Counted from the stretch's first letter, positions 1 through 64,000 are shown. The stretch is DNA of 64,000 nucleotides from Zygnema circumcarinatum SAG 698-1b (GCA_037447605.1 CM074808.1:3534001-3598000), one strand, 5' to 3'. The notes: generated by a model not told the origin, from the letters alone. Translations and numbers: made by a program.

Positions 1-54
<54 letters not shown>
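1..54. repeat. (AG)n microsatellite at the window start, one of many GA/CT microsatellites (others near 626-648, 848-870, 5900-5950, 8165-8212, 30720-30750)
   Basis: Directly visible dinucleotide run. Confidence 0.98.
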
Positions 55-57
<3 letters not shown>

Positions 58-2427
58 GTGGGGGAGTGAGCAAGCGGAAAACGGAATTGAATAAAGAAAA
101 TAAGGGGCCTTTTTCTTTATTAAGACATGAAAAAGGTAGAAGAAAAGGTGGAACTGGATGGAAGGTAAGTGGATGATCAAAGCAAGGCGTGAAGGGGGAA
201 GGAAATAACATGATATACAGATAGCACAAGCAAGGTGGTTCGTAGTTGGGATTTCTTCCTGCCTCCCTGTCCATTTTTTATTTTTGTTTTGAGGTTCTTT
301 GTTCACATTTGGAGGTGTGATGCGACGGGAGAATGGGGCGGAGTGGCTATGTGGGGCTAGCAGGGAGGTGGCCATGAGGAAAGGAGAGAGATGGGGCGAT
401 AAAAGAGGGAGAGGGGGAGAAGGGCGGGGGAGAGAGGGAGAGAGAGGGAGAGAGAGGGAGAGAAATGGGGGGAGAGAGAGAGTGGGGGAACAAGTGTACA
501 CAGGAAGGATTGTCGGGAGTGAAGGAGGAAACTGTGCAGAGAAGAGGGAAGAGAAGGAAAAAAACCGGCGAAACAAACGGAGCGAGAGGGGAATAAAAGA
601 AGGAGAGATAGAGGGATCAATCTGAAAGAGAGAGAGAGAGAGAGAGAGTGAAGGGTTAGGGAGCGGGTTATTCCATTCAGCGGGTAGAATCCAAGGACTC
701 ACCATTCTCTCCTCCTGAGTTGGAGTCCTCTTTTGCACTCGGCAGCATCGCCGAACCCAAAATCTTACCATTGTATTTCACAGAAGAAGATAGTAAACGA
801 AAAAAAAATAAGGGAAACCAAGAAAAAATCCTTTAAGAAAAAATGCCCTCTCTCTCTCTCTCTCTCTCTTCAGAGAGGGATCCACCGCCCTCCCGTTCTT
901 CTCCTATCGACCCCTTCGCGATTTGCCGCACTCTCTGTTCAACAAACTCAAAAATGGCGATAACCCAATTCAAAAAAGCCTCAAAATCAGAGAACCCACT
1001 TCCCGATTCCTTATTATATGAAAAAAATTCCCCTGAAATGTTTTTTCCAATTGCACGCTTCTCCCCTCTTTGCCACTTGAAATCATCCCCTCAATGTCTC
1101 GCAATAGGCCACAGCCCCTCCTCCCTCTCTCCGCCTTCTCTCTCTCTCTCTCCCTCTCTCTCCCTCTCTCTGCCTCTCTCTCTCCCACTCCCTCCCTCAG
1201 GCTCTTCCTCTCCCCCTCTCTCTCCCCCTCCGAACCGTCAACGGGAAAGTGGCTCTCCGCACTTTGCGGTCCAACGGCCGAAAGAGCCGTTGCGTGGTAT
1301 CCGCTGACCGTACAGTTTTGCAGGTGTGACGGACGGTCGACCAGAAACCACGGAGAAGTGCGACGGCTGGATGTGGATCTGACAATGAACGGTTTAGATA
1401 ACTCGGAGAATCGCGCAGGGAGCCACGATTCGAGTACAAATGGGGAACAGTGACGCTTTAAAAACTCAAATTTCCGTACTCTCGGTTCGCTGTTTATGGG
1501 TTTCTCGAATTATCGGTTTTTGCTTTTTGGACATGTTTTTTCTAAGAACATACCTTACTAGATTTTCCAAATTTCGTGCATAGAGCTGTAAAAATCATGT
1601 AAATTTTCACAGAGCTGTCACATGGAGCCATACCCGAATCTCTTTCTCAAAAAAAAAAAAAAGTACAAAAGCAGAACATCTCCACTTTGTCGGCTGTCTG
1701 GCACATCCACAAAACGACAAAATGTAGATTTCCTTCTGCTGAAACGCGAAACCGCCGTACCGTAACTCCCGAAGCGACCTCGTACAAAATCTTCGTAAGA
1801 TCTGTTTCAAATCCACCATCTACACGTGGGACTCTCTGATTCGTTCTGGAGTCCCACCTCGTCCCTGATTGGTCCACGTGCCTCCCAGCTCAGCCCGCGG
1901 CAGGCAGTTGTCCAGGAGCCTTCTGTCGTTTGCACTTGACGCGGTTCGTCGATTTTTTGGGCCACCGACAAATGCGACTTTGAGCTTTGTCATGGACCGT
2001 GCGATTGAGAGAGATTCGTCGCAGGCAAGTCGCATAAGTAATATAGACCGTCCGATTCGACAATCGCAGGGCACCTGGAGTCGCAGTCGCAGCGCAGTCC
2101 GGCGAATCGCCGTTGTCGGTGCACTCCCAACGTCGCCGCCTCCTGATGAAACCTCTCACTCCCTCCCGCTCTCCCCCTCCCCCTCCCCCTCCCCCTCCCT
2201 CTCCCTCTCCCTCTCCCTCTCCCCCTCCACCTCCCTCTCCCTCTCCCCCTCCCTCTCCCTCCCCCTCTCCCTCCCTCCACTCCCTCTTCCTCTCGCTTTC
2301 TCCTTCTCCTTCCCACTCACCCATACCCTCGTCCCCACCCTCTCTTCCTCCCACTCCCCTCTCCCGCATTCCTCTCTCTCCCTCCCTCCCTCTCACACTC
2401 CCTCCCTCCGCAGCCCCGCCATCCGCC

Positions 2428-4797
2428 ATGAACTTCTGGACCCTCCTCCGCCTTCTCTTTCTCCTCTCCCTTCTTGACGTGGTCGCGCCACGTGTCCTGA
2501 GCCCCGGCCTCTGCCCCGCGTACCGCGCCCTCGGTCGCTGCAAGAAGCGCTCGTGCAAGGGCTCCGGCGTGGAGGGCACCTTCCAGGTCCGTCCAAAACC
2601 CTAAAAAATTGGCCTTTTCAATACGTTCAAAACCCTAACTTTTTCTTTCTCAAATCCTCAGAATCCTGACAACTGACGTGACATCGCCAGATTCCGCCAA
2701 GTGCCGCGACCCTAGTGGCCGCCGCAAGGGAGGGCGCTGACGTGGAGGATGACGTGGCGCTCGCTGGAGGTGTACGCGTGGCGCAGCGGCGGACGGCCGC
2801 GCGGTGCTGTCGGAAGTGCAGCGAGAGCAACAGATGTGCCACGTGGCAGTGGCTCGACCTGTGAGTAGCGGGGGGAGGGGCGGGAGGAGATATGTGGATA
2901 GTGATAGAGAGTGAGAGAGAGGGTGAAAGAGAGGAGTGAGAGGGGGGGAGAGGGATTGAGAGAGAAGGGAGGGAGGTAGAGGAAAGAAGTGGAGATAAAG
3001 AGAGGGGCGGGGAGGGCGGGTAGGGAAGGAGGGGGGGGGGTATAGGAGATAAAGGAGACATGGAGGCAGAGAGAAAGAGGCAGAGGGAAAGAGAGAGCAA
3101 CATATCTGAGCCATCCATGGCGGGGTGGTGCAGGGGCGACAATGGCGGGCTCTGCTTCCAATACGAGGGAAGGGACGGCCCCACGTGTGGCCTCGATACT
3201 GACGTCATCACTCGTGTGGGCATGAGCTGCATGGACCCACACAACCGCAACGGAAACCGAAACTCTGACAGAAACGGTGACACACGTGACGACTCGAGCG
3301 GCGCCCTCCTCCCCTCCACCACCTTCTGCGCGCTCTCCGACCGGCGGCTGCATGTGAACATGCGGCTGGAGGGATACCTGCGGGAGACCGAGAGGGCCGC
3401 CGCGCTATTGAAGGGAGGGAGGGAGGCGAGGGGGTGGGTGAGGGAGGTGGGAGTGATGTGGCACGCGGGGGGAGAGGGCCACAGTCTGCGGCTCGCGGCT
3501 CGGGAAGGGAGGGAGGCGGGGAGGAGGGAGGGCTTCCTGGCCATGGCGACGGTAGACGGGGTTAAGGTCGAGAGGATGCAGGTGAGGGAGAGGGAGCGGG
3601 AGAGGGGGAGGGAGAGCGGGCGGGGGAGGAGGGCGGGAGGGAGGACGGGAGACAGGGGGGAGATGGAGGAGGGGTAGGTGGAGGGGGAGTGGGGGAGACA
3701 GGGAGAGGTGAGGTGGTGGGAGTGGGTGGGGGAGGAGGGAGAGAGGGAAAGCTGGGTGGGGAGTGAGGGAAGGTGAGGGAGGAGTCGAAAGCGGGGGCCT
3801 GGGTTAGGGTGAGGGAAAGGTAGAGGGAGGGGAGAGAGAGGGAGAGTGTGCGGGTGGAGGTGGGTGTGGGTAGTATGGGCTATGTCTGGTGTGAAGTGGT
3901 TTGAGTAATTTTGGCTTTGTTCGCTGCAGGTTGAGGATGAGGCGATGTTAGAAGGCGGACTGAGCCTGACGCTGGAGGCGGTGGAGAACGAGGGAAAAGT
4001 TGAAACGGAAGTTTACAGAGTGAAGATTACGGACTTGTTGGACATGGAACTGCGAATCCGTCCAGTGAATCCGCGCCTCCGAACGCCTGACGATGCGTAC
4101 ATACATTTCAACCTCGGCATCAATTGGATAAATGTGAGCACTGGCTGTCTCGTCCGATCCAATGCGCTTCAACTTTGTAAAATTCTGCACTTAACGGAAT
4201 TTGCTGTTTCAAGCGATGAAGTGCTAGATGCATTGTATGGTGCTTTCAGTTTGTCTTGTCTTGTCCCTCCCCCCCTCCCTCATCCCCTCCCATCCCCCTC
4301 CCATCCCCTCCCATCCCTCCCATCGTCTCTCATCTCCCCTCCCCCTCCCCCTCTCCCCCCTACTTCCCCCCTCTCCCCACCCTCCCCCTCTCCCCCTCCC
4401 TCCTCTCCTTCTCCCCCTCCTCTCCCCCCCCTCCCCTTCTCCACAGCCCTCTTCCCACTCTTCCCCCTCTCCCCCCACTCCTCCCCCATCTGACAATACT
4501 TTGTGGTGTGGTGGTGTGGCCTTTCAGACGACCCCCTCGATCCGTGGCGTCCTCAGTAAAGCGTATCGCGGAGCACAGGACGGTCGTGACATGGAACTGC
4601 AGGAAATGGCTGCTCTCCTCCACCACCTCAGCGCCCCCGAGCTGCATGATGCCACCCTCGCGGGGGAGACCATGGCCCATGTCTCCTCGGGCATCGTGGA
4701 TCCTGATTGCCAAGTTTCTTCCTACCAAGGGTATGACTCCACCATTCGACCCATCTATGAGAACGCCCAACAATCGGGGAGGTTTAGTCTAGTTTAA
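2428..4797 (+). CDS. Secreted protein: signal peptide + PAN/Apple-like Cys domain + root-cap/LEA-related (VWD-like) domain; 5 exons, about 416 aa
   Basis: Exons 2428-2586, 2691-2860, 3134-3581, 3930-4133 and 4528-4797 join in frame through GT-AG introns (phases 0,2,0,0). The start sits in ccgccATG context after a CT-rich tract. N-terminus MNFWTLLRLLFLLSLLDVVA is hydrophobic. CCRKCSESNRCATWQWLDLGDNGGLCFQY fits the PAN/Apple Cys pattern. CMDPH, FCALSDRRLHVNMRLEGY, WVREVGVMW, DDAYIHFNL...IRGVLSKAYR and SSGIVDPDC follow the order of plant root-cap domain motifs (CxDPRF, FCLVSDxxLHINARFIG, WIQALG, DDCFAHLEV...VEGVLGRTYR, TSSLLSPDC, recalled from memory). Confidence 0.8.
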
Positions 4798-5428
4798 GAA
4801 TTAGAAGTTCAGAATAGACATTGTACTTTAAAAACCCAAAATGTAGGCACTAGATGAGGTTAGGCTAAAAGTGCACATTTTTGTTTAGTCAGTTCTCGCC
4901 GTTACATGTGGCGTGGGACGAAGTTAGGGTTGAGCGAAGTTCCGTTATAGATGATGTGGAAAATGACACCTTGTTTAGGACAATAAGGCAGGCAGTAAGG
5001 CTCTTCTGGTCTGAGATTGGAAACTGCGTACAACCCAGTTTTGTAAAAGCATTTGTACGGGCCAAAGACTTTTATCGCTGCCAATAAGAAGGAAGTTCAA
5101 GTTAAGGAAAAAAACTTTCCCTCTTTGGTCCTTAGCCGCAGTACAATAGGTAGGGCAGGGGCTCCACGCGCAGCTTGTCTGCGATTAGTAAAAAAGAAGA
5201 TATGTCCCATCAAATCTGAATTTTCCTTTGTTATTTGATCCCAATCTCAAGGGCTCTTAACGCATTGAACAAAATTTTCTTATTCCCTATTCATACCTTC
5301 GCCTCATGATAAATTTATACTGCCATTTATAGAACATGGTGATTCCAACTCTCATCAACACAAGAATGCGCGCAACAACAAATTTCGTATGTTCTGACAC
5401 CCTAAGAATCCTCCCAAGCCTAAGGACC

Positions 5429-5897
5429 TTAGCTCCCCTGGTCTGTGCTCCCTCCCTCCCTCGAGCACAAGGAGCAGGCACAAAGGAACCCATAGTCAGC
5501 CAAATCCGAACGCCGCCCTTCAAGCTCTTGCGACTCGTCAATGTAAGATATGGTGATCTGCACACAATGCAGTACAAGGGTGTGGTCTGAGGGGAAGAAA
5601 ATCGGATTCACAGCTCAACATATTGAATGTATCTAGATATGCTGCAATAGAACCCGCCAACCCTCAGTATAGCACAGCTATTTGTCTCAATATGCACCAA
5701 TTTTACCTCAATATACGTCCATTTGATACCGAGATCAAAAGTCAAAAGAGAGAGAGAGTGAGTTTTTGGCTTCGACCTCCTCCGTACCTCTTCACCTTCT
5801 TCTATCGATCTGCTTGCGATCAAGACCGCTCGCCCGTCCACCTCCTACGCCTCCCATTCTACGCGCCTCATTACATACACGAAAAGGGAGAAAGGGG

Positions 5898-5929
<32 letters not shown>

Positions 5930-8163
5930 AAGGGAGAGAGAGAGAGGGGAGAGTCAAAGAAAGGTGCTTCACAGTGAGGGATTCCTGTAAGCCTTACCGT
6001 GTTTTCCTTGAAGGCATAGGTGTTGGGTTCGCAGGAATGATTTATGCAGCTTTGAAGAGCATAGAACGCGGTGCCTGCAACAACGGAACACGAAACATAG
6101 AAACCGCAAAATGTCAGCCGTAAAAGCAAGGAAAAGGATTAAACTTAAAAGGAATGGAGAGACAGGAGAGTTGGACATAGTGAGAAGCCTAAAGATGGCT
6201 CCTCTACTTGCGGACAAGAGGAGGTAGCTAAGACATTGTCGAAAAAAAAAACCCCAAAGGAAAGGGTTCCATGTACACAACTGAAACCGGATACTCACCT
6301 TCACATGCATCGCCGTAACCGTCACCTAAAGCCTCCAATAGAGGTTTAACAACAAGGTTTGCAACTTCCTGCAAACGAAAAGCATTCACTAGCGATTGGC
6401 ATTGTTATCAAAACTTTTCCTTTGTCGATCAATATTGAAGACAGGGAGAGAGGGATGGCGAGAGAGAGGGAGAGGGAGAGGGAGAGGTAGAGAGTGAGGG
6501 AGAGGGAGCGGGAGGTAGAGAGGAGCTAGTTAGCAGAAGACCTGAGCACTAGTGGTAAAACTGCCCACAAGCCCACCTTTTCAGCAGGAGTGAGATCGTC
6601 AATCGCCGAAAAATAGTCCTCAAGAGGTGAAGGAACTATGACAGTCCTGCCAGTAAGTTCACAAAAGTATTTTTAAGGTGGGAGGGTAGGGGGAGGAAGA
6701 GAGAGAGAGAGAGAACGAGAGAGAGAGAGGGGGAGAGAGAGAAGAGAGGAGGATAGCAAGTAGTCATCAACACCTTCAGATAAATCAGCACTAAGTGGGT
6801 AAAAACGGAAAGGATATTTGCTTCCCACAAACAAACCAAAGAAGGTGAGTTGTTTTGTCCTCACAAGTTGTTGAGTTCGAACATTCCGATAACGTTTCCG
6901 TATACCTCCAAACTGAAAACTTTCGATAAAGTTAAGGGGTAGGAACGTGACATGACGTTGTAGACGACATGGAAGATGGATCAAAAGGAAACGGAACGGA
7001 AAGAGAGAGACAAATAACGGATGACTTTGAGCACAAGTGGTTGCTGCCAACTGAAACTGTCGACATAGAAACACGGCGAGGGAAAGGGCAAAGTGTAGGA
7101 AGGATACGAGGACTCCATTTTTCATCAAAAATCGCCGATTTCAACATGGAGAGGGACTATATTTGCCCATTAAAACAGACAAAACAACATCTGTGGTCCG
7201 GTTGAGCTGATGTTACACACGCCACCAAGAAAAAGGAAAGAACCATTCACCTTCCTCTCCCTCCCTCTCATTCTATGCTCTTTTGTTGTCTTCGCCTTCC
7301 TCCCCAAGAACCACTTGTTACACTTCATAGTACATGTTCATCTCAAGTTTTCTAATTCTCCCACTCCTTGCCTCCCTTCTCTCTCTCTCGCTCACTCTCT
7401 CTCTGTCTTTCTCTATCTCTCTGCTTGAAATTTTGCAACAATCTTAGTTCAAAATTTTCAAAAGTTGAACACATGCTCACCTCCTTCGCTAGGTCTCGAA
7501 TTTGTTCTCGAAAATTCCCTTCATCTTCCGGTTCCACATCTTCAGGCAGAGCTACGGCCTCCCACCATCTACGACCCCCCCCCCCTCCCACTTCTTCTCA
7601 AACACTAGAAACCCTAAAAAAAGCTAATGTTCCTGAAACCTTTGTTAAAGGTAAACTTTTAATATGAGGAAAACCAGCTCACAAGGCTTTGTGGCCCATC
7701 GCGAACGGCTCCCACGCCTTCATCAAAATCGACAGATCGTCGCCGTACTGATCCAATGCAATATTTTCACTTTTTTTCAACTGCGCTCTCTCTGCATCCT
7801 CTTTCAAGCGGTTTGCTCGAAGGACTGTCACGGCGAGCACCTGCCACGTGGCTTTCTCGTATTAGATGCATTACGAGGAGAGGCGTAGGAGAGAAAGAGG
7901 GAGAGAGGGGCAGACGGGAGAGGGAGGGGGAGCGGGAGGGGGGGGGGGGNNNNNNNNNNCCCCCCCCCCCCCCCCCCCCCCCGGGAAAAATAAAAACAAT
8001 TACCATGATGGACCCCACCAAAAGTATTTTCTATAGGGCTCCTGAAACAGGGTCTATGGATGATAATTTAGAATTGCATCCTCTTCCGTGTCAGAGAAGC
8101 GAGAAGAAGTCACGCGACAGCAAAGAGATAGACAGAAAACGAAAGAGGGATTGCGAGAGAGGG

Positions 8164-8195
<32 letters not shown>

Positions 8196-9606
8196 GAGAG
8201 AGAGAGAGAGGGGAATGGAGGATCCAATATGTTTTACCATCTGCGTGGGCTTTGAATTCCTTCAAAGAGTTCACATTACGAGCGAGTGACTTGGGCCCGC
8301 AGCAAAGGAGAGAATGATACGCGTTCCATGAGCTCTCCGTACACCGTTGACTGTTGCAACGGTAAAGGGTACACATGAAGCATGGATTAGCCACGAAGAA
8401 AGGGCCGGAAGGGGCGAGTAGAGGAATATGCGCTCGCTATTACTGGATATATTGGACGTGACCTGGTTCATGAAGAAGCAGAGGGTGATCTCAAGAGGGA
8501 GAGAGAGCGAACATAAGAGAGCGAGAGAGTGCTGCTTTCAGTTGTGGGCCCGTACCTACAAAAGAACTCCTCCTCACATCCACCAGGACAAGGAAGAATT
8601 TCGGGCAGCTGAAATTTTTGGGAGTATGGCAATTGTTGGGCCCCCCTCAGAAGCCCTTCTGCCAACCCTTCCAGTTCACTTTTTTCCTCATTTTCTTGGG
8701 CGGATTGATCCTCTTCTAGAATTTTTGCAAGCCTTCGCCCAATTTGAAGCTCTACCGATCCAATTAACTTCATACAATGCGAACACACAAGCGCTTTTTC
8801 CTGAAATCATTTTTACAAAAGGATCAACAAACAAACAGGAAAAGTTCAAAGTTTGGGTTGATTCCTTTCCAGGTATAACAGTTGGCCTTCGTCCCACGTT
8901 CTACTACCTGAAGTATAGCTTTAACAATAAAAAAATAATAGGCAAAGAAAGGGGCGAGCGAGAGCGAAACAAAATATCAAAAAATGTTTGTTTTTATTTT
9001 ATTTCTTATTACCGAGAGCTATGGTGTCCATTTTTTTGTGAATCTCACTTTATTGGCGGTGTGTTGTGCCCCCACCAGCATGAACTCCCTTAAGACCTCG
9101 TCCCCCTCCGAGAAGGAGCGCTTCGCAAATAATCCTAAATCACCAAATCACAAAATAACAGATAGCTAGAAGCAACATTCTAAAAAACAGATGAAATATC
9201 CGTTTCACGGCGTTTAAGTATGTAAAATATCTTATCTTACATGTTTAAACAAATGAAAAAGATTTATGAAATGCAGCCGGTTTCATACCTTTCCCCATTG
9301 ACAGGGTCTGCCGGACAGTCAAGCCCGGGCCTGCCCCAGCCAATGCGAGGTTCTCGTAGTATGTCTGCTTAAAAACAGTTCAAAAATACGATGCAAATTC
9401 AAAACTCCAGCTGATATTTTTTCCACCTGAAAACATATTTATACAGTTTGCGAGCTTCCTCATTCGCAGATTTTTGTATCTGATTACTGCGGACTTGCTG
9501 AACTTAGTTGCAGCAACTGGTAAAGCTTCAGAGTTAAATTTATAATTAGGTTTAGGATCAAGGTTATGATTTGAATGAGGTTCCATTTACTTCTGCAGTC
9601 TCCCAT
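5429..9606 (-). CDS. ATXR2: Histone-lysine N-methyltransferase ATXR2-like (split SET/MYND, SMYD type), multi-exon
   Basis: Exons in order on the minus strand encode FAKRSFSEGDEVLREFMLVGAQHTANK, LVCSHCMKLIGSVELQIGRRL, CPGGCEEEFFC, SWNAYHSLLCCG, KAWEPFAMGHK, WWEAVALPEDVEPEDEGNFREQIRDLA, VFSLEVYGNVIGMFELNNL, VPSPLEDYFSAIDDL, GTAFYALQSCINHSCEPN (SET NHSC motif) and ITISYIDE...LADYGFLCACSLC (post-SET). These are colinear with Arabidopsis ATXR2 as recalled. The start codon at 9606 is approximate. Confidence 0.92.
7950..7959. other. Assembly gap (10 N) flanked by a G-run and a C-run, inside an ATXR2 intron
   Basis: N run visible in the sequence. Confidence 0.98.
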
Positions 9607-9925
9607 GGCGGCAATTGCAGCAGCTTCTCCACGAGAGCTTCCATGTCCTCGCTCTCTCTTCCCTCTCCTTCGGCTCCTCTCCTCTCCATCTCCCTCTCCT
9701 TCCACCCTAAGCCGTACAGTCCGTACGACCCCGCCGTTGCTGACATCATGTACCGTACGCTACCTTCCTCTTTCTAGCCGTTGGCCCCGGAAATTGCCCC
9801 GCGACAAGCTGACTTTATGAAGCGCCCTTGATAAAATAAATTTCAACTCGCTCCCAAACCGCCCTGATGAATTCTCCTTCACGGGGGCACAAAACGACAA
9901 AATATTTGATCGACATCCGTCCTGA

Positions 9926-9977
9926 ACCGTACATTTCATTTAATGAATGTACGGTATATCCGTACACTGAGTGTACG
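9926..9977. repeat. Two GTAC-core palindromes between the divergent ATXR2 and glycosyltransferase genes
   Basis: ACCGTACATT...AATGTACGGT (9926-9955) and CGTACACT-G-AGTGTACG (9961-9977) are self-complementary. Confidence 0.8.
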
Positions 9978-10314
9978 AATGAAGGTGAGCCGTACTGTAC
10001 AAACGCCTGTCAGGTAATGGAAGTGTCACTGGCCTAGAGGAGTTTCTTGGCTAAAGGGCGTCTCTTCTTCTCGATGAGAGGGAAAGAGTAGCAATTCTCT
10101 CCTCTCCGCGGAGAGCGAGCTTGGGTGGAGGGGCCGCCATGGCCGACGAGCTTCACCACTCTCTCCACAGTACCTCTCCCCTTATTAATTTCTCTCGCGC
10201 TTCGTTTCACCTGCATTCTCTCTCCTTATTTTCTTTGCGGACTTTCTGTGCTCTCACACCCTCCCGTATTCTCCCACACGCTCACTAACCCTAAAAAAAA
10301 TCCCCTCCTCAGTC

Positions 10315-13300
10315 ATGGCTTCTATGATCTCAATGGGATCCTTAAGAAACCGGCCGGTGACAATCAGGTCGGTGCCACGCAGCAGTGTTCCGCAGCGCCG
10401 GCCGAGCTCCCTCCGCAGTTGTGCCCGCTTCTTTGTATTTGTTCTGCTACTTTTCACTATGGCCGGCCTCTCTACTATGGACGTTCTCATACGCAGGGTA
10501 GTCCGTCATATGTTCTCTTCTCCCTCTCCCGTCCTCGCCCCTCCCTCCTCTCTCTCCTCCTCCCCCTCAGTTGTCCGCCTCTCTGTGCCTGCTCCGCTGC
10601 AAGCTAGAAACAGATCAGCAGCCATTGCTTTTAGGGTTGGAGACCATGAAGGGATGGGAAAGCGGGAAATTTCACTGTCCGATGCTTCTTTAGAAGACGT
10701 ACTTCAGCAGCGCATAAAAAAAGCGGTTCAAAGTGTGCACGAAACGGAAAAAAATCAACCTTTCTTGCTGCATATTCTGGTAAGGCGTTGTTGAGTATGT
10801 GACTTGAGCCCTTTTTTTTTCCCCAACCTTTTTTCGGCGTTACTTGTCAAAAAGATAAGCATGCGTCCATGCCCTGCGTCATTCCCCTAGAGCTATAATG
10901 TGTAGAGCAACTTGAGAGTAAACTTGAATTGGCGGTTTTAACTTCGTTAGCGGTGAATTTGCAGCTTCTAGGAGGCTGCGAAAAGGAAAGTCTTCGAAAG
11001 ATTGTGGATTCTCTTCAGCTAGCAAGCTATGTGAATGATCTCGTACACTTAACAATTGCGGTCAATTGTACATCCATTCTACCCTATGCGAAGGTATCCT
11101 TCCTTTCTCCCGTTTTCGCTACCTTGACCTCGAAGACTGTGAAGAACAATTGCTATTGGAAAGAGCTCAACGGTGCAGCTAAACTTTTTGAAATAACGAG
11201 CTAAACGATACGCAGCACTTCAGTTCTATATTCATATTTAAAGCCGTGTGAATTCTCTAGCAAATAATGTGGTTTAAGATCTACAGGCATGTAACAAGCA
11301 TCTTGGGGAAAGTGTACATTGTCTAGAAGCCTTAGGGAAGTGCTATTCCGTCCAACTGAACTTACTGGCAAGGAGTAGGAAATGTTTCATACTCACTTAA
11401 TACCCTCCTTGGAGGACCTGAATTCCAACTTAGTCCTTGGGAATCCCTCATAACACGATCAGAAACCCGGATTTTGATGATGGAAATGACATTCAGAATG
11501 TGAAATGTAAGAGGCGAAGGACTCAATTCATGTTTTGAAAGTCCGTGAGGGATAGGTGGCCTGCAGGATATAAAATGGGAACATGGAACAAAACGGCTGA
11601 TTGAAAGTGGAGGTGGAATTGACGATGTAGATCCGCTCCGACTCTGGTGGCCTGAATCTGACAGAGAATATCTCCTATTGCTTCCCTCCAACGCGAGAAT
11701 TTCTCCAGGCTTCTACAAGGCATTACGGACACCCATCCTCGACTCTCTGAGCGAAACACATGAAAACGATGGTGATGTGAAAGGAGCCCATCGATCTATT
11801 TTAGTCAACACGAAGCTTGAAAAGGGCAAGAACGGATCTCAGAACGGAGAGAGTGAAGGAAAAGCCCTGACATTCGGACTAAACTCTTTGTTTGGAATTT
11901 CTTTAGACGCACAATCGACCCCATTGTTAAACAATGGGGTCGCAGGAGGAGTGGCAGGTGGTGCTCGACCTCCGAGGTTGGGGTCTAAAGGGGCCCCCGC
12001 AGATAAACCATATTTAACTCAAGTCATTGCTAAGGGATGTCAAATGCTTTTCCCAAAACCATGGAGGGAGTTTTGGGAGTGGCATCAGATGGCTCAAGCA
12101 CCACAAATCAGTACACCGGAATCTAAGTTCGATGAGGAGGCTTACGATTTCTCGTCTACATGCAGACAAGGTAAAAAATTCAGTTGTACGATAGTGGCCC
12201 TTCTTTTTCTCTTGTTTCTTGTTTGTACATTAAACCCATTTGCGTTCGGACAAACTGAGGGTGCTCGCCAAAAAAAAAAAAAAAAAAAAATCCTAAGATT
12301 GTCAGAAAGGTGTAACTACGTATTGGTTTCTTGGATTCTCTACTGTGCAAATCATCCCTTTCGTGGCCCCTGGTGTCTGATTTCTGATTTCTTTTTATGT
12401 TTTTTTCTCAGATTGGCAAGCGAGCTTCCTCACGTTTGCAATTGAGAGGGACCTTTTCAATCTCTATTATGGAATAATGCGGGTGAGTCTCTCTCTCACT
12501 CTCCAGAGAAAACAACGAGAAAAATAAATGCTTAAATATTGTACTATATGCTCAAGTTCTCAATGCCACTTTTATCTTATCCTTTTCAAGGGGGTGGGGA
12601 CCGACTGGTAGGGCGGGAAAAAATTTTGTTTTGTAAATCCGGAACAGGATCCCCTTCAGGTCCTTTCAGCCAACCCATTGGTGACAGCTGGCGATGCAGT
12701 CAATATTGCCCGTCGAGTGGGGCCAATCAAAAGACTGGACTCTCTTCCTCGTTTTGATTATTGCGGCCGCAAAATCACTCCCGGTTTCGTGGTTTCAGAT
12801 TCCTCGCAATTAAAGGAACTATTGGCTCCCATTTCCCGGGAAGGGGCAGTGGTAGGAGTGATGGTCTCGCCTGGATACGATGACATGCTACATAACTGGC
12901 TATGTTATGTCAAGGTGGGTCTACCCCACGTTACATAACTCTGCTAATGATGTCGAGATGCGTCTAAGCCCACTTCATGTTTCTAAGGTATCATGTTTTG
13001 GGGCTACCGGATGAGCAGGAGTTGGCTGTCCGAAACTACTTCATTATCACACAGGATAGAGAGCAGGCTGAGCGGCTCGGACTACGAGGGCTCGCAGTAT
13101 ACTATGCAGGGGCACTTCTGCAGGAGGAGGGGCAAGAGAAGCCACTAGACTATGGCTCCATACCGTATAAAAAGTTTATTCTCGCAAGGACGAAAGCCAT
13201 TGGGGAAATTCTCCACGCAGGGTATAACGTTCTGTTGGCGGACGTTGATGCGATATGGCTGTCAGATCCCTTCTTGCATTTGAAGGTGAGAGGAGATGCG

Positions 13301-14674
13301 GGAGATGCAGGAGAGGGGATGGGAGAGGAGGGGAAGAGAGCGAGGGAATGTGTGCTAGGCAGAAGAGGAAAGTTGGGAGAAGGGAGAGGAGCGAATGGAG
13401 TGAAGTGATCCTGGAGAGGCGAGAATGAGAGGATGATGAGCTAGAGAAGCGAGGTAGATTGGGAGGATGTGAGATGACAGATGAGAAGTCAGAGACAGCA
13501 GAGGAGAGACAGAGAGAGGGGGAGGGGCGAGGGAGAGAGAAAGAGCGAGAGAGAGGGAGGGGGCCGCGGAGGGAGAGGCGAAGGAAGGAGGGATAGTGGA
13601 GGAAAGGAGAGGAGTACTGATTTACCCGGTTATGTGGCTGGAATGGTTGTAGGAGGAAAATGTGGACATGTTTGCTCAACTGGAGGAGAGAGGCAACCCT
13701 TGTGGGGGTTTCCTCTACCTCATTCACACGATTCGCGTGCTCGAAGTGTGGGACCTCATCATAGCCATGTTCTCAGAGCACATAGCATGGCTTGAAACAC
13801 ATAGTTCTAAGGCTGATCCAGTAAAGTATGAAAAGTTTCTGCATAGCCAGCAGCACAATCACGAGCAAAAGTATTTGCAGGACATGCTGAAGCAGGGGAG
13901 GCACCCAATTACTCTGAGGGGGCTCGATCCGCTGCTCTTCATCAACGGCCGAGATTACTTCGATCACAAATTGGCTCAGATGAAGGGAATTGTACCCGTT
14001 ATGATTCACAACAACTATATCGTTGGAAAGCCGAGTAAAGTGCACCGGTTTCATATTAAGGGCATGTGGCGGGTCGATGCAAGCGGTAAGTGAGGGAGAG
14101 CTCTTGGAAGGGAGGAGGTGGCGAGGGATGGGAGGAGAGAGAGGCTTCTTTCGTGAACCGTTTCTTATGCCTACTGTTGTTCTCTGCTTATTGTGCAGGC
14201 ACGAGCTGTAAGTGTTTAACATTGTCATGCCAAGATCATCCGGCTCCGTGGTCTAATGCGAACATCACTCTACCGGAGAGTGAGCGCAGGAAGAGGTCCG
14301 TTTGGCTGAACAAGTTAACTGCAAGCAAAGAGAAGATGAGCTTGAAAGCAAGGAGTGCTATAGAGAAGGGATTATCAAGCGTGAAGGAGCTTGTGACGAG
14401 GAAGAGCGCAGTACAAAGGAGCCCGAAATTGGAACCTTTGGTAGCCACAAAGGAGAAGGAGAAGGGGAACGAGAAGGAGGTGGAAGGGGGAAGTGATGGG
14501 AGGGACAAGGGAGAAGGGAAACGAGGTAGCCCCAAGTTAGTGGGTAAGAACCGAGTTCCCATTAATCCTGAACATATCAACAGTAGTGCGAACAGCACGG
14601 CTGATCAGAGAGAGGGCAGGAAAGGCCCTAAGGTTGGAAAAGCGGTCGCAAGGACTAGACGGCGGCAACATTGA
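10315..14674 (+). CDS. Type II membrane glycosyltransferase: GT2-like (At5g60700-type) domain fused to a nucleotide-diphospho-sugar transferase (GT77) domain, multi-exon
   Basis: N-terminal TM segment FFVFVLLLFTMAGL. First domain: SLRKIVDSLQLASY, DIKWEHGTKRL, WWPESDREYLLLLPSNARISPGFY, CQMLFPKPWREFWEW. Second domain: MLHNWLCYVK, GYNVLLADVDAIWLSDPF (DxD), GGFLYL, LDPLLFINGRDYF, IHNNYIVGKPSKVHRFHIKGMW. Basic, low-complexity C-terminal tail ends at stop 14674. Splice sites I checked are in phase. Confidence 0.85.
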
Positions 14675-14992
14675 CAATGTGCTTTTCGCTGCTTGTACAT
14701 TATTCAATTGATTCTTCTTCTGCTCGGGTTGTTTTTGCCTCACTTGTGCTATTGTAACTGGGCATCCTCTCAATGTGTAAGAAAGGTCGTAGGTAGCATG
14801 ATGTACTGCACCATGGTGCAACCGAAATCTGCATGCCCAAGAACAAGTCGCCGGTTGCTAGAGGCGACTGAACGGACGATGAGCGGAGAAACGAGTTTCG
14901 AGTCTGGTTCGCATCACGTTGAAGTTCTTCATTTCTCTCCTTTTTGTTCCTTTGCCTACTTCTTTACTCTTCTTTTTTGGGGGGGTTAGACA

Positions 14993-15147
14993 TTGACCAT
15001 GGCCGTACTGAATTCCCGAATTTAGTATACTGTACTAAAAGTCAAAGTTTCGTGTACGAATTCCGGGTCGGGATCCGCCGTACCGAAATGCGTACCTAGC
15101 CAATGCTTAATTCGCCCGACAGGCTTACGAAATTCGGCCATGGTCAA
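14993..15147. mobile_element. Putative MITE of about 155 bp with perfect 13-bp terminal inverted repeats
   Basis: TTGACCATGGCCG (14993-15005) and CGGCCATGGTCAA (15135-15147) are exact reverse complements. The interior is GTAC-rich and non-coding. No target-site duplication recognised. Confidence 0.55.
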
Positions 15148-15319
15148 GCAAATGCAATGCAGCTTGGCAATCAACCGGGACGAGCCATTCCGAGTACGCT
15201 GAGGGGAACAAATGTTCGAATCGCAAGCAACCAGGCCACAACTTAAGGACTTGCCTTAATGAGGGGGTCTACAATCCTAACCTGAAAACAAAGAGTAACG
15301 GTTGCCCAAAGTCGGTGAC

Positions 15320-15492
15320 CTTTGCGGCTGCTTTTAGGGCTGCGTTTTTGCGCTCCGGATTAGTTTAGTTTAGTTTTTTGCTACTAGTTTTTTTTTTTGT
15401 GCTTAGGTCCTTTACGACCAGTTTCTTGTGGTTCCCTATGTTGACTTCGTCCATGTTCATTTGATGGCCTCGCCATCTTGAGACCAATACAA
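15320..15492 (-). repeat. Copy of a dispersed repeat family of about 120-170 bp (other copies 36679-36850, 37105-37225, 40765-40875)
   Basis: The reverse complement aligns by eye with the ...CATGGACAAAATCGTCATGGGGAACCACGAAGAACTAG...AGGACCT... core of the other copies. Confidence 0.75.
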
Positions 15493-15677
15493 ATCCCCTT
15501 TTCTTTTGTTGCACAATGTTGGAAGTCAGTAGAGAAAAGGATAAAACGGGGGGGGGTGGGATAACCAAAATAAGAGGGGGCTGGGGTGAAATATCCAAAA
15601 AGAGGGGGTGGGATAACCAATTTGGGAGGGCAAAAAATTCAAAAAGGGAGGGAGTGAAAATTCCAAAATAGGGGGTG

Positions 15678-15876
15678 CAGTATCATTCTCCAAAAAAAAT
15701 ATTTATCGGGATATATCTCATCTCGGATCGATATATTTCGGTAATCCCAGTTTCGATATAATGAGATATATCAGTCCTTGATATCGCGATATACAGGTGA
15801 CAATATATCAAAATATTAAAATTTCGACATATCGAGATATTAATGTTCGTCATATCGCGATATATTGGTCATACTG
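15678..15876. repeat. GATAT/ATATCG-rich array just upstream of CSE1, possibly subterminal repeats of a non-autonomous DNA transposon
   Basis: Many GATATA/GATATC/ATATCG motifs in about 200 bp. Ends CAGTATC.../...CATACTG are loosely inverted; no TSD found. Confidence 0.5.
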
Positions 15877-16101
15877 ACCGCAGACCTTCTGGAAGCCCTC
15901 CCTCTCCCATCCGTTTGAACGTCGCCGTCACTGACTGCACTTACCGTTCCCGCCCTCACTCTCCATCTCTCCCTCCCTCTCCCTCCTCTCCTCTCCCGCT
16001 CTCCCCTCTCTCCTTGTCCTTTCTCTCTCTCCTACCGCTCCTTCCTGGTCTCCCCCGGCCGCCTTCCTCATACCCTATTCCCCCCTCTCTCTTCCGCCGC
16101 C

Positions 16102-19100
16102 ATGCAGAGCTCAGACCAAGCCCTGCAGGGCCTGGCCCAGTGCTTCCTGGAATCGCTTTCGCACGAAGCAGAGCCCCGCAAGCGCGCGGAGGCGAACCTT
16201 AAGGCGCTCGCCGCCCAGCCGGGATATTGTTTTGCCGTGTTGCGCGTTGTGTCTGCGCCAGAGGTCGACCAGAACCTGCGCTGGGCAGCAGCGGTCAATT
16301 TTAAGAATCAGATAAAGTACAAATGGTCGCCGACGGAGCTGGATCAAGAGAGGATGGGGGAGATAGTGGCTATGCAGGTGAGCAGGCACATCTCACCTGC
16401 CTCACCTCACGTCACCTGGTTAGGGTTTGATGGAGGTGTGGGTTTGGTGCGTGCAAGTGGATATTGTTGTATGGAGGTAGGTGGAAATTTTAGTGGAGAA
16501 AAGTGTTTAGAAGGGGAAGGTTTTGGAAGAAGGGTACAGAGTTTCGGGGTTGGTAGTTTGGAAATACGCGAAGACACGGTGCAGTCTTGAAGGAGTATCT
16601 GGCATGCAGAAAGATTGGAAGGGTTAGGTGTCAGCTGTTGTGCAACAATGTTGAGTCCGTGCTCGTTGAGAAGGAAGTCTGTTAGGAGAGCAAGCAGTAT
16701 TGATTTGGACTGCTTGCATCCTGTAGTGGTTGTGAATCTTGAGAATCAGGTCAGTTTTCCTTCTGGGGATCTACCTATGTTTCATGTTTGACACTGTCCT
16801 GATGAACCTCTCCTTGCGATAGCTGAGCGGATTGCGGAATGAATAAGCAGTTTGCATGCATTGCCTACTTTCTCTATTAATGGTTCGTACTTGCTGCATT
16901 TGTCTCAGGATGGCGAAAAAGAGCAAATTAAGGCGCACATCGTGGAGCTGATGCTGAGTACCCCTCCGAGGATTCAAGCTCAGCTTTCAGAAGCTCTTGC
17001 CATCATTAGCACCCATGATTTTCCAGCCAAGTGGAATAATCTTCTTCCAGAACTTATCACCAAATTGGATACAACAGATTATACTGTCATAAATGGAGTT
17101 TTGGAGACAGCGAATTCAATTTTTCAGCGCTTTCGTGACCAGTACAAATCTAACGAACTGTATGTGGACTTGAAGTATTGTTTAGACAAGTTTGCTCCTC
17201 CGATGTTAGTGCTTTTCCAGAAAACTGGACAGTTGATTCTTGCGAGTGCGAACGTAGGGGATAATTTGAAGCGGTTGGTTCAAAGCCAGAAGTTGGTAGC
17301 ACAAATCTTTTATTCGCTCAACTCTCAGGAGCTGCCCGAGTTTTTTGAAGATCATATGAAGGAATGGATGACGGAATTTCATCGATATCTGACGTACCAA
17401 AATTCTCTGCTGGAGGAGACGGATGAGGTAGTTAAGCCTCACTTTCTCAATTCCTCTCGCTCGTCTCTCCTTTTCTCTCTCTCCATTTTTTCTTCTTTTA
17501 GTATTGTATTAATAAGAGGAGGGAGTGAATCTTTAGGACTGAGGCATATGGAATCTCTCACTTTTCTTCTCCCCTTTTAGGCTACATACAAGATGGAAAG
17601 CCAAGTCAGGTTCCTATGGTGTATTTAATTTAACAGGCCTCGAGGGGAATCCCACTACTTTGTCTTGACAAAGTAATGGGGATACACATTACCCAATTCA
17701 TAGCAGAATATTCATCGCCAGTTTTCATGGTGGTTAGCTCTAGTTCTTGTATAAGCTGTCTTTTGTTAATGGAGTATTTGGAGTGATTGTAACAGGTATC
17801 GGTGCTGGATGAGCTGAAAGCAGCTATCTGCGTGAACATCAACTTATACATGGAGAAGAACGAAGAAGAGTTTAAAGGCTATCTGCCCGGCTTTGTTATA
17901 GCTGTTTGGAACCTGCTTATGAGTGTGGGGCTTACCACCAAGCATGACCAACTTGCAATCACTGCCATTAACTTTCTTACGACTGTGAGCAAATCAGTTT
18001 ACCATACTGTTTTCAGTGACCCCACAAATCTCCAGACGATCTGCGAGGGAATTGTGATTCCGAATTTGCGGTTCAGGGAAGAGGACGAGGAGTTATTCCA
18101 GGATAACTTCTTAGACTACATCAGGAGGTATGTGTGTACTGCACATTTTGAGCGAATGCGCGAAAGACTCTCATATACTTGCACAATGATTGATTGAAAG
18201 AGGCCTATTCTTTCTTGTTCTGCAGGGACATGGAGGGTAGTGATTCCGACACCCGGCGACGAATGGCTTGCGAGCTGGTGAAGGGCTTGGCATCTCACTA
18301 TGAAAAGCAGATAACAGATGTATTTTCCCAGCATGTGGGGAAAATGCTTGCTGACTATGCAACAAATCCAGAAGAGAATTGGAAGGCCAAAGACTGCGCA
18401 ATTTATCTTGTGGTTGCTCTTGCAGTTCGGCAGAAAACAGAAGCAGCAGGGGCGACCTCTGTGAACGAACTTGTTAATGTAGGGGACTTTCTTTCCAATC
18501 AAGTGCTGCCAGAAATGAACACTCCAGATGTAAACAAGCTCCCAGTATTGAAAGCAGATGCACTGAAGTTTTTGACTACTTTTCGGACACAGCTGCCAAA
18601 AGCCAGATGCCTTGAACTGTTCCCGCAATTGATTCGTCTGATTCAAGCCGAGTCAAACGTGGTCCACTCATATGCTGCCAACTGCATCGAGCGGTTTTTG
18701 GTGGTTAAAGATGGGGGGAAGCCGCGGTTCACATCAGCAGATCTTCAGCCATTTGTGAAGGAACTGCTGGCTGCTCTTTTTGGCGGATTGAGGATATCGG
18801 ATTCTAATGTAAGTTGTGGTTGTACTGGCAAGTATCCTTTCTGAGATTGAAGAGAGAAAATCATGTCTGGCTGCATGTTGCATGATAGTTAAAACTTTCA
18901 AGCTATTCGCTGTGGAATTATGTAGAGAAATAGAGCCGGGGAGAGGCGGGGGGGGGGGGAGGGGGGGGAGGAGGAAAGGAGAAGAGGGAGGGAGAGAGGT
19001 TTTTAATTCTTGATTCTCAACCACCATTGTCTTATGCATTGCAGGAAAACCAGTACATTATGAAATGTATCATGCGAGTCATATCCATTGCTGACCTTGG

Positions 19101-20617
19101 CCCTCTCGCACCTCCCATAATAAGTGAACTTTCTGCTATCCTCGTTGAAGTATGCAAGAACCCTAAAAATCCATATTTCAACCACTATCTCTTTGAGGCA
19201 GTAGCAGGTCTTGTGAGGAAGCCATCCGCCGCGGACCCAACTCAAATTGCAGTGTTTGAAAACACTTTATTTCCCTTCCTCCAAATGATTCTTGTAAATG
19301 ATGTGCAAGAGTTTTCCCCCTATGCCTTCCAAATCCTCGCCATTTTGGTTGAGACCCGAAAACCTCCGCTTCCCGACGTCTATATGAGCATTTTCTCAGC
19401 CCTTATTTCCCCTCAATTGTGGGAAAGACCGGCCAATGTTCCGGCTCTTGTACGGGTATTGCAGGTTCGTACGCCTCTCTATTCCTGAAACTTGATTAAG
19501 CCATGAATGCATTTCCTTTGAACTTTTTTTCCAACTTTCTTCCTTACTATCACCACTGCCCTGCACTACCACAGGCTTATCTGGAGAAGGCGGCACCTGC
19601 TATTGTCTCGGCCAATCAGTTGCTTCCAGTACTCGGAGTATTTCACAAGCTTATAGCAAGCAAGCATACGGATCATCATGGCTTCTACGTGCTGAACACT
19701 GTCGTGGAATACCTAACTCCTGATGTGCTTTCTCCTTACATGAAGCAGATCTGGAATCTTCTCTTCTTCCGCTTACAGGTTTCGTCTGAAGCCTTAGTGC
19801 CCATTTCTTCCAGGCTTATCGTTTTTGGTTTCTCAGGGCACCACAAAAGGTCACTCTCTCAATTGTTTTCTTTGTCGTGCGGGCTTCTTGGGCTTGCAGG
19901 ATTCGAGAACCCCAAAATTTGTGCGAGGTCTTCTTATATTCATGGCTCTTTTCGTGGGGAAACATGGAACGGGACCTCTCTTGAATTCTGTGAATTCTGT
20001 TCAACCTGGGCTGTTCCTTCAGCTGATTGATCCTGTATGGGTCTCCACGCTTCCAATCATCACTGGGAGCATTGAGACGAAGCTATCGGTAGTAGCAGCA
20101 ACGAAACTTTTGACAGAATGGCCAGATTTGCAGGTAAGCTTACGCTTTCTCACAAGTTTTCAAAGCTTTGATTCTCTCTGCTTGCTTTTCAGCTCTTTGA
20201 TAGCCTCTCGCAAACAGAACTCTGGAAAAATTACAAAGCCCTAACTGCTACTTTTATCGTTGCCCTCACTTCCAGGTCGACGCAACGTTGCCACTTTGGG
20301 GACGCTTGCTTAATTCGACGGTTACATTAGCGGTACGTCCTGAGGAAGAGAGAGCGGTAGACGTGGATATTCCCGATGAATTGGACGAAGTGGCAGGCTA
20401 TCAGGCAGTGTTTGCGCAGTTGTATAATGCGGGGAAGAAGGAGGAAGACCCGATTCCTGACATCCGGGATGCAAAGGAGTACTTGGCGAGGGGAATAGGA
20501 GGAGTCTACAACCAAGCGAAGGAGAAATTCACGGGAGCTATTGGGGCAGGTTTGACGGGTGATAATCAAAAGGCGCTGCAGGAATTGTGTGCACGTTATG
20601 GTGTCCGGTTGGCGTGA
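16102..20617 (+). CDS. CSE1: Exportin-2 / importin-alpha re-exporter (CAS/CSE1), multi-exon
   Basis: Importin-beta N-terminal motif (RKRAEANL...[16 protein letters not shown]), [120 protein letters not shown]. Stop at 20617. Confidence 0.97.
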
Positions 20618-21385
20618 CATCTCGTCGCAAGGTATGGGTTTGGAGGGAGCGGCTGGATTGAAGGCTAATGCTTTGGGCTTCAAATTGTGAATGTGAGCTT
20701 TAAACTCAGGAGCCCTATAAAGCTCGAAGGCATTGTTTTTATTGGCGAATTCGGCACTTAATGGAACCGTATTGGTGTGTCCATTTTGCAGGTTTAGGGT
20801 ATGGGCGTAGGAGTGGATACATTAGCCATTAGTGCTTTCATTTGAGAAGAATAACGTGGAGTCGTTTATGCAACGGAGGAGGATGCTCAATATGCTGTCG
20901 CTTAGAGGAGGATGCTTCTAACGTTTGTGGTGCCCACGGTGAATGAAGAATCCTTGCAAGAGTTTGTATTCTGTTCCTTCCTTGTTATCTCCCTCTCTCT
21001 CTTCTCCTTCCTTTCTCTCTCCCTCATTTTCTGTACTTTTTGAATCCCGACGTGCCTTAAAAAGTCTAAATTTTAAAGAACCCACTTCAGACCCGACGGG
21101 TTCACTCGGATGAGACTTCCTCTGGTACAGTTGAGTCCCCTTTGCCTGAAATTGGATCGCCTTTCTTTCATTTCTGATATGTCTTCCTGATCTTCTTTTG
21201 TTGCTTTTTTGTTTAATTTCCCTTTCACAGCAGACGGCGGTGGCCTTCAGGTTCCTTCGATTTTGCATCAGACGCGTCGGCATAGATTGAAGAGGAGAAC
21301 AGGGCTCGTAGAGTATATAGTTGCGGTAGCAATTTTTTTTATGTACATGGAACGGGCGGGATGGCAACCTATGGCTTTGGCTATG

Positions 21386-21480
21386 ATGCGCACATCCATG
21401 CACATGCATACATGGGCATACATGGCATACGTACATGCATAGGCATACGTGCACATACATGGACATGCATGCGTGCACGT
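21386..21480. repeat. Purine-pyrimidine-alternating CATG/GCAT-rich array
   Basis: Repeated CATGCA, CATACATG and GTGCAC motifs visible over about 95 bp. Confidence 0.75.
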
Positions 21481-22282
21481 CCCTGGGCATTAGCAAGCCA
21501 CGAGCATTAGCAGCAGCAGTTGCCTGAATTTTGATAACGCGGTTTTTCTTCCCCCCCCCCCCCCCCCCCACCATTCCCTCGGGCTCCCCTTTTTTTTTGC
21601 TGAATGGCGGACAAGAGCAGTTGTTCTTGAAGGTATTGGGAAAATAAAAAGCAAGTTTCGCTGTCAGTTTTTTTCCCAGAGAATGTCTGTAAAACCTGTT
21701 ACTTCGAACGCGTGCGCCTCTCCCTCGCTCTCTCCCTCCTCGCCCCCTCCCCCCTTCGTCCGCTCCCCCCCCCTCTCGTCCTTCTCCCCCTCTCTCCCCT
21801 TCCCCCTTCTCCCGCTCTCTCCCAATTTTGTGCCTTGACTTTCTCCTCTCGTTTTTATTATGTTGAAGTCATGGGAAATAAGGGAAAATAGTTACTATTA
21901 TTCCTTAGAAGTCAATCGTCACACGTGAAGCACTGACTAATGTGGGATTTTCTGGGCCGCTGGTGCTTGAAATTCATCTCAAATGTTACACAGGAGCGTA
22001 CATAACTTGGATAGACTATGCTCGGAAAGCGAATGTACAGAGAAACAGTAAAACACTACTCGACACTGTTCAATCAACGACATCGCCAAGGAATTTGCTC
22101 CACTGGCTACGAAAAAAACAACACTGGTGCACAAGTACGATCTTACATTTCTCAGACTGGAACGGAAAAAGGGTTGACTATACAAACAAAACTGTACCCT
22201 TCCTTTCCTACAACATCAAGAAGCTTTTAACATTTACCAGTTCATGCAGTCTCCGTTTTCAGAGTATGCACGAGTGAAATGT

Positions 22283-23571
22283 TTACTGCCCAGGCAGCTG
22301 GTCCTTTATGCTCTCCACTCCCCCCTGCAGAGCTTCGCCGATCTGCTCTTTCGCCTCCTTCACAGGGCCTCCTCCCAAAACATTGCCAAACAATTCGTTT
22401 ACTTTCTGCTCATTCTGATTTGGTCCTCCGGTTTCTATCCTGCTGCCATATTCTTCTTGCAGCTTCCTGCCAGCTTGTGTGACAGTGTCTGGAGTTGGAG
22501 CACCACCAACAACGGTGCCTTCTTGCGGCACAATCGCGTCAGCCTTGACTGCAAGATCTCCTGTTGCCTTCTGTCCGCTTCTAACTGCTCCACCAGCTTG
22601 TTCTCCAATTTGCTTTCCCGCCCTGCTCACTTGTCCAACGAAATCATCCACCTTCCCAGATGCAGCCCCACTCGACGACCGAGCAACACCAGGAGCTTCT
22701 GGGACAAATTCCTTCAATGCTTCAGTGCTCTCTCCCAACTTGCCTGCGGCCGCGTCTTTCACACTGTTCAAGTTCTCGAGCACGGTGTTTCTCCCCTCCT
22801 GTCGAGCAGACAGCTCAGCCAAGGCCGAGTCAACAGTTCCAAAGGACAAACCGATAGCTGCAATCGCCGCGAAAGTTGCTCCTTGTGTTGGAATGTTCAC
22901 GATGAAAGTCTGCAGAGGAGAAGCAGTCATTAGTTTATGGGAAGAAACTAGTTAATCAAGGCTCACTGTTGCAGACACTTCCAGAGACATTGCGGGGTTT
23001 GCAAAGCAATGTCGTCGTACCTGTGACTGCTCTCGGTTTTGGCTTGCCTCTGCGCGCACAACCTGTAACAAGAATTAAAACCGCAATTAGAATTTCGTCA
23101 AAATAGAACCAAAAAATCCATCTCACTATCTTGGTAGTGGTGCCAGTGAGGCCTTGATTGCATGCATTTAAGGGCAGGAGGACGACAGCAAGGAGAGTGA
23201 TAGCATTGAGTTTATGTCCAAACGACACATTATTATTACAACGATACAGACCATCACACATACCTTTTTATCTTCCTTTTGGTCCATTCTCTAGCACATC
23301 ACGCTCATTCGACATTTCAATGCCATATCCTTTCCTCTTTTCCCTCGCTAGCAACGCAACCTAGTGCAGCAATGGACGACAAGCGTAGAAGCCAGCATTA
23401 TCATCATCATCATCATCAGTCTCTGCTCTCAAAACACACCTTCAGACTGCGAGGAGCCGCTGCAATTTTCTTGCACGAAGGCACCGAAGGGGTGGCATGC
23501 CGGGAAAGCCCAGCCGGCAGGACGGCTGCTCCGCTCAGACAGAAACTGAGCGACACTGTCTGCGCAGCCAT
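22283..23571 (-). CDS. Plastid-targeted, probably thylakoid-associated Ala/Gly/Glu/Lys-rich (LEA-like) protein; 3 exons, about 266 aa
   Basis: Exons 23571-23440, 23062-23021 and 22909-22283 join in phase 0. Transit-peptide-like MAAQTVSLSFCLSGAAVLPAGLSRHATPSVPSCKKIAAAPRSLKVVRAEA, then hydrophobic ATFAAIAAIGLSFGTVDSALA ending in A-L-A. The mature part is hydrophilic with helix-type repeats (KEAKEQIGEALQGGVESIKDQL) and has no Cys or Trp. Confidence 0.8.
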
Positions 23572-23878
23572 GGCGGTCAAATGCTACTTTCCCTACTCTT
23601 GCTTGTACAAGAAAATGAACGAAAGAAAGCCCTTGCCTTGCCCTTCCCCTGCTTCCTTTGCTCTTTTTACCGCCTTAAAATTCTGCGAGGGAAAGAGGGC
23701 ACGACGCCTATTTAAAATGCCGGCTTCAACACAGAATGAGTATTCTTCTAACGGGATATGTCCATGTGTAAGCCAATTTTGTTGACCCAAGCGCCTTTTC
23801 TATGAGCTGGAAAGCGTTATATTTTGTGAATCTCGGTAAACTGTGTCCATGTAGCAGCGTTGTCCTCTCATCAATAAA

Positions 23879-24053
23879 GCCACGTGGCGAGCTGAGCGCG
23901 TTTGACAGGCGAGTACTCGACACGTGGCAGCCGCAAACTTCGACGAGATCTGTATTTGGTTTTTGTCGGTTGCGGAGCGGACTGGACAGCGCGCGACGTG
24001 GCAGAATGAAGCAGAAGAATGACGTGGCAGTTCGGGACAGGCTGCCACGTGGA
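23879..24053. promoter_or_regulatory. Cluster of five G-box/ABRE-like ACGTGG elements upstream of the LEA-like gene
   Basis: GCCACGTGGC (23879), GACACGTGGC (23919), ACGTGGC (23996), ACGTGGC (24022) and GCCACGTGGA (24044) lie within about 175 bp, 310-480 bp upstream of the ATG at 23571. Confidence 0.65.
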
Positions 24054-24157
24054 CATGGAATAATGTAGTGTGACTAGTGTCACTGTCGGTTTGTCGATTT
24101 GCGGAGCCGCGCAGTTCGTTCTTGGACCGGCCGAAACCGAATTTTTATTTTGGAGGC

Positions 24158-24267
24158 TACTATACACACACATTTTGTAGATAGATACACACCTTTAAAA
24201 ATCTAAATATCTTAACAAAATCTGTTGCCAAAAAGGTGTATATCTAGTTGAAAAGGTGTGTAAGTAG
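24158..24267. repeat. Imperfect inverted repeat of about 110 bp (MITE-like hairpin) in the LEA-like/ARMC6 intergenic region
   Basis: CTAC..TACACAC..TAGATACACACCTTT pairs with AAAAGGTGTATATCTA..AAAAGGTGTGTAAGTAG. Confidence 0.5.
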
Positions 24268-24975
24268 ACCCTAAGTTATTTTATAAGGGAAAAAAGAGGA
24301 GGGACTAGAAAAGAAATGTAATATATAGGCAATGATCAAATGTGTAAATTTGTCACTCGAGGGTATGTTTGCCAAAAAACGGCTTTCCATGTAACTGGTA
24401 ACGTCACGTTCCATGCTTGTTAACTGCAACTCGAACGTTTTTGTAAGAGTTACGGGGATGTGTTTAGCTTTTTACGCTGAACTGTGACTGTGCATGTGCA
24501 TGGAACATGAAGCGCCTGTGGGAGTACCATTCGTGAACTTTTTGGTCGAGCACATCCAATGACGACTCGCCACGTATGTAAAATTGTAAACGTGGCTAGA
24601 CTCCATTGGAAGATGCGCGACCATAGGCCCACTTGGAGACGCACTCTGCGCCCTCTGCTTCTGCTCTCTCTGCTTTCTTTCTGCCTCGTTGCAATGCATT
24701 TGGCGCACTTTTACAAGCGCAACATAACAAATTTCGAAGCACGATAAAAATTTTAAACGCTTTTATTGAATCTGAAAACAATATTGACAGCAGTCCATGC
24801 ATTTCTCTCCGTCCAATTGACAGAAATGGCCCATTGAGAGCTTGCAGCTGCTGCTGTAGTTGGAGAATCCCTCTCCACTTTCTTTCTTATCCGTGATGTT
24901 TTTGGTTCCTCTTCAAGCTTATTGTCTCTTCTGATCTGACGTTCTGAACGAGGTGCTCACAGTCCTGGTGGAGCC

Positions 24976-27900
24976 ATGGCGCCTGCCAGGCTCACCCTCT
25001 CTCAAGAGGAGTTTGATGCGGCGGTCCAAGAGGCCATGGAGATTTTTGGAATAGATGAGAAAGAATCAATAGAGGACACGAAGAAAACATTTGAAATGCA
25101 AGGATTCGACTTATCAGGTGACCAATCTGATCAATCTGGCTCAGTAAAAAAAACCTAAACGACCTTGAAGCCTAAAAGCCTTGAACCTTGCACTTAAAAT
25201 AACCCTTTTTCCAAGCTTGAACAAAGGTGAGTATATTTCTGGAACATTGTAGGTAAGGATCGTTAGATCCCAATGACACGCCACCTTAATCAGACCTTGT
25301 GGTCGATTGCAGCGCACCTCATGGTTTCATAGAGAAAAAGTGGAGAGGGAACGCGTAAAAGAATATTGCTTGCAAAGGATTTTCTTGAACTTGTTAACTT
25401 TTCCGTGCGGCGGTTCCAGACCTAAAAAACAATGAACATAATTCCAAAATTACCTTAACACTGAAACCTCATGCATGCACTCGTACGAAGACGAATGGGC
25501 ATGCATTAACAATTTGTGTTTTGAGATCACAAACAGTGTGCGAAGAGCTGTAACACACTTAATTCATAGCCGTTGTACAATTCAATCGCAGTATGCAGTT
25601 AATACACAGTTTTACAACGAGTATGGAATCTTGTAGCTCTATCTCTATCGACATGGGTCTGTGCCAGCTTGGATGGATGCTACTTGTCGAGTCTAAAGTT
25701 GCAGCTACGTGCTTGCTTATTGAAATGTAGAGGACTGTGAACAAGAGTCTTGGAGTGGAATGTGATTTTTTTTTTGTGGAAATCGTCAATAGAGTGTAGC
25801 AATTAGATCATAAGAAGGTATCAGGGAATAAGTCAATGTAAGAATGAGTTAGCATATCTAAGCACTTTCAGATTAACTGAAAGAGCTCCAGAAGCGGAGG
25901 CAATGCATTGTCTACATCGGCAAGCTTGTCAGTCTTGAGTTATGACGATATCAGAACGAGCGAATCTTCATTCATGCCTTACCATGTAGATTATCTGACT
26001 GTCTCTGTGGCGCTGGAAGCTTGCCTAGAATCCTTCTTTATTTTTGGCTGGTTCGAAGTGAGCACAACTTCATTCACGATACTTACGAAAATATGTTCTA
26101 ACACTATTTATGTGGCCTTCGCTCATTCGCAGGCATCATTACCGCACCGGACCAGCAGGAACATCCTATAGTAGCAGCTTCCACTCGGCTTTCAAATGCT
26201 GTTACGGGTTATTTACAAACAGCAACTGAAAACAGTGGAATTGGAGAAGCTGATGTCTCGAACGGGGGCAGAGTCGTAGAGAAAGGAAACGAAGCTTTGA
26301 TTGATGCACTTGTCAAAGCAATTGAAGATGTCGAAGCGATGATGCGTGAAGGAGGGGCTGACACTGTGAGTGTAGCAGGAAGGTTGGGTGTAGTCGAGTC
26401 AACTGTGAAGGCATGTGATGCGTTTTTACAAGGGAGACAATCTCACTTTGTGGAGAAGGGACTAGCTGCATTGAACCTGCTACTGACGGGTGAGTTGCAG
26501 ACAACGCCTGCTTTGTTGATGACGGGCAATTAGAGAAGCTGGACTTTAGAAAGTCTTAGTATTGAGAAGAAACTTGAGCAATGCAGTGAATGGACAAAAG
26601 CCCGACAAGGATGATCTTGAGACGACTACTTTGCTTGTTTACAGAGTTTGCTGAGGATTTTGGCGGCTTCTTTTACAAAGTATGGATGGATTTGGAAGGA
26701 AATCTTTCTTGTTGAGGATTGTTGCCTCTCAGACATTGCCTGAATAACCCTGCCCAATGCCGAATACAAATAACTTGGTTGATGTGCACTTTAAGTTCGT
26801 CTATGTGGCTATCCGACATGAGAATTTCTACAATCGCTGCATGCGGGAGCTGAAATTGTCCTCCCATGTTGTGACAATTTCGCATGTCTTTAACGCATGT
26901 ACAGTTCTTTTTTTTTCATAAACTTCAGCTTTCCTTTTTTCTGTTGTTTCGTCTTTCCATTGGCAGATGAGGCCAACAAACAAGCTTTTCTGAAGGCCAA
27001 TGGACCTGATGTGGTAGTGACGGCACTTTCTGCCCATCAGGAATTCCCATCGCTGGTTCATGCTGCAGCCAATGTGGCAGCGACAGCTGGCACCAGATTC
27101 GAGGTGAATAAAGAAGAATTCATGAACAGAAATGCACACGAGCTCCTTGTTGGACTAATGAGGCGCCACCTCACACATTCCGGAGCCGTTCAAGGGAGTG
27201 TGGATGCCTTACGGAGTTTGTCAACAAATGACGATTCAAGAGTGGCTGCATCAAAGGTACGGTGAAGGAGAAAGCATCATATCGTTGTAATCAGCACCTT
27301 TGTTATCTGTGGGCGTACTTGTTTGCGATACGGTTGTTGCAGTCTCCAATAGTAATTCGTTCATACGAGAGCATTTCTGCTGCCCGATGACCGTTTTTAC
27401 AGACATTCACGAATGCCCAGAAGATCGCAGAGGCTGGGGCAGTGGAAGCAATTTTGGAGGCCGCCCGAGAACATCGTGAAGACCCGCAACTGTCAGCCAT
27501 ACTTTGCACCGGGCTGAAGGCAGTTGCAGTCAATGTGAGTGCTGTGTTTCAACTGTTTTCCTTTTCAGGAAACTTCGTTGCCCAGCTGTCTAAGCCCATA
27601 AATGCTGCCACCTTTGGCTCTTCACAGACTGTACAGTGGAGGGGAATATAGCAAGCTTATCAAATCACTGATCTCAATTGTTCACTTGTGGAAGCAGGAG
27701 GATATTTGCAGGTCTGTGGCTGAAAAAGGAGGTGTGGAATTGGCAATAAACTTTTTGTCGGTCGCATCGGCGGAACGAAGAGCCAGCATAGTACGAAGTG
27801 CTTGTGGCCTTCTTCGGCAGGTGAATTTCACGAACGAAAGATGGGATAAGAGAGAAGGAGGAGATAAATAAATGCTGAACTTGAAGGGATCTACACAGCG

Positions 27901-29141
27901 GCTTCCTTTCCTTTTCCAGTATATGACATGATTTTATACCTGACAGAGCCAAGCTGGCAACGGACAGTAGAGGAATGTTGAAAAGATGTAACCGAATGTA
28001 ATTACACAACAAGACAGTTGATGTTTGAATGCTTTTGCTGATCTGACCTGCAGTAGGAAATGGACAGCTGGCAGGTAGTGATCGCAATAAGGCGGCCATA
28101 GTGGAGGGTGGTGGAATGAACCATATTTTGGGAGCGTCCTCGATTTTCCCGGAGGATCCGGGAGTCATCCAGGAGGTTAGTTATCCGTATTTAAGAGCTG
28201 CAGTTGAAGTGCAACGACAGGTTGATCTGAGGGCAGACATGACGCATACTTGAAGCAAGCTGATTTGCCAGCTCGAATGAAAGTGAGCTATCCTGAGTTT
28301 CGTGACAACACATTTTTTTTTTATTGCGTGCACCTGAACTGAACGGAAATGAACTTATACTTATCTGATGAATGTTTGGATGCAAATAACTGGCATGGTA
28401 TGAAGAACTATATGAGGGGCCACAAAATCCTCACCAAAAGGTCTCTCTTTCTCTCCCCGCTTCCCTCCCTCCCCNNNNNNNNNNCCCCCCCCCCCCCCCC
28501 CCCCCCCCCACCCATATATCTCTCCCTTTTTCTCTGTCCCCTTCCCTCCCTCCCTCTCTCCCTCCCTCACTCTCCCCTCCGTTGCCTCCTGCAGAGTTTT
28601 GCGACTGTCACTGCCCTCACATTGAGAATGCCTGGCCATGCAGCCATAGCGCTTCAGCTTGGGGCTGCCAGTGTTGCGGCGGAGGCCATGGAGAGGCACA
28701 GCAGTGCAGGTGCCATGCAGCGGCAGGCCTGCCAAATGCTGCGGAACCTCGCAGTACGCAATCCGGAGAGCAGGTGACGCTCTTCATACGACCACACTCC
28801 GCACACATTCTCTTTCGTTTTTAGGTTCATTGGGCCTCAGATCGGTTTGGCTACCGCATACATCTTCCTGGCCAACTATTCTGCATGTTTTTGGCCAGAG
28901 ATGACGGGTTTGGAGTGTGTGTGTGTATTGTGTGAATCTCTTGACCTTCAGGTGACGTCACGTGTTTTCCTCCTGATGGTATTGTTTATTTGTTTCCGAG
29001 TATATGTTTGTCTCTTTTGTCTGCAGATCACTCATTTTAGAAGCTGGGGTTGAGCCTCTCCTAAGGGAAGCCAAGGCCCGGCACAAGCAGTGCCAAGATG
29101 TGGCCCTCGCTGCCCTCATGGCGCTCGGATTCGACAATTGA
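24976..29141 (+). CDS. ARMC6: Armadillo repeat-containing protein 6-like, multi-exon
   Basis: N-terminal LSQEEFDAAVQEAMEIFGIDEKESIEDTKKTFEMQGFDLS resembles the ARMC6 signature. ARM-repeat exons include DALRSLSTNDDSRVAASK and QRQACQMLRNLAVRNPE. Last exon SLILEAGVEPLLREAKARHKQCQDVALAALMALGFDN* ends at 29141. Confidence 0.88.
28475..28484. other. Assembly gap (10 N) in a C-rich ARMC6 intron
   Basis: N run visible in the sequence. Confidence 0.98.
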
Positions 29142-30715
29142 GTTCTTTTTTTAGAAGCTCTTGAAGCACATCTCGTATGTTTATTTTCGAGGGCAATACA
29201 AGCGCTACGATTGGTGGGTAACGAGGAGCATGCATGCATGTCTGTACATACGGCATGTCGCTCCAGAGAAGAGCATTCTACATGAAGGTCGGGGGGGTAT
29301 GAGAGGAGGTCCAGGTGCAGGATGTGAGGTATATGCCAAATGCGTTGAATGTTTCGTGACTATCTGGACTTCAAAAGGAAATTTTGTTTAAAAGTTGCGT
29401 TAAAGAATACGCCTTCTCAATTCAGGGTATAAAATACTGTGAAAAATGTCCAAATATGTTAACATGTTGCCTTCAAGGCGCGAGCCTCGCAAATAGTGAA
29501 GGGCAGGCCCACTCTCCTCTCTCCCCTCTGTCTCGTCGCACGAGCGAGGTAAGTCGAGGGACTACGAACAAGCACACCGTATTGTTGTTGGGACACGTGT
29601 ACAAAGCAGATTGAAAGCTCAAGCATTGTACGCACGTGGCGCCGGCCGACCAAGCCCTTTCTTGTAGCGACGTTGACTTGCCGCCGTGACCTTGTCCTAT
29701 GCCAAGTTCACCCTCACACTCTCTGCAACGACTTACCATTTTTCTTTTGGGACACTTTTTCATGTCTATCCACTTGCAGATGCTCTTTCCTGATGCCAAG
29801 CCTTCGTTGCTGCTGTAGTTTGCAATCTATTAAACTCCCCCAATCAAAATAAGCGTAGAAACAATGATGTACTGGTACTGGTAAACTATCATGGTCACAC
29901 TCGTTTCCAAATGGTTGCGACTATCGACTGCCATTGTGCCACCTATTGATCCATTAGGGCATGTCAGACTTAACAAGAAGTTCATAAGTTTAACACCAAA
30001 ACGAGTACTCTGGTGACATCGCGATACGCTTGTAGAGGAGTACTTCAATAACTTCTTTTTTTTGTAAGATTTTGTTAAGACTCACGTGCCCTATTCCCCA
30101 TATGTTGGGCCGTCCCCTGAACAACGTAGCAGGCTTTCCGATCAGTCGTCTAAGACTGCAAAAATGATGAGATTTTGACGGTCCTTGCTTTTTACTACAC
30201 CAAGTAACATAGGGCTTTTGTGTTCATGATCTTGCCATGCAAAACAAGGCGAGTCAGAGGAGCTCATCTTGGAGTCCTACTTGCTTGCTTCTGTTCTTGG
30301 GGGCAGGGATATACAGAAACCACCAAAAACTAGCAGGCCGGAAGCGTAGTTCAAAGCGTGGTAAAGGTTTCAGAGTTTAGGATTTAGGGTTGAAGCCATC
30401 TGGCGCTTTCTTAGTCTCCTTGCTGGAAGTTCTTGAACTTGTTCAACTGCAAATCATTTAATGAAAAAATTTGGAGCTTTCAATTAGCATTTCCCACTTC
30501 CACAGGATGTATGTAGGCAGCTGATGTCAGCCACCCCTTGCTCTGCAGCAAGGCACACCGAGATAAACGACATGTCAAGGGTGAAGGACAGAGCGAAAAG
30601 AGGGGGAGAGAGGGGAGAGGAAGAAAAGAAAGAAAAGGAGATTTCTTAGGTAACTCTTGCTTCAACACATGTATACGGAATACCAAAGTGCAAGGGGAGG
30701 ATTGTGGGAGAGAAA

Positions 30716-30749
<34 letters not shown>

Positions 30750-30944
30750 GAGAGATGAGAGAGACGCTCAGAACCAGACATGAGAGGGCGGAAGGGCGTT
30801 ACGATAGAAGTCCAAGTACTTGCATAGCGTCACAAGTACAGAAAGCCATTTTCACAGGCCCAAGGAATCGCAAATGATGACTGAGTGTACCTTAACATAG
30901 GAGCTCATGAAGATTATTAGACTTCCGCTTTGACATGAATGAAG

Positions 30945-32439
30945 CTACTTCTTCGTCCTCCTCTTTGGAACCTTTTGCTCGTCCTTAAGGTCCCTCTTAA
31001 GGTCACGGATGGCCTTGTCGAAAGTTTTCATTTCCTTTGACCGGCCCCCATAAATGTCCCGAATTGTGTCTCTGCAAAACCTGTAGGACCTTAGCCAAAT
31101 GTAAGCACTACTATCATACAGTAACTCCAACCCTCCGTCGCTCCCTCACTCTCTCTCTCCCCCATCGCTTACTCTCGCCCTCACCGCCTCATTTCAACTC
31201 CCATTTCCAACTCCCATTCACAGCTTCTCCCCTCTGTCCTCCGTCCTCTCCTTCCCCGCCGTCCCCTCCTTCCAAAAGTCAACTCCACTGCATAACAAAA
31301 CCAATGAAATTCCTGGCATGCTTGTGGAACATGGTGATAAGGAGTCGCATCCCCAACCCCAGTTTCAAAGGAGTCGCAAATTCTATGGCTCATGTTATGG
31401 TCACCTACCCACACGCCTCCTCGTCCATTTCCTCCTCCGGAATGCCAAAGAGGTCCCAAAAAACAGACGGGTTTACCCGACAAAACCGAGGCCGGTCTGT
31501 GGCCCCAAAAAGACCCAGTCCCTTTATGTTACATAAGTTAACGAAATGAGCTCACTTCAATTCCTAGGTGATCTCCAAGGCATGTTTGAATGGTTAAGAA
31601 AAGGCTTTGTTGGTTCGTTTGTGAACTCTGTCATACTTCTGAATTCCAAGCAACCTAATGGCCAGCAAATACCTAAGAAAATTTTCAGAACGTTACCTAA
31701 GTGGACCTCGTGAAAAGCTCACCTTCATATATGGAGCACATTCTCGTTGCTTTGTTGAAGTGAACGCACCACCCATCAGGGCCAGTCATAGACTTATACA
31801 ACTGCCACAATCGTAACCCCCCGAAGGAGAACCCCGGAAGCCATCATCTTCAATGTTTTTTCCAAAAACACCATAAGAAAAATACATTCAACGACTCAGA
31901 GTTCTTTCATTTAAAAATCTCAACTTGTCTGTCAAACCTCTAAGACGTCTCCTCTTTGCATTTCACAAAAATCCAAAAACCCGGAATATTCTACTGAACC
32001 TCAAAAACGTTCGTTTTCATTCATTCTTGAAAATGTTTTCCAGAATCTCACATACTTGAAGCTCCTCCGGATCCCTCAGAATTTCCTCTATGGGAGGCGC
32101 GAGGGGCCCCTTATCCAACTGACAGCACGCACCGCAGCCTTTCACACAAGCCCACCCCTTCCTTGGAGCTTCACTCGCTGAGGGAGGGGCCGAAGGAGAG
32201 GCAACGCAGCAGCGCACATTCCGAATACAATTAGGGTTAGGGCAAACTGTGGCTCTTCTAGAAAATGAAGGGAGGGTCGAGAACGACGAGGCTGAAGAAA
32301 GAAAGGATGGAGAGTGGGGGGAAGGGGAAGAGGGGGAGGGGGAGGGGGAGGGGGAGAGAGGGGAGAGACGCTGTGGGAAGGTAGAGGAGGCTCTCATGCC
32401 GACCGTTGCGTACACTGAGGCAGCCATGGACGTCGTCAT
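30945..32439 (-). CDS. Plastid-targeted YkgJ-family / putative Zn- or Fe-chelating (CxxCxxCC-type) protein; 4 exons
   Basis: Ser/Pro-rich transit-like N-terminus, then WACVKGCGACCQLDKGP, LYKSMTGPDGWCVHFNKATRMCSIYE-DRPRFCRVNPSVFWDLFGI and EEACGFCRDTIRDIYGGRSKE. Exons join in frame. Start is 32439 or 32427. Confidence 0.88.
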
Positions 32440-33392
32440 AAGAAAATGTTTTCCGAGGGGTAGTAGAGGAGCAAGGAGGGCGATAGGGAGGGAAGGGGAG
32501 ATAGGAGAGGGGCGAGCGGCGTTAGAAATTTGCTTTCTCTTGAACGCAGTAAACCATGCAAAACATTTGCTTTTAGTGGATGCGCACATGCAGGAAATCG
32601 ATGAAATTCGTTCGACGATTTGGATTGTAACATGGACCAAGCTTCTAATAAGTTCGTCCTTTACCGTTCAGCCCAAAAGATTATCCCTCTGTTTCTTTTG
32701 ATGTCTCTCTCTCTCTCTCCCGCTCTCTTTCAGACAAATGTTGGAGAAAATATTTGCCCCCCACGAGTAGTACCATGTTCTGGACATGCCCAAATTGCTA
32801 TATCACTGCTGCTGCTTGGTGTGGGGGAATGAGAGCATTGAAAATTTAATGAAGATAAAGAAAAAGAATTTGCATTTGCATTTGCAATGCAATCGTTAAG
32901 AGTTAATTGATGGCCAATGTTTGGCTCGTTAATGCTTGCAACCATTGGCAAACCATGGCAGATGTAAGCTGGCGTCCTCCAATGGCGAATCACCACATAC
33001 ACAACTTTGTAAATGTGGCAGATCGGCAAAGGAGCTTGATTACAGTTCACTGAGGAATAAGGACCTTCATGTCCACTTCTTACCACAAAAACGCGACCGA
33101 ATGTGATATCTAATTATGATAACAGAATCCTTCAAAAGTTCCCCTTATAAACCTGAGGACTGATACCGGAAAAGGAAACTTCAGGTTTAATCCTTCAAAT
33201 ATAGGACAAAAGCCAACCGTAACAAGTGAGTTGACTAACCATTTTAAACTATCCACAAACTATACATTACATTGAAGGACTGTACAATGAATCTGGAAAC
33301 TATTACCAGGCTCCTAACACAAAAAGCCGAAACAAACCCTAATCTACTCCCGGAAAGAAAGGAAAATACAGATTCGAATCTAGAAGGGAGCT

Positions 33393-35605
33393 TCAGAGGT
33401 AGAGTACGTGGCAGCTCAAAATGACGTCGGAGGAGCATCCAACCCCTTCGATTCTCCTTGTCACCAAAAGGCCTTCCAGTCTCTCAGCCGCCTTCAGATC
33501 AACTTCCACAGCAGTGCAGCCTCTTCCAACCACGTACAATTTCCCCTGCAAACCTACCAACTTACAGGGGGCACTGAGGAGAGCGGGGGAGAGCCGGCCC
33601 ACCGGTCTCCATGCTCTAGCAGCTTTATCAAACACCATCAGCCTGATTCCTCCCACATGCTCCACCATGTACAGTTTTCCATCCACCTCAACAGACGATC
33701 CGTGCCATCCAGCTGCCATTTCATCGTCTAAGTACTCCCATTTCTGAGCTATGGGATTGTACGTTTGAACATGAGGACCAGGCACAGTGTGAACACATCG
33801 GATGTGTGAGACATGCAACTTGTTGTTCCAAACAACCGCATCTTGCAAGTCTCCATCGTTAAGAAGTTCGCCTGCACTACACCACCTGACATCCAATCAC
33901 AAAGGCAAAAACATAAGCTCATAAAAAAATGTGATTGCACATATCTCATTTCAGAAAAGGCAGCTTCAGATAGGCTTAAACTCAAACAGATGCGAAAAAA
34001 AAGATGAAAGAAACAAACGTGAATCACCAGACGGAAGCGGCTCCCGAGCAGACATTTTTTGCTTTGTTCTGACTAGCATCCTCTAAAATTCTCAAGAGGA
34101 AGTTGTCAGCAGCCTCACTTATCCTCAAGCGAATCGTAAACTTCGACTGAAGTTAGCAGGCCCGAAGCACTCGTCCCCATGCCTCCTGCTACAAGTATTT
34201 GATCATTCAACACTCCGCTCACAGCATAGCAACGGGCATGCTCCATTGGTGCCACGCGAGTCCACTTGTCAATAATTGGATTATATCTGGAAAAAGGATA
34301 CAAAAACCAGAAAAAAACACGTTACCTTTTTGCTCCACTAGTGACACAGCCCTCCATCCTTGTGCAGCGAATTCAGATAAGCTTACTTTGGGTTCAGTAA
34401 AAAAAAAGACGAAAAACATGGATGAACAAAGTGTGTCAGGAGATCGCTACACACAAATTATTCCTCAGTACATCGTCAGCAAATTGCACACATGCGTGCA
34501 TTCACTGCTAACTCCGAGAACACGCAATCGAGATATCTTCTATATATCAGAAACCCTAGACGACACTCGTAATTTCTGAAGTTCAAAGCAGACAAGCCCC
34601 AGTGTAAATACCCTCGTTCACGCATCCACCAATCACTGTTTCTTGACCAGCTATGGAAGCAGGTAGTCCTCATTTGAGAGCCAAGCAAATTGGCAATGGA
34701 AGAAGCTTCCCAGGATTTCTGAATGGAGCTTATTATCCAGAAAAGTATTGTCAACTTATTAGAGGAACGTCATAGTATTTCCTTTATGGCGGACATTCAA
34801 ATGTTGAGCATGCTAGCTTTAACACCCAGTGTATCAATGATACAACATATTGTCTCACCTAAAGACTTCCTGTTTAGGAGGCTTCGACCAACCAACTCCA
34901 CCGATGGCATATAGCATCCCATTGCATGCTTCGCATGCCATACCATACGACCGAAGGATCTCGTGCGGCATTTTTGATACTGGATGCCACTGCTTAGCCT
35001 TAGGATCCAAGCAACGCCAGGAGAGACGTTCGTTTGACTCCCTTGCCAGGATATATATCCAGCCCTCCGCCACTCCGTTCTGGCGTCGTAAAGTGTAGTA
35101 GGGTTGAGACTGCCAGGACAAGGGACAATCAGAACACCTAATGCAACTCAAACAACACTGAAGTTTCGAAACCACAACTCGCATATAAGTGCATTTTCTC
35201 GGCTAAACACATCAAGGCGAAGTGGTTTGATTAATTGCAATGGCTTTGACTTCCCGATCTCTGGTTGAATAATCCCTGTTCACCAAGTCCAAAAAGAACA
35301 GATTAACAAAACACTTCAAGGAGTCAGCTAGTCACCTCAATAAACTCAAACCATCGTCTGCTAACTCCCCGAACCAGTTTGTGGCTCTTTCGTGGAATCC
35401 GCAGCAGGCACTGAACGGCTAGATCGTCCGGGAGACCGGGAATGATAGGAGATTCTTCTGTGGCGCAAGCAATCGCGATTTTCGATGTTTGTTTCTCTTC
35501 CATTATGCCGACTGAATATCTCCTTGCTCGCAGAGATTCACGCTCTTCCTGTTGGATGCCCATTACCCCAGTGTAAGGGCGACGCATCGAAAAAAAGTCG
35601 GTCAT
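33393..35605 (-). CDS. F-box/kelch-repeat protein, multi-exon
   Basis: F-box IIPGLPDDLAVQCLLRIP...VRGVSRRW. Kelch repeats LYAIGG...YNPIIDKWTRVAPMEHARCYAVSGVLNDQILVAGGMG...VEVYD. C-terminus DVILSCHVLYL* at 33393. Start codon uncertain (35605 or 35587). Confidence 0.9.
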
Positions 35606-36504
35606 TGCTTGATGAAAATGGAATACACAGCCAAAAAAGAGTCTCGTCATCAGGCCAGGGAAGAACTCCAGTTCAGCAAAGAGAAAGGACAATAAACACA
35701 ACATAAAACGGCGAGGCTGGTTAAATACAAAACAAGCTGACATGGCATCAAGAAGTAAGCCTAAGAAATAAGTTATCCTGCTACCATTGACTCCAAGACG
35801 AAAAACCATTTCTCTCCTGACGGATGCACGGTCCAAGGTCCCAATCCTGACCTCCTCCAGAAGCTGAACATTAAAAATGTCAGCCAAACATCCACTGCAG
35901 CCAATAAGCCACTTCTCTAACCCTCCATCACAACCATCTTCAATCTTCCAAATCCTCCTTTCCTGCTTGAACCAAACCAAATAAGCACCTTCTCAAACGC
36001 ACATTTTTTCCCCTACCTCTACAAGCACGATCCGCACCCCGTCTCTCTCCTCCTCCACTTCCCTTCCTCCAATCAGCACGTCCTGACCCCTACCTCAGCA
36101 GCCATGGGTCAATGGCTGGCCTGTTGGAGAGGGCGAAAGCACTGAAGGAGAGATCTGCCAGGCTTGGTATTAAGGACGCTCTCGTGGAGCGACACGTGGC
36201 ATCGAAGTCCGCCAATTGACAGCCCCAAATGTGCAACGGGTTTCTATGCTGATTATTCCAGTTCGCCGTTCATATCAACGCGAAATACGCAGTTAACAGT
36301 TTTTAATCTCGTTTAACTTGCACATGTGTCACCGTTCTTGTCTCGTTCTAAGAACAGGGAGGAAATTTTCAGTCGTCCTCCGAGGAACAGAGGTTGCGAA
36401 TATAATAGACTGCCGTCATCAGACGTCATTACGTTGCAAACCCTGACTACGAGCAACCCAAACTCGACGTTTCCAGTTTCTTTCTGAGGTTGCAAACCCA
36501 CCAC

Positions 36505-36650
36505 AGTTCGGACCAGTGGATCGGCAACCATTGGACAACCATTGGATGGCAATGGTTGGACGTCTACTGGTTGGCAACCAGTCGAATGGTTGTTTCGGTC
36601 CGCAACCACTGGTTGCCAACCAGTCGACTGGTTTGTCTAATGGTCCGATC
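36505..36650. repeat. Array of CAACCA/TGGTTG palindromic units (copy A)
   Basis: Repeated CAACCA-N6-TGGTTG inverted units. Homologous to 40320-40512 in the same orientation (shared CAACCATTGGACAACC...GATGGCAATGGTTGG and terminal TAATGGTCCGA). Confidence 0.8.
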
Positions 36651-36678
36651 TGTGAAACCCACCCAATCGGAAGGAGGA

Positions 36679-36850
36679 AGTGTGGCATTGATCTCACGAT
36701 GGCTATGATGCCACCAAATGTGCATGGACAAAATCGTCATGGGGAACCACGAAGAACTAGTCGCAAAGGACCTCAACACAAAAGAAAAAAGCTAGGAGCG
36801 GAAACCTACGCCTAGGCTCAACAACGCAGCCATAGAAGCGGCCGCAGCCG
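36679..36850 (+). repeat. Dispersed repeat family copy (second + strand copy at 37105-37225)
   Basis: TGGCATTGATCTCACGATGGC...CATGGACAAAATC.TCATGGGGAACCACGAAG is shared with 37105-37225 and, inverted, with 40765-40875 and 15320-15492. Confidence 0.85.
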
Positions 36851-37104
36851 CAGTCGCAGCCAGTCCAGTTTTTTCCTCACAAGTTGAGGGCGGTCTGCAG
36901 GTGTGGCTCCAGCTTGAAACTGGCCGGAAAGGCGAACTTGGCAGTTCCAGTTCCAATAATACTGTCGGTTTTTTTAAGTCCCTCTAGAACAGCACACAGC
37001 GCTTGCCCCAACTGCTGGCTCCTGGTCACGTGGAAGTCATCATACCTTGCACGGCTCTCATTAGGTATGTATAGTACATCTGGAAACCGGAAATAGAGAT
37101 GAAG

Positions 37105-37225
37105 AAGTGGCATTGATCTCACGATGGCAAAGCCATCAAATCTACATGGACAAAATCATCATGGGGAACCACGAAGTACTGGGCGCAGGATTTAAGCACA
37201 ACAAAAAAAAGCTAAGCGCAGAAAA
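37105..37225 (+). repeat. Dispersed repeat family copy
   Basis: Aligns by eye to 36679-36800. Confidence 0.85.
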
Positions 37226-37659
37226 TTACCGGAACCGGAAGCGGACCCTGGCTTAAAACAGGCGGCCAACTTTCTGTTCCCTTCAACTGCTTACTCGCGT
37301 CCGTTTGTTTTGATTGGTTCCTTGGGTTAATAACTTAACAACTTGCATGCAACAAATACTGTACAACATCTACAAACCAAAATTTCAGCAGTCAGTTTCT
37401 TCTTTTTTTGTTAAACAGAAAGATTTTTTAAAGCTACACCTAGTTGACGACTAAAGCAATGGCGTTTCTTGGCTTTTTAGGAACGATGAGCCTCTTCTTG
37501 CTTATAACCTATGTAGACATTGAACGCAAGTCCTTAGTTGCGACCTTTTCATTGGACTTTGCATAAACAGATTCCAAAGTCGAAGATAGGAGCCTGCTCC
37601 ACTGTCTTACTTGCCACTTCGCTTAAGGCCTCAGTCTCACACCCTCCGCCCACTTAGCT

Positions 37660-39516
37660 TCATTCTCCAACTCCGGCAACCTTTGCATAAATGGCGAGCT
37701 CAACGCCTTTTCTAATCGCCAGCTGCTCTGCGAATCTACTCAGTATACACTCTTCCATCCACAGTTTCTCCAAAACTTGACAACTCCGAAGGACAGCCTC
37801 AATGCCCGAGGAAGATATATTTCGAGCCCTCCTTACGTCAAGCTCCCGCATGGCAGGACAGCTGCCAACAATGGCTTCCAAACTGATGTCTGTCAGATGA
37901 AGGCATCCCCTCAGATGTAGCCGTTGCAGCAACCGACATTTGGCAGCCATATGTATTAAACTTTGGTCCGTGACCACACAATAGCTGATGTCTAAGGACA
38001 CAAGGGAGGGGAATGATGATGTTGCAACCTTCACGCCATCATCTGTGACCGGGCACAGAGCCACGTCCAGCCGCTCTAAGCTTTCACGGCATCTGCATGA
38101 GCAATTACATGCAGCAGCGTCATCCAAGAGTCTCTACAGCAGCGTATACCTGTCAACACGATGCTCCACAAGTGCTTGCAAAACGGAAGAATGTTAAAAA
38201 AACTGTGTCAAATGAGTAGAGATTCACTTCGCACCTGCTTTCGGCAAGATTTCGAAGCGCCTCATCGTCCACTTTCATACATGCTTTTAAAGTTAATGCT
38301 TTCAATTTGACGCAGTTCTTTGCGATGGCAGTAAGCGCATCCCCTCCAACGTTCATGCATCCAACGAGCTCTATCTCTGTTAACGTTCTTCCACATCTCC
38401 CCGTCAAAGCAGCAATACCATGTGACGTCACACACGAGGAGACGCGCAGCTGAAACTTCTCAAGTTGAGTTGTAAAGCAGCCAATCAGCGAGAGGCCATG
38501 ATCCTGCAAGCGAAGGAGTGTTTTTTTTTTAAATTCAGCAAAACATCACCTTGATTTGGTTTTTCAGAGGACGTAATTTATGCACAATAGCTTTACAAAA
38601 TACGTGCATTATCAATATCCTTCACATAGATTCCTTAACGAGCTTAGGAGATTCAATCTAGTCACTACCGCGTCTACCTGCAATGCAATTTTTTTCCCAC
38701 TTTAATCAACTGTTCACGTTTGGTAGTTGTGAGTCTCTACGTAGGATATTATGAAATGTAAAGCCTGCAATAGAAATTTTATAAATAAACCAAAAAAAAA
38801 AAATTGAAACTCGTGAATAATCTTCGCTAAGTAATTGGAAACAAATACAAAAATTCAATCCATTTTATATTTGAAACGGCATCCAATGCCGATCAAATAG
38901 ATCCAAGTGAAAAAAAACAAAGGAGCGTTAACTCAGCCCTCAAAGCATCAATAGTTGATTCCAAAAGAATGGAGGAAGCAACACTTACCGTTAGAGCTGC
39001 TTCTGCAGGTACACGAAAATTGACAATCTCGATTTCTTTCAATACTAAAACTCGCTCCAATAATTTAGCGATAATGCTGTCCATGCCACTTTCAACTTCC
39101 AAAAATTGCTTTCGCATTTCAAAATGCCCGGTGACAGCATTCAGCTTGATCTTATGTCGGAGCAGAGACTCCATTCTGAGCCATCGCTTGCAGACAAGGC
39201 TGACATTGTTCCTGTCCCGTGTATCCCTCAGAAAGCTAAAAATGAGAAGCATAATGTCGTCAGGGGCATCACAGTGTGCCGCAAGGTGCGTACTATTCGG
39301 AGGAAGATGCTGCACTTCAGGACGGCGTATGCTTCCTCTGAAGCTTGAAACTGGCATTGCATACGCTTCTTTCCTTTCAGAACCACAGGAAAAGGCGAAA
39401 GTAGAGGAAGGAGCGGGAGGAATGTGGGAAGTGAGGCCTAATGAAGGAAGAGGGGACGATGATGAGGAGACGGAAGAAGAGGGCGAGAAGGATGCAGATG
39501 AGGCAGAGAGACACAT
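37660..39516 (-). CDS. F-box/LRR-repeat protein; 3 exons, about 356-409 aa depending on start codon
   Basis: Exons 39516(or 39357)-38989, 38503-38235 and 38092-37660 join in phase. F-box PDDIMLLIFSFLRDTRDRNNVSLVCKRW. Cys-containing LRRs such as LTEIELVGCMNVGGDAL, LKALTLKACMKVDDEAL, LQRLHLRGCLHLTDISL and MRELDVRRARNISSSGI. Confidence 0.9.
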
Positions 39517-39804
39517 CCTAGATATGCTACACCTGTCTAATAAAGGATTGCAGAATTATAGGTCAAGCGTACTTTATAAAACTTGGAAGAAAGTATTCGC
39601 CAAGCTTGAAACAAGGAGGAGGTTGATAAAGACAAGGCAGAAAATGAAGATTCAGGTTTGAAGCAGAAAAGAATTGCAGTAAAAGCTCTCTGGCTGCAGG
39701 AGAGCAGGCCTCAGTCGTAAAAAGCTGAAGAACAAATTTAATCCAAACGAGCTCGGAAAAATAATTTCAAAAGTATCTCCTCCACCTCAAGCAGAGTCAG
39801 CGGA

Positions 39805-39905
39805 GTCCGTACAACAAAACAATCTCCGTACTGGCGTACCTTCTAAGACGTACTGTACCCGATTCGTACTGTACATCACGATATTGTACGGTATTGTACG
39901 AACAC
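39805..39905. repeat. CGTAC/GTACG-rich cluster
   Basis: Dense GTAC cores (CCGTAC, CGTACTGTAC, TTGTACG). Similar clusters occur near 9.7-10.0, 15.0-15.1, 49.3-49.6 and 61.5-61.6 kb. Confidence 0.65.
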
Positions 39906-40319
39906 GTTCCCACTTGCAAAAAGGCGGCGCTTCGAAGGGCCTCAGAAACATTTGTCAAATGCGCCAAGCTATTCGCTATTTGCTGGACATTGACATGGAA
40001 ATAATTTCACATATTTACAATCCTCTCAGGCAATTTGTGACCACGGCCGATTTAAACAGATCCCTTTTCAAGTCACGGGCAGTTAAAAAACATTTTCCCA
40101 CGTCAAAACTCGGCTTCGGCGACCCTGAAATTGAAACTGTGGCGAATCAAATTTAATTTCGCCTTTTGGCGGTCGAAGAGTCAGTCGTCCGCGGTCATTT
40201 AGTAGCCCCAAAAAGATCTCAGGAATCGAATATTTGGATTTGTCTGACCGGTTCTTCAAAAGAGCCTGATTTGCTTTGTCGCGTTCTGACTTCTGAGTGA
40301 CCCGCCAATCTTGCACAGG

Positions 40320-40512
40320 TCGCACCAGTGAGTGGATCATCAACCATTGGACAACCATGAGATGGCAATGGTTGGAAGTCCGATGGTTGGCAGCCAGTCG
40401 AATGGTTGCCAACCATTGGCATCCACTGGTTCCGAACCATTCGAATGGTTTGTTTTGATCCGGCGCCAATGGTTGGCTACCAGTCGAATGGTTGGCCTAA
40501 TGGTCCGACCTG
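40320..40512. repeat. Array of CAACCA/TGGTTG palindromic units (copy B)
   Basis: Homologous to 36505-36650; contains CCAGTCGAATGGTTG units. Confidence 0.8.
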
Positions 40513-40764
40513 CGCAATATTGGGCGCGGGCGATCGGCCAGAGAAATCTGATCGGATCTTATCTGATCTGATTCTATGTGCTATTCGTACATGTCATACG
40601 GTATCTGGCAAAGACCTAGCCAGCGTGGCAAGTGGCCCTGGCGGCTTTTTTGGCTGGTCCTTGTCGTTTTTCCCACCGAAGACACCTGAGGAAAAGGTGG
40701 CATACTTCTGAGAAATCTTCAGATCGTATGTCAAATTTAAGAAAGAAAGGAAAGAACGACGCTT

Positions 40765-40875
40765 GTTTCTTTGTGCTTGGGTCCTTTAACGGCCAGTTCC
40801 TCGTGGTTCCCCATGCTGATTTTGTCCATGTACATTTGATGGCCTCATCGCCGTCGTGAGATCAGTGCCACTTCC
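40765..40875 (-). repeat. Inverted copy of the dispersed repeat family
   Basis: CGTGGTTCCCCATGCTGATTTTGTCCATGTACATTTGATGGC...CGTGAGATCAGTGCCACTTC is the reverse complement of the 36679/37105 copies. Confidence 0.85.
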
Positions 40876-41548
40876 TTTATCTTTTTTGCACTGAGATTTG
40901 GTTGAGCAAATGAGGATCATTTTATGCTTGGAGGGAGGGAGGCATGCAAGTGCATGGCCGATAGCGGATGGGAGGGCGGATTAAAAGGTTATGACTGGCC
41001 TCCATTTGCAGTAAGGAACAACACGCATTTGGGTGTTGGCTGACAGCATGGACAGATGCATCAGTTAGGAAGCATCCGCAGGAGGAAGCTAGAAACTTTG
41101 CACTGCAATTGAATACATTGGTGACCGGTGATGCTGCTGCGCTATCTTCTTCTCTGATGTGTTGTAGCGAGGGAGGGTGATTGACTACGATGTGAATGGA
41201 CGGTTCAAGGGAACCAAAACTTCCTTGTGTTCTAAGCAATCCGTGAAAGCAAGTAGCAACGCGTGTTTTATATGGAGCGATGCACAACGCCGCTTGACAA
41301 CATCGTCACGGCAGCACTGTGAAATCTTTTGCGCAAGTTAGGGTCCGACCTTGAGAGAGTGCTTGACTCGCCGCTTTGATCCTAAAAGCACAGAAATCCT
41401 AAAATTATAGAAAAGAGCATTGATGGACTGCGAAACATCCCAACCTCACAAAGCGAGCAAGCGTGAAATGAACATGCTGAAGAGTAGCAGCCTTGCCAGG
41501 CTCCTCTCCTTTGCAGGAGGCAACATTTCACGAATGCTCGCCTTGCCT

Positions 41549-44500
41549 TTACTCGCCCTGTCGGCGTCTCTGCACGGTTACCCTCGTCTCATATACCGGA
41601 ACTGCTTCTGCAACCCCGCTTTCCGGATATCCACTTTCCGAAAAATGACTTGAGATTTCCGTTATTCTACGAGGAGCCTCATCTTCATTCCCAACTTTCT
41701 CCGGCTCCTCTTCATTTGGAGCGTCTCTTGTCACGGCTGCTATGCTCTCTTGTGATGATTCCTGGCCGGCTTCAACGTACAGCTGGTGGTGGCCCTCTGC
41801 GTTGGTCTCGACAAAGGTTGGTGAACTCGGCTGCCTCCACAGATGCTGCAGTTCTGAAGGGCTCTCTAAAAAATCCTGTCATAACCAATGACCAGTTTTT
41901 CAGGGGTGTTACTCTACTAGCAATTGCTCTATATTTTCAGCTTTTACTGACGATGAAACAAGCGATAAAACGCAGTTTCAAATTATCACAACCGCATTTC
42001 CGACCAACATTTCACATACTTCTTCATCAAGGTAAGGACAGAACAGGTAACGATTACATCATGGAGCAATGCATATTCATCACAGATTACGAATGGGAAG
42101 TTGAGAAAGGTCGGCAGCCAACCTACCTTTGTATTCTGTTGGCTTCTTCCTTCTGCTAGAGGTTCCTTTCCCTGTCGTTGTCGACAGCGAGCCCAAGCAA
42201 TAGTAAGAGCGACTATGAGTATGAGGCCGAGAAACGCCCCTGCTAGTGCAAGCAGCCATGGCAACTTACTTTTATGGGATGGAGCTGAAGGCAAATCTGC
42301 AATCACGCAGTTTTGATGAAATCAACAAAAACTCAAATCTCTATGGGAGATAGTGGGTTGACGGAAAAAGGAAAAAAAACATGGGTGAAATTCGATAAAA
42401 ATCTCCTTGGAAATGAAAAAAAGATATTGGCATAGAAGGATGAGGCTACTGAAGTAAAATGTACCTGAAGGTGATAATGCATGTCGATCAACGACGATAG
42501 AGATGGTCCAGTTTTTGGAGTAAAGAGGCCCTCCACCTCCTTCTGCACCAGTAGTTTTCAACGAGACCAGCAAGGTCGATGCGACTTGCACGATTGTACC
42601 CTGAACATTACAGGAGTTCATAGCACGCTTAGAGCCGCTGTCAGTTCAGATGGTGGTTCCGGCAATAAAATAAGGCATCCCATATTGATGGCTGTATCTA
42701 GACTTTGATGCTTTGATTCTGAGAGGACGACATTTGAGCTTCGAAGTTACATGTGCATCACGCACTCATGCTTATAAGCTTCCCGAGTTAAACGTTGTGA
42801 TAGTACCCCACATTTTCACTGGGCGGAAAGTAAACGAGATGTAGCAGCGCTCTGTTCAAGGTTTCTTCTTGCCCTTCCACATCGACAACCGGTCCCTGCA
42901 TTTAGCCAACGGCAAAAGCTTAGCCTCGTCTCGGTTTCATCCCCTCTCACACTTCCATGCAGGGTCCAAGTGCAAGACCTACCGAAACAGGACCTTGTTG
43001 AAGAGGCATCTGCAAGATTCCATGCCCTACTTGCAAGGAGATCTCCAGTACGACCTCCGAACTGTCTGCATGGCAAATACAAGCTTTCTTATTATGGGGA
43101 CACAACACAGAAACCCAGGTTTTTAGCAGCGTTATCATCAAAGAACCATTTGAACATACTGCAAATTCTGGTCTGCTTAGTGCTTACTGCTTACTCGCTC
43201 ATGCATTAACCAACCTGTTAGTGATATTCCAGACAGGAGAGTGCCATTAGCAAGAACCGCCGCTTCAGCATCTGAAGTTGTGATATTGATAGTGAAACTT
43301 TCAGGAGCAAATAGAGTAGCCGATCCATCTGCAGCCGAAACCCTAATTTCCACATAGCCCCTTGCTGTGCGGTTCAGGTCGTCCCCGATCTCATAGGCGA
43401 GCGCGTCCACGCCCTCAAACGCCTCAGCGGGCGTGTAGACAATCGCCGAGCCATCCACCCGCGCGGCTCCATGTGACGGATCCTGCACTCGCAGTAAACG
43501 TTGGTCTGACGGTTCTCTGCAAGAGGACGAAATATGTCGAGACTAGTACATATTGTTGGGGATGAATGCGGTAATAGCACGCAAAGAGTACTGTTTCTGG
43601 AAAACATCTCGAAGCACGACCCTTTCGATTTCTTCGCCCAATCTAGCTCTGATTTAGGGGCACGAACACACTGAAAAGTACATGTTAAGTGTATGGAACA
43701 CAGCTCAATCCCTAGGGGCACGTGCCAACCTGTACGACACCCAGGAGCATAGCCTCTCCGCGCGCCACGTGGCATCCCGCGAGCGCCGCTACGCGCACAC
43801 TGACTCCCCCGTGCGTGGCCGCGCTGTGATTGGCCGCCACAGGCGCGAAGTCCACTGCGCGCACACACCCCCCCTCCCCCCTCCCCGCCGCCTGTCAGCG
43901 TTTTCTCGGTGCCAATGGTTGTCAACCTCGCCAACGGTTGTCATGATGTCAATGGTTGTCAATTGATACAATGGTTGTCATAGTGCCAATGGTTGTCAAT
44001 TGAGCCAATGGTTGTCAACCGAGACAACGGTTGTCAGAATGCCAATGGTTGTCGAGCGAGCCAACGGTTGTCATAATGCCAATGGTTGTCGAGTGAGCCA
44101 ATGGTTGCGGCATGAGAGAATTCAGGCCGGCCTTCGGGCAATACCGTAAAGCTCAAGCCGGCGAGGCTCTTACTTGGAAGGACAGTCCAGCTGAGCGAGT
44201 GACTCGGTCCAAAGGGCAGCGAGAGGCCCTGGAGGGTCGCAACTACTGTGTACTGAGCAGGTCCTGCTGCTGTAGCGCTGACAAGATAGGTTCCATTCTT
44301 CAGATCCTGCACAGTGACTGCAGGTTGAACGCGTGCAGTTACTGGTGTGTTCATCATATCCTACCAGCTAAACCGGTACAGTGAATTACCGTTACAGGGT
44401 TAAAAAAAAAGGTGTCAACATCACTCTACTTTTGGCTGGAGAATCTGCTGAAATGGACCTCAACCAAGGTATGCACGCAACTGAGCGTAACGGCGTCCAT

Positions 44501-46287
44501 GCTTACTGGTTGCTTGAGGTCCACTGGTGGAGTTGGATATCAGACGCACTTTGAAAGTCGCCCCTCCCTCTGTTAGTGGGTTTCCATATGTATCGCATGT
44601 AGTTAATGACAGAATGGTCGTTGAATTACTTTTTGAAGTGAGTATCCAGCTAGGAATAGTCTTCTGGAGGTAAAGTCCGAACACCTCCGTGGCAGTCACG
44701 TCAAGTGGCCCTATATGCAGCGAAACCAATACATTAAGCTCCCTTTCATCTCCGGAAATTTTTCTTTTTGGATGGGTTTTCTGCAAAGTAGGTGCCAGAT
44801 TGCATTCTGCAAGATGTGAGAATGGTTGAAAGTCAATTTACCTGGCGTAACAAGAACTGAAACGGGTCCAAGCCCGACCAATGTGCCATTGTAAAATGCC
44901 ACAACTTTGTGTTCACCCGCTTTGGTGAAATTCAAAAGGTAAGTGTAGGTTCCATTTCCCCTATACGTTGGGAGACCGTTGCGGTAGGTCTCCTGCTCTT
45001 GAATTTGAAATAGATCCGTGTACGTGGACTGCACATTGCCAAATGCATCTCTCGCAACGATGTGCACAGAGTACGATTCTCCCGCAACAATAGCTTCATC
45101 TGCATCCCCGTTAATGTCCGATGCTTCTGCAGATATGGGGCCTGCAAACAAGGTAGAATTCCGAACAAAACCACACAGGACGAAATTCCACGTTATCAAG
45201 GCAAGACACGCAGGGCTCTTGCTGTCCTGAGGACAAAACAAAAATCTGGCTGCCCTAAAGGCTTGAACGTCCTAAAACTCCTTTCATGTCACTGAGAAGT
45301 TAAGACATGAACCTCAGTAGCCACACCTGGCAACACAGGCGGAAGGTACGTGGGCTCATCGGCATTTGATGTGTAGCCTGTCCTGCTCCAAGTCTCCTCA
45401 TACAACAGCCATATTTTTAGGAGGTATTGTCCCGCTATTGTGGCTCTAAACTGCACAGTGTACACTCCTCCGTCAGATGGTAGCAGCATAACCGGCAGCT
45501 GCTGCCCCGTGCCATTGTGAATGAGGTCAATACGAAATGTGTCCCCTGCAGAGTCCAGCAAGTTTGACAAGGCGCTGAAGGTGGTCCAGGTATCACGCGC
45601 GAATATATGGAAAGTGGTCAAAGTGCCTGCTTGTATGCTGGGTGAAGACCCAAGAACCTTTGGTAGGTCAGTGTTTGTACGTCGAGGAGATGCAGGAGGC
45701 ACTGCAATCATTTCCAATTATCGAAAAATTGCTCTTTCAGATTGTGAGAAATAACGACTGCTGAATTGTTCCATGCCAAGAAGATTGTGTGTGAGTGTGT
45801 CCTCCTGCTTCTCTAGGTGTATAATGTATGTAATTCTCGTTCATATGACGTTTGAGTACGAGGAGGCAAATGTACACGGCCTTGGTGGGATAAAGGAGAG
45901 GGCACTTACGGCCAGGTTTAATGTATAGCACGTTGCGGAAAGGACTGCCAGCTATATGTGTTCCTCCTGACGTAGTCTCTGTGATTTCAACCGTGTACAA
46001 TACAGTGGTTCCCTGCAAGTCATAGTTCGGGGGAGCCCCCGCATTTTGCCTATATGAAGATAATGTCGCATGATAGGTGAGTAGGTAGCCGCCAAGCACT
46101 GCCTGTTGTGTGGCGGGAGAATGAGAGAAGTCCGCAGAGGGGCTGAGAGTGAGGCTGAAATGGAGCGAATCATCCGGTGTGGCCGTAAACTCGCTCCCAG
46201 AACTGTCTCGCAACTGCACGAAAACAGAGGTAAACCCCACCGTCGTGTTGCTAATGCGAGCAGTGCTGTGTGGGATCGACACGGGCC
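41549..46287 (-). CDS. GEX2: GEX2/FUS1-like single-pass membrane protein with filamin-type Ig repeats and a bacterial Ig/cadherin-like (Big_9-type) domain; 5' end not resolved
   Basis: Successive exons encode filamin-like repeats (GPVSIPHSTA..VQLRDSSG..IAGSPF; AGTLTTFHIFARD..DGGVYTVQFRATIAGQYLLKI; GPISAEAS..IVAGESYSVHIVARDAFGN..GNGTYTYLLNFTKAGEHKV; GPLDVTATEV..TCDTYGNPLTEGGATF..LKNGTYLVSATAAGPAQYTV). A Big_9-like unit follows (DPSHGAARVDGSAIVYTPAEAFEGVDALAYEIGD), then an Ig unit (LNRALLHLVYFP), a TM helix (WLLALAGAFLGLILIVALTIAW followed by RCRQR) and a roughly 110-aa cytoplasmic tail ending at 41549. This architecture matches GEX2 as recalled; orthology not tested. Confidence 0.7.
43911..44108. 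repeat. Minisatellite: 11 copies of a CAAYGGTTG(TC) core at roughly 18/19-nt spacing, inside a GEX2-like intron
   Basis: Copies counted directly; 5-6 nt variable linkers; core related to the CAACCA/TGGTTG arrays at 36.5 and 40.3 kb. Confidence 0.9.
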
Positions 46288-46430
46288 CTACACATGCGCT
46301 GTCACAGTCCTGTTGTCAGCCGCCTTTCAAGTGAGACGCAGGTCCTATTGGCACTTGACTAGACCCTCGATTGTTCAAAGGAGGAGATTAGCAGGCGCTA
46401 AAGGCAAAGGTACTCCCTGTGGTAATAATA

Positions 46431-46646
46431 ATAGAGTCAAAAATTCAACCATAAAGAACGGCAAAAAAAGTGCTCTCCGAACCGTGCGAGATGATCACCC
46501 ATCACACGGCTCACCACCTCTGTTTTGTTATTGAGTAACACATTGACCAGCAGAACCCAAATTGCTTACAGTGAAACATGGGTGCAACAAGCGAACGCAG
46601 CTCGCGCGGCGCTACCTTCGGTAGCTTGCTCACGCCGTTTTGAAGC
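46431..46646 (-). other. 3' part of a mitochondrial group II intron (domain V 46479-46512, domain VI, ending ...GACTCTAT) directly before the atp6 exon 2 start
   Basis: Minus strand reads GAGCCGTGTGATGGGTGATCATCTCGCACGGTTC (34-nt domain V), then GGAGAGCAC...TTGACTCTAT ending in AY, then TATTATTACCACAGGGAGTACC (LLPQGVP). Confidence 0.9.
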
Positions 46647-47205
46647 NNNNNNNNNNNNNNNNNNNNNNNNNNNNNNNNNNNNNNNNNNNNNNNNNNNNNN
46701 NNNNNNNNNNNNNNNNNNNNNNNNNNNNNNNNNNNNNNNNNNNNNNNNNNNNNNNNNNNNNNNNNNNNNNNNNNNNNNNNNNNNNNNNNNNNNNNNNNNN
46801 NNNNNNNNNCAGGCGACCGTAGGGCCGTAGGCGGGCGACCTCGCTCGCCCGGCGCTCACTGCGTTCGCTTGTTTCACCGTAAAACCGAGCGAGCGCAGCG
46901 AGCAAGTCGAGCGCAGTGGAACAAGCTACTGAAAGTAGCGCCGTGACGCAGTCACAGGCTACCGAAGGTAGCGCAGAGTGCAGAGTGCATAGCGCTATGA
47001 GCGAGCTTGTTTTCCCCTTCACGCTCTTGTTTCAACCAAACGGTCGCCTACCTACGGCCCAAGGCTTGTTTGCTTCGTCGTCGATCGCTTGTGTTCGATT
47101 GCTTCGCGACAAGCTTTGAGCGTGTTCACGCATTTGAGCGCTGCGTTGCAGCGCTCGGCTCAGGTCGTCTCCTATCATAAAAGCAGCAGACTTGATTCTG
47201 AAATA

Positions 47206-47525
47206 TTAATGAAGATTTATTGCGTCATTTAGGTAAATACATATTAAAATAGTGAACACATAGGCTTGTAATACAGCAACGCCGAGCTCTAATCCAATTA
47301 AAGCAAACACTATCAACAGAGGCGCAAGATGAGCTAGATACATAATACCTCCCATAGACAACATAGTCCAGGCAAATCCACTTAATATTTTAACTAAACT
47401 ATGGCCAGCCATCATATTTGCAAATAATCGAATTCCTAAACTGATTGCTCGAAAACAATAAGAGATCAATTCTAAAAGTACTAAAAAAGGCGCTAAAGGC
47501 AAAGGTACTCCCTGTGGTAATAATA
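47206..47525 (-). pseudogene. atp6: Mitochondrial ATP synthase subunit a, exon 2 only (NUMT fragment)
   Basis: LLPQGVPLPLAPFLVLLELISYCFRAISLGIRLFANMMAGHSLVKILSGFAWTMLSMGG...QAYVFTILICIYLNDAINLH*. The 5' half is absent, and the exon is preceded by only intron domain VI sequence. Confidence 0.93.
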
Positions 47526-49269
47526 ATAGAGTCAAAAATTCAACCATAAAGAACGGCAAAAAAAAGTATCTGCAGTCTTCATTGCTTCAGCCTTTGGAAG
47601 GGAGAAGCGCAGCTCACCGGCCGCTGTCAGCAGTCGGACGGCGCGGCCGGGACCGAGCGCCTCGCAATGCGTCCGCGGGAGCGCGTCCGCCGAGCCTGCG
47701 CCCATGCACGCTTGGGACCGTCTTCAAATTGCGCCTCCTCCCTTCTCCTCTCTCCCTCCTCTCTCTCTCTCTCTCCTCCCACACCCCTCCCTCTCTCCTC
47801 CGCGGAGCCATCGAGCAGCCCCCCACTGCACGCGGCTGGCGGCAAAGCAGAGAAGTGATATCGCACTGCCCACAAGGAGCGCTTCCTCATATCGCAGCAC
47901 AAAGACCTAGTTTTTGAGAAGGCCATGACGCCGCCCCTATGTCCTAAGCGACAGCGGCGACTCCTCCTGACCCGACGACCGCAACGTGACTTCACTTTTG
48001 TGCGCACACCACATCGGCATCAGCATGCCTGAGTAGGAGATTTTTCTCCACCTCGTCCTTGCGTGCTTCAGAGGACGGGGAATAATCACATGTTTCTTTT
48101 CAAGACGATGCCCGCCTTTTCCTTTCGTGCTTTCCTACTAGCGCAACTTTTCTCTGATTGAATGTGACGAAGCTTAAGATATGCTTGTTCTTGTATTCAA
48201 TCACCAAACAAGCAGACGCCTTCGCATGAAAGCTGGAGAGTACCGGTGTGTTTCAGTATAGCAGCGTCTAGCATCCGCATGTTTTGCCGAGCGATGCATT
48301 GCTGCCTCTACATATCGTTATTAAGTGTGCTCCAACTGCTATCTCAGTGGCTCTGAGGCTGCTCAGCGGCTCCGCTCAGCGAAGATGTGCCTTCTTTGTT
48401 GCAGGCCGGCCTTGTAGCTCTTTCCTCTCTTGAACACAGACACCGAAAGCAATATGCTCCCGCACTCGAGCAGTCCAGCAGTGACACGACTGGAAATGCT
48501 TGAAAGAAGAATTTGAGAGCTACATAGGAGAGCAGAAACGATGGCCTTCTCCATTTCGGACACTCGTCACAGCACTGAAATGGCTTTGCTTACTGCGTCG
48601 ACAAGAGCACGGAATGGAATGCAGTCTTTTGGCGCTACGGCTCAGCTTTTTGGCATTCTTGAAAATTCCTTTCAAGTTTGCCCACGAGTATGCACACTGG
48701 GCTACTTCCTGCCTTACAGCACAAAATGCAATTCTGCCAAGGTTCAAGTTCCTTCTGTTGTTACGTTTTGGAGGTATCTCCAGCCCCATCGCAGCTGCCG
48801 TTGAAGCGGAGCCGCCGCCGGCATAAGCGGCCCAATGTAGCAGCACACACAATGTTGTACACCTCATGAGCCACCACTCACACCCATCCCTAGCCCTCCC
48901 CCAACCATGCCATGTACAACAACAACAACAACCCCTCCCAATAGCCCCCATCTGTAGCGCCTCACGCCCTCGCTCCCACGTCCCAAGCCCACCTCCCCTC
49001 CCCCCACTCCCCTTTGTAGGCCCGGCAATTTTTTGTTTGCCCTACGGCCCCCACCAACGTGGCGGGCGGAAGGCGGAACGCCAACCGCCGGCTGCCACGT
49101 AGCGGGCCGATTCAACCGCCGTCTGGAAGCAGCCGGCGGCCGTACACTTCAGGGACCGGACGGACAACCGGGCGGGGGGGATTGTCGTTTTGGAGGACCG
49201 GTGGAGTATTGGAATATCGCCAACGTATCGGGGATCACGAAACGACCACTGACGGCCAAGGCCGGCCGG

Positions 49270-49625
49270 CATCACTCATCGTACGGAATACCCGTACAGT
49301 AGGGAGTCCTCATATTTTCCACCCTCTTAAGTGCGTTCCCAAGAAATTCGCCCTGATTTTGCCGAAACCACTTTTCTGTACGGTAAGTCTGTGTTAGCCT
49401 TACTACCCGTACTATTCGTACTACCCGTACATGCTGTACTAGCCGTTACGGGCTTAAGCAAAACTCACCGAATCTTCCCGCACGCGCCGCCGTAAGAGGC
49501 GCTCGCTCCTCTCCCCATTCTTCTTGGCTTCGACACGACATAATACGATACGATACCGAGCGATACAACGAGGTACGGAACGATACGGTACGACATGGTA
49601 CGGTACGATACGTACGAACCTACAT
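49270..49625. repeat. CGTAC/GATAC-rich repeat cluster
   Basis: CCCGTAC, TTCGTAC, TACGATACGATAC and GGTACGGTACGATACGTACG motifs; non-coding. Confidence 0.7.
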
Positions 49626-50104
49626 GAACTCTAACATAATACCGCCGTAACACGAACCTTACATTTGCAAAATCAAGATTTTCGCCCCATATTTGCCAAA
49701 ACCATGGCGAAAATACGAGGAACCCCTACTTTGTACATGTTCGTACTTGACCGTACACAAAGTTCTGTGTTGAGTCTGTTGACGTAGTCTTTTTGAAATC
49801 AGCCGAACTATGTTTCTTTGTGTGATTTAGCGTGAAACAGACCTGCTGACACGGTGCCCTGATCAGAAACCACGAGCATTCTGCTGTGACGACTCATTAG
49901 TTTTGATGCTGTGGGCTTTCGGAGAAGAGGAAACAGAGAAGCGGTTGTTCCTGATTACTTTGTTTATAGTAGCAAAAAAACTAATATAAGGCACATGCTC
50001 AGAGCGACAAGACACGAGCAGGAACCGCAGGAAGGCACAGCTTTTGGCTTTAGTCTTCTACTTCAGTTTTTATTCTGGCGACGAATGAAGGTGGTCTAGC
50101 AGCA

Positions 50105-52884
50105 ATGGGAGACAGCCGTAAGACGTGGCCTGGAGTGAGTTATTTTTCTGGCAAATGCGAAGAAACTCGCATGTTTGATCCGCATGGCACGGCTCATCGA
50201 GGCAGAGTAAGGCAGAATGACTGCGAGCGAAGGAGTCCAAGGCAGGCTGCCGCGGACGCAGGAGCTATGCTAACTGGATGGGATCTCGGTCAAGGAAACC
50301 ATTCTGCCATTGAACCTTTTTTGAACGACATGATGAAAGAAGAAACTTTAAATGACGAGCTCTTGCAACATTTGCAAGAGAGGTCCGTAAAGAGAAAGAG
50401 GTATAACTTCTCTTGTCAAGTCCTTGAGTATTGTATGACTTGAGCATTGTATCCTCAGCAAAAGCTAATTGAGGGCTTTTGACCAATATGGATTTGAAGG
50501 TAATCGGAACGATATGAATTTCCTTTAGTTGACTGGCCGGCTATAAGAAATTAGAACATTTGCTGTTTGTAATTACCCTGCTCAAACGTGTGCCTTCTCA
50601 AGAAGAAACTTCCCCCATTTGCAGTAGGTCATATACTTTTTACTGCTGGATTGGCAGGATAGGTTCAGAACTAAGGGAGGAATTGAAGCATTTGTTCGAG
50701 GAGAGGAGGCGAAGCCAAGCAGTGGAGCAGGAACTTGAACGGCGGGTTGCCACTCTTGCAGGCGTGGCAGCGAAGGTGAGAGGAGAATTACCACCACGTC
50801 CACTGGACTTTTATATTAACCAGCTTCAAGGTTCCTAGTATGTTTTTGTTCTAGCTGAAAGAGCGACGCTCTTCAATCATATACCAGGAGTGCCGTTTAA
50901 TATTTTTCAAACATAGACGTGAAAGGAGTAGGGCGAGATGGCTTTCATTTAGTCAACAATCGACGGTGTGTGGAATGCAGGAGGCCAAAGCAGAGGCGTT
51001 GAAGGTCGAACTTGAAGCTTTCAGCTCTGACCTTTCCATTAAGGTGGGCGGTATTCTCCGATAGTTTGTCATATTCTTGTTTGTTTATTAAGCTTTTGCA
51101 AGCTGAATAACGGGGCCTGGTTTTTTACGACTCCGGATAGTCCTATTTCATGCTGGCAAATCTAGAGCTTTACTGTGCACTTTAAGGGCTGTGCGGCCCA
51201 CGCCCGCTCAGCTTGCATTAGTACACAGCAAAGGAATGTATCGTTAATAGCAGCTTTGCGTCCGTCAATAGTCAATCTAAGCTCGACCTCTCTTTACTGT
51301 AGCAACATTATGTTATGGCAGGAAGCAGAACTTCAAAGGAGGGAGAGGTCAGTGAAGGCGGCTGAGGAATCTCTCATTTCGAGGGAGAAGGATTTAGTGA
51401 AGAAATTACATGATTTGGAGATGAGAGAAAAGGAAATTGCTGAACGTGAGATGCAGACTCGCCGTTTGCGACGACGCAAAACAACAGGTGTAGGCTACAC
51501 GGCACAGCATCGCCTTGAAGGACATTCTCGGGAGCAGGATCTGCTGACTCTTCCTGCTCCAGCTTGTAAGCTTGAAGAAGAACAGCGCTGCAATTCTCCA
51601 CCTTTCCAAGAGAACAATCAGAAGCTAGTCGTTGCTCTGCTGGAAGTGGAGCATTTCCTCCAGGAAACACCCTCTCCTTGCTCCTCCCTGCTTTTGAATG
51701 GATCAGTCGGTGGGAATCAGCTTACTCAGGATTCATCGTCTGAACTGCTGGGGAAAGAGGAAACTTTCGGAAACAACGTGACACCGGCCGATAATGTTTG
51801 GATTCTTGCACTACCTGCTGTGGTGCGCCAACCACCTTCATCTGCTTCGAGCGGTAAAGCTGCAAGGAAGGAGAGGGTGAAGGAAAGCATGGATGAAAAT
51901 TTTGTTATTGGACAGTCTGAACTCCATGCCAGCTGTATTGCAGCCGGCATAAGTGGGAAGCCTCATTCAAATCTTGGGAATCATGAGGAGGATGATATTG
52001 TTGGTAAAGCAGGAGGGAAAGGTGGAAACGGCAGAAACAGCCGCGCGACTTTGGAGGAAGCCCTGAAGCAGGATATGCCAGAGCTTTTTGCGAGTATGCA
52101 AGAGAAGGGGTTGCTTGAGGATATGACGAGCTTTGATCGCGTGCTGTTGGAGGATGATAAAGATGAAGACATTGATGGACTTGCAAGTCACGGGGGCTTC
52201 ACAGCACTGCAAAAAGTCTTACGAAAACTTTTTGAAAAGTCCCAGGAGGGAGGACGTTGCCCAAGTTCAGGATGGCAGCAAGTAAACCAGATGAGCACCC
52301 TTTTGAACGGCCGGCAAAAGTATTGTATGGAGAACCTTGTCGCTCTTTTGGATCAAATGAAAGCAGTCAGACGTGCCGGGTGGCCTGTAATGTGGAGCTG
52401 GAGTCGAAGAACAAGGGCGTTTGTTTTTGTCTTCAATCGGCATAATCGGATCGTCTTGGAGTGGCCTGAGTACGGAAATGCGACGTACTTTTTTGAACTG
52501 GAGGCAGACATGGCCGTGGAGTGGCAAGTGAAACGTATTCTGGCAGTGATGGCAGCTTCATATGTGGGCAAAGCCTCAATAATCGAAAACAAGTGCCTTG
52601 AAGTAGGGGTCGATATAAGTGTGCAGGAGGGCACGTTGCTTCAATGTTATGGGTGGTCCCCGAGCAGTGGCCTGGGATCACTTCTGAACTACTGTGACCG
52701 ACTCTTCCATGACTACAAAAAAGTGGACAAAGGTGAATCTTTTCAGCGAGCCATCTCAGTATGGAGAGAAAGAATTGGCAAAAGGCTGGTAGAGGGGATT
52801 GGTCGAGGCGGCCGAACAAGGGAACTTCCAGAGGCTTATCTTCTGTGGAACAGGCATCGGTCAGAAGATGAATCTCACATCTAA
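50105..52884 (+). CDS. Uncharacterised protein: N-terminal coiled coil, low-complexity middle, conserved-looking plant-type C-terminal domain; multi-exon with a terminal exon of about 1.56 kb
   Basis: In-phase exons IGSELREELKHLFEERRRSQAVEQELERRVATLAGVAAK and EAKAEALKVELEAFSSDLSIK, then the terminal exon from about 51321 to stop 52884. It contains KYCMENLVALL..GWPVMWSWSR..FVFVFNRHNRIVLEWPEYGNATYFFEL..WQVKRI..YGWSPSSGLGSLLNYCDRLFHD, which I recall from unannotated land-plant proteins. Start codon uncertain. Confidence 0.75.
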
Positions 52885-53868
52885 CAAAGGGGCGAGATCA
52901 AACCACCTCTAGAATTTATGAGTTTCTGGCTCGTCAATTTCATGCTACTCACCCCAATCTCTTTTACCTCGTCATGTATGCTTTGTTTGAATGAAAGAAA
53001 GGATATATAATGTGTCGGACGGTGGATACGGCCACTTGAAACTAGTCTTTTACTGCTTACTACTGAATCCAGTCAGCGTATTCTCGTACTGGTTAATTCT
53101 TAGTTCCTATTAGTCATGTTTGTTCAGACGGTTGGTTTGGATCGACTGGGTCTCATAGCTTTGACTGGCAGCATGCCCCATGTCACAGGCCATTTGCTGC
53201 ATGGCACATATCATTCGCCATGCATTTCATACAGTCTCATCATAGGCAGAGACAGGTCCACATTATATTATAGGGCTGCTAAATCTTGAGGATTCATGTT
53301 TCTCGGCGAATAAGTTGTGACAGCGGAATAAAAATATTTCTTTTGCAAGTGTTATGATTTTTCAAAAAGATTGATATGCCTACAGATGGGACTCACAGGC
53401 CTAAAATTCACTGTTGGAATTCAAATTCGGTCCCGTTTTCCAGCGCAATAATACTAGTAAAATAGTACTTTAGCACAATTCCCATGTCGGTTTTTTCCAA
53501 AGTCTGCACCCCCTTATTGACCCACCATGGAAAATCCAACTAGGAACCCGGTAACAAATTTAATCAGAGATCTCAATGTCGGACAAATTTACATGGCAAA
53601 CCCAATACTGGTCAGTGCTGTTGAAGGCACCGTCAATGAAAGCCCATCATATGCTCTACATCATATGAACAAAATCCCATTAATCGACTCAACTGAAGCT
53701 TTCATCTGATGGGCGGCGCCTCCAAGCACACAGAAGAGTGGCAAAATGAGAAAACCATTGCTTCAAAAACTAGGAAGGTCGTCACTATGACATGTCCGCA
53801 ACCCTAAAACCCTAAAAACCAAAAAAAAAAAGGGTCCTAGAAACACTACGATGGACATTCGGGGTCCG

Positions 53869-56800
53869 TCATTTGAGTTGGTGAGTGAACACAAGGAGCA
53901 CCGCCGTGCAGTTGTCTTTGCAGCGCCTTTCGCGGATGGCCTCGCGCACCAGTCGCCTGCAGGCCACCTCTGCGCTCGCTCCTTCCTGGCAACAGGAGGA
54001 AGGAAAAAAAAAGACAAAAGAAGTGAAAAAGAAAACAAGTCCGAGCCGTAATAAAACGCAGTTCTTGCTTCTCATGCCAAGCAATAGCAGGAGTTCCAGC
54101 TCTCCCTTCCCACTGTCAACTTCTTTTGTTTTCCACTCTTATCTCTCCTCTCGCCTTCTCCTTCCATCAGCTCTCTTTCTTCTTCTGACAAGCATCCTTT
54201 TCAGCCCTGTGCCTCTCTCTGCCGCACCAAACAAAACCTCGCGGAATTCGCACGTGCAGACATCTCGCCCTAGGCTCGAGGTGCAAGGAGTGGCAGTGCA
54301 CACCTTTAGTTGCTCTTCCACAAACTTCACCGCATCCTCAGTCCCAAACACCTGCAATGAGGGGAGAATACATACAAATAGAAGCAAATTACCAAGGAAA
54401 CGGCTATTCATAGAAAAAAAGAGGATCACGATACGCGACGGTCCCAAAAGCCCTCCCACGAAATGTTCCATCCGATATAGCCTCACTTCGGAAAATGTAG
54501 CCTGACGCACAACTGACGGACAGGGAATATACCAAGTAAAACATATTGAGAAAGAAGAGAGTGAGTGGAGGGGGGGAGGGGGAGTGGAGAGGGAGAGGGA
54601 GGGGGAAGGGAAGGGGTAGGGGTAGGGAGAGGGGGGTAGAGGGAGAGGGAAAGGAAGAGGGAAGGGGAGCGAGGGAGAAAGAGGAGGCGGGAGAGGGAGA
54701 AAGTGTGAGAGAGAGTGAGAAAGAGCAGCTTGTCAAAGAGCCCTCACCCCCCACAAGCCGTCACAGCCGAGAATAAGAAAGCGCTCTCGCTGAGACAGCT
54801 CAAAGGCTGCAACATCAGCGACCGCAGATAAGCCCGCCTGTGAATTTCACAACCGACCAGCCCACTCCCTATCAGCTATTCTTGTCCGCGTAAACAAAAC
54901 ATAAAGTCTCAATGCAGTAGTTAAAGTTAGAAAGGCGAATCCACGTCTTGAGAGATGTGAACGGAGTCCCATGCGGTTATGATTGCAGTTCACATTTAAC
55001 CAATCTGAGACACGAAGGAGGCTACGAAATCTGTAACCTTTTTGAAGGGTCTGTCTCCAAGTGCTCGTGAGACCTCCACACGTCCAAGGAGACGCCCATC
55101 TTTGGCCACATAACCGCCCGCCTGAAAAGCTCGAGACATATTATGGATATTAAACTTGAACATGATATTAATCGCACCCAACTCTTCAAATTTTAAATCC
55201 TGTACCAAACCTCTGTTTCCGGAATGCTCCACCTGCTCTCGCCAAACATATTCCATTCCACATTCTTTTGCATGTTCACATTGCCTTCATGGAGGCTAAC
55301 ATGATAGCGATGAAGAGTGCTTTCTTTCTCTGAGATGAGGGATAGCCCATACAAGTAGTCGAAAAACAGGAGGGACTCGATGCATGCATGAACCTTTGAT
55401 TAAGCCTTCTCTACATTTTCTCTACATAAGAACTGTCAATCAAACACTGTAATGGTGTGTACCACATGTATGAGATTCACGGATTTACGGGCACTGTCAA
55501 TGAGCTTACATTTTCCCTTAAGTTACGAAATGCACAGTCGGAAGAATCTCAGTTGTACACCCACCTTTTCTATGCGTGCTCTTTCAGAAGGGAAGATGGC
55601 CTTGTGAGACCTTGTAATTACAACTCCCTTTAAAGGCACGCTTTGACTCTTAGAAGCTGACCCCTCATTGGCTGCAAGAACTGAGGGCGTTGAATCTTGA
55701 GCAGGTGGAGGAGCCCTTGCCAGAACCGCCATAGCATCTCCCAAATTTGCCACAAATACCTGCGAGAAAATCACATCTCTTCAGAAGAGCTAAAATGGCG
55801 GGCCATGCATTCTAAATGTATGAGAAATACGGCATCCTTACTATGCATACGTAAGCGAACGCTCATAAGCCAGTAGTAAACCAAACCGATAGCCTATTCA
55901 CGGGGCTGATTGAATGTTCAGTTCAAACACTCCAACCTACAGCCAATTGGGTAGAAGCTGAAATCATCTGCGGTAGGACGGAAGTAGGTCGGTTTGTGCC
56001 GATTAAGAGGAACAAAATGTAGGACACCGACACAAAGCGTAGATTTTGGCACCTAGGGATTGCAGTTAACTCACCATCTGTCCGAGAATCCAAACGCAAA
56101 CAGCTGCTGCTCCATCAAGCCATCCCTCTGCACTCGCAGAATCGATAAGGAAGTAAGTTCGTCTCGAAGCAAAAGTTAAGAACAAGGAGAACGGAAAGAA
56201 AGTCTCATGAAATGAGGAGGTGCCAGTCAGTAAGACCTATATATTTTGCTGTTTATTTCCCGAACAAGCTTCTACAACAGAAGGAACATCCTGGACCACC
56301 CTTTCTCTCTCTTTATTGCTGCGCTGTCCCTGCCCACTCCTCTCCTTTCCCTCTCATCACACCTCCTCGCACCTTCTCCTTCTCTCACACACACGCACAC
56401 AATCACACATACTGTGTCAAAGAGAGTTACCTGCAGCGCTGACCTTGAGGAGGTCCTCATCAAGCTTCTTTATTCCTGCACAAATCGAACATAACGTCAA
56501 AAGGACAAATCAACTTTCAACATAGCATTATCTTGTAACCTCGAAACTCTTTCACTCTACTTCACCCTACTGATGGTTTGTTGTCACCGTGTTGAGATTT
56601 GATTCACATAGTTAGCATACAAGGCACTCCTCCCACTCTCACTCTCATCACCACACCTCCACCTCCTCCCCCATCTCTCTCTCTCTCACGCACACACGCA
56701 CAACCAGGAAACTGGAAAACAAACAGAAGTTCACCTTCAATAATCGCTTTTTTTGCCACCTTAGGATTTAACTGGTGCCCATCCCCAAAACATCCAAAGG

Positions 56801-58309
56801 GAGAAGACGAGATCAGTTACATAGATCAGTCCGAAATAACGTTCCAAGGCGAAGGGAAACCACCACCAGAAACGCAGCACACAGTGGGCTTACGATAAGG
56901 AAAGACGGATCCAAAACTGGGACTAAATTGATCTGTGGGAGTCATTATTGGTTCCAAGAGAACCGGAGATGACTATTGCCCCCAGTTCATGCTCAATTCT
57001 CGCCATGAATGGTGGAAAGTCGTCGAACCCCTAAAACGATACCTGTTTGAAGACTGCGAGTCCTATATACTCTTAACCCCTCAAAACAACCAAATACCTC
57101 ATCCTGTGGGAGCCCTGATGCCAAAACAACAGAGTTCAAGTGTGCCTTCGCATACATTGCCGCTTTACGGCCGCCATGTCCGTCATACACCGCATAATGC
57201 GAGCACCTGAACAGAATAGGATAGCAGGCTCTTGCTTAATTTCGTTGTCTTTGATTCATCCTCAAACACAAGGAAACATTGGAGTGCTCAATAATTAAAC
57301 ACGTTTTTTCAATGACACAAGCCTAGCTTATGATACTTGCGTGAACTAAAGAATAGCCTATTTAATTGAACACGACAGGATAAGCAAATGCATGCGTTGC
57401 TTGCACACAACTTTGCCAGCATCCAGGGTTGATCGTGAAAGCGCTAAGTCATCGTTCCTGTACGATGTGGGTGGACATTGCGAAGATGATTATGCTTAAG
57501 AAAACCCCAATTGATCAGATTAACTTATCTGGCAAGCAATTATGTACAGGGAATAATGCCTATGGAGGTTCAGACTTGGTAAAGCTACCTTCCCAGCATC
57601 GCCAGTTCCGAACTCAGTATCCTATTTCAACCTAAATTTCTTTGCGGGCCAAAATGCGAGGAAGCGTATTTTCACGAAAGAGTACGATAGGCATAAGGCT
57701 TACCTAAGTTGTGAATTTTAAAAATGAAGCACTTTCATCTCACCTCAATTTCGCTTTCGAATTTTCTCTGGCATCATGCAGCATGACCCACGCATCCTCC
57801 ATCGTGTGCCTCGAACCTTTGTCCTCTGCAACTCCGGCCTCCACTGTTGTTCTGAACACCCTCAAAGCCTTCATTCCTCCTCTTTGTCCTGTCGAACTCA
57901 AAATTTCGTTGCCGCCTTGCACTTGCTTCTCTGCCAGCTTTGCGTTATTTTCAGAACTCTCACCAGCATTGTTAACTGCATTCTCTCGATTCCCTCCCGC
58001 AATATTCGAAGGTATACCTCCTGACGCTTCGTCAACCCGAGCCCCAAGATTTGCATCCCCCTTTAATGATCCTATCTCCTTTCCTGATGGCTCTCCTTCC
58101 AATCCCAGCTGATTGTTATTTTGTTCACCATTCTCAGTGCTAGCCCTAACTTCATCCTTAATCCCCTCGTCTTCTCTCACAGAAATCTCCGTTTCCCTGT
58201 TCTCCAACGCAGTTCCATGCCCATCATTTGACGAGTCCCTCGCAGATGAACTACACAATCTCTTCCCTTCTTCATGAAAGGTGGGAGAGCCAGTTCTCTT
58301 GCTTGCCAT
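53869..58309 (-). CDS. Protein phosphatase 2C, ILKAP/At1g18030 (PP2C8)-type, multi-exon
   Basis: GVAEDKGSRHTMEDAWV, YDGHGG, VFVANLGDAMAVLAR, HKAIFPSERARIEK, GRLLGRVEVSRALGDRPFKK, VFGTEDAVKFV and RRLVREAIRERRCKDNCTAVLLVF; stop at 53869. Confidence 0.95.
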
Positions 58310-58931
58310 GACAGCCCTTCCTTTAAGCAGTTTTCATACTCTTTTAACTTCCCAACAACTCTTGCAAGTCTCACAAAAAAGCAGCTGCTCTTCCAAAGAG
58401 CTGGCTTTCAAGTTCCTCCAAACACCTCCTCTTCTTCTTCGTTCCTTCCAATTAATCTTTCAAAAAGATTATATACGCCACATAATTTTCTCTTCTTTTT
58501 ATAGATGTATGCCAATCGTCCCTACACAAAAATTGGACGAAATTTTGCTTTTGCAGAAAGACGGAGGCCCAGGCAAACGCCGCACTCTGCTCTCAAATGT
58601 ACGAACCAATCGAGGCTTGCCACGTAAGTACATTTGTTGGCATGGCGAGCTGTGATTGGCCGACCGACGGAATTTTGACCTGGATGGAATTTTCCTGCTC
58701 TCTTGCCTTGAGAGGTTGAGGGGGAATTTAGGGTTAGCAAGATGAGCCTTTCATTCAAATTTCTCTTCCTCGCTTCCCATATTATTTTTACTTTCATCAA
58801 TAGAGATATGTCTGAGGGGGCTTGATGATTGGGACAGCTTTATTAGACTTCAGAGAGGAGTCGCTCTGCGCTTACGCTTTATTTTTGGGAGCCCAAAATT
58901 TGGTGTTGTGCCCTTTGCATTGCTGGTGAAG

Positions 58932-60432
58932 ATGTCGGTGTGGACTCTCATTCAAGCATGTCTCCTCATCGTGAACGCGCTCGCAGTTCTAAACGAGGAT
59001 CGGTTTCTTGTGCCTTGTGAGTATCACACGTTCCCTCTCCCGCGCTCACTTAATCTCGGCAAGCCCGTGAATTCATTTGCCTGCTCGTTCGATATCTTCT
59101 CCATGTTTTCGTTACGGTTTCACCTTTGAATTAAGATTTGCTTCAGCCTTTTGCGGCCGCATTCTTTGGAAGCCGTGCGTCGACTACGATCTCTGAACCT
59201 ATTTTCTTTTTCAGAAGATTACCTCTCATTCACGCATGGTAGGGAGTCAAACTAGTGGTTTATCAGTGTAGCTCTTCGCTCTATTGTGCATGAAAAGATT
59301 GTGCTCAGTAGGGTCAAGGGGGTAAAAGTAAACGTTTGTCGCATTCATTTTATGGTTCGACGCATTGATTAGGCGCCTGTGGCGACACTCTTTACATTTT
59401 GCTCTCATGGCTTCTATTTTATTTCTGCATTCAAGCTTCACTGTCTCTTATGTGTCACCGGTGTGGAGAAGTTCACAAGGTTGCAGGATAATGGTGACAA
59501 GCCAGGAAGTGTTCAAGCCTGTTAGTTAAATAAGCATTATTGCGAGTGGATTCAGCCTTCACATAGAAGTTTGACAGATGCACCTTGAGACTTAGATGAA
59601 TAGGGCATTGCGTTATTGGACTCAATATACTTCACTTTTCTAGGGTATGTCGTATAAGCTATCTTTTGTCTTCATAATGCTCGCGTTCTTCAGGCAAGGA
59701 CAGGATCCACCAATCCATTAAAGTTTTCTTCTCTATGATGGGTCAGGAAAAAATGGTTTTACCCAGTTTCCTTTCTGATCCTCCCAACCGAAAGCCGAGT
59801 TAGTTTGAACATTTTTCAGTCCTATCCTCACGAAATGTGACTAGATATGATTGTTAAACTTCCTGTAGACCTCACGAAACGCTTGTTTGCATTGCATGGT
59901 ATTGTGCATATTGTACTGTGGACAGAGGGAATCGCCTGAAATCTATTCATCAGCCTAATTGTTAACTTTGATTTTTACAGATGGATGGGGTTTTCATGAG
60001 ATAACTATGGGAAGAATATCACCACTTAAGGCGCAAATCATTGGCCTTCTTCATGCCGTTCAATATCTTCGAGGTGCAAATTCTTAACTTATAGGTTGCT
60101 TGTTTACGTGAATGAATTGCTCAATCATCGCTTGACTATGCGCATTGCTTGTTCAACTGTGTGCTCGATCCTCATTCTCATATTGAAGGGTGATAATGAG
60201 CGGCGTTCTCCCCAGATTGGTGTCCCTTCAGATCTGAACTGATCTGCAACTTTTTCTTTTTGGATCATTTGGACTTTGGGATGTACTCTCTTGTCCATGT
60301 TAACCAGGAGCCTGTTCCTCTTCAGCAATTTCTTACGGACTTTGGATTTCTAACTGACAGTGATGCATGCATGCAGTGCCTCTTGTAATCGCCAACACCG
60401 TCACAATCTTCTCCAAGGTGTTATTTGGATAG
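58932..60432 (+). CDS. YOS1: Yos1 / IER3IP1 family ER-Golgi transport protein; 3 exons, 77 aa
   Basis: Exons 58932-59016, 59981-60073 and 60377-60432 give MSVWTLIQACLLIVNALAVLNEDRFLVPYGWGFHEITMGRISPLKAQIIGLLHAVQYLRVPLVIANTVTIFSKVLFG*. Confidence 0.95.
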
Positions 60433-61502
60433 CGGAAGTAGCTGGAAGCTGCCTCTCCTTTGGGACACCCCGAGCCTCCTTGTACAAAGTATTCGAATAA
60501 GCTCCTCCTTTTGCCACCTGTGCTTGCTAAGCAAGATTTTTTTGTTTAGAACTTGGAAATGACCTTTTAATGTCCTCCTCCAATGACGTAATAGAAGTGG
60601 CAAACGTGAAGCTTACTTGACAACGAGCATTCAGTGATTTGAAGGTGGACTGTCTTTCATTGTCAGAAAAGTTCTGACATGTACAGCCCTCTGGGCCCGA
60701 ACCAATGGCCAGTGGTGCCCAGTCATCTCTTCAAGTGGACCAACCTTTGAATGAGATATTGTACCACGGAAATTAGGGCCTTCAGTCATGCGTGGAGGGG
60801 GACTTTGTATGTAGCAGGAACTGAACCTTACTTTGCCGGCAGGGTCAAGGGAGGCGTCGCTCTGCTCTAAGGCAGTACAGTCAAGTAAGGAACAGTCAAT
60901 TTTCTGAAAAAAAACGTGAAAAAAATTGCAATCTGAGGCCTTCCTCTATAGTGAACTGAAGTACTGTGGAAATCCCTCATGTACACGTCGTGGCGAATTG
61001 CCGTTGGAAGATGTTATACTATGACAGTTCGCAATGCAGAGCGAGAGGCTCGTTGCCCCCTCCCTCATGCAAGATGGCGAGTCCACTCGATGGACTCAAT
61101 GCGAGTTTCTTGACTTCATTGCGAGACGACACTCACAATGGCGAGGCCGTCTAAAGATACGAAACGAAACCTGGCTGAGCCACCCTCAAAACTCCCAAAA
61201 CCCTAAAAACCTTTCCATGGTACTGCCCAAACAACACACTCGAGACAACTTCCTTTCAAGCTATTCGGGTGAGACCTCCTAGAAGCGAGGCCAAAAGCTG
61301 TGCTCTGAGCGGGCACCATGTCGTGGTAACCTCAGAACAGGCACACCCCAAACACGAGCATTGGTCACGGATCTACTCAGCTTAAAAAATGGCCTAGACC
61401 TTGTGTACCTGTCCCCCCTACCCACCCTAGAGGCAGCATTAGCCCCTAGCCCTTGTGTTCCTGGTGACCGCGGGTCCCTCGCTAGGTCCAACTGACCTGT
61501 CC

Positions 61503-61640
61503 GCCGTACAGAATCTCCTTTGTAATACGACAAAAAACCATACGGTACCAATATGAGAACGTCCTGGCCATTCGCCACACCTGCAGACTGGTCGGTGACC
61601 GTACAATAGTGTACGAACTACGGCGGTACCGTACTGGTTT
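61503..61640. repeat. CGTAC-rich cluster with a CGTACA-N4-TGTACG palindrome
   Basis: CCGCCGTAC, CATACGGTACC, CGTACAATAGTGTACG and GGTACCGTAC motifs. Confidence 0.65.
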
Positions 61641-62449
61641 TACGGCAGGATTTTCAAACGGATACGGCGCAGATACGCGTATCTGGATGTTTTTCCGATG
61701 CTGCCCGATTTGGGGTAGGGCCACTGCTTTCCGTTCGGGCAGCACGGCTAAGCAATTTGATTGGTGGATGTGACTGTAAGTATTGACAATCCTATATAAA
61801 TTATTTTTTTCTTAAATTTTGTTGCTCATTTTGTACGGTAAAATGTAACTTGTGCATGATGCCGGACTGCAGCTGTTCTGTTCAACGACGGTTCTATGTG
61901 TTCGGTTTGCAGGTTTACTGGATACATAGAACACGTACTTCCGCCATCAAGCACCTCTAGAGGCCCCTAGTTGGCTCCCCATTCCTCGATCTCTCACCAG
62001 CTGCAGCCATGGCCGAGGGGATGCTGTGAGCTGGTTCCCTTCTTGGAGAGCCGTTTTCAAGTAAATATTCTACATCCTGTATGGATCCTGCACTTGGATC
62101 TCTTTCTTCTGCTGTTGGCTGCGTTGGTTAGCCGTTGTCATGATCGATGTAGGCTATTTGCTGCGCATTCCTCATCCTTTTTCTGGAGCATGCAAAGATT
62201 GTTAATGATTGTTAAGTCTGAATGACCAGTTCTATGCACTGAGAATATAGAGGTTGGAAGGCAGCTACTCTTCACTTCACCCCTAAGGATCGTGCAAATC
62301 CAGCTGGAAGGAGTGAAGGCTTCAGGAATCTCACATAGGACAGATCCATAGATTCTGATTTCTCACCTGAAAATCCCTGACATGCGCTAATTTTGCCCGT
62401 TTCTGGACCAGGTTTTGTGAGCAAAAAAGCGCCTCCGATTGCTCCGGAT

Positions 62450-64000
62450 ATGGCAATGAGGCAAAGCTACAGAGCAGCTACACAACAGAGGAGAAATTAT
62501 GTAATTGCATCCGTAGTCGTTTTAGTCCTGATTATTTTGGCCTTCTGGGTGTATTCAGCACCTGCAGGACGGGTAAGTGTTCCTTGTTTCTTCCAATACT
62601 TGAGCACGTTGGTCGTTCAGGATTCACCATGAATGTAGTAAGTTCAGTGGGTACAGCCTGAAAGAATTCAATTATGAGCTTGTAAGCAGCATTTGATCAT
62701 CATCTCAAGGCCAAGGATCGGGCATGCCTGGTTACGACTGTTTGCAGTAGTAAGAGAGTAACTGGAGTCAAGTAGGAACAGTTAGCTGTAAATTTTGTTT
62801 GGCCCTAAGTGGCCCTCTGAAGCTTTTGTATGCACTGATCTGAAGCTGGAGCATGTCGATGGATTCGATGTTATCTGACTTTCTGTGCAGTCGCCCTTAT
62901 CGCTTGCCTTTTAAATCACGAATTGTGATCTGCTGATACTTGTACACTAGAGAACTGAGTAGGTGTTAATATGGCTGCTTTGAGTCACGTTTTATTTTTT
63001 CCTTCTATGTGCATATATAACGCATATCAGATTCGTTGTGCATGCTTGTCAACAATTGTACATTGTGGTTGTTACTGGCTGGAAGCTTCTGTAACGTCAG
63101 AGATCAGAGTTGCAAAAGTTGGGAGACAAAAGGTGTTTCGAGTTGGAACTCATTCTGATCCTAGTAGACTCTTGCAATGCTCCACTTGATATAGGCTGGC
63201 TCTGTCTGTGGTGAGTTATGAGAGAAGAGAAGCACATCTTTCTATACCTTTATTTTGATCAGATTCTCCAATGGAATGTCCTCAGCAAATGCAACAATTG
63301 TTTATTGGCCCGATCTATAGCGGAAGCATTACTATACAGACTTTTCGAAGCAGGAAAACGGAGTGTTGTGCAGTCAAAAATCTGCACTCAGGAGCCTAAC
63401 TAGTTCAGAAATGCCCTGTTGATGGTGTCAATCAGTCAAACGATTCCTGCGTGGTTACATTGGCAGCGTAATAGCTGAATCCCCTTGACAAGTGGAGTTG
63501 ATCATCACAGTCGTTGAAGCTCACGTTCTCCCCATTGTTCTGTAGGTAGGTCCATTGCTTGGCTTCAGTTGTCTTGATGCCAATCAGTTTGATCTGTGAG
63601 CGCAGCTTGCAACACCATATCAGCCGGTGGAGCTTCCGGATGGAGTTGTAACTACAGACAGTCAATTGACCAAGTCAGAGGAAAGCAAGCAGCAAAAGAG
63701 TGACGATGGAAGTGACGATGGCGTGAAGGAAACTGACGATCCGGCTGTGGAAGCGGAGTTTAAAGAAATTCTGCAAAAAGGAGGAACAAAAGAAGCTAAA
63801 GCGGCTGAAGAGGTAGATCGTGATGTTGCTGAGGAAGATAGAGAGAAGCCAGAAGTCACCAGTCCAATAACGAGCGCCAATGATACTGAGCAGGCAACAG
63901 ATGCTCAAACTGCGGGATCTGACAGAGATGAAGCTGAAACTGCAGAAGAAAGGGGAACAAAAAAGCCTATGACAGAAGAACAGAAGCAGCTTCCCAAGGA
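62450..64000 (+). CDS. 5' part of a type II membrane protein with an acidic low-complexity stem (Golgi enzyme-like); runs off the window
   Basis: Exon 62450-62572 encodes MAMRQSYRAATQQRRNYVIASVVVLVLIILAFWVYSAPAGR with a GTAAGT donor. An in-phase exon from about 63606 is open to the window end (LATPYQPVELPDG...SEESKQQKSDDGSDDGVKETDDPAVEAEF...). The catalytic domain is not visible. Confidence 0.7.

Follow-up and report, generated by a model that had tools for sequence, protein, structure and literature searches.

Within a 64,000-nucleotide window of the Zygnema circumcarinatum SAG 698-1b genome (the whole stretch of DNA analysed here), a minus-strand gene encoded a type I membrane protein that crosses the membrane once, by a C-terminal transmembrane (TM) helix, and ends in a cytoplasmic tail. 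We favour the reading, which we judge slightly less likely than not, that the gene lacks its 5' end and specifies a plasma-membrane adhesion protein laid out like FUS1 and GEX2, and that it is a candidate member of the GEX2 family; that it is a true streptophyte-algal orthologue of GEX2 we consider somewhat doubtful. GEX2 (GAMETE EXPRESSED 2) is required for sperm attachment in flowering plants, and in Chlamydomonas FUS1 binds MAR1, which triggers HAP2-driven fusion. GEX2 and FUS1 share only ~16% identity, and we know of no partner of GEX2 on the female gamete. A preliminary description of the locus had proposed the architecture of angiosperm GEX2, itself related to FUS1; the observation was confirmed, and the interpretation was partly supported. 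Judged from sequence, the architecture appears GEX2-like and matches the published layout of GEX2, but an exhaustive search with the second exon returned only generic filamin-repeat proteins; direct kinship with GEX2 and a sexual role are put forward as candidate properties.

The gene model comprised 11 exons (E1 to E11, Table 1) with AG/GT borders, compatible phases and no internal stop codon in ~838 codons. This model fitted the span first assigned to the gene, 41549-46287: it ends in the TAA stop at 41551-41549, and the earliest exon that could be recognised begins at 46287, behind an AG. The Ig repeats, together with Big_9, were carried by E1 to E6, six successive exons of symmetric phase 1-1. 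E6 uses the second AG of a tandem acceptor, which sets its start at 43514 and restores phase 1-1; an additional exon between E5 and E6, suspected from a phase clash, was therefore rejected. The donor of E8 was uncertain, with an alternative GT a few codons earlier.

Table 1. Features of the candidate gene and of the sequence upstream of it, with positions counted from the first letter of the window.
Feature	Position	Strand	Length	Phase	Content
Candidate gene, GEX2-like	41549-46287	minus	11 exons, ~838 codons		
E1	45910..46287	minus	378 nt	1-1	Divergent filamin-type Ig repeat 1, GSPF motif at end
E2	45327..45701	minus	375 nt	1-1	Filamin-type Ig repeat 2, long loop near end
E3	44842..45141	minus	300 nt	1-1	Filamin/invasin-type Ig repeat 3
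E4	44507..44710	minus	204 nt	1-1	Ig repeat 4, first half
E5	44174..44317	minus	144 nt	1-1	Ig repeat 4, second half
E6	43215..43514	minus	300 nt	1-1	Truncated Big_9/tandem-95 unit, then start of membrane-proximal beta-rich unit
E7	42983..43065	minus	83 nt	1-0	Part of membrane-proximal unit; predicted from AG/GT borders and phase
E8	42794..42895	minus	~102 nt	0-0	Part of membrane-proximal unit; predicted from open frame and acceptor
E9	42465..42600	minus	136 nt	0-1	End of membrane-proximal unit; AG/GT borders and phase
E10	42127..42296	minus	170 nt		Juxtamembrane linker, single TM helix, basic stop-transfer stretch
E11	41549..41875	minus	327 nt		Acidic cytoplasmic tail, stop TAA
Mitochondrial atp6 insert (NUMT)	46393..47586	minus			Pfam ATP-synt_A 1.5e-26; not part of protein
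Direct repeat, first copy	46393-46469		77 nt		Exact copy
Direct repeat, second copy	47488-47564		77 nt		Exact copy
N gap	46647-46809				Inside the NUMT
Possible first exon	48867-48765				Phase-1 donor; weakly hydrophobic, candidate only

Domain and database searches were run with single exons as queries, exon by exon. The proposal of at least four filamin-type Ig repeats was borne out by the search with E2, by a structural match of E3, by a local filamin-repeat HMM built from the matches, and by hhalign run against the same profile. Against 1.84 billion representative proteins, E2 yielded 27 matches at E<=1e-3, all those checked being filamin-repeat proteins, with the best match (2.7e-14) to multi-filamin proteins; two matches, P0019 and P0020, were rejected as tandem-repeat artefacts. 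The same exon scored 19 bits against Pfam Filamin, under the cut-off, but 3.4e-17 against the local HMM and 98.8% in hhalign, and among PDB chains it matched gelation factor 1WLH weakly (0.37). For E3, Pfam returned Invasin_D3 (4.1e-6) and Filamin (0.0088), the local HMM gave 8e-17, and the invasin-like FdeC structure 4E9L was matched in the PDB at 1.2e-6. The next two exons each covered part of a repeat: E4 matched positions 17-53 of the local filamin HMM (2.9e-4), Pfam Invasin_D3 (0.0015) and hhalign template columns 25-59, and E5 matched local HMM positions 54-91 (1.4e-4), Pfam Filamin positions 53-89 (0.0095) and hhalign columns 68-99. Because their positions in the local profile are complementary, we take E4 and E5 to be the halves of one repeat.

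The first visible repeat was more divergent. E1 had no Pfam match and reached 0.012 with the local HMM, and hhalign aligned it to the filamin-repeat profile with a probability of 85% (6.7e-6), end motif included. Its nearest ESM Atlas clusters were unnamed algal Filamin/Ig_GEX2_N proteins (score 0.93), which serve as a lead only. An AlphaFold2 model of this exon, built without an alignment, was all-beta with a pLDDT of 59, and fold searches with it in Foldseek and VIA-align gave no significant match (best E 0.038, Z 3.6). The exon encoded no cysteine. Scanning both strands from 36 to 56 kb with the local HMM revealed no further filamin-type exons.

The unit described earlier as Big_9/cadherin-like came after repeat 4 and before the TM exon. 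It was real, E6 scoring 28.5 bits against Pfam Big_9 (cut-off 23.6), but it covered only about two thirds of the Big_9 model (profile positions 38-88), being truncated on the N-terminal side. The same exon matched Cadherin_5 at 8.5e-4 and NCBIfam tand_rpt_95 at 3.4e-7 (positions 32-86 of 98), and its nearest ESM Atlas clusters, again a lead only, were all bacterial Big_9/Cadherin_5 (tandem-95) proteins. The single-exon AlphaFold2 model, also made without an alignment, was unusable (pLDDT 38). The intron preceding this exon contained a minisatellite and a G/C-rich stretch. A further Ig unit had been proposed after Big_9; the corresponding region, from the end of E6 to E9, matched no family in the exon-by-exon searches and is best described as beta-rich and unclassified.

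One TM helix followed by a cytoplasmic tail had likewise been predicted, and the Kyte-Doolittle peak, the basic stretch and the distribution of N-glycosylation sequons all agreed with it. The helix in E10 reached a 19-residue Kyte-Doolittle mean of 2.78 and was followed by the basic stretch, with eight K+R residues in the exon. All 12 sequons in the model (12/12) preceded the helix and none followed it. The confinement of sequons to the outer side, together with the basic residues behind the helix, fixes the orientation, with the repeats outside. The tail, of ~130 residues, was acidic, E11 encoding 22 D+E against 9 K+R with no sequons and no Pfam match, and the model as a whole was also acidic (81 D+E against 50 K+R). 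The features of a filamin proper, a cytoplasmic actin cross-linker with an N-terminal calponin-homology (CH) actin-binding domain, were not seen: Pfam found a CH domain in none of the exons, a TM helix is present, and the side that carries the repeats is the glycosylated, extracellular one.

At its 5' end the gene was incomplete. E1 opened at a phase-1 acceptor with an in-frame stop just upstream, and such an opening means that another coding exon must precede it; the model had neither a start codon nor a signal peptide, and no ATG preceded E1. A NUMT carrying atp6 lay ~100 nt upstream of E1, with an N gap inside it and an exact 77-nt direct repeat (Table 1), and this insert hides or disrupts the 5' end of the gene.

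Relatives were sought most exhaustively with E2, whose matches came from Gefionella, Diphylleia, Mantamonas, Guillardia and metagenomes, and included cytoplasmic IQGAP-like and CH-filamin-RasGAP proteins. The name GEX2 was carried by none of the 20 that were looked up among the 27 matches from 1.84 billion proteins. Neither E3 nor E6 produced a match in word searches or a relative in metagenome scans, PDB sequence searches returned no FUS1 or GEX2 chain (9QS0 being absent from the results), and the product of a neighbouring ORF was not on record in an exact look-up. A control exon from exportin-2 had a best match of 64%, indicating that the collection does not include proteins of this species itself, and the lack of near-identical matches is therefore uninformative on expression. 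The Pfam family Ig_GEX2_N (PF23616) scored at best 12.9 bits, on E3, under its cut-off of 27; as filamin proteins of generic or cytoplasmic kind reach 37-111 bits against it, this family model is not diagnostic either way.

In land plants, members of the GEX2 subfamily combine filamin domains, Big_9 and a C-terminal TM helix in proteins of 100-125 kDa with a pI of ~5, encoded by 14-16 exons, and it is to this subfamily that surveyed land-plant filamin-domain genes combining filamin, Big_9 and TM belong (PMC9777546). By description, the candidate resembles land-plant GEX2 (e.g. Arabidopsis At5g49150) in being single-pass, with filamin repeats, Big_9 and a C-terminal TM in that order, in being acidic and in having many exons (at least 11), and it is of similar size (at least 838 aa, against ~900-1100 aa). 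The 5'-incomplete model differs in that its N-terminus with signal peptide is missing and in scoring under the Ig_GEX2_N cut-off. Both GEX2 and FUS1 have seven modelled domain units, whereas six are visible here (four filamin-type repeats, a partial Big_9 and one unclassified unit), with the N-terminus missing.

FUS1 is a protein of 823 aa with an all-Ig ectodomain, one TM helix and a short tail (PMC8777248). The Chlamydomonas protein, an adhesion protein of mt+ gametes (with MAR1 in PDB 9QS0), is, like the candidate, of type I with a row of invasin/filamin-type Ig-like beta-sandwiches. FdeC (4E9L) and gelation factor (1WLH) have served as templates for both FUS1 and GEX2 (bioRxiv 10.1101/2021.09.03.458930), and the FdeC template is matched by both FUS1 and E3 of the candidate. 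On the other hand, two disulfides are conserved in IgL1 of chlorophyte FUS1 but no cysteine occurs in the candidate's first visible domain, the FUS1 tail is short compared to the long acidic tail found here, and the literature searched mentions no Big_9 unit in FUS1, whereas the candidate has one. As the family reportedly extends across green plants (bioRxiv 10.1101/2021.09.03.458930), a FUS1/GEX2 member in a green alga is expected rather than surprising.

Two other groups of proteins invite comparison. Protist multi-filamin and CH-filamin-RasGAP proteins provided the best sequence matches of repeat 2, at ~28-33% identity per repeat, but those proteins either reach giant size (up to 6000 aa) or are cytoplasmic, have 5-13 repeats and do not end in Big_9 and a TM helix, so that the likeness is confined to the shared repeat type. 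The bacterial FdeC (invasin/intimin-like) and tandem-95/Big_9 adhesins similarly present a surface rod of beta-sandwich domains; unlike them, the candidate is eukaryotic and intron-rich, with a type I TM anchor and only one, partial, Big_9 unit.

A plausible but less likely alternative is that vegetative cells use the product as an all-round surface adhesin or receptor, for sensing or for attachment to other cells, to the cell wall or to a substrate. On this view it is made of the same widespread modules, filamin-Ig and bacterial-type cadherin-like, is not orthologous to GEX2 and came to resemble it through shuffling of symmetric phase 1-1 exons. Such an origin would fit the nearest relatives of E2, generic filamin repeats that belong to unrelated protists and to metagenomes, as well as the Atlas neighbourhoods of E1 (unnamed algal filamin clusters) and E6 (bacterial tandem-95 proteins), and the uniform phase of E1 to E6 would make shuffling easy. 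However, the combination of filamin, Big_9 and TM is that of the GEX2 subfamily among the surveyed land-plant genes, GEX2 is also fitted by size, acidity and exon number, and a family member was to be expected in a green alga.

The 5' end raises a different doubt, namely whether a functional surface protein is made at all, since an insertion of mitochondrial DNA might have deleted the promoter and the exon for the signal peptide, and perhaps also an N-terminal Ig exon, or cut them off from the rest, leaving a recently disabled remnant. We judge this unlikely. The lack of an ATG or signal peptide before E1, its phase-1 acceptor with a stop just upstream, the proximity of the NUMT and the absence of further Ig-like exons up to 56 kb all favour it, as do the N-terminal truncation of Big_9 and the minisatellite and G/C-rich stretch in the intron before it. 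Against this, ~838 open codons in 11 exons with intact splice sites make a long decay unlikely, the exact terminal duplication around the N gap resembles a scaffolding artefact, such that the assembly may simply lack the true 5' sequence, and further upstream lies a candidate first exon that has a phase-1 donor, though it is only weakly hydrophobic. That there is no gene here, merely chance open frames with weak domain matches, seems most improbable: although the single-exon Pfam Filamin matches were all under the gathering cut-off, independent significant matches came from the whole library (2.7e-14), a PDB chain (1.2e-6) and Big_9 above its cut-off, the domain order was collinear with E4 and E5 as complementary halves, splice phases were consistent, and the topology signals agreed.

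Returning to the reading of a 5'-incomplete GEX2-family candidate, we postulate that this gene is the alga's member of the family. Its product has an extracellular rod of four filamin/invasin-type Ig-like domains, followed by a truncated bacterial-type Big_9 and a beta-rich membrane-proximal unit, and is anchored by the TM helix with its acidic tail inside; the signal peptide, possibly with a seventh, N-terminal Ig domain, would be located in upstream sequence. As in Chlamydomonas FUS1, the membrane-distal Ig domains may engage a partner that is specific to the lineage and sits on the other gamete, thereby keeping the two gamete membranes together for fusion by HAP2.

No GEX2-type gene from a streptophyte alga was described in the literature searched, and the present value of a candidate with an incomplete 5' end is mainly that of a pointer. 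If the orthology is true, the filamin-Ig rod with a membrane-proximal Big_9 predates land plants, and the alga would offer a system in which to seek the egg-side partner of GEX2-type proteins. If confirmed, the gene would also provide a marker of sexual stages in an alga, and it would help to align the two ends of the FUS1/GEX2 family and show which modules, such as the Big_9 unit and the tail, are ancestral.

Open segments lie in a chain on the minus strand between positions 41549 and 46287 of the window, and 11 exons (E1 to E11, numbered 5′ to 3′) could be joined from them by coordinates, with AG/GT borders and compatible phases. The resulting model comprises ~838 codons, contains no internal stops and has exactly the span given in the preliminary description of the locus. 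E1 to E6 all have lengths divisible by three and are each of phase 1-1; symmetric phase 1-1 exons are a classic signature of shuffled extracellular domains.

Exons of the filamin-Ig gene model
Exon	Position	Strand	Content
E1	46287-45910	minus	Ig repeat 1
E2	45701-45327	minus	Ig repeat 2
E3	45141-44842	minus	Ig repeat 3
E4	44710-44507	minus	Ig repeat 4, first half
E5	44317-44174	minus	Ig repeat 4, second half
E6	43514-43215	minus	Big_9 unit and start of membrane-proximal unit
E7	43065-42983	minus	membrane-proximal unit
E8	42895-about 42794	minus	membrane-proximal unit
E9	42600-42465	minus	membrane-proximal unit, end
E10	42296-42127	minus	TM helix
E11	41875-41549	minus	tail; stop TAA

Domain searches were made with single exons rather than the joined protein. 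Pfam Filamin matched E2, E3 and E5 below threshold, Invasin_D3 matched E3 and E4, and against the PDB E3 found the invasin-like adhesin FdeC (4E9L; 1.2e-6). Among 1.84 billion representative proteins, 27 matched E2 at E ≤ 1e-3 (best 2.7e-14); 14 of 16 scanned with Pfam were filamin- or invasin-type Ig-repeat proteins, the other two being bacterial-type proteins with other domains. A local filamin-repeat profile built from the matched repeats scored 3e-17 on E2, 8e-17 on E3 and 0.012 on E1, and aligned E4 to positions 17-53 and E5 to positions 54-91, so that these exons form two halves of one repeat. Aligned to the filamin-repeat profile by hhalign, E1 reached a probability of 85% (6.7e-6) over the 'F-x-x-x-x-D-x-x-G' strand, the 'G-x-Y' strand and the terminal GSPF motif. 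The FdeC match, the E2 search, the local profile and hhalign thus bear out the earlier claim of at least four filamin-type Ig repeats; fold searches with low-confidence single-exon structures, predicted without alignments, gave no significant match. Identity among the repeats is only ~30%, indicating an old array. The E5-E6 intron carries a minisatellite in which periods of 19/37/56/93 nt are nested, beside a G/C-rich stretch (43911-44107, and 43700-43900), and related 13-mers at 40408-40477 and 36534 suggest that it may be a dispersed element.

The Big_9/cadherin-like unit proposed earlier stands in part: Pfam Big_9 exceeded its cut-off on E6, but residues 7-60 cover only two thirds of a bacterial tandem-95/Big_9 unit. 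The rest of E6 and E7 to E9 (~150 residues) matched no family in profile searches, though their pattern may resemble that of bacterial cadherin-like domains. As first described, a single TM helix and cytoplasmic tail follow: E10 encodes a strong helix (Kyte-Doolittle 2.78) succeeded by basic residues, E11 encodes an acidic tail, and all 12 N-x-S/T sequons lie N-terminal to the helix. These features indicate a type I membrane protein, and the predicted product is a membrane-anchored rod of beta-sandwich domains, probably glycosylated outside the cell, with the acidic tail inside.

The 5′ end is incomplete. E1 opens at an acceptor, lacks an ATG and has an in-frame stop just upstream, and no further Ig-like exon was detected on either strand across 36-56 kb; a signal peptide, and possibly a seventh domain, would have to be encoded farther upstream. 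At this 5′ border, ~100 nt upstream of E1, begins a mitochondrial atp6 fragment (C-terminal half; 46393-47586, minus strand; Pfam ATP-synt_A 1.5e-26). An exact 77-nt direct repeat has one copy at each end of it (46393-46469 and 47488-47564), and a gap of 163 Ns falls between the two. The fragment looks like a nuclear insert of mitochondrial DNA or a scaffolding artefact from mitochondrial reads. That the locus is a remnant of a gene recently truncated at its 5′ end is unlikely, and that there is no gene at all is very unlikely. A short ATG-started ORF (48867-48765, minus strand), mildly hydrophobic at its start (Kyte-Doolittle 1.0, low), runs up to a phase-1 GT donor compatible with the E1 acceptor, and one might guess that it is exon 1. 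Farther out, an open frame of 569 codons at 51175-52884 (plus strand), with no obvious domain by eye, is probably part of the adjacent gene, on the upstream side of the intergenic region. At CT-rich microsatellites (47734-47801 and numerous places within 800-4800 and 54400-54750), the long 'SLSLSPS'-type ORFs called on both strands are artefacts.

By its sequence, the window comes from the nuclear genome of a eukaryote, a streptophyte. An exportin-2 exon at 16.9-17.4 kb shares 60-64% identity with land-plant exportin-2, placing the genome among streptophytes; for one exon of this multi-exon CAS/CSE1 gene (about 16100-20250, plus strand), identity is 64% with a Logan fragment and 60% with angiosperm exportin-2. 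Used as a control, the exportin-2 exon revealed that the species' own proteins are absent from the protein collection, so blank searches are uninformative on expression. Neither word searches of that collection with E3 and E6 nor two metagenome scans for relatives of the locus found a match.

FUS1, the Chlamydomonas gamete-adhesion protein, and GEX2, the land-plant sperm-attachment protein, are single-pass proteins with an ectodomain of seven Ig-like domains in a row. According to a survey of plant filamin-domain genes, members of the GEX2 subfamily combine filamin, Big_9 and C-terminal TM modules; they have 14-16 exons, and their products have a pI near 5 and weigh 100-125 kDa (PMC9777546). 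These modules recur at the locus, together with at least 11 exons and an acidic composition, in good agreement with the published descriptions. The claimed GEX2 architecture holds in these respects, but the relatives of E2 are generic. They are very large repeat proteins from Gefionella, Diphylleia, Mantamonas and Guillardia as well as metagenomic proteins, and some, the CH-filamin-RasGAP proteins, are even cytoplasmic. A serious if less probable reading is a vegetative adhesin or receptor that is made of the same modules but unrelated to GEX2. Even between FUS1 and GEX2 identity is only ~16%, and it took iterated searches to link the two (bioRxiv 10.1101/2021.09.03.458930), so failure of a single-exon search to reach GEX2 is weak evidence against kinship. 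Ig_GEX2_N gave 12.9 bits on E3 versus 37-111 bits on generic filamin-repeat proteins, which speaks neither for nor against membership.

We tentatively favour a GEX2-family gamete adhesion protein, as quite possible though far from assured. Its distal domains would bind a partner on another cell and, by analogy with FUS1 and MAR1, could keep the membranes of two gametes in contact until HAP2 drives their fusion. No GEX2-type gene of a streptophyte alga is described in the literature searched, and the FUS1/GEX2 family has already been claimed to span green plants.
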